Below, in pieces: positions 1 to 64,000 of a DNA stretch of 64,000 bases (positions within the stretch are counted from its first letter, which is position 1; each line of letters begins with the position of its first letter). The notes under the pieces are model-generated. The model saw only the letters and a list, made by a program, of their open reading frames with translations, was not told where the DNA came from and made no database searches. Both the position numbers and the translations under genes were made by a program. Source of the DNA: Pelomyxa schiedti. Lineage: Eukaryota > Protista > Evosea. Location: positions 1 to 64,000 of the forward strand of contig JAHLWZ010000417.1 of the NCBI GenBank assembly GCA_020536535.1, in the 5' to 3' direction.

Positions 1-189
1 ACAACAGAACCTGGTGAGACCGCTATTCCAACGGTTGTGCTTCTGTTTATTTTATTGCGTTCGTATTTGTTTCTTAGTTATGTTTGCCTTTCGACGTGTT
101 CATTCATGTTAATTGGCTTGTATTTTATCAATTGAAACATACGCAGTCCCCTGCGTCGGCGTCTCAACGCCACCGTCGTTTGGGTTCAT
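1..189 (-). CDS. 5' end (first exons) of a third degenerate-ankyrin cassette gene, running off the left edge
   Basis: 1-570 is a near-identical copy of ~10693-11270. ATG at 189 gives MNPNDGGVETPTQGT, the same first exon as the paralogues starting at 10891(-) and 12577(+). Confidence 0.7.
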
Positions 190-413
190 AGTTTGTGGTT
201 CCACACGCACGTCCGGCAAAGCGTGTCTTTGTTGGAATGGAAAAGGAAGGAACGGCAACCAAATTTAGCCTTCTCACTCTTTCTGATGGTCAGCAGGTGC
301 TGCCAACTCTCCCACACGGTACCTGGGACCGCTGAACAACCGCGACAAATAGGGAAGTACACAACCAGCCGAAACACGAGGCTCCACAGCTCCACAGTCT
401 CTGACCCCCCCAG

Positions 414-424
414 TCCCACAATTT
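414..424 (+). promoter_or_regulatory. DUSE-like upstream element TCCCACAATTT of hairpin RNA copy 1
   Basis: Starts 64 bp before the G-run at 478; matches the Dictyostelium DUSE consensus WCCCAYAA. Confidence 0.7.
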
Positions 425-477
425 ACATTTTCAGGAAACAATTCTGTTTATCCCGCGCCGGTGAGTGGACAAGTTTT

Positions 478-576
478 GGGGGGGGAGTGAGAGGAGATTG
501 GGCAGATGCACGATAGTGTTGGTTGCGGACGACCCCTGGCTCGTGTTGTGCAGTCCCCCCATTGCCCTCATTCCCC
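478..576 (+). ncRNA. Candidate novel hairpin small RNA, subtype A, copy 1
   Basis: GGGGAGTGAG..CTCATTCCCC terminal stem, TGCACGAT/GTTGTGCA inner stem, GG-ACGA-CC apex; upstream element at fixed spacing. Confidence 0.7.
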
Positions 577-610
577 TGTCCCTAATTTAATTAAATGAAT
601 CACAAAACAC

Positions 611-613
<3 letters not shown>

Positions 614-643
<30 letters not shown>
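614..643. repeat. poly-T tract
   Basis: About 30 consecutive T. Confidence 0.9.
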
Positions 644-749
644 GGCTGCACGCCTACTCCAGAGTCGTGTTGGAATCCCAATGGGTATATTTTTGTTCTG
701 CGTGAGGTGTGACAAAGTGCATGAGGTGTGATAACTTGTAAAATTCCTC

Positions 750-1667
750 CAAAACTGGCCAGGTCATAGGGCGCCTTCACACATTTCACAGGATGTGGCC
801 TTGAGGGGGTTGATAAAGGTGCAACTGGGACAGGGCTTTCCTTTTGGAGCAGCCGTTTGTGTTGTTGGGGGGGGAGGTGGCTTGGGCATTGGTGTGCTGG
901 ATAGACCGGTTCCTGTTTGTGATTGATTGTTATTTGGGAGTGGATGTTCCATGGTTTTGTGGTTACCTTCAAATGCAAGTGCTCTTTTGGTGGTTGCCAC
1001 CAGTGGAACACCACCGAGCTCTTCCATAATTGTGGGATCATCTTCATCAAGCTAGTTGGGATGTGAGTCAAACGTTTGATGAGAAGTCTGTACCTCAGCC
1101 ACTGTGATTGTGCTGGTCTGAGTGACTTTGTTCTCTCCAAGGGTGCCTGTTTTCAGTTCGGTGGTTTTCCGTGTTATGGGATTAACAAATGTGAGCCGTT
1201 GCCTCACTGGCTCGATTTCCTTGTGAGTTTGTCAAAAAAAAGGTTTCTCAAGAGGAAAAGGAACCATCTCCTGAAGAATGAGCAGTCTCAATTCCGATAC
1301 TGGAGTTGTGGAACTCACTTTTATCCTTTTCACTGGACTTGTTATGCATGATGAGAACTTTAAAAAGCTTACTTGGTTGTGAGAGCCAAAGTCTTGAACC
1401 TGAAGCTTTTTTTTTTCTTTTTTCACAAACAAAAAAACTGGGCACGCAGGGAGTACCTTTAGTTACTTCGAGGTACTCATCCACAAAGTTAAACTTCTCA
1501 ACCATACTTTCCTGAGCCGATTGAGAAACACACTCCTCACACAGATCCGGGGTCAGAGTGTAGTCAACTTGGCTTCCATTCCAGTATGATGAGTAGTTTC
1601 TGTTTGTATTGATTCGGAGAACTATCTTGGAGCCTTCTTTCAGGGAGTACCTGGTATGGGATCTCAG
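750..1667 (-). pseudogene. Duplicated 3' end of the USP48-like gene (UBL plus RanBP2-type zinc finger), cut at the assembly gap
   Basis: Diverged copy of ~16438-17418; ends KPCPSCTFINPLKATSCEMCEGAL* (stop at 764). Confidence 0.7.
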
Positions 1668-1909
1668 NNNNNNNNNNNNNNNNNNNNNNNNNNNNNNNNN
1701 NNNNNNNNNNNNNNNNNNNNNNNNNNNNNNNNNNNNNNNNNNNNNNNNNNNNNNNNNNNNNNNNNNNCTGAGATCCCATACCAGGTACTCCCTGAAAGAA
1801 GGCTCCAAGATAGTTCTCCGAATCAATACAAACAGAAACTACTCATCATACTGGAATGGAAGCCAAGTTGACTACACTCTGACCCCGGGTCAGGGTGAGG
1901 AGTGTGTTT
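1526..1909. repeat. Inverted repeat (~130 bp arms) centred on the 100-N gap at 1668-1767
   Basis: 1768-1888 is the reverse complement of ~1547-1667; the ORF track gives the same peptide on both strands. Confidence 0.85.
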
Positions 1910-1916
1910 GTCATCC

Positions 1917-1927
1917 TCCCACAATTT
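1917..1927 (+). promoter_or_regulatory. DUSE-like element of copy 2
   Basis: TCCCACAATTT 64 bp before the G-run at 1981. Confidence 0.7.
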
Positions 1928-1980
1928 AGTTCTGAGGAAGAAAGAACCCTTTTTTTATCGGGAATGATGAGAGACATTTT

Positions 1981-2082
1981 GGGGGGAGGGTGAGAGGAGA
2001 TTGGGCTGATGTATGATCGTGTTGGTTGCGGATATCCCCTGGCTCGTGTTGTGCATTTCCCCATTGCCCTCACTCAAACCCC
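1981..2082 (+). ncRNA. Candidate novel hairpin small RNA, subtype B, copy 2
   Basis: Same core as subtype A, with CTGATGTA, a GG-ATAT-CC apex and GCATTTCCCC; the C>T change in the 5' arm keeps a G-U pair. Confidence 0.7.
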
Positions 2083-2185
2083 AAATCAAATCATTAACTA
2101 AATAATTTTTTTGCACAAAATATGGGTTTATTTTACTGAGATACAGTGTGACTATGTGTGTTGTACAAGGAGCCTCAGAGAGGCT

Positions 2186-5100
2186 TCAAAATTGGGGGGT
2201 GTTGGAAGAAGAAGGAACGAGGGGTGTGGAGGGAGCTGGTGGTGTGAGTTGCTGCTCGTTCATAACACTACTGACAGGGATAGTGCTGGGAGTTGTTGTG
2301 GTTGTGGTTGTGGTTGTTATTGGTGGGTCTGGCTGTACGTCGACCACTGCTTCATCCTCCGCTCTGCCGGCAAAGGAATCCCGGCGTTGCAGGGGTGTTT
2401 CTCTTGGAGAGTACAATCCAAGCTTGGTGTCAAAATACAGTTTCATTAACAGCTGGTAGTGTTTGTGCCATTTACGCTGTGGCCATTTGACAAGAATGCC
2501 GTCGATAACGATGGTAGCAGGGGCACTCAAGGTCAATAAGACCCATGAGTACCACGGAATCTGAGTGACTTTGGCAAGGTTATCTTGTACTGCCACAGAA
2601 ACAACAGAAAATGCTATCTGAGCAATGCACGCACAGATGGAGGCTATAACCCATGAGCGGCATCTGCTTCTTCTTTTTGCCATGTGCCACACAGCAAGGG
2701 AAGGATGAGAATAGGAGGCAGTCAAGGCAACTGCACACCAGACCAATAGCAACATAACCATGTTTTGTGCATAAAGCCTGGAGCATTTGAATTCAAAGGT
2801 GTCGTACCAAATTGTCTCTGAGCTACTGGAACTCGTACTGGCACTGACTTCTGGGAACCCGAACCCGAATAAAGGCTTCCACCCCATCCCCCATAGTGGT
2901 TCGAGAGTGATCAGAAAGAGAGCGACTGCACAGAATATCACTGGCACACCGACAATGACGGCATGTCTAATATTGCGCAGAACAACTTGGGGATTGATGT
3001 AGTTTTTTGGAGACATCTGGGACATAGTCTTCTGCGGAATATGAATAGCCATCAAACTGAAGGCCAACATCGGCCACAGTAGAAGCTCGAGCCACAATAT
3101 TTGGTATCCAGTTAGGGGCTCCGGAACTAGGAGCATGACAGCTAATAGGTCTACAGAAAGACAAATAAGGCAAAGGACAAACATAGCATGCATTGTCTGT
3201 GTTGTGTTACGCAGTATATGCCTTCCTTCTTTAATTAGTGTCAGAAGAACATCAAGCGGTGTATCGCAGTGCATGACAAATGAGCAGGGCAGGCATGTAA
3301 TATCCGCCGATAGTGATCCTGTAGTCCTGAACTGCGTGAATCGCTCTGAGGTTAACCTAGGGAAAGGTGTAGATGCTGCACCGCTTTGCGATAACTTGGG
3401 CATGGTACTGGCGGTTGGTGGACTACTTGAATAATGCCCATCATCAGGTTCGTCTGAAGGAACCCATTGCGAAGGAAGTGGCTGAATTGCTGCAGCAACA
3501 TCAGCTTGGACATATGATGGGGTGCTGTTCATGTTCAAAGCACTCCCGACACAAAGGACTACTTCTCCGTTCTCTTGCAGGATTTTAATCATTTCCCTCT
3601 TGGATTCAGGGGTGCACTCGGCAAAAATGGGCACCAGAAGAGGTACGTTGTCAATGTTTTCGATATGATGTCTGATAGCTCCAATTCCTCGGGGAAGTTT
3701 TGAAGCACCTTCCATAAAAATACTATCATTTGGTCCTGGGTCACGAAGAGATATAATGTAGTTCCATGTTGTATCCAGTCCCATTTGTTGTGCAAACAGA
3801 GTTGATCTGATTTGGTTTTCGTCACTGAAGTACCTAAAACGTACGCCTGCTTTCTGCAATCCCTGTACAAATTGTGGTGTTCCACTTTTAGGTTCTGCAC
3901 GTAACGAAACCATAGCAAGAAAAATTTGCCCTTGTGTCAGCAATTTGTCTTTATCTGTTTGAGTGGTCTCATGTGCTTGCTTGTTACTGTTTTCACTGCT
4001 TGAGCTAGGCGAGTCTTTTATGGCTTTCTTCATTCTGGCTGGCTTTTTGTCATTTGGTGTGATAGATTCGCCATCGGTGTTCTTTTTGGAATGGGCTTTC
4101 TTCTTTTCATGATCACGTTTTTTTTTCTCATGGTCTCCATTCTTCTCATCGACTTGGTGACTGGGATCATTTTGAAATCCAGATCTTTTGTCGTAAGATT
4201 TGGGTTCTGTGCCTTCACTGGGGATTTCGTTGGACTTATGAGAACCACAATAAAACTCTATAGACGAAGGGGATTGCTTTGGTAGAAGAGGAAAAGAGCT
4301 ATTTAAAGATAGTTGGCCAGACTCTAAATTGATTGTCAGGGAGTCGTCTTCACCTGAGGGTGGAACTCCTTTCAAAATCAGCCCCTTGACAAGTCTGGAA
4401 CATTGTGAGAATGCATCATGCACATAGAGTAGAGGAAATTACTGGTAATCTCTAGAGTGCTCATTAAGACAGTCCGGGCCTGAATTGACTTCAGGAAGAG
4501 TAGTCAAGTGCCCTAACATCCATCGTTCCTTTTTTTTGATGAGTTTGTATGCAAACCCAACACAGTAAAATGTCTCGTGTAGTCTCTCAAACTCTGCTAG
4601 GATGGCACTCTTGTTAGCTGCAGTGAGTCGGCATATTTTATTTTGTTCATTCCAGTATTGAGTGCAATGTTGCAGTATGAACGGAACATTGCCCTTCGTG
4701 AAAACTTGGAAGCTATCCTGCCCTGAGTCACCAGCTACAGCATAGACCTGAGAAAACATGTAGTATGGAACTCCTCCATTTTGCATAGGAGCATATGCAT
4801 GAATGTCTTTAACCGGCTTGAAGTGTTCAAGTCCAAAGTTGTCAAGAACTTCATCCTTGAATCCAATTGCTTCGTGTAATCTGCACATGCAAGGCGTGTA
4901 GGGTCGTGAGAAATTAGCAAGCAGGGATACAAGTACTCTCTTCCATCTATTCATATTACCAACACCCGTAACAGGGTGCTTTTTACGGTGCCTGCAATTC
5001 CGTTTGTTTAGCAATAAATTCAAGCCTAGAGCCTTGAGCCATCTCAAATAGACTTGCCAGTTTGGGTCAGTGAATTCCAATTTTCCTTTGGCTGTTGAGT

Positions 5101-6558
5101 CAGAGCTTTGGAGACTCAAACTCATCCCTCCATTGTTAAACAAGTAAACTTGCTCCGGCCTTGACATAGGTTCTACAAGTGTACCGTCCTTATCCATACA
5201 TACAAGAGCCGTCACAGCTCCCAGGGATTGGGCTAGAGGTGAAGTTCGTTGAAGCACGGGATTTGTGTCAAAAAGGAGAGCCCAGAAAAAGTATACCACC
5301 TTTCTCCATGGAACAACTGCCCGTGCACGCTTCCCAACACCTTTCTCATAATCGTGCATGCTAATTCCAAAATCAGGTGCTGCAGGGGCAGATGCAGCTC
5401 CACTTTCTGCTGGTTTGGTTGCACCAGCCAAGTTACTCATGCTTTCCTTCTTTACTAGACCAACACTATTTTGTTGCACATCAACTAATGCAAGGATCCG
5501 AGCATTGCCATAACTCTCAATAAATGTCCAAAGTACGTGAGGAAGTGCAATTGGTAGCAGGGCTAGCATAATATGGGCAGGGCGTGCTAAGACAATCTCA
5601 CTCAAAACGTGACCTTCTTGCAAGGAGTACCGCACAACGTTTATGGCAATAGAAATAGGCAGAGCAATCCACATCACCATCGCAACAAATATGAGCGTGA
5701 ATGCACGATGCTTACCAAGACGCGATCGTGGGCGAATGCTGGGAGCTTGCAGGGCTAATTCAAGCTGCTTACGTGCAGGAGATTCATCTACAATATACTG
5801 TGCAATTGTAAGACGTGGAGTATTACACCTAAGGGGTGTCAACCTCAGTAAGCCATTCTTGCTCAGTAAGTGGAGAATGTGGCTCCGTGTTCTGCCTCTC
5901 TGCAACAGGAGTGGCTTTGGCCGGAAGTGGTGCACCTTGGGGCACCAGAATTGCATCACCAGTAACAAGCAAGTTTTGAGGAACAAAACGCCATACGCCG
6001 TCACGCCGAGTTAAAACCTGTATGATATGGTAGTTAACAACCAGAGATGCGAAGGGAAAAAAAAAAAAAAATTAGTTCAAGCCTCACCTCATGGCCCACT
6101 TCTAGCAAATTGATTCTTTCACAATCGGGGCTCCTCAGATGTGCCCTGGCCCGTCTCACAACCACCATGTGTCTCAATATTCTGTCCTTATAAGCCACTA
6201 GAATATCCAAAGCCAAAAATGCACCCGCGATAGTTGTCTCCATTGCATACTCAGAACAATACCACCAGTACTTCGTATTGGTCTCGCTTTGCTCAGGGGG
6301 TCCCAAATCTTGCTCCGGCAACATGCTACTGATAAAAGCAAGCGCCAGAAGAACGACTGCCACCAAAATCGCCTCAAATCGCAAATTGCGAAGTATGTGA
6401 AGTACGGTTGCTGTCAAACAATGCCGGTTTCGAATGTCACGCTCCCTCTCGTCCAACGCCCTCTCTAACTCCTCGATCAGTGCCCTGTTGTCCCTCGATT
6501 TATAGGTAGATCTAGATCCCAGTATCCCCACCCCCGCCGACGTAGTGGGCTCCGTCAT
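2186..6558 (-). CDS. TMEM94: Transmembrane protein 94 (P-type ATPase-like), multi-exon
   Basis: Family motifs GVRFRYFS, AQQMGLDTTWNYIISL, KLPRGIGAIRHHIENIDNVPLLV, ENGEVVLCVGSALN, LYFDTKLGLYSP and CMDKDGTL; multiple TM helices. Confidence 0.9.
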
Positions 6559-6748
6559 CTCTCTTATTGGTTTTTTTATTGTTTAATTATGTACCGATAC
6601 GAAGCGCTTTTTGCCGGCTTCGTTCGTTTTTTTTTTGGTTTTTCACATCGTCTTCGTCAAGATCTGTTATCGGCGAACAAAACGAACAAAAGGAGATCTC
6701 CGGAATTTCACCAGGGTATCGGTCCGGTCGGATCTTTCAGTCACAATC

Positions 6749-7545
6749 TCAGGCGTATCTTCTGACTTGGTCGAGGGTGTTTCGTGGCTTGTGTGTATTG
6801 ACCGTGGCGTCGTGGGTCGGGTAGCCCAGTGCGATAATCACGTCTATTTTGGTGGACGCCGGCAATTTGAGGGCCGTTTTGATGCCGGCTTCTGAGAACC
6901 AACCTATCCAACAGGTACCAAGTCCCAACTCAGTAGCCTGAAGTGTAAGGTGGTCACAAGCTATTCCAATATCTTGCAGTGTTTGTTTGTCATGATCCAT
7001 CAAAGGGGAGTGAGTTATACCTATGAGGTTGTACTGAACACTTCGCAGCCATCCACCAAGGCGAGCAGCGTAGTTGGATACTTCGGTAACGCATACAATA
7101 ATAACCGGTGCAGTTTTGGCGAATTTCCCAGTGACTCCATGTACACCGGAGAAGGCCGCATCGGCAACGGCATCCTTTTTCGTGGCTTTGTATTGGTTAC
7201 GGTACACTTAAACAAATCAACTGGGAGTAGTTGCCGGTATTAATAACTATACGTTCCGCTACACATATATAGAGAAATGGAGAAATACTTTCAAAGGCTG
7301 CGTATCAACAACTATGAAGGACCACGGCTGTGAGTTACACGCAGAAGGAGCCACTCTGGCAGCATCCAAACACTATAACATCTTAAGTAATGGTACACAC
7401 CCAGTGACACTGAGAAAAAGAAGCGAAAAACCTTGTCAATTAACTCACGTGGTACCGGGGTGCTTTTGTACTCACGACAACTTCTCCTTGTCAAAATCAA
7501 CTGCTTGAATGCCGATTCGTTTTCATCACTAGCAACACTCACCAT
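6749..7545 (-). CDS. Nitroreductase-family FMN oxidoreductase, intron-containing
   Basis: RRSCREY, AARVAPSACNSQPWSF (across exons), DIGIACDHLTLQATELGLGTCWIGWF, IALGYP. Confidence 0.9.
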
Positions 7546-7589
7546 CTCGCGTGGTTAAAAACACAACAAAACAAAAATATTATTGGGTT

Positions 7590-7681
7590 GAGTGAGGGCA
7601 ATGGGGGGACTGCACAACACGAGCCAGGGGTCGTCCGCAACCAACACGATCGTGCATCTGCCCAATCGCCTCTCACTCCCC
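7590..7681 (-). ncRNA. Candidate hairpin small RNA, subtype A, copy 3
   Basis: Reverse complement of the subtype A core, with one change (GAGGCGATT) in an unpaired region. Confidence 0.7.
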
Positions 7682-7734
7682 GAAAACCTTTGGGATCTCG
7701 CCGAAACAAAAAGGATATTTTTTTCGGAAAAAGA

Positions 7735-7745
7735 AAATTGTGGGA
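7735..7745 (-). promoter_or_regulatory. DUSE-like element of copy 3
   Basis: AAATTGTGGGA on +, 64 bp from the G-run start at 7681. Confidence 0.7.
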
Positions 7746-7853
7746 TCACGAAAGTGTTTTGAGATGGTCGTGAAGAGGCGTGTGTCCAGACGCCTCTTCA
7801 CGACCTCCGCACAGTCACATTATTTTGATCTCCACAAACAAAATGGATAGATT

Positions 7854-10800
7854 TTACTCCTCAATGTTGAGCTTCTTGACCTTGGGAGAGGGACCAGCTG
7901 GTGCTGCCTGCTCAGCCACGAGTTTCGAGAGATCTTCCTCTCCAACACGTTTGTTGGTGCCTGTGTTTGAATGAAGGGGCAGAGGAGGTATAAGGAACCC
8001 ATCCTTATCTCTTGTGAGTGTGATAGGAGTGGCGCTTCTAGGAGCACCGCAACTTCGCTGCGAGGGTTGCAGGACAGCACCCGTGGTTGGGGTGTTGCTG
8101 TGGTTTCTCTTCCTGGGAACAGTGTGAGAACGCGTTCTTGGTTTCTTCTGTGTTGGAGGGACTGCTTCGGGAAAGACTAAAGTTGAGCCCTGAAGGTGAG
8201 GAGTTCCATAGTTGGGGGATCCCAGGTCTCGAGATATCTTGCTTAATAGACAAGCTGCTTTTCGCCTAAATTCCACCACACCTGCTTGATCAGGGTGCCT
8301 ATCAAGTACTGCTTGGCCACCATCATGGAAAAACTCGTACAGCTTGGGCACAATGGTTTCATAGGAGCAGATATCCACAAGCCAACCAAAAAGGGATGGC
8401 AACCCTGTTGCGGCCTCGTCCATGCTGAAATACTTGCTTGACAAACTCAGATCGACGAACACAGCATCAGATAGCATCTGTACAGTCAAGAAGTTATCAA
8501 CATACTCAGCAATCGTATCTGCGAGATAGTCGTCATCATCACCGTTGTAAATGGTGCTCAACAGATAAAGTGTTACAGGCCACACGTTTCTTGCTTTTAG
8601 AAGGGCCAGCTCCAGGTCAAGACCAGGGAGTGAAAGCAATGCATTAGCCACCGGAGTGATGACACCTTGCAATCCCAGAATATGCTTATTTAACTTCCTA
8701 TATCCAATTGCAAAGCAGTCTGAACCCCCTTTTTTTTGGACTGGCCGTAACTTCAAGAGAGCTTCAAAAAAGATGACGGGGTACTACTGGATCAGGTTCC
8801 AGGTGAGAAGGTTGTTCTGGTCCAACCACAGGAACGCATCCCCACTGCAACCCTTCCTTAGCAACTCCCAAAGTACCACGTTCATCTTGAACCCAGGGTC
8901 GCCGGTTTGTGGATTCCCTGCTATCTGTTCTCTCACAAACGGGAGTAAGGCATCAGCCACCTTGAAAGACTTTGGTGGCACCAAGTAATGGCAAATCGAG
9001 TCTTCCTTCATTGATGCAAGAACATCCCTTGGTACTCCAATGAAGTCCTCTGACACCTTGTGAAAGTGGTGCAGAACTACTGGTGTCAACGAAGAAATAA
9101 GCAACTGTGATAAAATTGCACTTATCTCAGCCTTGAATTCCGGTTGTCGGATAAGCAAATTGAAGACGGCGTCGTTGTTGCGTGCGCAAGCGGAGTTGAG
9201 GAGTCTCTGAACTGTGTCACCAGGCAGCGGCGCGGTGTGCTTTCGCCAACGCACAAGTATTTCCTCGAAATAAAGAGCGGCCTCAGGGGTGTTGTGCCTC
9301 GCGATGTTGCATAAGAGGTTCGGGAGATTTTCTTGGAGTTCATCATCATCATCCCCTTGGGCGACCTCCCAGCTGAGAATCTGTTTCAACGTGCCCCACA
9401 TTCCAGCAAGCGCCGCAGACAACGCGATCGTGGACTTCACGAACGGGGGCCATTTGTGCGCTTCTAACTCCACTGGGGTTTGGATTTGCGGTGAGTCCCA
9501 GCGCCCTGGGTCGGCGGCGACGATGTTTCGGATCGCCTTGCAAGAAGTGCGAAAGTTTTTCTCTGTCGTGCAAGCTGATTTCAGCACCGGTGTGCTGAAG
9601 TTCCTCAGGACTTGGACCGGCATCCTTGGCACTGCATTCAAAAGCAGTTGGAACACTTCTGTGTGTCCGCCCGCTGCTGCGCTGCAGAAGGCACTCGTCT
9701 TGACTGTATGGGTGACCTCGTCGTAAACTAAGCGCTGGGCTGCTGACGAGTGCGCCAATATGCCCTCAATCAACGGCACAGCTCCTGTGAAACACGCGAT
9801 TTCAAGCAGCTCCCCTATTTGCTCGGTATCCTCGACTTGAGTGCACACAATAAGCGCTGTGACCAGCTGCCTCGTTCGTAGTTCAAGCTGCAATACTTCC
9901 TCTTGGTTCTTTGCTTTGAGCATTGACTGACTCGCAACGGAAATTCCCATGCAAATAGCCACGCGGAGGTTCTTGTGACTCATATTCTGGACTCCAATCC
10001 AATCACGGCAACTCGCGGAAGGCAACGCAGGTGTGATAGAGACATCCCTCTGCCACGCATCAAGAAATTCGCTCTGACCATGGGCAATGGCGTAAAGAAA
10101 CGCACCTGTGGAAAGTTGTCAGTGACACAACCAAGGGCAGCTAAATGCATAGAAACCTGGTGTGGCGCTAGGTAAGCAGTGAAACCTGGATTGGTACATT
10201 GCAAGCAAACACTTGACTGGCCAGTTTTGGGGCTCCATGTGTGGCGCACACATTGATCATGTTGGAGATGCTGCCGACTCGACTTTGGAGCCACAGTATA
10301 GCCTTGCCCAGCCCAAAGGGATAGAATACTTCTGCCATCTTTACTACGAACATGAGCTGATCCTTTTTGTAGTGCATCAGGTGCTCAACTTCGCTTGTGG
10401 TCCTCCATTGTGGAGAATTCCTTTGCCGCTTGCAGTGGCAGAATGCCTCAGTAACATCTGTGAGCCTCTGTTTTCTATCTTGCTTCCCGAAAAGCGTTCG
10501 GTATACAATTCGCCACATCGTATCAATTTGAAAGAGAGAGTATGACCAAAATCCGCAGTTCCTTCCCCCTTACGACCAGCTCTCTTCTGATTTGTGTTTA
10601 TTGTGAATCCGAGTTGCTTTTGCAAACTACACACCCATCATTATCAGTCTGGACCACTGTTGTCAGCACGGCCAGTGATTCCGCGGCACCCACAACAGAA
10701 CCTGGTGAGACCGCTATTCCAACGGTTGTGCTTCTGTTTATTTTATTGCGTTCGTATTTGTTTCTTAGTTATGTTTGCCTTTCGACGTGTTCATTCATGT

Positions 10801-10891
10801 TAATTGGCTTGTGTATTTTATCAATTGCGGCAATTGAACCATACGCAGTCCCCTGCGTCGGCGTCTCAACGCCGCCGTCGTTTGGGTTCAT
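7854..10891 (-). pseudogene. Degenerate ankyrin-repeat protein, paralogue A, with one in-frame TAG at 8784-8786
   Basis: Collinear with the 12577-15686 gene (AFCSAAAGGHTEVFQLLL); reads CAG TAG TAC where the paralogue has CAG TAC; the frame continues after the stop. Confidence 0.7.
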
Positions 10892-11112
10892 AGTTTGTGG
10901 TTCCACACTACGCACGTCCGGCAAAGCGTGTCTTTGTTGGAATGGAAAAGGAAGGAACGGCAACCAAATTTAGCCTTCTCACTCTTTCTGATCGGTTAGC
11001 AGGTGCTGCCAACTCTCCCAACCCTACCTGGGACCGCTGAACAACCGAACAACCGCGACAATGGTTGTGTCCTTCCCTATTTGCACCAAACACCACTCTG
11101 ACCACCCCCCAG

Positions 11113-11123
11113 TCCCACAATTT
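11113..11123 (+). promoter_or_regulatory. DUSE-like element of copy 4
   Basis: TCCCACAATTT 64 bp before the G-run at 11177. Confidence 0.7.
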
Positions 11124-11176
11124 ACATTTTCAGGAAACAATTCTGTTTTATCCCGCCCCGGGGAGCCGAAAATTTT

Positions 11177-11276
11177 GGGGGGGGAGTGAGAGGAGATTGG
11201 GCAGATGCACGATCGTGTTGGTTGCGGACGACCCCTGGCTCGTGTTGTGCAGTCCCCCCATTGCCCTCATTCCCCC
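11177..11276 (+). ncRNA. Candidate hairpin small RNA, subtype A, copy 4
   Basis: Subtype A consensus core with terminal stem. Confidence 0.7.
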
Positions 11277-11692
11277 TCCATAATTAAAACCATAAAAATA
11301 ATTTTTTTTTTTCTCTCCTATTTTAAAATACTTTTTTGAACAGTTTCACACCGAGGTAAATAGGAACACCAATAGTGACTGCAGCCACACCACCAACGAC
11401 TGTGGCAGTCCCAAAACTGGCCAGGTCGTAGGGCACCATCACACATTTCACAGGATGTGGCCTTGAGGGGATTGATAAAGGTGCAATGGGAGTGGATGAT
11501 GTTCCATGGTTTTGTGGGTACCTTCAAAAGCAAGTGCTCTTTTGGTGGTTGAGACCAGTGGACCCCTCGTTCCTTCTTCTTCCAACACCCCCCAATTTTG
11601 AAGCCTCTCTGAGCCTCCTTGTACAACACACATTGTCACATTGTATCTCAGTGAAATAAACCAAAAAAATTATTTAGTTAATGATTTGATTT

Positions 11693-11792
11693 GGGGTTTG
11701 AGTGAGGGCAATGGGGAAATGCACAACACGAGCCAGGGGATATCCGCAACCAACACGATCGTACATCAGCCCAATCTCCTCTCACCCTCCCC
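11693..11792 (-). ncRNA. Candidate hairpin small RNA, subtype B, copy 5
   Basis: Reverse complement of the subtype B core, intact within decayed flanking DNA. Confidence 0.7.
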
Positions 11793-11847
11793 AGATTCAT
11801 ATTCGCATCATTCCCGATAAAAAAAGGGTAATTTTTTCCGCGGAAGT

Positions 11848-11858
11848 AAATTGTGGGA
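11848..11858 (-). promoter_or_regulatory. DUSE-like element of copy 5
   Basis: AAATTGTGGGA, 66 bp from the G-run and 73 bp from the GTGAG core, as in copies 1, 2 and 4. Confidence 0.7.
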
Positions 11859-12206
11859 CCGAAATGGTGTACTTGTGTTCGATGAGGTTGATCTAGGTGG
11901 TGGAATTGGCGAGTTTCGCAAGAGCTTCCCCGTTGATTGAAATGTCCTTGGCACGGCATTCAAAAGTAGCTGGAACACCTCTGTGTGTCCACTCGCTGCT
12001 GCACTCGCCTTGCGTGTATGGGTGGCTTCATCATGATGGGGTTGGGCTCCTGGCGAGAGTGTAGTACTCTCTAGTAGTACTGTTTCAATCAACACATTCC
12101 GGGGTCAGTGCGTAGGCAATTTTGCTTCCATTCCCGTAGTTTCTGTTTGTGTTGATTCGGAGGCCTGTGGTTAAACCCAAAACAAAAATATTATTATTAT
12201 TGGGTC

Positions 12207-12299
12207 GAGTGAGGGCAATGGGGAAATGCACCACACGAGCCAGGGGATATCCGCAACCAACACGATCGTACATCAGCCCAATCTCCTCTCACCCTCCCC
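12207..12299 (-). ncRNA. Candidate hairpin small RNA, subtype B, copy 6
   Basis: Subtype B core with one T>G change (GTGGTGCA). Confidence 0.7.
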
Positions 12300-12352
12300 A
12301 GATTTATCTTCATCATTCCCGACAAAAAAAGGGTCTTTTTTTCGGGGGAAGT

Positions 12353-12363
12353 AAATTGTGGGA
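12353..12363 (-). promoter_or_regulatory. DUSE-like element of copy 6
   Basis: AAATTGTGGGA, 64 bp from the G-run start at 12299. Confidence 0.7.
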
Positions 12364-12576
12364 TGGAAATGGTGTACCCCGCAGTCAGCCTAGTCGCGTG
12401 TGAGTTGTGTGTGGTTCCCTTTTCGGTGGTGTTGGTCTCTGTGGGACCTTCGAGGTGGTGTGGGTTCTCTTGGTAGCAAATTGTGATGCCGATCCAAATT
12501 TGGAGGCTGGCCATTTCTTTATCATTCCAAACTAAGACACGCTTTGCCGGACGTGCGTAGTGTGGAACCACCAGCC

Positions 12577-15500
12577 ATGAACCCAAACGACGGCGGCGTT
12601 GAGACGCCGACGCAGGGGACTGCGTATGTTAAACTGCAATTGAAAAAAATACGAGCAATTTAAATGAATGCAGTGCATTCAAGAAGCCAACAAACACAAA
12701 CACAATAAAAAAACAGAAGCACGGAGGCTAGTTCTTGTGGAAGTGGCACGGGAAACTCACTGGTTGTTGTTGGTGAGGCTGAGGCGACTACAGTATCGAC
12801 AAAAGTTCAGGCTGATAATGGGTGTGTTTGACTTGAATCACATAGAAGAAAGTAACTCAAATCAGAATCGCTGGTTGTGAGGGGAAAGAACAGCAGAGCA
12901 AACGGGCTTTTGGTCATACTCTCTTTCAAATTGATACGATGTGGCGAATTGTATACAGAACGCTTTTCGGGAAGCAAGACAGAAAACGGAAGCTCACAGA
13001 CATTCCAGAGGCATTCTGTGACTGCAAGAGGAAAAGGCAATCTCTCCAATGGAGGACAACATGGGCAGTTGCACACCTGATGCACTTTAAAAGTGAGCAG
13101 CTCATGTTCGTTGTGAAGATGGCAGAAGTGTTCTATCCTTTTAGCCTCGGCAAGGCGATCAAGTGGCTCCAAAGTCGAGTGGGGAGTATCTCCAACATGA
13201 TCAACGTGTGTGCCACACATGGGGCCCCGAACGTGGCCATTGGGTGCTTGCTGCCAATGTATCAATCCAGGTTTCACTGTCTTCCGAGTGTCACACCAGG
13301 TTTTTCTGCATTTTTTCTTCGTACTTGTTATTTTATGACTGACAAGTAAGTTTCCACAGGTGCATTTCTTTACGCCATTGCCCATGGACAGTCTGAGTTC
13401 CTTGATGCGTGGCAGAGGGAGGTCTCGGTCCTGCCTGCAGATGGCCTTGAGGACATGGGCGTAAAGAAGAATACGAATCACAAGAACCTCCGTGTCGCTA
13501 TTTGCATGGGAATTTCTATTGCGAGTCAATCAATGCTCGAGGCAAAAAACAAAGAAGAAGAAGAAGAAGTATCACAGCTGGAAGTGCGAACGACGCAGCT
13601 GGTCTCCACTCTTATGGTATGCACCCCGGTCAATGAGGACATCCAGCAAGTTGGAGAGTTGCTTGAAATTGCGAGTTTCACAGGAGCTTCCCCGTTGATT
13701 GAAACAATACTAGCACTCCCGCAAGGAGCCCAATTCCTTCACGATGAAGCCACCCATGCACTCAAGGCGAGTGCTTTCTGCAGTGCAGCAGCGGGTGGAC
13801 ACACAGAGGTGTTCCAACTGCTTTTGAATGCAGTGCCAAGGACGTCAACGTATTCCCTGACGAACTTCAGCACGTCGGTGCTAACATCAGCGTGCACTAC
13901 CGAGAAGAGCTTCGGTCGAACTTGCAAGGCGATCCTACGCATCGTAGCCGCTGATCCCTCACGCTGGGACAAAGCACAAATCCCAGAGGAGTTCTTGACG
14001 CGCAAATGGGCTCCTTTCGTGAAGTCCACGGTCGCGTCGGCTGCATCCCGTGCTGGGATGTGGGGCACAGTGAAAAAGATTCTCTGCCCCGAGTTCAGCG
14101 AAACCGATGAGGGCATCCAATCGAATCTCCCTGTCCTCTTGCACAACATTGCCAGGCGCAACGCCGATGATGTGGCTACACCTATTTTCGAGGAAATACT
14201 TGTACGTTGGCGAAAGCGCAACACGGCACCGCTGCCCAAAGACACTCTTTATGGGCTTCTCAACGCAGCATGCACTCGCAATAACGACGCCGTCTTCAAT
14301 TTGCTTGTCGCGCAGCCCGAGATCAGTGCCGACATCAACAGAGCCTTGTCAGAATTGCTTGTTTCCGCGTTGTCCCCAAACGTTCTGCACCACTTTCACA
14401 AGCTGTCAGAGGACTTAATTGGGATCCCCAAGGATGTTATTGCATCGATTGCAATGAAGGAAGGCTCGATTAGCCACTACTTGGTGCCACCAAAGACTTT
14501 CAAGGTGGCTGATGCTTTGCTGCCATTCATCAGGGAACAGGCCAAGGGCAATCCACAAACCGGCGACCCTGGGTTCAAGATGAACGTGGTGCTTTGGGAG
14601 TTGGTAAGGAAGGGTTGCAGTGGAGATGCGTTCCTGTGGTTGGACCAGAACAACCTCCTCACCTGGGACATGATCCAGTACCCCGTCATCTTCTTTCAAG
14701 CCCTCCTGAAGTTGCGGCCAGTGCCTAAAAAAGGGGGTTCAGATTGCTTTACCATTGGATACCGAAAGCTGAATAAACATATTCTAGGATTGCAAGGTGT
14801 CATTACTCCGGTAGCAAACTCACTGCTTTCACTCCCTGGCCTTGACTTGGAGATGGCACTTCTCAAAGCTCAAAATGTGTGGCCTGTCACGCTTTATCTG
14901 TTGAGCACCATTGACAGCGGTGACGATGACGACTACTATCTCGCTGATACGATTGCCGAGTATGTTGACAACTTCTTGACTGTACAGATGCTATCTGATG
15001 CTGTGTTCGTCGACCTGAGTTTGTCAGGAAAGTATTTCAGCATGGACGAGGTCACGACAGGGTTGCCATCCCTTTTTGACTGGCTTGTGGAAATCTGCTC
15101 CTATGAAACCATTGTGCCCAAGTTGTATGAGTTTTTCCATGACGGCGGTGGGGCAGTTCTTGCCAAACACCCCGATCGAGCAGGTGTTAAGGACTTCCAG
15201 CGAAAAGCGGCTTGTCTATTGGGAAGGATCTCTCGAGACCTTGGATCGCCTGGCTATGGAGTTCCTCACCTTCAGGGGGCTACTTTAGTCTTTCCTGGCG
15301 TTGTTAGTTGTCCAGCACAAAGGAAGCCCAAAAGGCGCTATCACGTAGCTCCCAGGAAAAGGAACCATAGCAATGCACCGGAAACAGGTGTTATACTTCC
15401 ACCCTCACAACGTGGTGGTGGTGGTGGTGGTGCTCCCAGCAGTGCCTCTGTTTCCACTCCTACCACACTCACAAGGGATAAGGATGGTTTCCTTATACCC

Positions 15501-15686
15501 CCTCTGCCCTCTGTCTTTCCCAAAAACCAGCAGTCCTCCAAAGAACCACCACCGGCAGCACTTTGTTCAAACACAGGCACCAACAAAAGTGGTGGAGAAA
15601 ATGATGATGACGACTTGGTAACTGAGACTCATGATGTGGCACCAACAGGCCCCTCTCCCAAAGTCCAGAGGCTCAACAATCCCTAA
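12577..15686 (+). CDS. Degenerate ankyrin-repeat protein, paralogue B (~950-1000 aa, 4 predicted exons)
   Basis: ATG at 12577 (MNPNDGG); in-frame GT-AG introns at ~12624-12716, ~12822-12865 and ~13290-13359; ankyrin-like AFLYAIAHGQSEFL and AFCSAAAGGHTEVFQLLL; terminal ORF of 743 aa. Confidence 0.8.
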
Positions 15687-15850
15687 AGGGCAAAAGAGAT
15701 GGTGTCGGGGGCCCGACAAAAATCAAAAATATGAAAATCAGACCTTTTTCACGAGTGAACTTGTGACCAAGTAGTCAGTCGGTCGTAGTGGCTTTGCAAT
15801 TCTAACACACATACGCCGAACGAGAACAGAAGTTGGTGGTTTGTCTTCCA

Positions 15851-15861
15851 TCCCACAATTT
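15851..15861 (+). promoter_or_regulatory. DUSE-like element of copy 7
   Basis: TCCCACAATTT 65 bp before the G-run at 15916. Confidence 0.7.
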
Positions 15862-15915
15862 AGTTCTGAGGAAGAAAGAACCCTTTTTTTATCGGGAATG
15901 ATGAAGAGACATTTT

Positions 15916-16017
15916 GGGGGGAGGGTGAGAGGAGATTGGGCTGATGTACGATCGTGTTGGTTGCGGATATCCCCTGGCTCGTGTTGTGCATTTCCCCATT
16001 GCCCTCACTCAAACCCC
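15916..16017 (+). ncRNA. Candidate hairpin small RNA, subtype B, copy 7
   Basis: Subtype B consensus core. Confidence 0.7.
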
Positions 16018-16452
16018 AAATCAATCAAACAATAAATAAAAATGCATAAATAATTTTTTTTGCTCCAATTCCTCCTCGATTTGGTATCGTGAACGCCATT
16101 GAGTTGGACGGAATGAATATATTAAGAGACATTGGTTATATATTTCTCTTTGAGTTGGATAGCACAATTTTTCTGTTAGGGGAAAATAGATTTTTCTCGT
16201 GAACAGCAGGGTTCTGGGCCCCCAGCAGTGCCCCTTGGGCAATGCTCGACAACACTCAGCAACACTACCACACACCCACGGGCAAGCAGGCCCTGTTGGT
16301 GAGATATCGAAAAAAAAAATTAAATTTCTCAGTCTTTTTTGACGGTAAAATTGTGTTATCCAACTCAAAGAGATATTATGTGGCAAACTTGGGAGTTCGT
16401 TGCTGGCCCCCTGGCATACATACAACTTTTTAAAATTCCAAAACTGGCCAGG

Positions 16453-19400
16453 TCATAGGGCACCATCGCACATTTCACAGGATGTGGCCTTGAGGGGGTT
16501 GATAAAGGTGCAACTGGGACAGGGCTTTCCTTTTGGGGCAGCCGTTTGTGTTGTTGGGGGAGGTGGCTTGGGCATTGGTGTGCTGGATAGACCGGTTCCT
16601 ATTTGTTTTTGTTAATTGGTGGTGAAAGCCCCCAGGTTGGTGGGTACCTTCAAATGCAAGTGCTCTCTTGGTGGTAGATGCCGGCGGAGCACCGCCGAGC
16701 TCTTCCATAATTGTGGGATCGTCTTCATCAAGCTGGTTGGAATGTGAGTCAATCCGGTTGATTGATGAGAAATCCGTACCTCAGCCACTGTGATTGTGCT
16801 GGTCTGAGAGACTTTGTTCTCTCCAAGGGTGCCTGTTTTCAGTTCGGTGGTTTTCCGTGTTACGGGATTAACAAATGTGAGCCGTTGCCTCACTGGCTCG
16901 ATTTCCTTGTGAGTTTGTCAAAAAAAAAAAGGTTTCTCAAGAGGAAAAGGAAACCATCTCCTGAAGAATGAGCAGTCTCAATTCCGATACTGGAGTTGTG
17001 GAACTCACTTTTATCCTTTTCACTGGACTTTGTTATGGCATGATGAGAACTTTAAAAAGCTTACTTGGTTGTGAGAGCCAAAGTCTTGAACCTGAAGCTT
17101 TTTTTTTTTTTTTTTCTTTTTTCACAAACAAACAAACAAACAAACAAACAAACAAACAAACAAACAAACAAACAAACAAACAAAAAAACTGGGCACATAG
17201 GGAGTACCTTTAGTTACTTCGAGGTACTCATCCACAAAGTTAAACTTCTCAGCCATACTTTCCTGAGCAGATTGAGAAACACACTCCTCACACAGATCCG
17301 GGGTCAGTGCGTAGTCAACTTGGCTTCCATTCCAGTATGATGAGTAGTTTCTGTTTGTATTGATTCGGAGAACTATCTTGGAGCCTTCTTTCAGGGAGTA
17401 CCTGGTATGGGATCTCAGTTTAGGAACTGCAGTTCATGTCTTCACTCACACCTCTCAACCAAAATAGAGAAAAGTTTCTCAGGGAGAATGCGAAACGGGG
17501 AAGATTCTGCATTACAACTAACAAACTGCATCGTGAAGACCTTTTCAATGACGTTGATGCCCACTTTATTGTGCTGGCAAACGAATTTACTATTGTCTAT
17601 AGGACCGGGCCGGGAGGCACTAAATTCGTTCATGATAGGAGGACATGGGAAGGTAGGTCACCTCATCGAGTCACGGGAAGAAGTGTATGAAGACCAGATC
17701 TGATACCATGCAGAAGAAACCAAGCAGTATCTTGGGTTATTTTCACATCGTGGGAGGTGTAGTGATGGGATTCTTACTGTGTTCGTTCTTGGATATCATA
17801 TGGATACCGTATGAAAGAATTTCCAATGTCAAAGTACTCGTTATTCTTTGTTTTGAAAAGTCAGAAAGGAGCTAGACAGAGGAAAACTCGCACCAGGTGG
17901 TTTGTAATGCGTACAGAATCGTTCCTCTTTCGTTCATAGTCTTTCCGACAGTCACGGCACTCAGTATCTTGGTGGTATAGAGTTTGATCTGGGCGAATTG
18001 TACCCTCACACTGTGTCAAAAAATACTCCCAAATCTTGTTTATGGCATTACTACATCAATTAAATTCTGGAAGTATTAACTTCGTCCGAAATTAGTTTGG
18101 CATTATCAAGGGGGAAAAGTTTTTTGTGCTTGCAAAGAATATCTTCAGTAAGCTGCACTACAGGAATCCTAGTGGAAGCGGATGTTTCCTTAAAACCTTC
18201 TCAAGGTAAGTGCAGAGACTAACGTCGAACGTCTTACGCTCTATAAATTTCCTGCTGATATGATACCCTTGTGAAACATACTGCGACTCAAGTCTGTGTT
18301 GCATGTCACTCTTCATCTCTTTCATCTGCTTCAAAGAATCTCTTCTGGCAATCCAGGTCTGTTAGGAATAAGCACAGTGGAGAATATATATGTATGGTAC
18401 TTCGAGGCACAGTAGACAGCAGTGCTCATGGGACAATGCAGGACCTCCACCATAAGTAGCGTGGAACATCTCCCAAACAGGCTAGCACTTCTTTAAGGGA
18501 AATACTAGAGGAAGGCAAGAGTACCACACTGATTCTCTTCATGTGTGTGGTTGCCCCTTTCTCAAGTTTGGCATTGCCATGCTCACAGACCAGAGAGGCA
18601 TTATCAATTGGAGGGATTGCTGCCTGCCCTCCTGACATCCAATTTCTTAGCCATCCAACTTCAATCCAGTGGTATTCCGTTTCAGACTGAGATGGTATTT
18701 TCTATACAGAACGTAAATGAGCTTTCGATGTCACTTGCTATACGTCATGTATTGTGGAGTATAGTTGAAGGTATGATCTTGCTGACTCCTGGTGATCCCT
18801 CTCTTCTATGGTGAGCTCATAGTATTTTTTTTCAAGCTCCACATTCTCTGCAGTAATCTGCTCTATCACTTTATGCTATTAGATTCGATTGGAAACCAAC
18901 AAAGAAACATGACAAAACAAAAGAAGTTCGTGGAGTTGTGTCAGGAATAGTATGTGACTTATTTTGGTAAAACAGCATATATGGTGTTTCGTCTGTTCGA
19001 TAACTATGTTAGCAAATAACTTTTTTTTTTGCTTCATCACTCACTTGTTTCTGTAAGAGGAGGTGGAAATTCAGGACACTGAGTTATTCGGAGATCATCA
19101 CATTTCCACCACATGTCAGTAGACCTAAAAACAAAATAAAATAAAACCCTAAAAACAAGAGGAAAATTGTACCTGTCCAGTACATAGGCAATATAGTGCC
19201 CGCCTTCAGCAAAAATTAAACGGTGTTCCAAAAAAAATTACGTCACTACCATGAATAGAAACACCAATGTGAGAAAGGACTGCAAATAACTCATAGCGGT
19301 GTGGATGTGTTGCATCTTTTTGATGGAGAGCACTGTCACTTAAAAATTCTTTCATTGACAACTTGGTTTCAATTTTTATAGAGTCCATTAACTGAGTAGT

Positions 19401-21428
19401 ATGTAAAAAAAAAGCCAAGAAAGGGAAAGAAAAAAACCTTTTCTTCCTTGGACGATTCTGTATTGAAAGAAAATCTCATCAAATGTAATTTAAGGACCTT
19501 ATCACTTCTTAGAATTCGAAGGAGCTTACAGAATAATACCCCTGGTAACCTGGAAATTCTAGTAGCACGCATAATTGTACCACGACTGCAACCACACAAA
19601 TGAAACCTAATAATAATTCTCACTTTAGGACTGCGATTCAGTAAACAAACCCACTCAATTCCTCCTCTTTGAAGTAATCATGAAGGCAACCTTGGAGGCT
19701 GTGATGTCCCTAAATGAGGATAACTACTATGTGCAAGGATGAAAGGCTCACCTTGATATTGAGTTTTATCTCGAAAAAGGGATCTTTGGAAGGCACATAT
19801 TTCCTACAATTTGTGCACTTGGTTGAGTACTCAACATAACCTGAAGTTAGGTGATTCAGGAAAAGACATGGCGGACATGGCGTCTGAAAACCTGTCACAA
19901 GATATTGAAAGGCATTTAAAAGTTCACCAGGGTGCGACTTCACAAACTGTTCCTCTATTCTCCCCATAAGGAGACTGTAAAATCTAAGTCAAGTGAGCAT
20001 AGCCCATAAAAAGATATTGATGAATTACTCGTGGGGATCCTGCTGTGTAGAAGTAGATATTTGAAGAGTAGATGCAAAGGTTTCAGGGGATAAAGACTTT
20101 TGTACAGATAATTTCATCGCTAGTAGTAGTCCCTGCAAATCGGTGCATATTTTTTTCCTCAATTCACTTAATGGGTCATCTTTTTTTGGCCCAACCTTGT
20201 AAGAGTTGAGTACATGTAATTGTACGCCATATACTTACAAGTAAAGAAGGGTCTAAGAGGAGCAGGAGGTTAAAAAGATTTGTATCTCCAAAAATGCACT
20301 GAAGAACCGAATTCATGTAGCAGGTTGAACCAAGGTTCTATTGACAGTTTAGTGGTAGGTCTTTGTATCGCTAAGAGATACCTGCAACCCAATAAAAGGA
20401 TGTGTCAGTGGACAGTCTATCTGCAATGTACTTCTTGGATTTGGTTTATGGGATGAACTTCCCTTTCGCCCACTTGGTGGAGCAGAAGAAGACACTGAAG
20501 AGGAACCTGTAGTGGAGGAACTGGCTAAATCACTCAGCTTGACCCTCAGGCCATCTTGGCAAACAATGACTGGCTTCGCTACTGATGCTGTAGGGACCAC
20601 TGCTGTGGAGGTCGTGTTGGACACAGGTTTCGTAGAGGAACTCTTTGAGAAGCGGGAGGAACTTGAGGTCAATTTTGAAAAGAGTGAGGAACTTGATGAA
20701 GTTAATGGAGTTGCTTGTGGCGTGGCAGTGGTAGTGGTAGTGGTAGTAGTAGTAGTAGCAGTAGCTTTGGCAGCTGAAGCAGCTGCAGAAGCATCAGCTG
20801 CAGCTTTTTTGTGGCGCCATCGTGAAACCAATGATGCCACTTCTTCAGCAGACACATCCTCTCCAGGAACAACCTAAGGAAAAGAATATATCAGCTCATA
20901 CTTATGGAATTTATGGAGAATGACAATTGGGTCAACAGCTAGTCCCACAAAGCAATTTGGATTTTTCGCACAGTTGACGCCTGTTTTGCGGCTGGATTCT
21001 GAAGAACTTGCCGAAGTGAAGGAAGACCCATAATTTGAGCTGTAGATGTGCTCCCAGTCTTTGCACTGTGGGTCACGAATTCGGTACACAAGGTCCATCA
21101 ATTCTCTCTCTATTTGAAAAAACCAAAATAAATTGACTGATCTTCCATAACATTTTGCCCAAAACAACAGAAACACCCACAATTCTCAGCTCGGCACAGA
21201 CAAGCCCCCAACACATAAAGTATTTGAGAACAGCAAAAAAAAAAAAAAAACCAAAACCCACTCCGCCATCAAATACATACTGGCTTCGACGGGATTGAAG
21301 TAAGATCTGGCCGAATACCCATTCCGATCGGCTGCATCGTCGGCCGTTGCACTGTGTTTGACCAAGTCAGACACCAACCGGTCGAGCCTCTCCTTTCTCC
21401 TGCCACTACTCCCATAATAGTACGACAT
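16453..21428 (-). CDS. USP48: Ubiquitin-specific protease, USP48/UBP26-like, with C-terminal UBL and RanBP2-type zinc finger
   Basis: NCAKNPNCFVGL; Cys box NLGSTCYMNSVLQ (~20295-20345); QQDPHE; His box YELFAVLSH..GHYIAY; C-terminal CPSCTFINPLKATSCEMC. Confidence 0.85.
17124..17185. repeat. (AAAC)n microsatellite in an intron
   Basis: About 14 AAAC units; collapsed to about 2 in the duplicate near 1426. Confidence 0.9.
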
Positions 21429-21606
21429 CAGGCGTGCCTATCCACCAATGTGCAACTGTCTCCGAGATAGTAGTGCTAGTCACTGGTTTCTTGGTTGTGT
21501 GCCTTGTATTTGGGTGTCACAAAACGGTCAGGTTGGTGGAAGAAGAACTTTTAATTTGTTTGTTTTTCAGAAAAAGCGTTCTCGTAAGTGGGGTTTTTTT
21601 TTTTCA

Positions 21607-23069
21607 TCAGACTGAGGACAGAGGAGACTGGGAGTTGGCGAGGGTGATGGAGTGGAGGAGAAGGTCCCAGAATTTGGGCACGTTGACTGACCTGGCAACG
21701 AGGACGTTTTTGGGCTTATGGGACATTCCGTAGATATCACAGATAGTCTCACCAGCACACAAATCACTGCTGGTTTCTATATCTACTCTCATCTTGGTTG
21801 TGGTAAATAGTCCGGGATCAATCACATAGGCTACAGCAAGAGGGTCTTGATTTTTTTATTTTGTTGTGTTTGTTTGTGTTTTGTTCTCACTGTTAGCACT
21901 GTGATATATATGTTTTGGTGGGTGCAGCTTACCGTGAAGGGGAGGGAAGTCGAAGCCAAATACGGTTTTATATGATTCTGAAAAGAACATCAAGAGTTCT
22001 CCAAGGAAAGCAGAGTACGTTGTGCCCAGTTGAACAATCCGCTGCTTGACTTCGGGCGTAACAAGAACCTGTGACAGGTGAGCATCTCAAGTGGCAAAAT
22101 CAATTCGTACAGTATGGCTGACATCAATGGGAACCATTACAATATCGACTCCTGATTCGAAAACCATCCTTGCAGCCTCTGGATCAACCTGGTATGTGGT
22201 CTGTAAGAGATAATATATGCAAGGAATCTAACAAGAATGTTGAATTCGGCTGAGGGTGTAATGTTACCGCATCCTATTGCGCCTCCTAATGAATTTACTA
22301 TTACGGGTGAAGAATAAAAAATAAGAGGATGCACCCAAGAGTACTATTTTTTCGATATGCTCCTTGCACTCTGGAAACAGTGATAAAAGTAATGCTACAT
22401 TCGTGAGACAGGCTGTAGCCACAAGAATAATTGGTTCGGGTGAGGCCAGAATTACATCAGCCATATCTAACAAAGGTGATCCTTACAAAACATATGGCTT
22501 TGCATCTGTCATACGCAATACAGCTTTTTTGGCTAGAGGGAGCTTTGTGGGAGGGGGAAGTTTGAAGTTGCTATCCAGCCCCGAAATTCCGTGTATCTCA
22601 GGACAAATACGAGATGGTCTCATCAGAGGGAATGCCTGACCCTTAACAACATCTGTACGGAGTCACATTTTGGTAAGGTAAGTGGAAATACAAGGTCTAT
22701 ACACTGGCTCACATTCTCGCATACATACCGACATTTATACCAGATAACTCGCACATCCGCAGAGCATTGCGAGTGGTATTTTCGACGGTTTGGTTTCCTG
22801 CCACAGTAGAAATTCCCAGCAGTTCTATAGCCTCATTTGTCCCTGGTTGTGTACAACACAAATTAATTTTTAAAAATGTGTACGAGTTAGAAACAAAATA
22901 AATGCGAGTCTCGTTCAAACCTGCTAGAATGATTGCGAATGCATCGTCGTGACCTGTTGGAATTCAGCTTTTACTTCTAGGTCCTCAAAACAAACAGAGG
23001 CCCCTGAAAGACAAACGTACCAGGGTCGCAATCTAGCCACACCTTGCGCCTATGTGGGGTGCTGGACAT
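21607..23069 (-). CDS. Inosine/uridine-preferring nucleoside hydrolase
   Basis: VWLDCDPGHDDAFAI, ISTVAGNQTVENTTRNA, IHGISGL, GNITPSAEFNILVDPEA, PPLHDPLAV. Confidence 0.92.
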
Positions 23070-23313
23070 GAGCCGTAGAGTGATTTATGGGAAGGTCCTG
23101 TGTGTTGTCGCCTCTCTGGTGGTTCCCAGGAGTCCCAAAGGCTCCCAAACGAAGGAAATATCCCAAGTGTGCATTCTCCCATCGTCAACCAACTCGGTAC
23201 CTCTCACTCACAGACCCCCAGGGAGGATTCACTGAACGAAGTGTTGAACTATTTCTATTTAGGGAGACCGAGAGATGTTGCGCACACGGGGTATTGACTA
23301 CCGAGACAATTGA

Positions 23314-26300
23314 AATGCCAATGTGTCATTAACTTGAACGCCAAAAACAACATAAAAAACAAAAAAAAATCGCTACTACACACAGGGAGTGCCTTTGCTC
23401 TGATTGTGGCTGTGCTTGTGTCTTTTGCTCAAATCCAGATCTCCACTTGCCAGGAGGAATGCACTCTCGACGACTACATACCAGCGTACACTGAGTGTAG
23501 GGGTGATAACACTCGAGATTTGTTGTATTACAAGGACCCTAATTCACAGTGCCAAGGCGGTGTAGAGCAGCCTGCAAACGTATTTAATTTACCTTGCGGT
23601 AATGTGACTTTTTTTTTTTTTTTTTAACTCAAAAAAACAAAATTCAAAGATATTTCTTGCTCTAGTGGCTACTACCTCCCATATGGGGCTCTCTCTTGTT
23701 CTCCTTGTGGTCCAGGTTTTTCTTTTCTTTCTTTCTGTTTTTGGAACAAGCCTTATGCCAGGATACTTCTCAATTGGTGGGGGAACCCGGGTAATGGATT
23801 GGGCTGGATTCCCATCCACTGGACCAGCTTCTAACCGCTTGTATTTCAACACATATGCTTTGACAAGCGCTGGGGCACAAATAACAACGGGACGGTGGCA
23901 GCTTGGTGCAAATTCTACCCTCTACATCACCTCAGGCCCAATTGGAAATTCACAATCCAGTGTACTGGAGCTTACCGTGAATGTATGTCTTCCCTATCTT
24001 TACCTTGAGGGCTGACCTTCCACCCCTTTGCGAAGTTACTTGTTAAAGGCTTAATTGGCTTCATGTATAAAGTTGATGCAGAGCCAAATTATGACGGACT
24101 GGAATTCTTAATTGATGGGACAATTGCCCTTACGAAGGCATGTGCATTGCAGATTGATTATCTTACTCATTGTCTTAGAAATGGACAGTTTTAGAATACA
24201 CAACTGTGGCTTACAATTTGACAAATGGAGTTCACACACTAAAATGGGTTTATTCTAAAGATGGCTCACAGGCTAATGGTGCTGACGCAGCATTTCTTAA
24301 AGTCGGCTCTGCATTTTCTTTTCAACCTAACAGGTGTGACATTTATGCAGTTCGTGGAAGTCCATGGTCTAGATTATGCAGACGATGTATGCACTGCATG
24401 CTCCCCAGGAACCTACAACCCTCTGGAAACACAAAGGCGGTGTTTTCTGTGCCCAAGAAACACTTTCTCCAATAGTTCTCACAGCACTTCATGCACTTCT
24501 TGTGGTGGTACCTACTATTCACTTGAGGGTTCTTCACAGTGCTCCCCAAGAACAAGTAGTATTCCTCATATTAGCCTTCCTCACCCTCTTCTACTCCCCA
24601 CTTTAGATTGTACCACTTCTGATTATGAGTCCTACTACACACCCTGCGAGTTGCGAGATGGGCAGCCAGTTCGAGATCTAGTGAGCACCATTTCATATTT
24701 AATTTTATTTTTTCCCTTTTTATTTTTTTTTAAAAAAAAAAAAGAAATACAGATGGGTAAACTCCACCTTTTGTAATTTCCGTGAGTCAAGCCTTCCAGT
24801 TGATAGCCTTAATCTTCCATGCGGTAAACTCTTGTTGAAAACTCTGCAAAACCAAGTCAACATAATCTAGGGGCTTGCAACAGTGGTCAGTATCGTCCCT
24901 CTGGTGATTACAGGTGCCTCTGGTGCCCTGTAGGCACAGCTGCACTTGCCAACTCGACTTCCTGCCCTCCTTGTGGTGAGGGAACTGCAGCTGTACCTGG
25001 ATTGTTTTACAACAATTGGCATGAATGGGTTTACCTACCTGGCTTTTCCACAACATGCACTGGCTCATGTGGAACAACGTATACAACAATTTGAAACCTT
25101 TCCACTAACTTCACACTACCAGGGGATGGTTACTAGCTGGCTCCTATATTTATTCAGGTACAGGTCATGGTCGCTATGTAACTTCTACACTTATCCTTAA
25201 AACTCAGGCATGCACTAAATTTTCGATAACAAACTAACTCCACCACCCAGCAATTGCAACGTGGGTATCTCTCTTTCACTTTTGGTTACTCTTGCCGATC
25301 CCCATACCAATGTCAACTGCAGTTTATTGACGAATCACGATCATCGTCAACCTTGTATTACTTCAGTCCTGCGTATGTGCTCTTAAAAATACTGCTACAA
25401 AGTGACCCAAAGCATAAAAATAACTTTTCTTATGGTAGAACCCAAAACTACTTGTGTGAAGTTGGAAACCATACATTTAAGTTCGTCTTCTCTAAAACGA
25501 GTTCTGGGCTTGTAAACACACCCACTGATTACATTAAAATTTCGGTTTCTCTCTCCCAATCAAGTTCCTACTGACTTCATACCAGAGTATCTCACTCACA
25601 GGTGGTGTTACTTTGGCCTATGAAGGGGGCGCTAAACAGTGCACAACCTGCACTGCTGGGACATACAGCCCAGGGGGTATCCAGTTTTGTCAAAACTGCA
25701 GTGCAGGATATTCGAGGTAAACTGAGGTCTAGCACTAACCACTTCTCAATCTTGCAGCCCCGCTGCAGCATCACAGTGTGAACCCTGCCCTGAAGGAACT
25801 TTCAACCCGGAAGTTGCTGGTGCATGTTTGGCTTGTGGTGGGGGGACGACAGCTCCTGCGGGCTCCACTGCTTGTGTGAACAACTGTACATTTTCTCCTG
25901 ATGGCGGAGTTACAATGTTCGATCTTAACGGCCTGAAAAGGTAGTCTAAGAACCAAAATCACACACTCAACATTTTAGAACTGGTGATATGTATGGACCC
26001 ATCTACGACCAGTATGTACACGGGAGTTTCCTTTTTTTGCTCAGGGGGGTGCAGGCTGAAGATGAGCTACTATACCAATGTTTGTTCCCTTCAGCACAGT
26101 AACCGCAGCTGCTATGACCGATATGGTGTTCCAATTCTCGGATATGCTTGCCAAGTTGGCAGTGCCCACTTCCTTATCTTTTTTGTGAAATTGGTAGGTA
26201 ACCAATCTTTGTGACAATGCTGGGCATTGCATTGGCATGAATCTTGGTGATGTGATTGGGTTCTATGCAGGCGAACAACCAACAGGTTCTTTTTACAAAT

Positions 26301-29300
26301 CATCCTTCCAGAATAACAAAACTAGAGAGCTTGGTTATTTCCTATACACATGGAACCCCAGGATGCGGCGGTGTGGCCAGGTCTCTGAATATTACGTTCA
26401 AATGTACTCCTGGCAGTGGTATTGGGTATCCCACACCACCCCCAATCAATACCATTGAGGGTCCGCCATGCAAGTACAATCTCGTCTGGGAGACTGAGTA
26501 TGGGGTATGACCCAGATCTTTGTACCAAGTTATGACTGTACTGTAGTGCCCTATTTGCTCGTCTGCCCATTATACCTATTACCTTACCACATGTGAGAAT
26601 AATCAACGTCAGAAAGTTTACTTTTGGCTGGAAAACCCGAAACGGTGCCATGATGGGGTAGCTCTCCCTGCAACAGAAACAATCTTTGTGAATTGCTGTA
26701 TGCACTCTTAAACTTGTCTGAGACTAACAACGTCCTATCAGCTTCTACCACTATATGTTCCCCTGGTAGTTATGCTCTTGATACTGGAGAGTGTGCACAA
26801 TGTGAGCCAGGGACATACAGTGTTGGTTCTGGAAATACTTACTTCGAGTTTATGAGTGTACCTTCAGACTTCACTACATCTTGTATAGGCACCAACTGCA
26901 AGGGTTCGTATAGAGTGGCAATTTACCTGTCCATTTGACTTTCTTAGGGTTTGTGGCACAAGGAGGTCTTCTTGTTTCAACTGCCGGAACGTCGATAATG
27001 GAATTAACCACTCAGTTTTTGATTCAGGGATCTGTCACATTTGCTTACCAAGTATTGGCAAATGGCTTAGAGGTCAACGCCCCACTCACTGGTCCCTGTG
27101 GTGTTGACTGTAACTTGCACCTAGGAAGGAGAAGGCTCTGGCATTTTTGAATTTTCAATTGATCAACAAACTGTTTTATCTGTCAAACAGACAATATTTG
27201 ATTACAGAGACTTCACTGCTGTAGTGGCGGTTTGCCCCCATATTCTTCTCTTGTGTCGATTTATTTCACCTCAGGTCGGTCCCCACATCCTCTCATGGAA
27301 GTTCACTGGTGGAGCTACACCTTCTCTTAAGTACGGTTTAATTTTATAATCATATGTACTAAAGGGTTCTCCCCAGTGATAATTCCTTCTCGTCCATGGC
27401 CATTTCCTCACTATCCATTATTGGAAATGAGTACTCACCTCTTGTGTGCACTCCGTGTCATTCTGGCGAATACCAGAGCTCAAAGGGGCAAACTGGTTGT
27501 AATGTTTGTTCTGCCAATACCTACGCCTCAGGGGGTGCTGCAGAATGCCTGTAAGCTGGTTGGAATTTTAGATATATTTAACATTTCCGCAGCCCTTGTG
27601 AGGATGACATGTACAGCTTCCCCGATTCGGCCACATGCGAGCCAAAATCCATCTGTAATCAAACAGATTATCAAGCATACTTCACTACCTGCAGTGTGAC
27701 GACTGGAACCAGAACCAAATATTGGGTTCCTCTTGAACCAGCAACTTGTGTATGACTTCCCTGCTATGTACAGTGAGAACCGACTGCTAATAGGTTGATG
27801 GTTATGTCCCTCCGGCACCTCAAACTGGGCTTGTCTGTGCCGACTGTCAAGAGGGCATGTTTCGCCCTCAAGGTCAATCGGAATGTGTGGGGTGCTCTTC
27901 TGGGACATACTATGATGGTGAGTTCCCTGTCACACAGGTTTCCGCCCTGTGACTTATTAGCAAGGTTCTTCATGTGTACCTGCCGAGGCCGGCTCCTTTA
28001 TATTGTATTCTAGAGACTACTTTTCAACCCAAGAACTGGAAGAAACCTTTCCCACTGGATGGAGTACAACATGTTACGGACACTGTGGCTCAAGGTTCGG
28101 CTCCCTTTTATTTGTTTACCTTCTCACCACTTCTTCTACAGTGGTTGGCAGGTGATGTCTGGTTATGTGTCTTCTGGGCGTCATTTGGCACAGTATTCTG
28201 TTATGTCAGTTCTCTCATATGTTGCAACGGTCAGTAAAGTTATTTCCCTATCGCTATGACATTTGTAGTTTGTTACAGATGGCGTGGTTTCCTTCTCATT
28301 TTCACGCGATTTTACCGATTCTACTCATGGTCTTCAGTTCTTTATCAACAACATTCGTATGGACCTACCAACAGGTCCTTTTTCCTTCCTTTCTTCTCTT
28401 TGGCTAAGTGGGCAAAAGACTCTTCTAGAGCAGTAGTTTCCTTCAGTGTACCTGCAGGAGGAGCTGAGCTTGATTGGGTCTATATTCAGAACCCATCTCA
28501 AACATCTGGACAGGTTTCGTTTTTGAGAAGTTGATAACGCAAACGGACTTCTTCCAGGTTTCCATTTCGGATGTATCAATTTCTGGTATATCATCTGGAT
28601 CATCTTCACTTGGGCAATGCCCAGCAGGAACCTATAGCGGCGGTTCAGCCATGGGTTGCACAGTGTGCCCACCAGGAGAATACTCTGCTGCTCCCAGTTC
28701 ACCAGAGGTTTTTTTTTCCTATATCTTCATCCCTCTCATCATCATGTAGTGCACGTTATGTGCTTCAAACTTTTATGCTTCTAATCCAGGCTCCACTTCT
28801 TGTGCACCATGCCCAACAGGAACCTACACACCCGATCCAGGAGCTTCTCAGTGCGACACCACTTGTATTTTTGTTGCTCGAGATGGCGAACACACATTCA
28901 CTTTCAATCTGACAGAATTGAAGTACTTTCCTATTCCTCTAACAGAGAGCGTGACCACAACAGGAAAACAGTTGGACCAGTTCTTTCTGAGGACAGCTCG
29001 ATGTATCTGATTAATATTTGTGATTTCAACATCTCCGGCAGTATCTGTGTTGATTCCACTGGATCGCCGCTTGCAACTCATGTATGTGGACGCGGTTTAG
29101 CTGACAATGTGGCACACGATTTTGGATCTTTATTAGAATTTTCTGCACTCACAGGGGGTTTCTTCGCCAGTCTTAATGAAATTTTACTCAAAAAACCCTA
29201 TACAGCTGAAGACAGTGGTTTCCAACTGACTTTCACGGGGGGTGACCGTGATGGATGTGATCAAACTCTTTCTGACAGAGAAACGTACACCACAAATTAA

Positions 29301-29873
29301 GTAGTAACTTACACTCACTTCATTACAAGTGTGATAAATTTTGCCTGCGATGTCAGTGAAGGAGAGGGAACACCCCGGTACATTTATTCACCAGTAAGTG
29401 ATGAATGTGCGGTGAGTTTTTACTGGCAAACTGTATACGCTTGCCCAGTTTGTGAGGATTCTGATTATTATGTGGTATGCCCTTTTCACACTGTTCTTCT
29501 CTGTATCTTACTGCGATGTGATCCGCCCCCAGTTTGAAACGGGATGTCAATCTGGAGAGAAACAAACACAATTGGTAAGGTCATCTGACTGCAATGGGCC
29601 AGACGTCATTCTTCTCGACGTTGAGAAATGCCGTATGCCATGGGAATAAAGCGGGGTGGGTGTCGCGTGACTCCTCTTAATTTTCTTTCGTTTCCAGGTG
29701 ACATTGCACTACCTCTGGGTGTCTTATTTGGAATAGGAGCCTTTGTCGTTGTCATGCTAGTAGTGATTGTCATCATTCTTGTGCGGCACAAGCAGATCAG
29801 GTCCCGCTATTTCCAACTTGTCAGTCAGAGCAACGCCGCTGGTGTGGATTTGACTGAGATCAACAAGACCTAA
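23314..29873 (+). CDS. ELAPOR/KIAA1324 (UPF0577)-like Cys-rich type I membrane protein with MRH-like domains; many exons, start approximate
   Basis: Signal-like hydrophobic segment; CTLDDYIPAYTEC; repeated CxxCxxGTY (GCC2/GCC3) units; FYWQTVYACPVC; C-terminal TM helix and short tail. Confidence 0.8.
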
Positions 29874-30058
29874 ACCTAGTTGCATACTACAATGGAATTC
29901 GCACGTGCATCTCTGTGTACTGAGGTTTTTGCCTCAAAAAAAAGAAGACAAAAGAATTCAAGGCTTTTCACCAACTTGGATAAAAGTGGGTGGAACTCTC
30001 CACACACAACATTTATTACTTACAAAATTTGCAAAGAGAGTGTGAGGTGTGGTGATTG

Positions 30059-31776
30059 TCAGAAGGCGGTGAAGGCGTGCAGTCTGTTGTGTACCTTTCT
30101 TGGCCTGGTTGTGGTGATTGGGTTTGGAATTGTGGGAAAGAGCGGGGATTTCCTAGAGTCCGAGGATTCCTGATTTGAATTCCAGAACGGCCGTATTCCG
30201 CAGAATACTGTGTTACTGAGAGCGGCATTGTGTCCGACTGTCTTCCCGGTAGTGTCCTCGTCACTGCCGAGTGTGGGGACTGGGGCGCGGGCAGAAGAAG
30301 GTGGCGAACACCAATTAGGGGTTGGCGAGTGAGGAGGAGAGGGCCGGCCGAAGACCTCCTGGCCTTGTTGAATGACTGATGTGGGTGTCTGATCTCGAGG
30401 AACTGATGGAAATTGTGGATTGGTGCGATTCAGAGGGGGTGAATTGGACTGCGATAATCGCTTGGGGTTGTCAAAAATGGAAACAAGCTGCACAAGAGAC
30501 AGCGATTGCGCGCCGTGGAATGACTTCTCAATTTCGAGGAGCTGGGTTGGAAATGGTAAGTGATTCATCTCTTAGAAAGAAGAGAATGGATGCTCACCTG
30601 GAATAGATATTCTATTGAGGGATAACTGAACGGAATCCGGTCATTCATAAAGTACGCAGAATCGCGAAGGGTGTACTTGCAAACAACAACCAAGTAAGCC
30701 AAAGCTACAACTATACATTGATTCCTGCCACTCTCGCAATAAACTACGGTCCCTCTCGCGGTACTTGCAAGCCTGTCATCAATATCTCTCTTTCCTTCTG
30801 TTGCACCACTGGAATTTGAATTCCCGTCAATGAAATCGAAGCACTCCGGCAAGACATCCCAAAGGTCAGTAGCCCTTGGCTTAATTCCGCACCTCATAGC
30901 CGCACATTCCTGATTCAGTGCACTCGGTAAGTTCAGGGATGGCGCCGATGTGAACCGCGTAGGAGATGAAAGTGCCGGGAGAGCTAGAGGTATTATCACA
31001 GATTCCTGCTGCTGCTGCTGAAACAGAGTAGGAGACTGATTCCGAGTGGTGCCGATGCTAATATTCTGCTTCTGTTCGGGCCTGTACAATTCCCTTCCCC
31101 AGGTGCCAGTATGAGGTCTCCACTTGTCATCCCCACGATGATTCAGCCTATGAGTTGCCGCAGAACTACTACTGCTAGTAGTAATACTTTCGCCTTGTGT
31201 AAAGTTGACATCATTTTCAACCAGCCGAACGCTGCTGCTGCTCCACTTGGGCACTTCTTCGAGATTTCTTCTGGGAACAGGGCTACTTTGTGGTCCGTAA
31301 TTGTGGGTGTCAACCAGAACAACCCTGTGAATTGTAGGGGATGACGATGTCGACGAAGAGCCTGAGACAGAGACCGAGTTGAGTGACAAATTCGGATTGG
31401 CGGAAGTGCCGGTTCCTGCGCAGCCAACAGTTCCGAACAAAGCGAGGAACCTGAGCCTGGACGATGACAGGTGACTACTCGAGGCAGCGCTCTTGTCCGA
31501 CAAGGCGGCGGCGTCGGCGGCGCTGCAGACGTGCAGGACGCCCGGGACTATCGTGGTGACCATGCCCCAGCAGCCCCCGCCGCCTCCAAGCTCATTATGG
31601 GAGGGGAACGACGTCATCCCATAATCAGGCCGCTGTGCTCTGTCGTCGGAGGCGTGGTGGCTGTGGTGTGTCCGGTGGCGATTGTTGTTGCTGCTGCTGT
31701 TGTTTGTAGTTTTGCAGCTGGTGATTCTGGTAGGGGATACAGCCGGGAGCTGGGCCTGTTGAGGCTGCTGCGCCAT
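30059..31776 (-). CDS. Dual-specificity phosphatase-like protein, probable pseudophosphatase
   Basis: IVPGVLHVC, LPECFDFID, VVYCESGRNQCIVVALAYL, YLFQ/LLEIEK. Confidence 0.75.
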
Positions 31777-32192
31777 GGATTTCTTGTTCGTTTGGTTTTT
31801 TCCTTGGTTGTTTTTTTTCTGTGCGTGTAAAAGGGGTTTGCAGAAGGGCACTACACTCGATGAGAAGGAAGATGTTTAAGGCCAGGGAAAAACGAGGCAC
31901 TGACCGGTTTTGGATGGAGGCTGAAGTTGAATTCCTCAGAAAGGAATCCTCTTACGTGATCTCCGTAAGCGAGAAGACCGGGAAATTGCCAGCAAATTCC
32001 ACAGCTTCTGGAGACCCCGAAGAAGTTATAATCAACTTGGGGTCCCCCTACAAGGCTTTTTCCTTGGAGTCCCGCCATTCTTCTGCTTTAATTGGCGAGC
32101 ACCCCGACTACTGCGACGTTCCGGCTCAAGCCCCTCAGGTCATTTGCAATCTGATGGCAACAATAAAGACCGTACAAAAAAAAAAAAAAAAC

Positions 32193-33695
32193 ATGCCATT
32201 CGTCGATGCCAACCTGGGTTCGGAAGCGAAGCTGGTGCGGGTTGCGTGGGACAGAGGGTGGGACCTGGTGATTTGCAACCACACAATTGTGGGAGCCGAC
32301 GCGGCCAAGCGCCTGTCGTCGGCGTCGTCGGCCTCGTCGCTCGTGGAGCCGATGATGGCCCCCGCGTTGCCCGCCGAAGCTTCGGTTCGAGAAGCGATCG
32401 AGTCTGCGGATCCGCAAACTGCGCTGAAACTGATGCCTGTCACCAAGAGGAGGGCTGTTCTGAGACGCCTCACTTTCGTTCTGAGTAATGAATCTCAGGT
32501 TTGCTTGCTCTAAAATTAGTGGCAAGCTAATATTCCTGGCTGCCAGGACTGCCTCCAAAATAACAACAGCCATAAAGCACTCCAATTCACCTAAACCTAC
32601 CTACAGTGTTGCTGTTGTGTTACCATTTTTTGTTTTGTGGTCTGTATCTAGTCTTGTGAATATGGTTTGACCTCTGGCAGATTGCTGCATTCAGGAAGGT
32701 CTCACAGGATCCATGTTGGGATGTTATTGCAGTTCTACCCACCACCATTGGAACTCTCTCGCTTTGCTGTAATACTCTTGAGGTTTCTTTTTTTTGGGGT
32801 TTGTCAAGTCCTCTTTTGACCTTCCATTTCCAGGTAGACATCATATCTCTTGATGCCAGCCAGAGATGGGTGGGACTTCGTGCAGCGGGTGTGCATGGTG
32901 CAATTGAAAGAGGAATCTACTTTGAGTTATGTACAGCACAAGCAATGACTTCACAAATGAACAGCCGGACTCTTGTAGCTAATGCCCTTGAATTGATGCT
33001 GGCCACGAAAAAAAAGAATGTACTGCTTTCTAGTGGTGCACGGGAGGTGCGTCAATTTTCCTGGTTACAACACTTTTTTACCTTTTGTTTCTCTCTTGAT
33101 TTCTAATATATAACTTGGTTGACAGGAACCTCACATTCACACACCCCGAGATATGATAAACCTTGGAGTTCTCTTTGGCCTCACTGAACAGCAGGCCAAG
33201 TATTCCATAACCCAGCTACCATTAATGGCACTTGCTCACTGCAAAATGAGAAAGCTACCTGTATCCCATGTACTGGGAATTCAACTCACTGGAACAATTG
33301 AGAAGTCAGAAAAATGTTGGCAACTACCGGAACCTGTCAATACAGTTCGCCAAAACAAACCAGCAGTCCGAGGTAACAGAACCGAAAGAACAGAAACCGG
33401 GTGGGGATGGAAGGGAGGAAGTGGAGGGTCCAAATTCAAGCTGGTGGGAATGCACAAGACCTGGACAAATAGGCTCGGCACCAACTGGAAAGAGAAGGGA
33501 GGCAGAGTGACCCAACTACCAAAGAGACTGAGAAAAAGAACTGCAATCCAAACTACCACAGCTAAAAAGACAACAAACACAACAACAAGCACAACAACAA
33601 GCACAAACACAACTACCGCAGGCAAAAAAGCAAGCAACACAACAAGCAAAAGCTCCCCTCATGCAAGAAACAAACAAACAAAACCTAAGGAATGA
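32193..33695 (+). CDS. RPP30: RNase P/MRP subunit p30
   Basis: RRLTFV, WDVIAVLP, VDIISLD, AIERGIYFELC, KNVLLSSGA, PRDMINLGVLFGL. Confidence 0.88.
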
Positions 33696-33822
33696 GCTTT
33701 GTCAATCACTGAAATCCGTAGTAATAAATAGAGCAAGTGTATTCCAAAAAGCCACAATAAAAGATATTGTGTGGCACATATTTCCTTGGTTTTTGAGACT
33801 AGAAATTACAATCAAATTGCAG

Positions 33823-36800
33823 TTAGTTCCCGGGTACTATCAGTCTGGTGTCTAAATCGGCGAGGCCAGTGACATCATCAACTTTAGCCTTTGTGAGTGT
33901 GTCAGGTATTTGCTTTGGCGGGGGTGGTGCCATGGCCTCAGGGGGCGGAGGTAGTTCATGGACAACAGAAAGGGTGATTGGTGATTGTGCGGGAAGGGAG
34001 ATAAGGACCGAGGCCGGACCTGGAGTGGTGGTGGAACTATGCAGTACCGGGAGTGGGGGTTCCGGTGCTGGTGCGGGAGGGGGATTCTGTGATCCCGGTG
34101 GCGGCAGAAGTGGTTTCGGTGTGGGTGAGGGGGAGTTGATGAGGGAGGTTTGAGGGGGAGTGGACAGCCGTTGTGGGAATGGACAGCCGTTGTGGGATGG
34201 GTGCGCGGGTGGAGGGAGGGGTGTGAATTATTACAGGAGGGGTTGGGGATGAGTAAATTACTGTGAGGTAGAGTGACGTTTGCGCTTGAAGTGGAATGGA
34301 TGTAGTTGTTGTTGACTGTATGCGGATGGTGGACTCGTGGCCAGAGGAAGAAGATGCCAAAAATGGGGATGTTTGTAAAAAGTGTTCATCTGTGGAGGCT
34401 TTGAGGGGTGAAGAAGCCTCCAATTGTTGGGCCAAAGAGCCTAATGGTGGCTCCTCTGTAAAACTGGGGGCTGAGATGCGGCTGAGTGCCAACTTCGAGT
34501 TGTCAGACTCGTCTTTGGGTCTAAATGATGGTGGTGAGGGAGCAGGTGGGAGAGGTGGTGGCGAAGGTGGGGGTGGCGGAGGCTCTGGGAGAGATTCTGG
34601 GAGTGGTAAAGGAAAGCTGTTAGTCTCCAGTTGACTTAATGTTTCTGGTGTATGCAGTATGGGAGAAGAACTGAGTGACACCTGTGAAGAGGGACGCGCA
34701 GGTGCATGAGTTGCTGGGATGCGGAGAGGCGCTGAGGGTGGTACTGGTGCATGTGCAGAGGGAGGGGTACGAAGCAAAGCAGGCTTGGGTTCGATTGGCG
34801 TGCAGACCACTGAAGGCTGGTACGTTGTGGGTGGCAAAAGAGGGGGTGGGACCGCTGTTTCTGAACCAGTACATGCTGCTGGGATGGGACTGGGCTGTAA
34901 AGATGCGGGCAAAAGGTTGTTTGACAGAGTTGATTCTTGAGGATGAGTGTCTTCAACCCTGGATGGTAAAAGAAGAACTTCCCCTGAGGGTTCTGGGGTG
35001 GCCTCCATTTTGTGAGTGGATGACCTGTCCTCAGTTGGTGAATTTACTGTGTTTGCGGGAAGTTCAGTTGTGGTTACATGTAGAACTTCAGTAGTGGGTT
35101 CCTGTTTGGGGGATAAAACAGGTGTTATTAGGGAAGGTTGTGCTATGGATACAGCTGAGCCGATTGGGATTGGTGGAGTGAGTGGGGCTTCTGTCCCTGA
35201 TGCAGTAGATTGCACGTTAACACTGGGGAGTGTTGGATCGCCTTCCTGTCGTGTCGGTCTTTCTAGTGAAGTAGAAATTTCAGATGGAGTGCTAAGCTGT
35301 GCTGATAATGGCTTCGCATGTGGCTGAGGTGTGTTAGAGAGAAGCCGCTCAGGCGGTGGTCGGGACGGCGCGGGAGGTGTTTTTAATAGTAAAGGGTGAG
35401 AACTTTGTGCACTATAAGGGATATGAGGCACTAGGGATATTGAAGGTGCTTGATTGCTTTTGGGGAGTTGAGAGAGGAGACTGGAGGTTCTTAACGTTGG
35501 AGGTAAGATCAAATGAGGGCGTAGTGGGGGCATTGTAAGAGGTAATGGAGGTGGTGTTGTTTTTAGTGGTTCGGTCGAGGGAACCCTACTGACAGTGATG
35601 TGGTTGGTTACATTACTTAAATCACCTATTGGTGCCTTGGGCGACGAATCTGGTGCCAGCACAATACAGGGACTTGAGGGAACATTTGAAGACTCGGACA
35701 AGGGAGAGAGCGTAGTGAGGGGGCTTCCTTGGGGAGACTCTGTTGATCCAGGATATTTTGTATCCAGTGGAGGTTTTGTGTTCGTTTCTTCACCTGAGGG
35801 AGTTGCTGGGACCTCTTGTTGAGAGTTGGGTACTACACTAAGAGGTTCCAACTCCTTTGCTGGGGAAGTGCTAAGCTTTGGGTCGGGGCTCAATGTACCA
35901 AGTTCACCTGCCAAACAATCAGATATATAAGGTATAAAAATATCAATACCACTAGGTGTACGACGTGCTTCCTGTGGGGGTGACACCTCTTTCACAATCA
36001 GGGCTTCAATTAGAGCAAGGGAAGTCTGGAAGGTTGTTAAAATGTAGGCCGGCTCACCAGAAATATCCTCTTCTCTCAGAAAGTGCTCGATATATTTAAA
36101 TGCTTGTTGAAAATAAGAAAGGCAAAGAATATTGGAAGTTGCGAACTTGTAAAAGGATGGTCCAGGTTGCCTTTTATCAGTACAAAAGAAATTATAGGTA
36201 AAAAGTCGTCTGCACCACTACATAGAGTCAGACAAAAGGGGTTGACTGTGGTTGGATACATGTTCAGCTGATCTGGGGGTAGCTGGTCCCCCCAGTGTTG
36301 TTCCACAGTACCCACAATATGAGCACCCACCTTGACAAGGCAGTTCAGTTTCAGCCATGGTGTAGTTAGTGTGTCTAATTTTTTAATCTCTAACTAGAGT
36401 TAGCATTACTCGTAACAATGGTGGGGGTACGTACCATTTATAGAGTCTTTGTAGGGGGTGTAATTGGCAGAGCCTTCCTGGGCCTAAAAGGGAGGTTACC
36501 GAAATCAGAACAAGCACAGGACATTTACCAGTAGAAATGGTGAGGGAGTACTCAGGCAAAAACGGCGTGATATCCCAAGGGATTGGGTGGTAATATCTTG
36601 AAGCTTGGAACAGCCAGCCTTGAAGTCTTCATCTTCTGTATGAAACTACTTTGTTTTTAAGATCGAAAACGATGGGTAGGGAGTGTCACCTTCTTACAAT
36701 ATCTACCCCATAAGCTCTTATAGTTTAGATCAAAAACAACTTCCCACAAAGCTCTTTCTATCCACACATCCAGCTCAAAGAGATCGGAATACCATTTGTC

Positions 36801-39800
36801 AATGGCAATATCTACAATGCGATCTGACTGGTGTTAGATAGAAAAGCGCCTTGGGTAGAATGCAAACCGCAACACTCAGTCGCCTGGCGTCTTATGAGTG
36901 CTGCAGTTCCATCACTCCCTAATCCTGGAGACTGATATATGAACTTCGTAAACGCCAAAATTGAACGAGAAAAATAGTGGTAAAGTGGGTGATTCTCTGC
37001 CCTAGTTAATCATTAATAATAATAATGAAAATAAAAGTATTTTTAAAGTCAAAGGTTTCATAAATTGCTAACCCATGAATTTTGGCAAAGTGGGAGACAA
37101 ATATATCCAAAGTCAGATCGTCAACAGGAATTTCTTTAACACGTTGAACCCAAGCTTTTATCAATTCAATCGCAAGGAGTTTATTGGAGTTCACCTGGCA
37201 TGAAATGAGAACATTCAAAAGGTAAGGACTACCTTCTGAGTTCGAACTAGTGAGCTGAGAAGTGAAATGCTTTTTGTACGCGATAGTAGTTCGGCTCTTC
37301 TTTGCACGGTTGGTTTTTGGTTTTGGGGATGCTGAACTGGAGGTGCGAGCACACTTGATTTTTGATCCAACTTCGTTTCATTGGGTATATGAGGTTTTGG
37401 AGGGTCCTGTAGTTCAATTTTCGCATTATGCAGGGTGTCAGACTTTGCATCAGGTGTCAATGCAAGATTTGGTGGTGGTGTCTCGGATTGTTCAGCATGT
37501 TGTGCAATGGGTGTTGCCAAGTGTATAGTGTCAGCTTCGTCATTCACATCAGCGCAACTAGAAAGCTGCAAGGGATGAAGATTAACTTGTGCATCCGAGA
37601 TATCTTTGCAGCCGCTTGATGGTTTAATTTCTGAAGGTAATTGCACAATATCATTTCCAAATTCAGAGGAGCTACGGGAAAGCAGCCGGGGTGGTGGTGA
37701 CAATGGTGCCTGGTTTTCGTATCTTACTAGCTCACTGGCACTGGAACTTCTTGCAATTGGATCCCCGGGATTTCTAGGAGGTAGTCCAGGTTTCCAAATC
37801 CCCACGGGGCAAGTGGGGCTTACTGGCCCATCGAAAGAAATTACTTCCGGAACAAGTGGAGAACATTTTGTTGGTTGGTCAGAAATGATAGGGCTACTGG
37901 AAAGCATAGGCCTTTCTGGCTCCGAGTCACTTTCAGATGAGGAAGAGGAAGAGGAGGAGGAAGAAGAATCCAACGAGTCTAATGATGAGACACTGTCACT
38001 ACCAACTCCAACACTGGTACTGAGAGCTGAAGATTCGGTAAGCAGCGCAGTGGTACCAGGTGACTCGGAAAGAGGTTCAGAAGCACCAAGATTTTGGGGC
38101 ATATGAAGTCTCAAGAATGGTTTCCTTGAGGGGGCTAGGGACTCGCAATGTGCAAATGACCACAAGGAGTATGTAGGGAAAGACGAATATGTTGAAAATG
38201 GTTGGATATTTTGTGGTGCATCTTTTGGCTCGGCCTGTTCTAGCTTGGCAGGCAAGCTAGACTCATAATTACTGAGTTGACTCCCGGAAGTCTGGTTTTC
38301 AGTCGACTTCTCTTCAGTTACGCATTCAGCCAATGGTTGTGTTTCAACATGTGATTGTTCAGAGGGCTCAATGGTTGTTGGTTGTGCCTCAGAAGGGTTT
38401 GTGGGGGATGGCTCCCCTTCACACAATACTGTAGAAGTAGAAACTGTTTGCTCTGACTCCATTTGTTGCACAACTTTGACCTGCTCTGTCAGTGGCTCCG
38501 CACTGAATCGTTCGGCCTCTGGAAACTTCGGAGTGTGTAGCATGTGTGATTGCGGCTGTGAGCGCGCCCGATCCCTGATTTCACTGACGGCAACATTTGT
38601 GGGAACCTCCGGATGCACCAGCAACAGCTTGTGGAGCTGCTCCTCCATGTAAAAGACCGTCGCCGACCTCTCCTTGTTTGTCATAGTAGCATACTGCCTG
38701 CGGTGGCTGCGCCTCTGCTGCAGCTGCTTGTGATTGCTGGCCACAGGGACCTGTGCGCCTGTCTGCTCGTACTTCTGGGACGGCGGCGGGGGCTTCCAAT
38801 GGCGGGTGGGCCGGATCAGAGGGCTTGTAGCAGGGGAAGTGGTAGGGGAGTTCTTCGGCTCGGGATTGTCGTGGGAATGTGTGTGGTGGTGGTGGCGGTG
38901 GTGGTGGCGACGGTGATGGTGGTGGTGATGGTGCCGGTGCTTGTGCTTCTTTACTATCTCTTCTAGCCTCTTATCTGTTTTCCCGGCAAGGGCGGCGGCG
39001 AACAGGGCATCGTAGTCTCGGCTGGTAATGTTCTCATCTTCGCTCGACGAGTCACTGAAATCCTGCAATTGAGATTTTTGGACTGGAGACGAACGGCCTG
39101 TTCGGCTGTGCGATGACGACGAAGAAGATGAAGAAGCGGTAGGCGTCTTGGCTTCCGAGATAGTGGCTTGGTTTTGGGAAGAGATTGTAGATTGGGTGCT
39201 GTGTGACCTGGGAGGAATCGGTGTCAACCTCAAATCGTCGGAGCTTGTGATAGAGCTGGACTTGGAACTCACGGGCTGCATCAACGTCATGCCCCTCGAT
39301 CTTGGCATGTCATAGTGCGATTTGGGCCTCACGTTGGACTTTGGCTTGGAATTGGAACTGGAACTAGAAACAGGGCAGCCGCCCGTGCTTGGCGTCCTAA
39401 CGTGGCCTGGAGATTTCTCCCTTTTGGTCTCGGTCGGCGCAATTGTGGGTGCAGGCTTGGAATCTGGCGGCGCGTCGCCCAAGTTGGTCGCCTCAGCCGT
39501 TGACGACGACGAAGACGAAGGAGTCGGCGGGGTGATTGACCGTTTGAGCTTTGGTTTTGAGTGTGAGGAGCGCTTGCGGTGGGAGGACGAGGAGGAGGAC
39601 GACGATTTGCCATTATGGGAGCTGTGTTGCATTGGGGACGAAGGGCGGTCGGTGTTGTGAGTGTGTGGTGATGATGATGGGGAAGAAGGGCAAGTGGTTG
39701 ATGTTGTTGAAAAAGTTGAAGTACTGCACTCTGCTGTTGATGGTGAGGGCGAGAGATCTGGACCGGTCGGGGCCTTGGTGTAGGCCACACTCTGGCAGTA

Positions 39801-39836
39801 CTTCTTGCGGTGCGAGGACCTGGGCACGTCGACCAT
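33823..39836 (-). CDS. VPS9-domain (Rab5-type GEF) protein with long Ser/His/Pro-rich regions
   Basis: TPWLKLNCL, GADDFLPIISFVLIKGN, GEPAYILTTFQTSL at ~36000-36400; 3' end is 34037 or 33823 depending on a 19-bp duplication. Confidence 0.8.
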
Positions 39837-40254
39837 CCGTTGGTTCTTTTTTTTTTTCGTTTTGGTAACAGGACGAAAACCGGAAGTCTAATAAGAGCGG
39901 CGGTGTATTTTCTCCAATCCAGGAAGGCCAGAGAATGGGCTTTAGGAGAAATCGATCTATCCGTTCGGTGCCACTGTTGGGTGGTGAGAAGAACGTCTGA
40001 GAGATAGCAGTGATCAGGGGCAGAGGACAACAGCACCCATTTGTGACTGACCCCTCGCATCATCGCTTCCGATTTTGCTTCTATCCTCCAATTTCGGCCA
40101 ATGAGGGACTGGAATATTCCCACTGGTTGTTTCTGGATTCATCAGGTCGCTAACTTGGAATCAATCACTCCGTCATAGCGACTCCCTCGTCGCTGGCAAA
40201 CACCTTTCAAACACACCAACAAACAAAAAAAAACCAGACCAAGTGATAATATTC

Positions 40255-43200
40255 ATGGCCTCCTCCACCACGGAGCTTGAAGACAGCCTCTCGTGGGACA
40301 CAACATGTGGGCTGTGCCTCTCTCCCTTGTCTCTCGCTGGCGGGGGAACAAACCGAACCATTGCGGAGCTCCACAGGGTCCCTCTCGCCGCCACACGAAG
40401 AGGACCCCCGTCGTCGAGCTCAGCTTCGACGCCGCCGAGCAGCGCACCAGGCTCCACAGCAGGAGGAACTTCGTCGGCACAGCAAACAGCAGGCACCACG
40501 CCTCACAGGGTGTGCATGGATTGTGCCCGCAAGCTGGTCAACAACGCGGTGGCTCGGTCAGCTTTCTACCAGGGCGTGGCCCAGGCCCAGGCCCAGGCCC
40601 CTTCATTAAATGGCTCACTGAGAAACAGCGGCGGCGCAGAGGGGTGCCGGCATCAAACGCAGCCAGGGGAGACACAGTCAGGGCAGACAGCTGCTACTGG
40701 CTCTGCTTCTTCTGGTGTTATCCTCTCTGAGCAGTGTGGTGGAAGAGGGAATGATGGGATGGGAGAATGTGTTGGGGGCAGCGCATGTAGTGTGAATCAA
40801 CAGAATATAATGTGGTCACCACTGCTGCGTATTCATCCTGAGTTGTTGTCTGGCCCGCCTAACACGAAGGTTCTTGGAGATATATGAAATACTTGAGACT
40901 ATTCATATCTTTTTTTCTTTTGACGCACAACAAGGGAGGAGTGAATGTCCACTCTATGGTGCACACAATATCTGCTCTGAGTTGTCCAATATGCGGCGAA
41001 TCATTGCCATTCCCAGTCAAGACCAGCCTGCCATCGGTTTTTTTTTTTATCACGACCTTCTTCCTTGTATACTTACTTTCAAAAAAAAAACCAGTTTTCT
41101 CAGATTGACACTGCAACCCAAATTCTACGAGAATCGGAAATAATTGTTGATGCTGTACAAGGAGAAAAGAAGTGTTGCCCAATATGTGAGGAAGTGCAGC
41201 CAACCCACTCCTGCGTGGTGTGCAGGGTACTTGTTTGTGCAACACCCCGTTGTATGAGGATTATAACAAACACTTGCAGATCGCAAGGACACACTGTAAG
41301 TTGTGGTTTAATTCTCTTTCCTTACTACCTGTTCACGATGATTTTTCTAAAAAAGTTCACTCCCATTGAAATCGGAGCAGCTAAAACAAACCTTCCATGC
41401 CCTGAGCACAACAGGCCGTTGGATATGTTTTGTATAAAAGATAATATTCCCGTGTGTTCAACTTGTATTCTCTCTGGTGCCCATCAAGCTAATCAGGTTT
41501 TTGGCCATCTTGCCCAATTTGTTAATTTCAAACTCATTGTGTCCCAAGCATCCAACCATTACAATTCAACAAGCATCCAAAGAGAGGAAGGAAATAATTA
41601 CAAGGCAATCACAAGAACTTTCAGAAAAAATCAAAGTGTTGGAGGAGGCACTTGCGGCAGTGACTAAGACCAAATATGACATCAATGAGGTCCAACCAGC
41701 AACCACAAAGCCAAGTCAATTAAAAAAACTAACAGAATTGTGGTGTTGCACTGAAAGATATTGAGGATACATTTTCGACACTAGAGCTCATTTTAGCGAC
41801 AAGGCACAAGCAACTTATATCGGAATGCATGGAAATTGCACAAACAACAGGTTAATACTAATGCTGTCACCAAACTTGCTCATCTTTGAATACAGAGAAA
41901 ATCATCACTCTGCAACAGGACCACCTCGAAAGGTTCCTTGAGACCGCAAAAACTGTTTTGAGATCTGCATTAAAGCTGAGAGACACGCCCCATGACTTTG
42001 GTGTGATCCGGTCATTTGACTCAATAGAAAGACTGATTTCTGCGTTGAAGTCCCAACTCGTATGTTTTGATTTATACTTACAGTTCATTGACATTGTTGT
42101 TGGAAAAGGTTTATGAGAAGCCATGCTGCAAATCTGAAATTAATTTCACAACAATAAAGAACCTCTCTGAGGTAATCAAATCATTTGGAGCAGTCACATT
42201 TGGTTTGCGTTTGACCTCATTGAATTCTTGTAATAATCAAAATACACATAGGTGTTTCAGCTTCTATGAGTAAATTCAGAGTTACACCTTGCAGGGAAAA
42301 CACACCCGTTGTTGGCATGAAATGGCAGTGCATGATTGAGTGTACATCTCTTGTGGATAACACAGGAACCCTTATTCCATCCACCATTTCCATTCCTTCG
42401 TTGACAAGTGCTGGAATGTGTATTGTTGTGCACAAAGGTTTGTCACCACACCAGGTTTTGCTCAAATTAACTCACAAAGGGCCAGGGCCAGAATACACTG
42501 CGGAGACAAGGCAGTTTGAGCAAGTTCCATTCTGGCAGAGTGTTGTGTCTCCAGGACGCAATGATGGAGAAGTGCTCAAGTGTGATGTCATGTTCATTCC
42601 AGAGATCACTGGGAGACACTCGTTGGTTATTGGAGGGAGTGAAGTTTTTTCTTGCGAGATAAAGCGTTAGTTTTTTCCTTCTTTTCCCCCAACCATTAAC
42701 TTAGAAAATAGAAATCAACCAACAGTCAACCACACTGGTTGGCGACCTGACAGGTACTGTGGGAAACCCATTTAAGTTGAAATTACTTGTGTGCATTCTC
42801 ATATCATGTTTCAAACATTTTTTTGAAATATCTCCAATAGGTACACTACTCTGATGGCACACCCGTATCTGCTGAGGACTGGCTAATCAGTCCACCACTG
42901 ATGCGGACCCGCTTCAAAATTACAGGCCCCTTGCCACCAAATTCGGATCAAGAAGATTTCACACAGTGTCCAAACCCAGCAGAAATTGAGTTCAAAGTGC
43001 AAAGTGGGGGTGAGTACAAATTGTTCATTCAGAATACTGTCTGGCCCAATACAAAGGACTGGATTTCAATGCCTGGGTCACCTTTCCTGATCAGAGTCAC
43101 TCAAGGTGTGGTTGTTTCCTCTCTTCTTTAAACCCAAAGGACTTAATTTAATCTACACAGTGGACATCAGCAAATGCACAATTTGGACTCTTCCTTCATC

Positions 43201-44105
43201 CCTCACAGTGGGGCACAAAATTTCCCTCCCAATTCAGGTTTCCATCTCAAAATACACTTTCTTTCCCTCACTCACACAAAGATGATGAGCACTGCTGGAA
43301 ACATCATTCCCGCTGAAGATGAATCCAATCAATTGGTTGAATACCGTGCATATACAAGCCCACAAACGGCAGCCATTGCTTCTATCTCACCTCCCAGCAC
43401 AACAGGATCATCTCGGGTTTCAAGCGTGAATGTTGAGCCAAAGATGGTGGCTGATGTCTTTCTCTCTGTGGAGGGATCACTTGCTCGGAGCAACTCATGG
43501 CAGCCTCTGTCAGGGTCACCATTCAGAATCACAATAACAAGTATGCTTGATCCCCCGCTCTCTCATATATATATATCTCATCATCATCATTTTATTACCA
43601 ACAACAAACACTCCGAACCTCTCCTATCCCCTCCTATCCTTATCCCTATCCTATCCTTATTCTAACCAAACAAACCGCAGAGCCTCAGCAAGCCAGGAAG
43701 ATTGGGGGACTGATTGCATCATCTTCCATGCCAGGATACCCACCCGAGAGGGTTCTGAACTACACCCACGATCACACCATGTACTGGGCCAGCACAGGCA
43801 ACAAAGGCCAGTTCCTGGCTCTCGACCTCACGGAGCCCTGCATCGTGCCGGTCGTGTGCCTGAGGACTCACGACATCGACGGCGCCATCAAGGACTTCAC
43901 GATGTCCAGCGGCGCTTCTTCCTCTGGGCCGTGGACTGTTATGGGACATTTCACGGCCGCACGCAGCAAGCAGTGGCAAAGATTCCCAGTCGACCCGAAA
44001 ACTTCGTCAGAGCTGCAGCAGCGATGGGTCAGGCTGCTGTTTGACAGCACATACGGACCCCCTGATGTTAGGTATGTGGTTGTCAGTGGTGTAAAGTTCT
44101 GGTGA
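40255..44105 (+). CDS. TRIM-like protein: split RING, B-boxes, coiled coil, filamin-like Ig repeats, C-terminal F5/8C-like domain
   Basis: CGLC..HRVCMDC..CPIC; CPEHNRPLDMFCIKDNIPVCSTCILSGAH; repeated PGSPF/SGSPF; WQRF..RWVRL. Confidence 0.75.
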
Positions 44106-44236
44106 TGAAGGCAAACCTATATCATAAATAACCCACGAGAGAATAAATTTTGGATGTTTTTCGTTTTTTTTTTGACACTTTATTATTATCTAGAGTCCTG
44201 AGGGAGACCGACCGAGTCTGGAAAACTTTCCAGGCT

Positions 44237-47005
44237 TTATGTGAGGAATGGAGTGAGGTGGGTGGCTGCCTCTGATGCGGACATCCTATTGGCTGGCCTT
44301 GGGTGCATCATATCAACGAGGATGCGCGTGAGACACACAACACGCGGGTCAGCTGGGGAGGTGAAGGGAGGGGGAAGTGGGAATGACTCCACAAGTGTCC
44401 TGGTTGTGAACATGCTCATGTCCCTATTCAGCTCACTCCCAATGAACTTGCGCGATGGGGGAAGCAGTGCGTTGTAGAACGTGATCGCCAGGCTGAACGA
44501 ATCACACCTGGATAGCGGGAACAGCTGTGCACCACCGTGGGGGTTTTGAATCAAGGCCATTATCTCTGGTGGGATGGTGCCTGCGTTGCCCCACAGGTTG
44601 CCAGTTGGTTCCAGTACACTGCTCAGGTGGCCTTGCCGGTCTCTGACGCACTCCAGTGCCATCCCAAAGTCAATCAGTGTGAGCCTATGTGTTTGTGGGT
44701 CAACAAGGATGTTGGCCTCCTCGATGTCTCTGTGTGTTTGAGGGGAAATAAGCACAAACATACACACAAGGTGAGAGGAAGATACCTGTGCACAATCGAA
44801 TTTGACTCAAGATGGTTGACAGCAGAAAGAGCTTGATGGAAAAGATTCAAGGTGACAGCAACCTTGTCTGAGGATGGTGGCAGTGAGGTGAAGAAGGACT
44901 GCGGCGATCCTGACAGGTGAACACCTCCAAATGGCATCAAGAACGCAAATGACTTGCTGTGTTTGGCCCAGTCCACGTCATCTGGCTTGGCAACAGCAAG
45001 GAGGTCAAGGAACTCCTGGGGCAAACTATTTATGGTTTTGATAAAAAAAACCGCTAGAGTGGCAGACACCTTGGGATCACAAGTGCACTGAGAGGGTGAG
45101 TGATGTTCCTGTGATGAGGGATGGATGAGAGTGTCAGAACCTCCAACTGGTATTTATTTCTCAGTAGGGTTTGGCCGGAGATGTTGAATTGTAGTTTCAT
45201 AACCATCATCTGTGGTTCTGGTGATGCTTTGTTTCCATGAAACTGCACCTTGAACGCTGCACCATAAGAGCTTATTCCTAAGAGCTCCTTCACTATGAAC
45301 TGTGATATATCTGCTGTAATCAGTGATGTCATCAGGCTGATTGTTTGCTGCGTAGGGTATGAAGAGAGATTTCAAATATGGGCACACCGAGGAAAAGAAC
45401 CTGGTATTGTTCTGCCTCAGCTTCCAACTTCCTCCGCACTACATCATGCTGCACTCTCAAGTTCATGATTGTCTCACCTTCTGACAGGCAAGACTGAAGG
45501 GTCTTGTTCTCGTCCTGTAACTTTTGAATAATTTGCAAATTATTCAGTTACCTTCATTGTGATATTAGTAGACACAACTCACCTTTGGAGTGCTTTCCTC
45601 GTGCACAATTGGTGCAGTTTCCCTTTTGTCATCCTGCTCCTGTCTTGTTGTGACACTGGAGCCACTGCAACTGTGGCCACTCAGACTCCCAGGTTCAGTA
45701 CTCAGCAATGAAGCACATTGTGTTCGTGGGAGAAGTCTGGTGGCTGCTGCCTGCCACCATTCAAGATCAGTCTTTGGGGGAGGCTTGCACAAAACTTTTT
45801 GGACCAGTGCTTGGCGAATTTGATCCAACTTACACACATCCAAAACAGTCTGACCTTCCATATTCTTTGGAACACTCAGTCAGTGTGTCTTAGGGAAAAA
45901 GAGGAAGTACTTTGATGTTAAGGTTGATGTTTGGATGCTCAAGAAGAAGGTCAATAATTTTTAGATATCCATGCTCACAGGCCAAATGCAAAGGGGTCTG
46001 TGGAAAAGGTAAAAAATGGACCTATTTACAATATTGGGGTGACACACATCTCCCTGGAGTGAAACCCAGTCATAATATCAGTCAATATGAAAAATAAATG
46101 GTTGTGGTGAAATTACATACACCCTGTCAGTTGCAGTTATTACGGAAGAGATGAAAAGGAGAGTTCGCCTACCAACTGCAAAGAAATGAAGGTTTGAGGA
46201 GAGACAAGAGTGAGTGCATAAGCATGTTGTTACAAAGCGGGAGAGTTCACATACCCCCTGCAAATAGATGAAATTGGGTTCCAAGTGTAAATTGTAGAAT
46301 GAGATTAGGAGAAGAGGTAAGGAGGGAAGCACATACAGCCTGTCTCAAATACAATTGGTTCATAATTTCCATGAATCAGGGAATGATAGTGAGTGGCATG
46401 TTGGTGCTGAGGGGGTTCACATACCCACTATCAACAAACGATTTCCAAGAGAGAGGCAAAAAGTATGAGTGCAATGCTGGGTTAGGAGAGTAGTTCACAT
46501 ACAGTCTGACATCCGAAATGAAATTCGGATTCCGAACCAAGAGGAAAGAGAAATGAGCAAAAAAAAAAAAAAAAGAGTTCAGGATAAACTTACAGCCTGT
46601 AAAAATGAGGAAGGAGTACAAGTGCTGTGTAGGCATTGAAGTTTGTGTAAGCGTTACACACCTGTCTGTTCGGATCAGCCCCCCTTTGCAGCAACACTTG
46701 AACACATTCATAACGTCCGTAGGTTGCTGCAAAGTGCAGTGCAGCCTGCGTGCCGTTGCCATAACGACGATGCAAACAAAAGACTTTCGGAAAGCCCAGC
46801 CAAAAAAGCCACATACCTTTGTGTCCCTTGAGCCCATCTGCTGCGCGTCGGGGTTAGTTCCCTCCCGCAGCATCCTGTCGAGCGTCGCGGCGTCGCCATT
46901 CTCTGCAGCCTCGAAGAACTTCCACGGCGCGTATGCGGGTGCGTCCACAGCAACCCCTGCTGACGACGAAGACGATTGTGGCGGCGTCTGGGGAGCTCCC
47001 GACAT
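44237..47005 (-). CDS. Ankyrin-repeat plus protein-kinase-domain protein
   Basis: ALHFAATYGRYECVQVLLQRGADPN, TPLHLACEHGY, LGISSYGAAFKV, VMK, IVHR/DIEEANILV, LIDFG. Confidence 0.8.
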
Positions 47006-47102
47006 TTTTTTTTTTTTGTGTGTGTGTGACGGTTGGACTGGAAAGATTGATGGAACATCGTCTTTCGTGAAAGACGAACACGTCTACAACCCATCTGTGA
47101 TC

Positions 47103-47598
47103 ATGTCGGACAAAGGCTCGAGCCTTATGTTTCTGCACCCTCTAGCTCTTCTCATCGCAGAGGCAGAGAGACTGAAACTTGGTGAGAGGGCTCTACCACC
47201 CACGGCCGATATCTTGTCGCCCGCAGCCCCACCGGCCTCGACCGTCGCTGACACGCCGCCGCTGCCAGCAGTAGATCGGACACCTGTGGATCCACCGTCT
47301 CGTATCCTCTTTTGTTCCCTGTGTCACAACCCCCTGTATTGCGACTACGTCAGCAATACCTACTGCTGTCACAAGATCTGCTTTGCTGTGCGCATCTCTC
47401 TTTTTTATTTACTACTACTATTCACACAACCAATGCTGAAAAACTGCAGTGCTTGCCAAAGCTGTCTGGGACGTGCCCTGTTGCATCGTGTAAAAAGCAA
47501 TATTATCCAGTGGACTGATGGCTCATCCAGAGCAAATAGCAAACAATGTCAAATGTAAAAAAAAGCACTCCCAGTCTCCACTGAGGTCAGGATACTAG
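47103..47598 (+). CDS. Small RING-finger-like protein
   Basis: CSLC..CCHKIC..C..CPVASC across an intron; ends approximate. Confidence 0.5.
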
Positions 47599-48329
47599 TT
47601 TAGATCCCGCCGGTCATTATGAGTGTTGTGCCAAGTTGAACGACTGTGCTGTGCGCATGAACGTGTAGAGCACCAGCGTCACAACAAGGTAGCTACTCCC
47701 GCCTGCAAACAAAGGTGCCGGTGGGGTCACTTTATTCTTTGCCCACATCCTGTCAAATCAGTTAAATTGGCAAGAGGCACCTCCATCATAAGATCTACAT
47801 ACAGTAATGTGTACAAGACGTAGACCAGAGAGCACGCAAACATCACCGCGTTCACAGGCGAAGGCAATGCAAACCAGCAAACTAACGCTGCAATCCCACC
47901 CAACACCAACTGACCACGTGTCCCACACAGATCTTTCTCCATCTCGCACGGCAATTTGTTGTAGGATTTTGGTTTGTGCTGTTTGCTGTTGGCTCTTTGT
48001 TAGTTTGACATTCTGTTCTTTGGGAATGCATCACTCCCCTGCGTGTCATTGTGTCATTTCTTTTTTTTTTTTCGTTTCGCGATCTGACGGACATTGGTTC
48101 AAAAATAAAATAAAAAATGAACAAAATGAGGGACGGTTCACCGTACGAGCGGTTGCAACAACGACACTACGTGAGTGCGGCAAATCAGTTGTTGGAGGAG
48201 TACCGCTTGATAGAACGGGTGAACACGTTGAGGGAGTGCACACCGTCGTTTTTTGTTGTACTTCTGGAAGTCATGTTTGCCAGGAAACTGCCAGTTCGTT
48301 TCTTGGAGTAGTTTTGATTCGTATTAAGA

Positions 48330-50700
48330 AAATGTCGCAGGACATCATACGAAACCCGGTTTCGGAAGAGGACTATGTATATAATTCCACTGTACTTATT
48401 GACACGTTATCCGTTCATGTGATTTGTCCAACCCCCTCTTGATCAAGTAAACAAAATGCTACAGCATAATGTCTGTGAACATCTTCTAAAGTCACGCCAA
48501 GGTTCTTGGTGTAGATTTGTCTCACATAGCCCCTGAGTTGTTGGCACACGGTCATCAACAAACTATAAAAGACCTAATTGAGATATTCGTACAAGTTTCT
48601 CAAATTCTCAAAACTGTACCAAGTATTTTTTCCCTCCCTACCACTGCAGCCCACCAAAACAGAAAGGTCCAACAGAAACTGCCAGTAAGCTGCGGTCAAA
48701 GTCTCCCAAAAGAAACTCCCTTATAGCTCAGTCAAGTACACATAACCAGACTAGACATCTTACTCTCCAACCGCAAGTGGAGCCAAGAAATGATATTCAC
48801 CACTGCCTGCACGTTACTCCCAAGTCAGAACACAATGCCCAAATACCCCAAGGGAAGCAACCGAAAGTATCTGTAGTACCAACAACACAAATTAGACAGC
48901 GAGAAATCAATGGAATGGAAAACGAGCATCCAATGCAGCCACCAAGCGTCGGAATTCAACCACACGAGCCACATGAGACCACAGAGTCCCAAGAATACCG
49001 CCAACACCCCTCGCCACACCGTCAAGAACGTGGGCACCTCACCTCACATACAACAAAAGAGGAACAAACTACAACTGAACAGATTCCGCCCCGATTACCA
49101 ATTGATTCCTCCCTATCTTACCCTCATCCTTCACACTCCTGTCCCAATTACCATCATGTTGCTTGCCAAGTCTTACAAACTCAAGTTCCCACTATCTGCA
49201 ATTTCCACCAAGATAATTTTCATTCGGGCCAACATGGTCATCCCAACAATGTCTGCTCCATTCTAGGGGATACTGGTATTATTTGCAATTCGGAATGTTC
49301 TCCTGTCAAGGGACGAAACTGCACTTCCGCATATGCAAATCAATCTCCAGAGACCATACCAACAAATCCGCAAGAATTGGCGCCTCGCCCAAGAGCCACA
49401 ACACAGTCGGAACAGTCAGACTATAGGTAAGTCTACTTCCCTGTCTCACTCGCACTTAACGAAAGGACTAGGAATGATCTGGACCAACTTGCAACTCGAG
49501 TGAATCAGCTCATGATTCATAGACTGAAGACCCCATCAACTAAGTCTGTTATATATTCCCAATTATTCAGATGCTAATAAAACCAGAACTTCCGAGGCAA
49601 TCGGTTCAAAAGGACCGAGTACTGATGCCGTAATCCCTTCGAAAAAGGAAGTTATTGAACCGTTATCACCCAGTGATACTACAACAAATAGTGGAGCTAC
49701 TAAGCCGAGTACTGGAGAAGCTCCTTGGGAAGGAGAGGAAGATGTAATAAGCCCTTGCACCGGGAGTAAGCACTCAATTTCCACAGACAGTGACAGACCC
49801 TCCTTATGCATATGAGCTTGAGCCAAACTGTACCCAAGTACAGCAAAATAAGAAAGTTATACAAGCACTTGAATCATCACAACGCAGACAAACGTTTCAT
49901 CAGCATATCCAGCGTGAGTTGGATGCTGCTGCTCGTAAGGTTACTTGCCTTTTATCCCCACAATGCTAACCCTTTTTGAAGAAGGCACAAGATGAGGAAA
50001 TAAGTCTTTCCCGGGCGAAAAAGCGATACGACCAAGAAGCACGAGTAATGGAGGTTTAAGCAAACAATTGTAAACAAAATTGACCCTTCTTTCTCCAGAA
50101 TCGAATTTCCCGCATCCGAGAAGACCAACAACGGTTTGCCTAAGAAGGGGGCACATCCAAATAAATAACCGCGAAATAGGTCCTACAATTCCATGATGGC
50201 CCATCAGGAAGCGGTGGCCCAACACAAGTATCACAAAGTGTATGTTCCTAATTTCCGTCCGTTTCTCAATTGCTTTCCAGTATAAAGGATGCCCTTCAGG
50301 AACAACGGGAAATGCTGCATGAAGCTCGTATCCGGTCTCAAGAAGAAGCCATAAGGCATCAGACTGCTTTCGATTCCAAAGCAGCCAGTAAGCGCAATTT
50401 GTATGTACCTTTTTTGCCCAACCTCACTAACAATTTGCAAACAAAAAACAAGTATTACTGACCAGTATAGAATGGTAGAAGAAGAAATGGCACAGCAGGC
50501 CGCAGATTGCGTGACAGCTCAAAAAGCCCAAACAGAGGTACCAGCATCATTTTCCACAGCAAAAACAAACCTGTAACAACAAGGTGTTGCGTAAAGTGGA
50601 GCAAAAACTCAGAGCCAAGATACAAGAACAACAGAGGCAACTCAACAGTCAAATGCAAGCGCAATTGCAAGGCAACTTTCTGTTTTAAATACTGACAATC
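48330..50700 (+). pseudogene. Degraded coding-like region with frameshifts and stops; possible RING/TRAF-type relic followed by coiled-coil remnants
   Basis: Short broken ORFs; Cys/His pattern at ~48400-48490 split across frames; coiled-coil-like DALQEQREMLHEARIRSQEE. Confidence 0.3.
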
Positions 50701-50832
50701 AGCGGCAGGGAAGAAGTACGGAACAACAAAAAAAAAATGCTTTCTTCGAAATAACAAACAAAACTCTCAAATGCTAATTAACACACCGGGTGTTTCGGTC
50801 TAGTGGTACAGTGAAGCGCAAGCAACGAGATC

Positions 50833-52092
50833 TCAGGAACATCTAACCGTAAATGCGACACCGCCGTTGTTGTTACTGTTGTTGTTGGATGTGGTGTGGC
50901 TCAGTGGAGGTAGTCTGTTGCGCGTTTCCGGTGGTGTGGTGATGGCGATCGTCGTTTGGGGAGGAGGGTTGTTGTTGCCGCGGAACCACGGCATAACCAG
51001 GCTCTCAAAAGCGCGATGGGGGTTTTTGAGGCTACTGGTTGTTGGCGAAGTTGATTGGTGTGGCTGCGGCTGCGACCGGGGCCCGGGGGTGCTGAGTCCT
51101 GGTGCGTTTGATAGAGGAGAAGTACTTTCTTGGGAGGAATCTCCGTACAGTGTGTGGGGATGATGTGGAGGGCTGGGCAAATTGCGAGCGAAAACTGTGC
51201 GATTGGGGGCTGTGGCTGGGGCTTGCTGCATTGTCCACTTTCTATGCTTGGGCCACAGTGCCATTGGTTGGGGAATGTTGGAAGGTGGTGAGAGAACAAA
51301 ACCGGGGGGTGGTGTTGATTGCCCTTTGAAGGATGGGCGTGGTGGTGACATGGTGGATTTGCATGCCATTGAGTGATGCTTGATATCGCAAGTCAGAGTT
51401 GGTGAAGTGCGACTGGAGCATGATGTTAAATCAGGCGAATCCGGAGTAGGCGGCGGGGCCGGGGGTAAACCCATAAGAATGCGCACAGGCCCATACAATA
51501 CGGGGCTTTGAAACTGATTTTGGTAAAACAGGTCACATAACGCAGTGAATTGGACTGACGGCCGTCGTTTAGTAAAAGCCTTCTCCAATTCCACGAGCTA
51601 TAAATACCAAGTAAGAATACACGCATTTTGGAGAAGCGGACTTACTCGGTACAGGTACTCAACGAATGGGGCACTTTGAGGAACTAACTGCTTAAGGAAA
51701 GTCGACGCGGCAGAGAGTTTCCAGCCCATTCCAATCACCATCCACGCAAGTACTACTACTACACTCTGGTTGAGCCCGGTATCACAAGTGATAACAGTGG
51801 GAGGAGACTTCGCCGCGCCGTCGCCGCCGATCACCTTGCTGTCAATAAAATCGAAGCACTGGGGCAGCACTTCAAACAAGTCCGGAACGCGGACTCTCTT
51901 GCCCTTGCATACACCATTTCTCGGCGCCATGTGCACCATCTTGATGCACCGGGAACTGCACTCGGCGTTCGCGGGCCTCTCTGAGCACAGTCTCAACCAC
52001 TTCACCCTCTCGTCTGACACATAGAATGGCTTGCAAATGGCTGTACATCCGAGGTACAGCACTCCGTTAATAACCGGTACGGCCGCTTGCAT
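50833..52092 (-). CDS. Dual-specificity phosphatase-like protein, probable pseudophosphatase
   Basis: VINGVLYLG, LPQCFDFID, VITCDTGLNQSVVVVLAWM, YLYR/LVELEK. Confidence 0.75.
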
Positions 52093-52382
52093 TTTAGATT
52101 TCGATTTTTTTTTTGTTTACCTGTTCTTTGTTGTTTACGCTTTTTTTCTTTTGGTGCTGCCATTCTTTTTTTTTCGTTGTCCTTGTAGGGTGACAGATTT
52201 CATTTCAGTGAGTGGCTTGATCATTATTCTGAAACAATTGGCTTCGAACCATCGGCACCTATATATGTATGTATCGATAGGGCAAGTTCACTGAAGTGTT
52301 GTGCAAAGAGTTCTTCATCACAGAAAAAAAACGATGCATTCAATGAAGGGATCATCATGATGAGATGGAGGGACGATTTCAA

Positions 52383-54474
52383 TTACGCTAAGGTGAAAAG
52401 CACCGTTTCGGGTACGCCTAGGACAACAAGTTCACCACGTTGGCTATGTGTGTATGGCATATCGGGCACGAGCTGCAGTGCAAGCTGCATTCACTATAGT
52501 AATGTTAATAAGGTGTGGGAACAAAGATACAGACCCGCAGAGTGCAAAGTGCAAACAAGGGTGGCACATGGCTTCACGTCTTCTGATACCACAGGCCATG
52601 CAAATGGTGACGCTGACCTCTAGGTCTCGCATCATTGTATCTGTTAATCCACCACTGGTTTCTAGTGAGGAACTTGTTTGGAGTGGGGGCGGGCTGGTTG
52701 AACCTGAGGAAGACGTTGTGAGGTGGGTTTGGGGTGGAGAAGTTACATGCGGAGGAACCTGGGGTGAGTATGGCGGTGGGAGTGGAGAAGACTGCGAGAG
52801 GAGGGGTGGAGTTTGATGAAATGAACTGGGGGACGTTTGCAAATGCTGTTGCGGAGCAGTAGATGGTGAGTGGAGAAATTGCGGAGAATCTTTTTGTTGT
52901 TGGCTTGGGGGAATGGCGTATGGTGAGTGGGAATGTGGGACCACAGTAAAATTAGAGAACTTGATGACTTTGTGGTGAGGCGATGTACCCTGACTAAAGA
53001 GGGGGTGTGGATACTGCAACACTGTTTGTAGGGGGAAACAGCAGTTCCTTGGATCATCGCGAAAAGGGTCATCTCCAAACAAATAAGCAAAGGCTCCATT
53101 TGGCCAGGTTGAGCTGTACTCCTGTCCACTTGGAGACCAAACTCTCTCTGAAGGGCGGATCCAACAAAAATACCTAGCACCCCCATCAAACAATTCCTTA
53201 ATTGAAACAGGTTGAAATCTTCCCTGTTTCCACAGGAGGTCAGTTAAGTCTAATGGCCACGGATGTGCAGCTCCAAATTCCATCACAGTTGTATATGATT
53301 TGTGACTCGTATTAGGCCCGCTTAAGTGGGAAGTGGCCGCTTGTGGGTGCGTTTGTGTACATCCTGTGCTTCCTGATGCTGCATGCTTGGATCTGTTTGG
53401 CTTTCCTATTGTAACTGAGTACAGTACTTGTCCTTGAACGTCAGTATAAACGAAGCCGCCAACAGATGCAAATGCGAGAACTGACTCGGACCTCAACGCC
53501 TTGCGATTCTTGATTTTGTCAGCGGTGGCTTCAGCTGGAACCCCTGAACTACCGCACATACCGGAGGAACTTCCTCTACTAGCAAGAAGTCTGGCAAATC
53601 CAGGGAGCGGGTAACACCACGCAAACGAAGCAGCTCTCTGCCGGATATGAGGCGGTAGAACGCGAGCATGCTCCGTGGTTAGTGCATTCCACGGGGATGT
53701 TGATCCCACTGTCCCAACGGCCTCGGAATCCACCCCGGTATTTGATGACATGGAACGGATAGAGTTCCCGCTTCTTCGAAGCAGCTGCAAGCGAGACAAC
53801 GATGACACTATCTGCGGAGATTCGGAGCCCCCAGTGGCATCCTTTGGAGAAAACGGCTGCAGAGACTGCAATAGGCGCCCCACGTCAAGTTCGTATGCAC
53901 AAATGTCAGGTATGACACTGTGAAACCACACTCCGGCTGGGACAACGTGGAACGGACCAAGTTGGTTTGGGAACAATGTGCGCCAATCAGGTAATGATGA
54001 CGTAGGTTGCATTTGCCCCAGTTCCAGTCCCAGTGATCCATCAAGAGACACTGGAGATTCTGACTGTGATTGGAACTGTGATTGTGAATTAGATTGAGTT
54101 TGAGATTGTGACTGCAGTTGTGGTTGTGGTGTGTTGAATGGAAGGGGCTGTTGTGAATGAGGGGGGATAGCGGTGCCCAAAGGGAGTTGTGGGAGGGACC
54201 TCAGGAGAAGCTGTTGCTGGGCAAAAACCTGATGCTGCACGAGGTTCTGTTGTGCCAGCTGAGCCTGCGTGGCCTGCAGTTGGTGAGCAAAAGGAGTTTC
54301 TGCTACCGGCGATGGCGGCGGCGGCGGTCGTCGCTGTATTGGTTCCAGTATTAGAGACCGCGGTTGTGGGTAATAAGGAGGGAGTGGTTGCTGTTGGTAC
54401 GGGAACTGGGGAATAGGGGGAGTTGACTGGACAATAGCAGAGGGATAGAACGGATAAAAATGCTGAGGGTACAT
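52383..54474 (-). CDS. Q/P-rich protein with C-terminal IAP-type RING finger
   Basis: Long ORF; CMAC..PCLHFALC/xEC..CPIC after a short intron. Confidence 0.75.
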
Positions 54475-54931
54475 CCGGCGGCCACGAAAGGGGAAAAAAA
54501 AGTGGTGTGTTGTGATCAACGTCCAACCTCGATCAATGGTTGGCTTGTTCCCGGTTACATGTCACAAATGATGGGAATGTTGTTTGTGTTCGGTTGGATG
54601 CCACCCACGTGGTTACTCAGAGGAAGGCCCGAATAGGTTCCTGGGCCCAGGCGAATCATCTGTGTGCTTTCACAGAAACAAAAACAAATAAAAGAAAGGA
54701 AAAACGAACCGAAGAGCAGGTACCCCGCCGGCATCGACCGAACAAAACCGAGATCTGTGCAGTACGCCACGGGAACCCCAGGACCAGTCACCACAAGATC
54801 TCGACAACTTTGTGTGCAGTGAGGACTCCATACTTGTTGCTGCGGATCTTGGTCGCGCGAGATCTGATGCTGCTGGTTGTTGTGACGGAATTGGCACGTC
54901 TAGAGGTGGTTTTGGGGTGACACGCAGATCA

Positions 54932-56679
54932 ATGGGGCGACCCGGATGCAGGAGTGCAGCTGGCACCCTCGTGGTTGTAAAAATCACCGAGAGGCAACGG
55001 CAGGAACAAGAGCGACTTCAGTTGCAATTCACTCAAAACGACCTCTTCTACAACTCTATTTGCAAGCGGAAGCTTAAGGAACATCGAAAGCATAGAAAAG
55101 CGGCTCTCGGTCGCTACTCGTTGCGTGATTTCGTCATTGCGGCACTTGCCATTGTTTTTGCCATGGCTGTAGTGGGCAGTTTGATGTTTATTGTAATGCG
55201 AATGACCAGACTTTCCAGCAACCCCCTAAGTATGGAAGATAGGGTTGTTATAGACAAACTCACATCCTGGGTTGCTGCCGCCAAGGCAAATAGAACAGTA
55301 TGTAACATCTTCCCTTGCAACTCTTTCGTAACTGAGTATTAATCTTTCCCAGCCTTTACAATACGTAATGGGCGTCGACATTGGCGCTACCAATACACGT
55401 GTTGCATTGCAACGTGTTGGGGACTCTGAAGTTGTTATTGTGAAAAAAATTCAAGCTGATCGGGTCAGCACCCTCATTTCCCAGCTGGAAACAGTCTCGG
55501 CTTGGTTGTTACCTCTAGTCAGAGGAATAGGTCCCTTAACTTCTTGCATGGATGCAGCTGGGCCCATTTCCCCCAACAGAAAGCAGGTGCACCACCACTA
55601 AACATCTGTGGTTTTTTTGATTACAGATAGGTTGAAATCACAAATTGGCCGGATAAAACCGATCGCACTCTTAATGTTGATACCATGAACCAAAAGATGT
55701 TTCCACCCGGCAAGACCCTTCTGCTCAATGACTTAGAAGCTTGTTGCTATGGTATTCTTGGTCTTAATGCTGCGGGTACATTGGGAAATTTCTTTGCTCC
55801 TTTGTGGTAAGGATGATTTCCCATTGGTGTACATTAACCGGGGGTAGGGGGCCAAATATGGATACTTTGCAGCCCTTCCACTGTAAGCAGTCTATTTTTC
55901 TTTGCATGCTTACATTTTGCTAGACCTCGTATTAGCAATGGGAACTGGTCTTGGTGTAGGCCTTCTCCTTCGTATTGGTAACGAGTTCAAAGTAGTGCCA
56001 GCAGAAATTGGTCACACTCTCGTAACCAGTTTTGGACCAACACATCCTGAACATGCCACAGATACAGCTCTGACTGAATGGCTTTCCACTAAACTGTAAT
56101 TACTGTCTTGTTAGAAATCAAAACTTACCTCAATGTAGGTATATGGGTAGACATGGTATTGAATTTGAGGATATATGCAGTGGCCGTGGTTTGGAGTGGG
56201 CATATGAGTGGGTTATTACCTCACATAATGCAACTGGTCTCGAAACCAGACTCCCAGCAGCTGCAAGTTGATACTATCCTTTATCCCTTCAATAACTAAT
56301 ATCGGAAAAACAACAACCTTCAGTTGCAGAACGTGGCTCCGCTGAGACCCCTTGCCTTTATGCTCGCGAAGCCCTTTGGCTACACTACAAATACTTATTT
56401 AGGGTTGCTCAGAACACGTGCGTTGGTGTACAAACTAAAGGTGTTATCCTAGCTGGTGATAACCAGGTTTGCCGTTCCCGAAACAACAAGCAACCAACCT
56501 TTCCACTACAGGTTAACAACCACAAATTTGTGCGTTCCAATGTGGCCCAGCTACAAGAGCAGTTTTTGACCCACCCCAAAAAAGGTTGGCTAAGCGGAAT
56601 ACCCGTTGTCCAACAGGAAACCAAAATCAACGTAAACCTTGTTGGCGCCCTTTATATGGCACAACAACATTCACACTAG
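54932..56679 (+). CDS. glk: Glk-family glucokinase with predicted N-terminal transmembrane anchor
   Basis: GVDIGATNTR, AAGP, EITNW, LLNDLEA, GTGLGVG, AEIGH, EFEDICSGRGL; TM exon joined in phase 0 via intron 55298-55352. Confidence 0.85.
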
Positions 56680-56772
56680 CTAGCTGTAACAATCTTTTTC
56701 TGTTGAACAAAAATAACATTTTTGGAACAACTTTTTTCGTTTTTTACAACTTTCTGTTCAGCGTCGAATGGC

Positions 56773-57527
56773 TCAATACTTGTTGCTGCGGTTGTGGTGT
56801 CCTGACGACGTCCTCGGGCGCTTTGAGTCATTTGGGTGAGCCTTTGCCTCCGTTGTTTGTGATCGTTTGCTGGGGGCATGTGCGTCGTCGTTCTTTGGTT
56901 TGCGGTTGTCACTGGAATGCAGCTGTCGTTGCCTCGCAAGCGTGTTGACAGCGAGTTGACGCACCAAGTCGTAATGTCCCGGCATTGATAATATTTGCAG
57001 TATTTGCTTGGCTGATACCCCAATTGTTCTATTGTAAGCTCGTCCCTTTTTTTTTTTTATTTATTCAATTGAACATTCGCTCAGCAAGTAGGGACCCATA
57101 CCCCTCCTGTCTCGAAACTCGTCAGCCTGAACACGTCCACAAAAGAGCGAAAAACTTCCCATTGATCAGGTGACAGTGGAAATTCTTCGGTTCTAGTCTC
57201 CTCCTTATCCACTTCGGCCACAACATCCCCTTGTACGATTTTGGCTATTGCCTCCTTCACCTGTTGTGTACATGCGGCGTTGCATATGTAAGGCAAAAAC
57301 GAGTAGATCTATGAATAGGCTCCACTTACCCTGACGATGTCTTGCTGTGTGATACTCTGGGGATGCTGCCAGTATGGGAGTAAATCTGGTCTTACAAAAG
57401 CGGATCTGGCGTTACGGTTCCACGCGTCGATGATGGCCTCACTGGGTACTTGGAAATCAGAAGGAACTAAGACGACAGCCGTTGCGGAGGAACTATTGCT
57501 AACAAACCCAACCGTGATCTTCACCAT
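56773..57527 (-). CDS. Small intron-containing protein with N-terminal KITVGFVSNSSS motif
   Basis: Three short exons; N-terminus MVKITVGFVSNSSSAT. Confidence 0.6.
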
Positions 57528-58085
57528 CTCTCTTTTACTGTCTTGCTTTGGTTTTTGACATAATTAATACGTCTAAGAAAGGGAGTATCCTGTGACATTT
57601 GTATTTGCCCGCCACCCATAATGGTGATTACACCTCTCCTGCATCCCATAATGCAGGCCTCTACTTCTGCTTACAATACTGCCAGGGACTCTCCTGGGAG
57701 CCCACACTTTCGCGCCAAATTTTTTAGTTTTGTAAGGAAAAAATTAGAAATTAATTACAATTAAAAAAAAAGTACAGAAGAGTGGCATTTGGATTTGGAG
57801 CGGTGCATTTTGGGAGTTTGGTATTTGGTATTTGGGGATAGAGTGGGAGTACTACTAATTAGCCTCGTGCTCAGCACCACCCTCACTCAGTGAAGAGGTT
57901 CCCCTACAAGCCACCATGATCATTATATTGACAGTTATGACTGAGAGTACTGGCTGCGTGGGCAAGTTGTGCCCTTTCGTTTTGATACTTCCCGGAAAGA
58001 ACCACTTTGAAGAAACAACTCGGCTACAACAAGCCCGTGAGAATAAACAGTTTGTTTTTTGAAAATAATACACAGCATCAGTCAC

Positions 58086-61000
58086 TTATGACTGGGGTGC
58101 CTTGAGCCCAGCACGTGTGCCCACAGGGGGTCTGTAGTCTTGTGGTAGTAGCCGACGTTGCAGTGCATTGAAGGCGTACTTATCCTTCAGAATGTTCTGT
58201 GTGGGGGGAAGGGGGTGGGTGATTGGGTTCGGAACACGTGCCGTTGTAGTTTAGAACTACTAACCTTGAAAGCATTTTCGCGGCGGACTCCGGAGTGTCT
58301 CATCAGGTTGGCGGCAAGTAGGACGGAATCGTCGGTCTCCAGTACACGATGCAGGCGGTAGAGAATTCTTGCTTGCTCCAAGGTCACGCTCATGCTTGTG
58401 CGATCCTTGGCACTCTTGCATGAAACGGCACGCCCGCCGTTCAATAGTCTAGTAACATCCGCAGCAGTTGTGAGAATGCGCACATTCTTTTCTCGGCGTG
58501 AAGTGGTCACGAGTTCCCTCAACTCTTCCATTAGGCCACCAAGATCATCTGGCCTGGTATCTGACCGTCGAGATGACCCCAAAGCCGAAGTGGTGGTTGT
58601 TGTGGTTGTTGTGGCTGCAGTCATGGTTGGAGTTGTGGGTGAAATTGGTGAAGTTGAGGTGCTGCCAGGCTTTGAGGATGGTGACTTTGGCTTAGGGTAA
58701 CCCAACTCAGGAGCTGATGGCGGAAAATTTGGTACCGGCAATGATATGGGGCTGCTCGGGGATGTCAGCGGCCTGCCTTTCTGCCAGCTGAGGAAATCTG
58801 ACACGTACAGGGATATGTAATCAACGGCATCCCTGTTGATTATTTCTTGCAACTCTGTATCACCAATTGCATTGGCAACTGTTTGTTGTTCATTGATTCC
58901 TTGTGTGAAGAGTACCGCTCTAACTTTGCATGTGAAGGAGTTTGGAATTACAGAGCTTGAAATTGGGAGCTGAATGGTAAGAGTCCAGCTGTTGTCATCA
59001 GATGGTTTAATAAAAAGTAAGCTGCCTTGGGTATCATATGCACTTGTTGGACTTAAGCAATTCACCTAGTTTCACATTATTTTTGGTTGAGAATGGTGGC
59101 CAAGTGTTACTTTTATGGCGAACTTTCTCAAAATGTTGATAACTCCTGCATAGTCACTAAGCATTACTGCTTCGCTTCCACTGGTGCTTAACAAGCTTTC
59201 ACACTGAAAAAGGAATCCAAGGGTGCAAACTTGGGCAACAAATTCGTCTATGTTGTATTCAAGAATATGTCTCTGTGCTTCAGCTAAAAAAGATTCGGCT
59301 AGTGCACAAGCTGCATGACAAAGAGTAACATCTGAACGCTCATGAAGGGATGCTCGGACTGACATTAACTGGGTGAGATGTTGCTTTGCAACAATATCGG
59401 GGGTGGTAGGAGGCAAAATTTCTGCAGAGAGACGATCATGCATTGCGGAAAGCTGCAGAACGCCAATGTGGTGTGGGCTTTTGGTTACATGTTGAGCTGT
59501 TGGAGCGCCAAAAGTAACTGTACTATAAGTCGCTAGGGGATCCAGCTTATTACTTGAAGTAGCGCATTGCTTGTCCACTTCACATGCATGTTGTGCAACC
59601 TGCCATGGAATAATTGAAATCCTCTGTGTATGCAGATTTAGAGGTACAAACCTAATTGATGTGAAAAAATTGATGAATAAATGGAATCCATACTGTAGGA
59701 GAGTGTCTCCCTTAAGTCGAGATGGATGAAAAGAAAATTCTATCAATCCTGATTTTCCATAAGAATCTATAGCCCTTTTCATTGACTCCAGATGGGAACG
59801 TGATTGAATTACCGTTTCTCCAAACTGTGTTATCATTGCTTCATATTGCTTTATTTGTTCGATGCTATAATAATTAGAAATCATTTCACGTGTTGGGATA
59901 GGAAATAGCAACCTTTGCACCAAGTTACTAACAGATGATCTGTCGTTCCCAACGGTAGAAAGCTTCCCTCTTGACAACTCTTGGCAAAACGCCTACAGGT
60001 GTCAGAACTAGTTGGAGAGAGGTCAGCAACCTCAATGACTGGCAGGTCTCTCTGTCTTGCAGGCATTAAGTACGAGAGAATCTGTTGAGGTAACTGGAAC
60101 GCAATGGGACTCTCAAACAGTTCTTCCACAACAACTACCTGTCAGAAGAGTAAGAATTGCCGTACATACAGAAAGAGGTACCTCAGGGCAGAAATGGTAC
60201 GCTCGAATAGTGCTTCCCTTTTCAAGACTTCGTGCTTCAACTTGAAATTCTCCGCAGCAATGGAGGCAGAACCTTGTTGAATCCCCTACTGCACCAAGCT
60301 GTGGTGGAGCCTTGTTGTGCTGTAGAAGTTCCAGCCTCACGTCAACTAACGATATTTCTTTCCCCTTCATCATGTCTCGGAGAGTACTGTGTTCAATAAA
60401 ATTACCTGGAGGTTACTTTCTTCTTCTTTGATATTGTAGAATCCGATTTTAAGTACTGCACAAGCTAAGTGAAGTGGAATCAATAGTAGAGAAATAAAAG
60501 CAACGGAGCTTGTGGACTATTTTCCCATCATAAAGAAACCCAATGAAAACAGAGTAATGACAAAACAAATGAACCTCATAAGCAACTTCAGTCCGGGAAA
60601 TTTCCTGGAGGTGAGACCCATCAAATTGATATAAAACTGCTAGAGGGTTTTGAAATGTATTGTGTCCGAGACTTACACTGATTGCTCTGATCATCTATGT
60701 AGATTAATTAATTGGCACTGGGACATGAAGTACAACCTGGGGAAGTTTTTTGGGGGGCGGTGGTATTGGTAGCATCTCCACCATCGCTGGAAGGGTATGT
60801 GATACCGCAGAGCCTTCAAGCCCAGAAGCTATATCAAGGAGAGAAGAAGTTCTGTCTGCCAAGATCAGTATTAATTGAAGTGAAATATGATAAATACGTG
60901 GCCTAGGCGGGCGCCGCCTCTTCCTCATGAGAATCAATAAAATTATGGACGAAGGGCATATCTTATCACAGAGTAAGCTACCAAAAACTTCGTGGTAAAG

Positions 61001-62180
61001 AGTACCTCTGGAACCCAAATTTGGAACAAATAAACAGTAAAATTTGGGGGAGATGCATAGGTGGCGACAAGGAACATTGCAAATGTTATACAGAAACTAA
61101 AAGCACATACAAGAAGGGCTGTCAACTTTTTTTTGTGGTTACTTTTCGACATAGACGGAAAGAAATTACCAACAGAAGCATTGTCCGTAGCCTCGCTTGT
61201 CCAATAGAATGTGTCTTTCTTAACTTTATAACAAATATGCTCAAATAAATCCCGAGAATGACATAAGCCATTGCACAGATGATACTATAGGAAACTGCTA
61301 TCGCTACAGTCGGTGCAAACAGGGAGTTATCTATACTACCCATTGTAGTTAAAATCACACCTTGTATTGTGCATTTGATTTGTATTTTTTGTGAGAAATG
61401 GAATAACTTGATATAGGTACTGTGCCACTCTGGCAGGCCATCACTATTGCAGAAGCCACTATGAACGTGTAAACTAGAGCACTGCATACCCACAGAGTGA
61501 CTTTAAATATCCTCTTTTTACCAACAGATATGGTGGTGACTTTGTAGAATCTTTGTAGGTTTGGTCCTTTTTCAAATAGGTGGAAAGATTACATGTAAAG
61601 GAGTACAATCAAAAATGTAGTCTCCCACGCACAGTGGGCCAGTCTATCAAGGCAATAATTTAGTCCAAGAGGGTCCCCACCACAAACTAGCACAACTGCC
61701 CAGGCAATTCTACCTTATAGAGAGTCACATATGGACTAGTGTTTGATTGGAAAAAAATGCTGGGTACATACAGAGTAAAAAAAATACCATTGAAAAATGG
61801 AAAACTTTCCTAGTGTATAGAGGTCTGAACATAAACTTCCTGCCACAACACATGTAACGTTCCGGTCGCTCTTCGACACCCGGAGGTGGAATTTCAAAGT
61901 TCTTAGTCTTTCTTCTTTTTGCCTCTGACTCGGCCAGCGTAATCTCCTCTGCCTCCTCTCGAGGAACAAGCAAATGACACAGCAACCTCCAAATGGCGAC
62001 ACCCAAAGTGATGATAAACAACAGCAAATTCGGTACGCTCAGTCGCAGATCTGGCGAATACAACGCGTGCTCGTCGCCGCTGTCGCTGTTACTGCTGCTC
62101 TCATTGTCGGCACCACTGCTAGATCCATTTACAAAATACGACACTGAAGTGCTGCTTTCGTAACTTAACGACCCGTTCAT
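58086..62180 (-). CDS. Predicted fusion: TOM1/GPR137-like multi-pass membrane domain, C2-like region and INPP4-type inositol polyphosphate 4-phosphatase
   Basis: CKSAKDRTSMSVT, LFTQGINEQQT, FQCESLLST, YAFNALQ; upstream TM helices ending WVPE/ICPSSIILLILMRK; three in-phase 42-44 nt introns link the two parts. Confidence 0.75.
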
Positions 62181-62424
62181 CAATGTTATTTTTTTTTTTT
62201 GTTGGCGTTCGCCTAACATTACTTTTCCGATGAGATCAGATCATCTTTTGGTCTTAGCTAAGATCAAAAAAGAGATGGAGGTACAGTACAAAGTAATACA
62301 AGTGCATTTTAAGTCATTATTACAACAGTTAGTAGTCACTACCACTATATTCTCCCAATCCTCACTCAATCTCCCAGTCCGGCCATCTCTGAAATCGGTC
62401 CCTGAACTCAGATGCCAGAGGATA

Positions 62425-64000
62425 TCAGTGTGCTAGCTTTCTCCTGATCCACCTTATCAGTTCCGGGTTGTTCCCATGGACACTAGCATAAGACAGGGCA
62501 GTCTCTCCCCTGTAGTCCTGCTCGTACAGCGAGGCGCCGTTCTCCACGAGCCACTTGACGGCCTCGAGGTGGCCGCGGTTCGCGGCGAGCAGCAGCGGGG
62601 TCATCCCCAGGTTGTTCTTCTCGGCCAGCGAGCGGCCGTGGGCCACGAGCCACATGATCAGCTCCACGCCCCCGCCCAGCGCCGCGTTGAGCAGCACGGT
62701 GTTGCCCTCCTCGTCCCGCTCGTCCAGCGAGGCCCCGCGGGCCACCAGCAGCTTCACCGCGGCCTTGTTGTTGCGGTTGGCCGCGTTGAGCAGCGCCGTG
62801 CGGCCCGTCCGGCTCTGCTCCTTGATGCTGCTGCCGTGCTCCAGCAGCCAGCTGATCGTCTCCACGCTGCCCCCCAGCGCCGCCCGCAGCAGCGCCGTGT
62901 TGCCCTCGCGGTCCTCCTCGGCCACCGCCATCCCGTGCCCGCACAGGAACCGCACTGCCTCCAGGTGCCCCCTGTTGGCCGCGTGCAGCAGCGCCGTCCG
63001 CCCGCGGTTGTCCACCTCGGCCATGCTGGCCCCGTGCTCCAGCAGCCACTTCACCGCGTCCATGTTCCCGCGGCGGCGGACCGCGTGCAGCAGCGCCGTG
63101 GCCCCCTGGTTGTCTCGCTCGCTGAGCTTGGCCCCGTGGTTTATCAGCCACTCTATCGCGGCCACGCAGCCGCCGTTCGCGGCCAGGAGCAGCGCGGTCC
63201 GGCCTTTGTAGTCGGTCACCGTCAGTGGGGAGCTGTTCGACCACAGCCACTGGATCGTGGTGACGCTGCCGCCCAGGGCCGCGAGGAGGAGTGCCGTGCT
63301 TCCGCTGTAGTCTTTCTCGGTGGTCATGTTGCCGTTCCCGTTGTCCAGAAGGAACTTGGCTACCTCGACTTGTCCGTTGATTGCGGCGAGAAGGAAAGGT
63401 GTCCTGCCAACCGGGTTGGGTGCCATGCAGTGCTCCTGAAGCCACTGTGCTGTGCTGGACTTGCCACTGATGGCTGCCAGTAAGATCAGCATGTTGATGT
63501 TCTTGGGTTCCAAGGAGGAAGTGGTGGTTTCTTCACAGGGAGATACTGATATGTGACACTTGTTGTGGCGGTTGTGTGGGTCCTGTATTGTGACAGTGAC
63601 TATGAGTTGTGTGTTACAGTACTTGATGGCTAGCACCGATAGAAGAGGGGCGGGGGCCATAATACTAGCCAAAGTGAGGCTGAGGCAGTTTGTTATGACT
63701 AGTTTTTTCAGGAATGGACAATTTACAGCATTGATGTTAAGGGTTGACAAGCTCAGGCAAGATTCGATACATAGAGACTGCAGGTGATTTGCTTTACTTT
63801 CGAAAAATGACAGGCTTTTCAAATGTTGATTGCCGCAGCTTATGATTTTTAGTGAGGTTAGCCACTTATGTTGTGCTTCTATTATGGAATTGAGAATTCC
63901 ATTGTCAAGTAAATGATATCCTCGCAAAACCAGCTTGTTGAATTTTCCAGCGATGGGTACTCCTCCTCTATTACTCGTTATTAGACCAAGCACTTCTTTT
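62425..64000 (-). CDS. LRR plus ankyrin-repeat protein, 5' partial
   Basis: About 10 GxTALLxAA ankyrin repeats preceded by LxxLxIxxC LRRs. Confidence 0.9.
   Translation of the reverse strand, partial: KEVLGLITSNRGGVPIAGKFNKLVLRGYHLLDNGILNSIIEAQHKWLTSLKIISCGNQHLKSLSFFESKANHLQSLCIESCLSLSTLNINAVNCPFLKKLVITNCLSLTLASIMAPAPLLSVLAIKYCNTQLIVTVTIQDPHNRHNKCHISVSPCEETTTSSLEPKNINMLILLAAISGKSSTAQWLQEHCMAPNPVGRTPFLLAAINGQVEVAKFLLDNGNGNMTTEKDYSGSTALLLAALGGSVTTIQWLWSNSSPLTVTDYKGRTALLLAANGGCVAAIEWLINHGAKLSERDNQGATALLHAVRRRGNMDAVKWLLEHGASMAEVDNRGRTALLHAANRGHLEAVRFLCGHGMAVAEEDREGNTALLRAALGGSVETISWLLEHGSSIKEQSRTGRTALLNAANRNNKAAVKLLVARGASLDERDEEGNTVLLNAALGGGVELIMWLVAHGRSLAEKNNLGMTPLLLAANRGHLEAVKWLVENGASLYEQDYRGETALSYASVHGNNPELIRWIRRKLAH

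Follow-up and report, generated by a model that had tools for sequence, protein, structure and literature searches.

The genome of the anaerobic amoeba Pelomyxa schiedti contains at least 23 genes for a folded RNA of about 100 bases, and 13 of these 23 genes lie within ~3.1 kb of a member of one ankyrin-repeat gene family, specific to P. schiedti, in a target that amounts to 0.26% of the genome. The RNA genes are very probably of snRNA type, with an external promoter, made up of a DUSE and a T-rich element, from which Pol III transcribes them; the predicted product begins with G and consists of a rod of ~95-110 nt, an A-rich tail and an oligo-U end. Their adjacency to the ankyrin family suggests matched RNA-protein pairs.

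Gene copies and promoters

The window (the whole 64,000-nt stretch of P. schiedti DNA that we analyzed) contains seven copies found by a pattern search (Table 1), where 0.2 would be expected and none of 100 shuffles reached the count. Their coordinates and strands agree with the first-pass annotation, which had described a family of seven; the copies are real, but they are only the window's share of a genome total whose value of 23, from a genome-wide search, is a lower bound. The exact sequence TCCCACAATTT occurs 261 times, which is not a count of genes because most of the exact sites sampled are chance occurrences.

Table 1. Positions of the RNA genes (starts predicted), ankyrin-like genes and other features in the window.
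Feature	Position	Strand	Remarks
DUSE/USE-type upstream box, copy 1	414-424	+	same box precedes U2, U4, U5, U6 and SRP genes
RNA gene copy 1, subtype A, start 478	478-617	+	hairpin to ~580, A-rich tail, T-run
Near-invariant motif within copy 1	493-503 and 557-566	+	
Fold-back around assembly gap 1668-1767	1522-1913	.	outside every RNA gene
Box (1917-1927) and RNA gene copy 2, subtype B, start 1981	1917-2108	+	
Box (7735-7745) and RNA gene copy 3, subtype A body, start 7681	7575-7745	-	170 nt downstream of ankyrin gene A
Ankyrin-like gene, paralogue A	7854-10518	-	single in-frame stop (8784-8786); shares 76% identity with paralogue B
Box and RNA gene copy 4, subtype A, start 11177	11113-11304	+	660 nt upstream of gene A and divergent from it
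Box and RNA gene copy 5, subtype B, start 11792	11667-11858	-	
Ankyrin-like gene fragment, 54 codons	11940-12101	-	
Box and RNA gene copy 6, subtype B, start 12299	12186-12363	-	640 nt upstream of gene B and divergent from it
Ankyrin-like gene, paralogue B (Pelo_5093)	12939-15686	+	895 aa; has a single short intron
Box and RNA gene copy 7, subtype B, start 15916	15851-16056	+	230 nt downstream of gene B

The upstream DNA of copy 1 (1-625), where the contig begins, shows 86% similarity to 10692-11312, which lies upstream of ankyrin gene A. Copy 2 is a mosaic, with a promoter resembling that of copy 7 and a tail resembling that of copy 5, and the inner hairpin of copy 3 is 100% identical to that of copy 4, whereas its promoter and tail are nearer to those of the B-type copy 6. 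The assembly gap at 1668-1767, which no RNA copy or promoter spans, is flanked by 146-nt inverted copies that end in an exact fold-back, unlike a paralogous stretch (17273-17418) that runs on without one. The sequence may therefore not be continuous across the gap, and copies 1 and 2 may not be true neighbors.

The box upstream of the RNA genes is the one used by the U2, U4, U5, U6 and SRP genes of P. schiedti; it lies 58-64 nt before the starts of the U2, U5, U6 and SRP genes and also precedes U4. Among the 17 family members with sequence to hand, 14 have this DUSE ~60 nt upstream. The predicted start is a G located 60-65 nt downstream of the box, a spacing equal to that of U6 and SRP. By a matrix that splits Pol II (U2, U5) from Pol III (U6, SRP) promoters, correctly in 54 of 54 leave-one-out tests, 12-13 of 14 family promoters score as Pol III. 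A T-run follows 107-141 nt after the predicted start, so the primary RNA would bear an A-rich tail of 10-45 nt beyond the hairpin; the length of ~95-100 nt proposed in the first-pass annotation holds for the hairpin but falls short of the predicted primary RNA by this tail. The promoter spacers of independent A copies are only 48-60% identical, and the inner hairpin is 96-100% identical within a subtype. We take this retention of the hairpin while the spacer diverged as a probable sign of selection.

RNA structure and known RNA classes

Near-invariance across subtypes is limited to a 4x3 internal loop (GGAGAUUGG / CCAUUGCC), and the only near-invariant sequence in the whole family is GGAGATTGG...CCATTGCC, with one change in copy 3. 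The longer conserved core recognized earlier, including GTGAG/CTCAY and TGYACGAT/GTTGTGCA, is confirmed within subtypes A and B but mostly does not extend to the rest of the family. Elsewhere the stems differ by up to 50% between subtypes while pairing is kept. In an alignment of related sequences that had been fitted to the model, 96.6% of cells are paired (52-55% in slid controls) and 12 pairs have double changes, which 0 of 500 shuffles match. All 12 distinct inner sequences fold into a scaffold-closed hairpin, at between-group identities down to 40-55%, with single inner hairpins individually significant in some subtypes only. Folding and alignment covered the members other than six longer ones (C253, C596:13923), in which a G-C to A-U change beside the loop, read by eye, fixes the loop register. 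For three copies the hairpin has z-scores of -3.5, -2.0 and -4.2 on the plus strand, and -0.9, +1.3 and -2.2 on the other strand. The strand bias of G-U pairs claimed previously is present in A and B but fails for subtypes D-G, whose strand is accordingly assigned from the promoter.

The apex carries a bulged motif that is semi-conserved across subtypes, and the arms are variable, with compensatory changes in both of their strands. These properties make it improbable that the genes are Pol III precursors of miRNA-like small RNAs, in which the invariant basal loop would signal processing and the inner hairpin would supply its 20-25 nt arms as variable guides, even though the arms have a suitable length, miRNAs occur in Amoebozoa (PMC11014262) and Pol III milRNA precursors are reported from Neurospora (PMC3547838). 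Nor does subtype A have a long complement elsewhere in the genome or in neighboring genes. Between the two options first offered, a stable RNP RNA fits better than a small-RNA precursor, because two structural motifs are conserved and not an arm sequence.

Compensatory rather than neutral change also tells against mobile-element ends or relics, in the form of inverted cassette termini or SINE-like copies. Outward-pointing inverted copies do bracket the A and B cassettes in the window, the RNAs have an A-rich tail, and a different promoter precedes one stand-alone copy, which begins at the start site. However, the external promoter is held at exact spacing despite its diverged spacer, arrangements elsewhere are tandem and convergent, and we found no transposase or nuclease domain in the neighboring ankyrin protein, whose C-terminal half is poorly modelled. 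The first-pass annotation had named target-site duplications with pairing-neutral decay as the mark of transposon ends; three stand-alone copies lack any such duplication of ≥7 nt, and this explanation is largely refuted.

No Rfam 15 family matches at its gathering threshold or with a significant E-value (none in the window, none for copy 1 at E ≤ 10, and only sub-threshold noise at six other loci). When metagenomes, viruses and prokaryote genomes were scanned for the pattern, they gave 0, 10, 0 and 1 matches, none with a correctly placed promoter or a significant model score. The first-pass interpretation is partly supported: promoter class, covariation and the lack of matches in Rfam or in these scans favor a lineage-specific class of structured RNA, predicted to be independently transcribed.

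The hallmarks of tRNA, SRP, Y, Class I and snRNAs said to be missing were indeed absent among the features tested. The family has no Sm site and its promoter is Pol III-type, unlike Sm snRNAs and SL RNAs; genes for U2, U4, U5 and U6 exist elsewhere in the genome. We found no cloverleaf or, one loose B box aside, A/B boxes of a tRNA or tRNA-derived SINE, no target-site duplications at three stand-alone copies, and no C box of a box C/D snoRNA (CUGA is present in some subtypes only). Many members have ACA or AUA near the 3' end, but 20-45 nt from the loop instead of the 14-16 nt required in H/ACA snoRNAs, and the loop strands are 4 and 3 nt. SRP helices 6 and 8, the GNRA loop and the SRP54 site are lacking in the family RNA, which has no similarity to the six separate canonical SRP genes of the genome. 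An SRP-helix-8-like look of the reverse strand was set aside, since the genome has true SRP genes and the opposite strand is the one favored by promoter and folding. A resemblance of the 5' end of subtypes A and B to human 7SK was also dropped, since other subtypes do not conserve this end.

A general Pol III RNP RNA of the Y or vault kind, perhaps associated with TEP1, would match the family in size, terminal stem, oligo-U end and an external promoter like that of Y RNA genes. The G-U/A-U step with its UUG strand recalls the Ro helix, a TEP1-like gene (the single TROVE locus, with DUF5920 and DUF4062) is present, snRNA genes in this genome are likewise dispersed (18-33 copies), and 10 of the 23 RNA genes have no ankyrin paralogue nearby; proximity to the others would then reflect only shared duplication history and local gene conversion. 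We nevertheless consider this unlikely. The Y RNA motif, GNCGAAN0-1G or GGUCCGA on the 5' strand (as defined in PMC4201824), is absent in 17 of 17 members, with the invariant strand departing from it at two positions (A for C, U for A). Tested vault RNA features are missing too, with A/B boxes absent from all 17 members bar one B box with 1 mismatch. No Ro60 gene was found, in a search that gives a lower bound for this intron-rich genome, and the ankyrin linkage outlasts repositioning and deep divergence.

Linkage to an ankyrin-repeat gene family

The linkage to ankyrin genes is the most informative feature of the family; it was absent from the first-pass annotation, as were the wider family and the true invariant motif. 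A confirmed RNA gene lies beside 7 of the 8 long paralogues, with two weak matches at the eighth. The linkage still holds where protein identity is 45%, and it occurs in three orientations. At one locus found through the promoter box alone (C157), a related hairpin adjoins a piece of a paralogue with 30% identity. No RNA genes were detected at fragmented paralogues, which are also the most divergent, and gene A, interrupted by a stop, retains two perfect RNAs. The RNA subtype tracks the neighboring paralogue: the 24 U2 genes are on average 95% identical, whereas this family divides into subtypes matching their neighbors. To our knowledge, eukaryotes rarely place a trans-acting RNA gene beside a protein gene, yet this family keeps its adjacency through deep divergence, which points to functional coupling.

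The protein of paralogue B has a basic CxC...HxxH N-terminus, a degenerate ankyrin solenoid and a disordered tail. The full-length structure model is poor (pLDDT 44), and the N-terminal, putatively metal-binding stretch is unmodelled (pLDDT <50). A contig search for ankyrin paralogue proteins returned nothing. The RNAs show no complementarity to neighboring mRNAs or to snRNAs/SRP beyond that of shuffles.

We tentatively propose that the Pol III RNA binds and regulates a cognate protein, acting as a protein ligand rather than guiding by base pairing. The common protein-binding site would be the invariant 4x3 internal loop, the bulged apex, at a distance of roughly one to two helical turns, could be a second contact, and the variable stems would supply subtype specificity. 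The likeliest partner would be the ankyrin-repeat protein encoded next door, which the RNA might gate or sequester; gene and RNAs would then form a cognate cassette, duplicating and diverging jointly. The fullest version, in which each paralogue moves with its own Pol III RNA subtype that binds and turns off (or arms) that protein, like an RNA antitoxin of bacteria or a sensor gated by RNA, is doubtful, and we found no eukaryotic cassette of this type described in the literature. Local duplication and gene conversion can by themselves yield both linkage and matching subtypes. Ankyrin repeats usually bind proteins, which counts against an RNA partner.

Coupling could instead be positional. Plasmodium RUF6 (GC-rich ncRNA, 135 nt) has 15 Pol III genes adjoining var genes, with internal A/B boxes and highly homologous members (PMC6974570, PMC9670795), and here too Pol III transcription might open or insulate chromatin at the ankyrin genes, in cis or trans, with the loop binding a general nuclear factor and not the neighbor's product. 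The RNA genes bracket paralogues on both sides and are often divergent from the promoter end. A role of this kind seems rather unlikely, however: the orientation and side of the RNA genes vary, and a positional role would not call for the divergence of their bodies between subtypes.

At the least, the family gives Amoebozoa a second class of predicted DUSE-driven small RNAs, this one from outside the dictyostelids, and it forms an independent parallel to RUF6/var. Binding of the RNA to its neighbor, if real, would make the subtype series directly usable for testing RNA-protein co-evolution in vitro, and recognition of RNA by an ankyrin-repeat protein would be unusual. General impact is limited by an organism that is hard to manipulate and a family that looks species- or genus-limited.

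Relation to known systems

In bacterial type III toxin-antitoxin systems, a structured RNA is encoded beside a protein, in repeated copies and with cognate specificity. The logic proposed here is shared by analogy only; nothing indicates toxin or nuclease activity in the ankyrin protein, and the P. schiedti RNAs have separate Pol III genes instead of processed repeats. With Y RNA/Ro60 and vault RNA/TEP1 the family shares a Pol III RNA of 80-140 nt with a terminal stem, a conserved helix that binds protein (putatively so in P. schiedti) and a variable remainder; it differs in lacking the Y motifs, A/B boxes, a large open loop and a detectable Ro60 gene.

The closest analogues appear to be the dictyostelid Class I RNAs and Plasmodium RUF6/var. 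Class I RNAs are likewise Amoebozoan, encoded by many genes with a DUSE ~60 nt upstream and probably transcribed by Pol III, and they have a 5'-3' stem, a short conserved motif beside it and a variable interior (PMC7919456). They are known only from dictyostelids and are 42-65 nt long; their stem spans 6 bp and their 11-nt motif is unpaired (PMC7919456). Neither this length nor this motif is seen in P. schiedti, where the RNA is a rod of 95-110 nt, its motif is two-stranded and differs in sequence, its inner hairpin covaries, and its genes are linked to one protein family. RUF6 shares no sequence with the P. schiedti RNA (Rfam is blank), and its internal A/B boxes are replaced here by an external promoter. 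What the two have in common, as a likeness in manner of working only, is a lineage-specific, multi-copy RNA, by our inference also Pol III-transcribed in P. schiedti, beside one lineage-specific multigene family, which in P. schiedti encodes an ankyrin protein of intracellular type and is accompanied by RNA bodies whose subtypes track their neighbors.

A family of hairpin RNA genes in P. schiedti

The window opens a contig of the P. schiedti assembly (52,367,397 bases, 5337 contigs). The first-pass annotation placed seven hairpin RNA genes in it, and all seven were recovered at those positions, with 0.2 expected by chance. The genome was described as 52.4 Mb in 5337 scaffolds, with 7.4 introns per gene (PMC8887013). 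Folding three copies on the strand that it had predicted gave z-scores of -2.0 to -4.2. Aligned with their flanks, the copies share a layout in which a diverged spacer separates an 11-nt box from the G-run at the start; a conserved body, an A-rich tail and a terminal T-run follow. The assembly gap between copies 1 and 2 overlaps no RNA gene or promoter; the join there is suspect because its two sides are exact fold-backs of each other, unlike the paralogous stretch up to 17418, which runs on normally. This affects only the relative placement of these two copies. The P-type ATPase-like and nitroreductase genes between copies 2 and 3 identify the surroundings as ordinary host DNA, not a provirus.

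Coordinates of features discussed in the text (single numbers are predicted starts)
Feature	Sequence	Position	Strand
RNA copy 1 (subtype A)	window	478	+
Assembly gap	window	1668-1767	
RNA copy 2 (subtype B)	window	1981	+
P-type ATPase-like gene	window	2186-6558	-
Nitroreductase gene	window	6749-7207	-
RNA copy 3 (subtype A)	window	7681	-
Ankyrin-like paralogue, gene A	window	7854-10518	-
Extra in-frame TAG in gene A	window	8784-8786	-
RNA copy 4 (subtype A)	window	11177	+
RNA copy 5 (subtype B)	window	11792	-
RNA copy 6 (subtype B)	window	12299	-
Gene B (Pelo_5093)	window	12939-15686	+
RNA copy 7 (subtype B)	window	15916	+
Exact box	C202	30048-30058	-
Fragmented ankyrin paralogue	C202	28827-29948	
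241-nt copy of window 11172-11412	C867 (L072:1367-1607)	57.6-57.8 kb	
TEP1-like gene	C807	26066-29309	+
U6/U5 stem variant (example)	C819	14908-15025	

A covariance model built from eight A/B copies found seven further genes (contigs C867, C990, C2327, C596 and C306), a pattern search one more, and a second model with a longer-gap pattern another six (C253 and C596); the family has at least 23 genes. C157 carries a tentative 24th member, a hairpin that has the box and 5' motif but an altered 3' motif and receives no score from the covariance model. The exact box on C202, immediately 5' of a fragmented ankyrin paralogue, could mark an additional RNA gene.

Near-invariance is confined to GGAGAUUGG and CCAUUGCC, whose pairing encloses a 4x3 loop (AGAU over UUG) with G-C and U-A as its closing pairs. 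In longer members A-U replaces G-C, on both sides, at the pair two steps further up (read by eye), which fixes the register of the loop. Between groups, inner hairpins share 40-55% identity, and all nevertheless close on this scaffold. Among ten related members, in an alignment fitted to the model, 96.6% of cells are paired and 12 pairs show double changes (slid partners, 52-55%; 0 of 500 shuffles). Most subtypes have a bulged apex, GYGG-loop-CCCCYGR, in keeping with the GG-NNNN-CC apex proposed earlier. Members of one subtype have inner hairpins that are 96-100% identical, including members whose promoter spacers are only 48-60% alike. Since the equally dispersed U2 genes remain 95% identical, the subtype split is a special feature of this family.

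Promoter and predicted transcript

The box (consensus CCCAYAA) lies 58-64 nt ahead of the U2, U5, U6 and SRP genes of P. schiedti, and at about the same distance from U4. It is the DUSE of dictyostelids, which there serves Pol II and Pol III alike (PMC7919456). A matrix built on the DNA downstream of the box told Pol II (U2, U5) from Pol III (U6, SRP) promoters in 54 of 54 leave-one-out cases; trained on U2 and U6 alone, it still separated the classes, bar one SRP gene. It scored 12-13 of 14 family promoters as Pol III, the clear exception being a stand-alone copy (C867:57834) behind a different promoter. At this locus a 241-nt copy of window 11172-11412 starts exactly at the start site and is preceded by an unrelated promoter of Pol II-like type, an apparent promoter capture. 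The predicted first G is 60-65 nt past the box, and the first T-run follows 107-141 nt later; Pol III transcription, start and end are predictions from sequence. One box is thus common to both classes, and the 50 nt after it, which split them perfectly in cross-validation, should be useful for annotating further RNA genes of this genome.

Linkage to ankyrin-type genes

In the window the RNA copies bracket two inverted paralogues, A-type RNAs around gene A and B-type around gene B. Genome-wide, 13 of 23 RNA genes have a paralogue no more than about 3.1 kb away (12 within 1 kb), against a target that makes up 0.26% of the genome; in this count some gene ends on other contigs are extrapolated and the copies, not being independent, represent about seven gene loci. 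Of the eight long paralogues, seven are accompanied by a confirmed RNA gene and one by two weak matches; model and pattern searches detected none at the six fragmentary loci. RNA genes can be divergent upstream of the paralogue, or downstream of it in tandem or convergent orientation, and so have been repositioned yet retained. Copy 7681 is nearer to B-type 12299 in promoter and tail, and its inner hairpin is identical to that of the A copy across gene A; either local conversion or selection for a match with the neighbour could explain this mosaic. That the copies are a mobile element is highly improbable, as no target duplications of 7 nt or more were detected at three stand-alone ones.

The ankyrin-type family has about 14 loci, and the window gene is intron-poor. 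No significant relatives outside P. schiedti were found among 1.8 billion representatives; giant-virus ankyrins gave weak, non-significant matches. A structure model of the first 445 residues (pLDDT 72) predicts an ankyrin-type solenoid (best Z 10.8, top rows all ankyrins), in which the basic CxC...HxxH N-terminus stays unmodelled. Paralogue A has one in-frame TAG more than paralogue B, and is annotated by NCBI as several short proteins. Over its first 125 residues (L075:483-857) the C867 paralogue shares 89% identity with gene B, against 63-68% elsewhere, which suggests conversion of its N-terminal region.

Possible roles and known RNAs

Two conserved structural motifs, freely covarying stems and the lack of complementarity to neighbouring mRNAs, snRNAs or SRP suit a protein ligand more than a guide. 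The hairpin RNA would bind the ankyrin-type protein encoded next door, the simplest partner to account jointly for linkage and subtype tracking, though we put this at slightly under even. Against it, ten RNA genes stand alone with no paralogue nearby, and gene A has intact RNAs despite an in-frame stop of its own. Processing of the hairpin into small RNAs seems quite unlikely. A general Y- or vault-like RNP RNA with a historical linkage to ankyrin genes is unlikely. The only TROVE locus found in the genome is a TEP1-like gene (RGG-rich N-terminus, TROVE, DUF5920, DUF4062), and no Ro60 gene was found.

Rfam gave no match, and A/B boxes, Y motif, Sm site, C box and Class I motif are absent from the 17 members examined, apart from a 1-mismatch B box in one of them. 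SRP, U2, U4, U5 and U6 have normal genes elsewhere, and searches of viral, metagenomic and prokaryotic collections turned up no homologue. The family belongs to none of the tested families; it is a real family of small-RNA genes, predicted to be transcribed by Pol III, for which no earlier description exists as far as Rfam and paper searches reach. Separately, SRP RNA genes (C455, C794, C817, C834, C850, C714) run about 234 nt from the promoter-predicted start, and their RNA is one long end-to-end stem, apparently without an Alu domain. U6 and U5 each comprise several variants that differ in the 5' or 3' stem; dispersed copies number 19-21 (U6), 18 (U5) and about 30 (U2).

A part like that of RUF6, the Plasmodium Pol III RNA beside var genes, in expression of the ankyrin-type family is unlikely in our estimate. 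In the way it works, the family comes nearest to RUF6 for genomic coupling and to the dictyostelid Class I RNAs for gene anatomy.

What the first reader, a model, noticed from the sequence alone, without database searches (positions are those of the whole stretch)
414..15861. Invariant TCCCACAATTT at fixed spacing: a DUSE-like promoter outside dictyostelids
Seen in sequence: all seven copies have TCCCACAATTT starting 64, 64, 64, 64, 66, 64 and 65 bp before the 5' G-run, although the spacer sequence differs strongly between copies (compare 425-477 with 1928-1980). A T-rich run, often ending TTTATC, lies about 30 bp upstream of the RNA. Established knowledge: Dictyostelium snRNA, SRP and Class I RNA genes carry the DUSE (WCCCAYAA) about 60 nt upstream, and the plant USE has a TCCCAC core. 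Inference: an snRNA-type external promoter is conserved here and could be used to find other ncRNA genes in this genome. No T-run follows the hairpin directly, so the polymerase is unresolved.
Basis: partly seen in the sequence, partly recalled or inferred. Interest (0 to 1): 0.8.

Follow-up and report, generated by a model that had tools for sequence, protein, structure and literature searches.

The report
Amoeba small-RNA promoter element, Dictyostelium type
The repeated TCCCACAATTT is the upstream promoter element that this anaerobic amoeba (Pelomyxa schiedti) puts about 62-66 bases before its splicing, signal-recognition and other small RNA genes; that is the same element and spacing known from Dictyostelium, and here it drives seven copies of an unclassified hairpin RNA.

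Summary
Observation confirmed: seven exact TCCCACAATTT copies lie 64-66 bp before the G-run of a ~95-nt hairpin.

The genome's size and contig count equal the published Pelomyxa schiedti assembly (Archamoebae, not a dictyostelid).

The core NCCCAYAA lies 59-67 bp upstream of U1 (7/8), U2 (8/8), U4 (1/1), U5 (8/8) and U6 (8/8). It also precedes all six SRP genes. A W-rich/CG box sits near -30, and a SNAPC3 gene is present. This is a DUSE-type snRNA promoter outside Dictyostelia. DUSE papers in the library are all dictyostelid; one says such conservation was not expected.

The hairpin is a real RNA family: 23 model matches, a conserved duplex box (GGAGAUUGG / CCAUUGCC), and 18 of 33 pairs with compensatory changes. 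It matches no Rfam family. A T5+ run follows every evaluable copy 12-51 nt after the hairpin, with no T4 before it. That favours Pol III, but no TSS or expression data could be obtained.

Two limits apply. The 11-mer alone is a poor gene finder: 4 of 93 other sites fetched. The assembly gap at 1668-1767 sits in an artefactual foldback, but no motif-to-RNA interval crosses it.

The scan's first readers had already noted DUSE-like elements on other DNA of this genome.

The parts
414..424 (+). Upstream element (DUSE-type) of hairpin gene A_414
   Evidence: Exact 11-mer, 64 bp before the G-run.
447..455 (+). -30 box (TTTATCCCG) of A_414
   Evidence: T-rich run plus CG, 33 bp after the motif start.
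478..583 (+). Hairpin RNA, subtype A
   Evidence: MFE -53.1 kcal/mol, z -3.47. Model match 485-573, 95.7 bits.
615..643 (+). T29 run, the first T4+ after the start (putative Pol III terminator)
1522..1913 (.). Foldback centred on the assembly gap 1668-1767; the join is not supported
   Evidence: Inverted repeat of 196 nt, 98% complementary. DNA contigs diverge at 1667, and 1707-1907 is nearly uncovered.
1917..1927 (+). Upstream element of hairpin gene B_1917
   Evidence: 64 bp.
1950..1962 (+). -30 box (TTTTTTTATCGGG)
1981..2082 (+). Hairpin RNA, subtype B
   Evidence: MFE -45.6 kcal/mol, z -2.33. Model match 1988-2075, 101.6 bits.
2106..2112 (+). T7 run
7735..7745 (-). Upstream element of A_7745
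   Evidence: 64 bp.
7701..7712 (-). -30 box (TTTTTGTTTCGG)
7585..7681 (-). Hairpin RNA, subtype A (GGCGAUUGGG variant of the box)
   Evidence: MFE -49.3 kcal/mol, z -4.11. Model match 7590-7678.
7573..7577 (-). T5 run
11113..11123 (+). Upstream element of A_11113
   Evidence: 64 bp.
11146..11155 (+). -30 box (TTTTATCCCG)
11177..11279 (+). Hairpin RNA, subtype A
   Evidence: Model match 11184-11272, 100.9 bits.
11302..11312 (+). T11 run
11848..11858 (-). Upstream element of B_11858
   Evidence: 66 bp.
11813..11825 (-). -30 box (TTTTTTTATCGGG)
11693..11792 (-). Hairpin RNA, subtype B
   Evidence: Model match 11700-11787, 104.1 bits.
11663..11669 (-). T7 run
12353..12363 (-). Upstream element of B_12363
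   Evidence: 64 bp.
12318..12330 (-). -30 box (TTTTTTTGTCGGG)
12200..12299 (-). Hairpin RNA, subtype B
   Evidence: Model match 12207-12294, 100.7 bits.
12184..12188 (-). T5 run
15851..15861 (+). Upstream element of B_15851
   Evidence: 65 bp.
15884..15896 (+). -30 box (TTTTTTTATCGGG)
15916..16017 (+). Hairpin RNA, subtype B
   Evidence: Model match 15923-16010, 104.1 bits.
16054..16061 (+). T8 run

Best explanation
TCCCACAATTT is one flavour of the upstream sequence element (core NCCCA[CT]AA) of the snRNA-type external promoter of Pelomyxa schiedti.

The element sits about 62-66 bp before the first transcribed base. It works with a second box near -30, a T/A-rich run followed by CG(A/G). It is most likely the binding site of the SNAPc complex, which then recruits Pol II or Pol III (inferred).

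In sequence, spacing and gene set it equals the Dictyostelium DUSE: spliceosomal RNAs of both polymerase classes, SRP RNA and a multi-copy family of small stem RNAs.

In this window the element drives seven paralogous genes of an unclassified RNA. This is a long imperfect hairpin of about 90-100 nt. Its lower stem carries a conserved duplex box (5' GGAGAUUGG, 3' CCAUUGCC), and its apical part varies.

Transcription probably starts at the G-run. It probably runs through a 12-51-nt A/C-rich trailer to an oligo-T terminator, giving primary transcripts of about 105-140 nt, made by Pol III.

Shown: motif, spacing, presence at the genome's canonical small-RNA genes, covarying hairpin, T-run statistics. 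Inferred: SNAPc binding, start site, polymerase, expression.
For: Motif and spacing.

The same core at the same distance:
- U6: 8/8 at -65 to -67
- U2: 8/8 at -59 to -64
- U1: 7/8 at -61 to -65, plus one AACCATAA variant
- U5: 8/8 at -64 to -66
- U4: 1/1
- SRP: 6/6 carry it; the SRP 5' end lies about 65 bp after it in the copy I counted (L034)

Phylogenetic footprint among paralogues. The flanks of subtypes A and B are near-random, while the motif is invariant. Divergent subfamilies C, D and E on other contigs keep TCCCACAATT[TC] 64-69 bp before the model start.

The RNA is real:
- 23 model matches.
- 92.2% of cells are paired, against 52-60% when partners are slid.
- 18 of 33 pairs have changes on both sides; 0/500 shuffles reach the covariation score.
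- The sense strand folds better than the antisense strand, mean -37.3 against -26.4 kcal/mol.

Pol III. The first T4+ run after the start is a T5+ run 12-51 nt past the hairpin in 21/21 evaluable genes, and none has an internal T4. U1 and U2 carry internal T4-T6 runs in 15 of 16 copies, and only 4/16 have a T5+ within 80 nt downstream. For U5 the figure is 1/8 within 60 nt.

A SNAPC3 homologue is encoded at C985.

Organism: assembly figures identical to PMC8887013; lineage.

DUSE definition and its use by both polymerases: PMC3188802, PMC7919456.
Against: - No expression or 5'-end evidence. The only RNA run offered is kept as contigs from a single-cell RNA-seq library. It covers the neighbouring spliced mRNA but not the hairpins.
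- The 11-mer occurs 261 times in the genome against about 21-30 expected. Of the 93 other sites fetched, 89 have neither a recognised small RNA nor a family relative behind them. The 87 distinct ones show no positional signal, and only two of them match the -30 box pattern. The motif is therefore not sufficient, or it has other uses.
- Two family members (C2327, C253:48729) lack it.
- The T-box of the hairpin genes starts 33-34 bp after the motif, as in most Pol II U2 genes. In SRP and most U6 genes a T-run starts at +21 to +26. The A/C-rich trailers resemble the 3' flanks of U1, U2 and U5. Pol II with 3'-box processing is therefore not excluded.
- No other amoebozoan genome could be searched, so common descent with DUSE is inferred from likeness alone.
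Confidence: 0.75

Rival explanations
1. The promoter reading is right, but the hairpin genes are transcribed by Pol II, like U1, U2 and U5. Their 3' ends would then be made at an A/C-rich 3' box in the trailer, and the oligo-T further on would be incidental or a fail-safe.
For: The motif-to-T-box distance (+33/34) equals that of most U2 genes. The trailers (for example CAAATCAAATCA, CACAAAACACAAAA, CCACAAAACAAACA) resemble the A-rich flanks after U1, U2 and U5. The T-run never abuts the hairpin.
Against: A T5+ run is present in 21/21 genes within 51 nt, against 4/16 within 80 nt for U1 and U2 and 1/8 within 60 nt for U5. There is no T4 anywhere in the body or trailer, whereas all U2 and most U1 genes contain such runs. 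Two U6 copies also have the +33-35 T-box, so the spacing does not discriminate.
Confidence: 0.2
2. The invariance of the 11-mer is hitch-hiking. The seven copies are recent segmental duplicates, and the motif is simply part of the duplicated unit without a promoter role.
For: The copies lie in duplicated cassettes in one 16-kb stretch. Within subtype B, spacer identity is 0.69-0.87.
Against: Between subtypes the spacer and the upstream flank are close to random while all 11 bases are kept. Distant subfamilies on five other contigs keep the element at the same distance. Unrelated genes (U1, U2, U4, U5, U6, SRP) have it at the same place.
Confidence: 0.03
3. The hairpin units are not RNA genes but a foldback or MITE-like DNA repeat. 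TCCCACAATTT would then be a general transcription-factor site, common in this genome, that happens to lie in the repeat.
For: A long inverted repeat structure. The 11-mer is about 10-fold over-represented genome-wide, mostly at sites without small-RNA architecture.
Against: The structure is strand-specific, with many G-U pairs; the antisense strand folds about 11 kcal/mol worse. Compensatory changes keep the helix while the sequence changes. Motif, -30 box and oligo-T are always in the same orientation and spacing. There are no target-site duplications or terminal repeats beyond the hairpin itself.
Confidence: 0.04

Closest known systems
DUSE, the Dictyostelium upstream sequence element (PMC3188802, PMC7919456; PMC7919456 credits it to Hinas and Soderbom)
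   Same: The position is about 60-63 bp before the start. It is used by spliceosomal RNA genes of both Pol II and Pol III. It also drives a multi-copy family of small RNAs whose ends form a stem beside a conserved motif and which often have oligo-T downstream.
   Different: The organism is an archamoeba, not a dictyostelid. The first base is less restricted (G and C also occur). No TGTG box is present. PMC7919456 states that DUSE sequence and distance were not expected to be conserved outside Dictyostelia.
Plant snRNA promoter (USE with a TCCCAC core, plus TATA box; from my own knowledge, not checked in a paper here)
   Same: A shared TCCCAC core, a two-box external promoter, and use by both Pol II and Pol III.
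   Different: The plant USE continues ...ATCG and lies nearer -70. In plants a 10-bp change in USE-TATA spacing sets the polymerase. Here a T-run starts at +21 to +26 in SRP and most U6 genes and at about +33 in most U2 genes, but two U6 copies break the rule, so the test is inconclusive.
Metazoan PSE / SNAPc-dependent type 3 promoters (PMC9652321, PMC6004067, listed; only their abstracts were seen)
   Same: An external element about 55-65 bp upstream shared by Pol II and Pol III small-RNA genes. The genome encodes SNAPC3.
   Different: The sequence of the element differs. No distal enhancer was looked for. Binding was not tested.
Dictyostelium Class I RNAs
   Same: A multi-copy, partly clustered gene family, DUSE-driven. 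A terminal stem covaries between subfamilies, with a conserved sequence block next to it and a variable remainder. Oligo-T lies downstream.
   Different: Class I RNAs are 42-65 nt and carry CCUUACAGCAA. The Pelomyxa RNAs are 85-102 nt long hairpins with GGAGAUUGG/CCAUUGCC and lack that motif. No Rfam family matches.
Vault RNA
   Same: Size class, paired ends with a variable centre, several paralogues, a likely Pol III product. The genome encodes a TEP1-like TROVE protein and at least five loci with major-vault-protein repeats, but no Rfam-type vault RNA.
   Different: No sequence or model similarity. No internal A/B boxes were shown. Nothing links these RNAs to vaults.

Membership tests
DUSE-type promoter | Core [AT]CCCA[CT/AT]AA | tested here: met
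   All 7 window copies have TCCCACAA. All 8 U6 copies have ACCCATAA. U1, U2 and U5 have mostly A or T, with some G or C, at the first base.
DUSE-type promoter | About 60-63 bp upstream of the RNA 5' end | tested here: met
   64-66 bp to the G-run. 59-67 bp to the model starts of U1, U2, U5 and U6. True 5' ends are not mapped.
DUSE-type promoter | Shared by Pol II and Pol III small-RNA genes and by SRP RNA | tested here: met
   U1, U2, U4 and U5 have no terminator T-run. U6 and SRP end in T-runs. All carry the element.
DUSE-type promoter | Required for transcription | not testable with these tools
   Needs mutagenesis or expression data. Only contigs of one RNA run were available.
DUSE-type promoter | Host is a dictyostelid (as the element was defined) | tested here: not met
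   The genome figures equal those of Pelomyxa schiedti, Archamoebae. It is therefore filed as 'DUSE-type', not as DUSE proper.
SNAPc-dependent promoter | SNAPc subunits encoded | tested here: met
   SNAPC3 domain in exons at C985:18318-19430, 121.9 bits with its neighbours. Other subunits were not searched.
SNAPc-dependent promoter | SNAPc binds the element | not testable with these tools
   Needs EMSA or ChIP.
Plant-type USE/TATA promoter | A 10-bp difference in USE-TATA spacing between Pol II and Pol III genes | tested here: inconclusive
   A T-run starts at +21 to +26 in 6/6 SRP and most U6 genes, and at about +33 in most U2 genes (my reading of the printed sequences). U6 L001 and L003 have +33 to +35.
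Pol III gene (type 3) | Oligo-T terminator, and no T4+ inside the transcribed part | tested here: met
   21/21 evaluable hairpin genes. Controls: U1/U2 4/16, U5 1/8.
Class I RNA (Dictyostelium) | Conserved 11-nt motif CCUUACAGCAA and length 42-65 nt | tested here: not met
   The motif is absent from all 23 members, which are 85-102 nt long.
Vault RNA | Match to RF00006, or association with MVP/TEP1 | tested here: not met
   No RF00006 match in the genome at E <= 1. Association is not testable. MVP and TEP1 genes are present.
Y RNA | A Ro60 partner and the Ro-binding lower stem | tested here: not met
   The only TROVE locus found is TEP1-like (DUF5920, DUF4062; PDB match 'Telomerase protein component 1'). 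No Rfam match on the window at gathering scores, nor at E <= 10 on 11000-12500, which holds three copies.

The most novel reading that the evidence does not exclude
The hairpin family is the so far unknown RNA partner of a conserved ribonucleoprotein of this amoeba. The conserved duplex box GGAGAUUGG/CCAUUGCC would be the protein-binding site and the variable apex would be free to diverge. The best candidate is the vault particle. The genome has a TEP1-like protein and several loci with major-vault-protein repeats but no recognisable vault RNA. That would give the first vault RNA outside animals. Together with the shared DUSE-type promoter, it would suggest that DUSE-driven small stem RNAs such as Dictyostelium Class I RNAs go back to the common ancestor of Evosea.
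Probability: 0.12. Interest if true: 0.75.

Novelty: new member of a known kind. Interest (0 to 1): 0.55.

Why it matters
DUSE has been treated as a dictyostelid feature. The main comparative study built its Class I RNA classifier on it and stated that neither its sequence nor its distance was expected to hold outside Dictyostelia (PMC7919456).

Here the same core appears at the same distance before every class of canonical small RNA examined in an archamoeba. This points to an older origin of the element, at least at the base of Evosea. With the plant TCCCAC core in mind, it may reflect an even older SNAPc site.

In practice, the full architecture gives a usable signature for annotating the many orphan small RNAs of Pelomyxa and probably of Mastigamoeba and Entamoeba. 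That architecture is core, W-rich/CG box near -30, start at +62-66, and oligo-T or A-rich 3' flank.

It also defines a new hairpin RNA family with 23 model matches, strong covariation and no known function.

Tried and rejected
1. Rfam. No family reaches its gathering score in the window. At E <= 10 on 11000-12500 only weak miRNA and snoRNA look-alikes appear, at 13-19 bits against cut-offs of 45-160. tRNA scan: none.

2. Exact 11-mer as a gene finder. I fetched 93 further sites. Rfam finds only one U4 and one U2. Two more sites are hairpin relatives. The other 87 distinct sites show no positional signal and no common downstream family.

3. Relatives in metagenomes. A scan for the two-box pattern returned more than 120 stretches, about what chance gives by my rough estimate. 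The model scores all 80 loci returned at <= 27.4 bits, against >= 42.9 for the better Pelomyxa members. No cross-species evidence was obtained.

4. Expression and 5' ends. Only Logan contigs were served. The single RNA run has no contig on the hairpins, which is not evidence of absence for a single-cell RNA-seq library.

5. Exact-protein look-up of a window ORF to name the organism: nothing on record. Pfam on eight window ORFs gave only a cation-ATPase C-terminus.

6. Y-RNA idea: dropped, because the TROVE gene is TEP1-like. The TROVE gene was searched ORF piece by ORF piece, by reference.

7. Plant-style spacing rule for polymerase choice: suggestive but broken by two U6 copies.

8. The big protein searches, structure prediction and complex prediction were not used, because the question did not need them.

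Full report
**Observation**

TCCCACAATTT occurs exactly seven times in the window: 414+, 1917+, 11113+, 15851+, 7745-, 11858- and 12363-. With one mismatch allowed there are 13 matches against 2.35 expected, and no shuffle reaches 13.

Each copy is followed by a conserved unit of about 95 nt that folds into a long imperfect hairpin.

Two subtypes exist. Subtype A is 414, 7745 and 11113. Subtype B is 1917, 11858, 12363 and 15851. Between subtypes the spacer is 0.38-0.58 identical and the 40 bp upstream 0.15-0.47, while the motif is invariant.

A T-rich run ending in ATC or GTC and then CG/GG begins 33 bp after the motif start.

The six one-mismatch matches have no such architecture behind them. 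Two of them (1027-, 16708-) lie in paralogous transcribed sequence; an RNA contig covers the first.

**The gap**

The gap at 1668-1767 is the centre of a foldback of 196 nt per arm: 1522-1717 against 1718-1913, 98% complementary.

I laid the contigs of three DNA runs and one RNA run on 300-2300.
- Long DNA contigs (4.4-10.6 kb) leave the window's sequence at 1667 and run on into other sequence.
- Bins 1707-1907 have almost no depth.
- An mRNA contig on the minus strand (677-1652, introns of 40-51 nt) leaves at 1652, apparently at a splice site.

The published assembly was made from multiple-displacement-amplified single cells (PMC8887013), which is known to produce such chimeras. The two sides of the gap are therefore not shown to be continuous.

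This does not affect any motif-to-RNA interval. It does leave the placement of copy B_1917 unverified, since its motif lies 4 bp beyond the foldback.

**Organism**

The window's genome has 52,367,397 bases in 5337 contigs. The Pelomyxa schiedti paper reports 52.4 Mb in 5337 scaffolds. Earlier follow-up notes of this scan gave the same name.

The lineage is Amoebozoa; Evosea; Archamoebae. This is outside Dictyostelia.

**The decisive test**

They have it.

| Gene class | Copies with the core | Position relative to the Rfam model start |
|---|---|---|
| U6 | 8/8 (ACCCATAA) | -65 to -67; genes end in T8-T11 |
| U2 | 8/8 ([TAG]CCCA[CT]AA) | -59 to -64 |
| U1 | 7/8, eighth has AACCATAA | -61 to -65 |
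| U5 | 8/8 | -64 to -66 |
| U4 | 1/1, behind an exact 11-mer | not measured |
| U2 (further copy) | 1/1, behind an exact 11-mer | -61 |
| SRP | 6/6 ([AT]CCCATAAGTA) | see below |

For SRP the Rfam model start is misaligned. In the copy I counted (L034) the GGGGUUGG 5' end begins about 65 bp after the motif.

Near -30 all classes have a W-rich run followed by CG(A/G). Examples are TTTTCGAGG in U2 and U6, TAAAGAGCGA in U5 and TTTTTTTATCGGG in the hairpin genes.

The genome encodes a SNAPC3 homologue.

This is the Dictyostelium arrangement. DUSE, [AT]CCCA[AT]AA, lies about 63 bp upstream of spliceosomal and Class I/II RNA genes (PMC3188802). It is used by both Pol II and Pol III genes (PMC7919456).

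[quoted passage not shown] In the held library the phrase 'Dictyostelium upstream sequence element' occurs only in four dictyostelid papers.

**The RNA behind the motif**

A BLAST-type search finds nine copies: seven here, plus C843 and C867. Among the other 11-mer sites, two divergent relatives appeared that share GGAGATTGGG and CCCATTGCC.

A covariance model built from these eleven sequences finds 23 matches in the genome. One is a low-complexity false hit. A search of the fetched loci also gives 23 matches, and every one carries both boxes.

The subfamilies are:
- A and B: nine copies.
- C and C2: on C253.
- D and D2: on C306, C990 (three in tandem), C596 (two) and C2327.
- E: on C867.

Basal stems differ but stay complementary, for example GUGAGAG/CUCAC, GGGAGAG/CUCUCCC, GAGUGUGG/CCACACUC and GGAAG/CUUCC. 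The apical parts are unrelated in sequence yet still hairpins.

On the model-fitted alignment:
- 92.2% of cells pair, against 52-60% when partners are slid.
- 18 of 33 pairs have changes on both sides.
- No shuffle reaches the covariation score. The alignment is fitted to the structure, which inflates these numbers somewhat.

The sense strand folds about 11 kcal/mol better than the antisense strand, so the structure is at the RNA level.

Most members keep TCCCACAATT[TC] 64-69 bp before the model start. Two have variants (TACCACAATTT, TCCCACGATTT), and two lack it.

No Rfam family fits. The Class I motif is absent.

**Polymerase**

In 21 of 21 evaluable family members the first run of four or more T after the predicted start is a T5-T29 run, 12-51 nt beyond the hairpin. 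No T4 occurs inside the body or the trailer.

The Pol II controls behave differently:
- All eight U2 copies and seven of eight U1 copies contain internal T4-T6 runs.
- Only 4 of 16 have a T5+ within 80 nt downstream.
- For U5 the figure is 1 of 8 within 60 nt.

This favours Pol III, with a 3' trailer that may later be trimmed.

Against it:
- The T-box spacing of the hairpin genes (+33/34) is that of most U2 genes, whereas SRP and most U6 genes have a T-run at +21 to +26.
- The trailers are A/C-rich, like the flanks after U1, U2 and U5.

I put Pol III at roughly two to one over Pol II.

**Limits of the motif as a search tool**

The 11-mer occurs 261 times in the genome, against 21 for the reversed control. 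My own estimate from base composition is about 30.

Of the 100 places listed, 12 are promoters of small-RNA genes: seven in the window, C843, two relatives, one U2 and one U4. The remaining 87 distinct sites show no -30 box, no positional signal and no shared downstream sequence. Some lie in coding sequence.

The excess is unexplained. The element may have other uses, for instance at protein-coding genes.

**What the RNA might do**

This part is inference. A conserved, slightly irregular duplex in the lower stem, with a free-to-vary apex, is what protein-bound small RNAs such as Y, vault and Class I RNAs look like.

- The single TROVE locus is TEP1-like rather than Ro60-like.
- Major-vault-protein repeats occur at five or more loci.
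- No Rfam-type vault RNA is found.

The family is therefore one candidate for the missing vault RNA. Nothing links it to vaults, and first readers have noted several other orphan RNAs with the same promoter in this genome.

**Verdict**

Two corrections apply: Pol III is likely, and the 11-mer alone is not specific.

It is a new member of a known kind of promoter. The RNA it drives is unclassified. The scan's first readers had already flagged DUSE-like elements elsewhere in this genome.

Noticed in passing
window 1522-1913: A foldback of 196 nt per arm (98% complementary) is centred on the assembly gap. DNA contigs diverge at 1667 into other sequence. It is probably an artefact of amplification or scaffolding in this single-cell assembly.
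   Followed up: yes
window 677-1652 (minus strand): A spliced mRNA contig shows three very short introns (1219-1263, 1333-1372 and 1406-1456; 40-51 nt; GT..AG on the minus strand). A paralogue near 16708 shares the coding near-match TCCCACAATTA.
   Followed up: partly
genome-wide (G000); sample L040-L132: TCCCACAATTT occurs 261 times against about 21-30 expected. About 87 of the 93 extra sites fetched have no small-RNA architecture behind them. The reason for the excess is unexplained.
   Followed up: partly
L001-L008, L034-L039, L018-L025 (U6, SRP, U2 promoters): SRP (6/6) and most U6 genes have a T-run starting 21-26 bp after the element. In most U2 genes the T-run of the W-rich/CG box starts about 33 bp after it (my reading of the printed sequences). 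This is a 10-bp difference like the plant rule for polymerase choice, but two U6 copies break it.
   Followed up: partly
G000:C807:26546-28779 (L155): A TEP1-like gene: TROVE, then DUF5920 and DUF4062, with a PDB match to 'Telomerase protein component 1'. Major-vault-protein repeats occur at C810, C516, C352, C518, C850 and C93. No Rfam vault RNA is found in the genome.
   Followed up: partly
G000:C990:23736-24390 and C596:98931-99245: There are tandem arrays of three and two hairpin-family genes (subfamilies D and D2), each with its own upstream element and oligo-T. D-type genes share a conserved 16-nt trailer, CCTAACATTTCACAGG.
   Followed up: partly
L144 (C2327:1489-1588) and L152 (C253:48629-48728): Two family members of different subfamilies lack the DUSE-type element. 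They share another upstream sequence instead (CTGAATAAAAAAAAC..CCAGAC..ACGAAAA), which could be a replaced promoter or an insertion.
   Followed up: no
L026-L033 (U1 loci): U1 genes come with three different 5' arms (ATACTTACCTG, ATACATACCTG, ATACGTACCTG). This agrees with earlier notes of this scan on variant U1s in this genome.
   Followed up: no
window 2186-6004 (minus strand): Two adjacent long ORFs of 745 and 521 aa. The first carries a cation-ATPase C-terminal domain, so this is probably one P-type ATPase gene.
   Followed up: no
L040 (G000:C4:269085+): An exact 11-mer is followed by ATATTACGA at about +40. It is a possible further orphan small-RNA gene and was not analysed.
   Followed up: no
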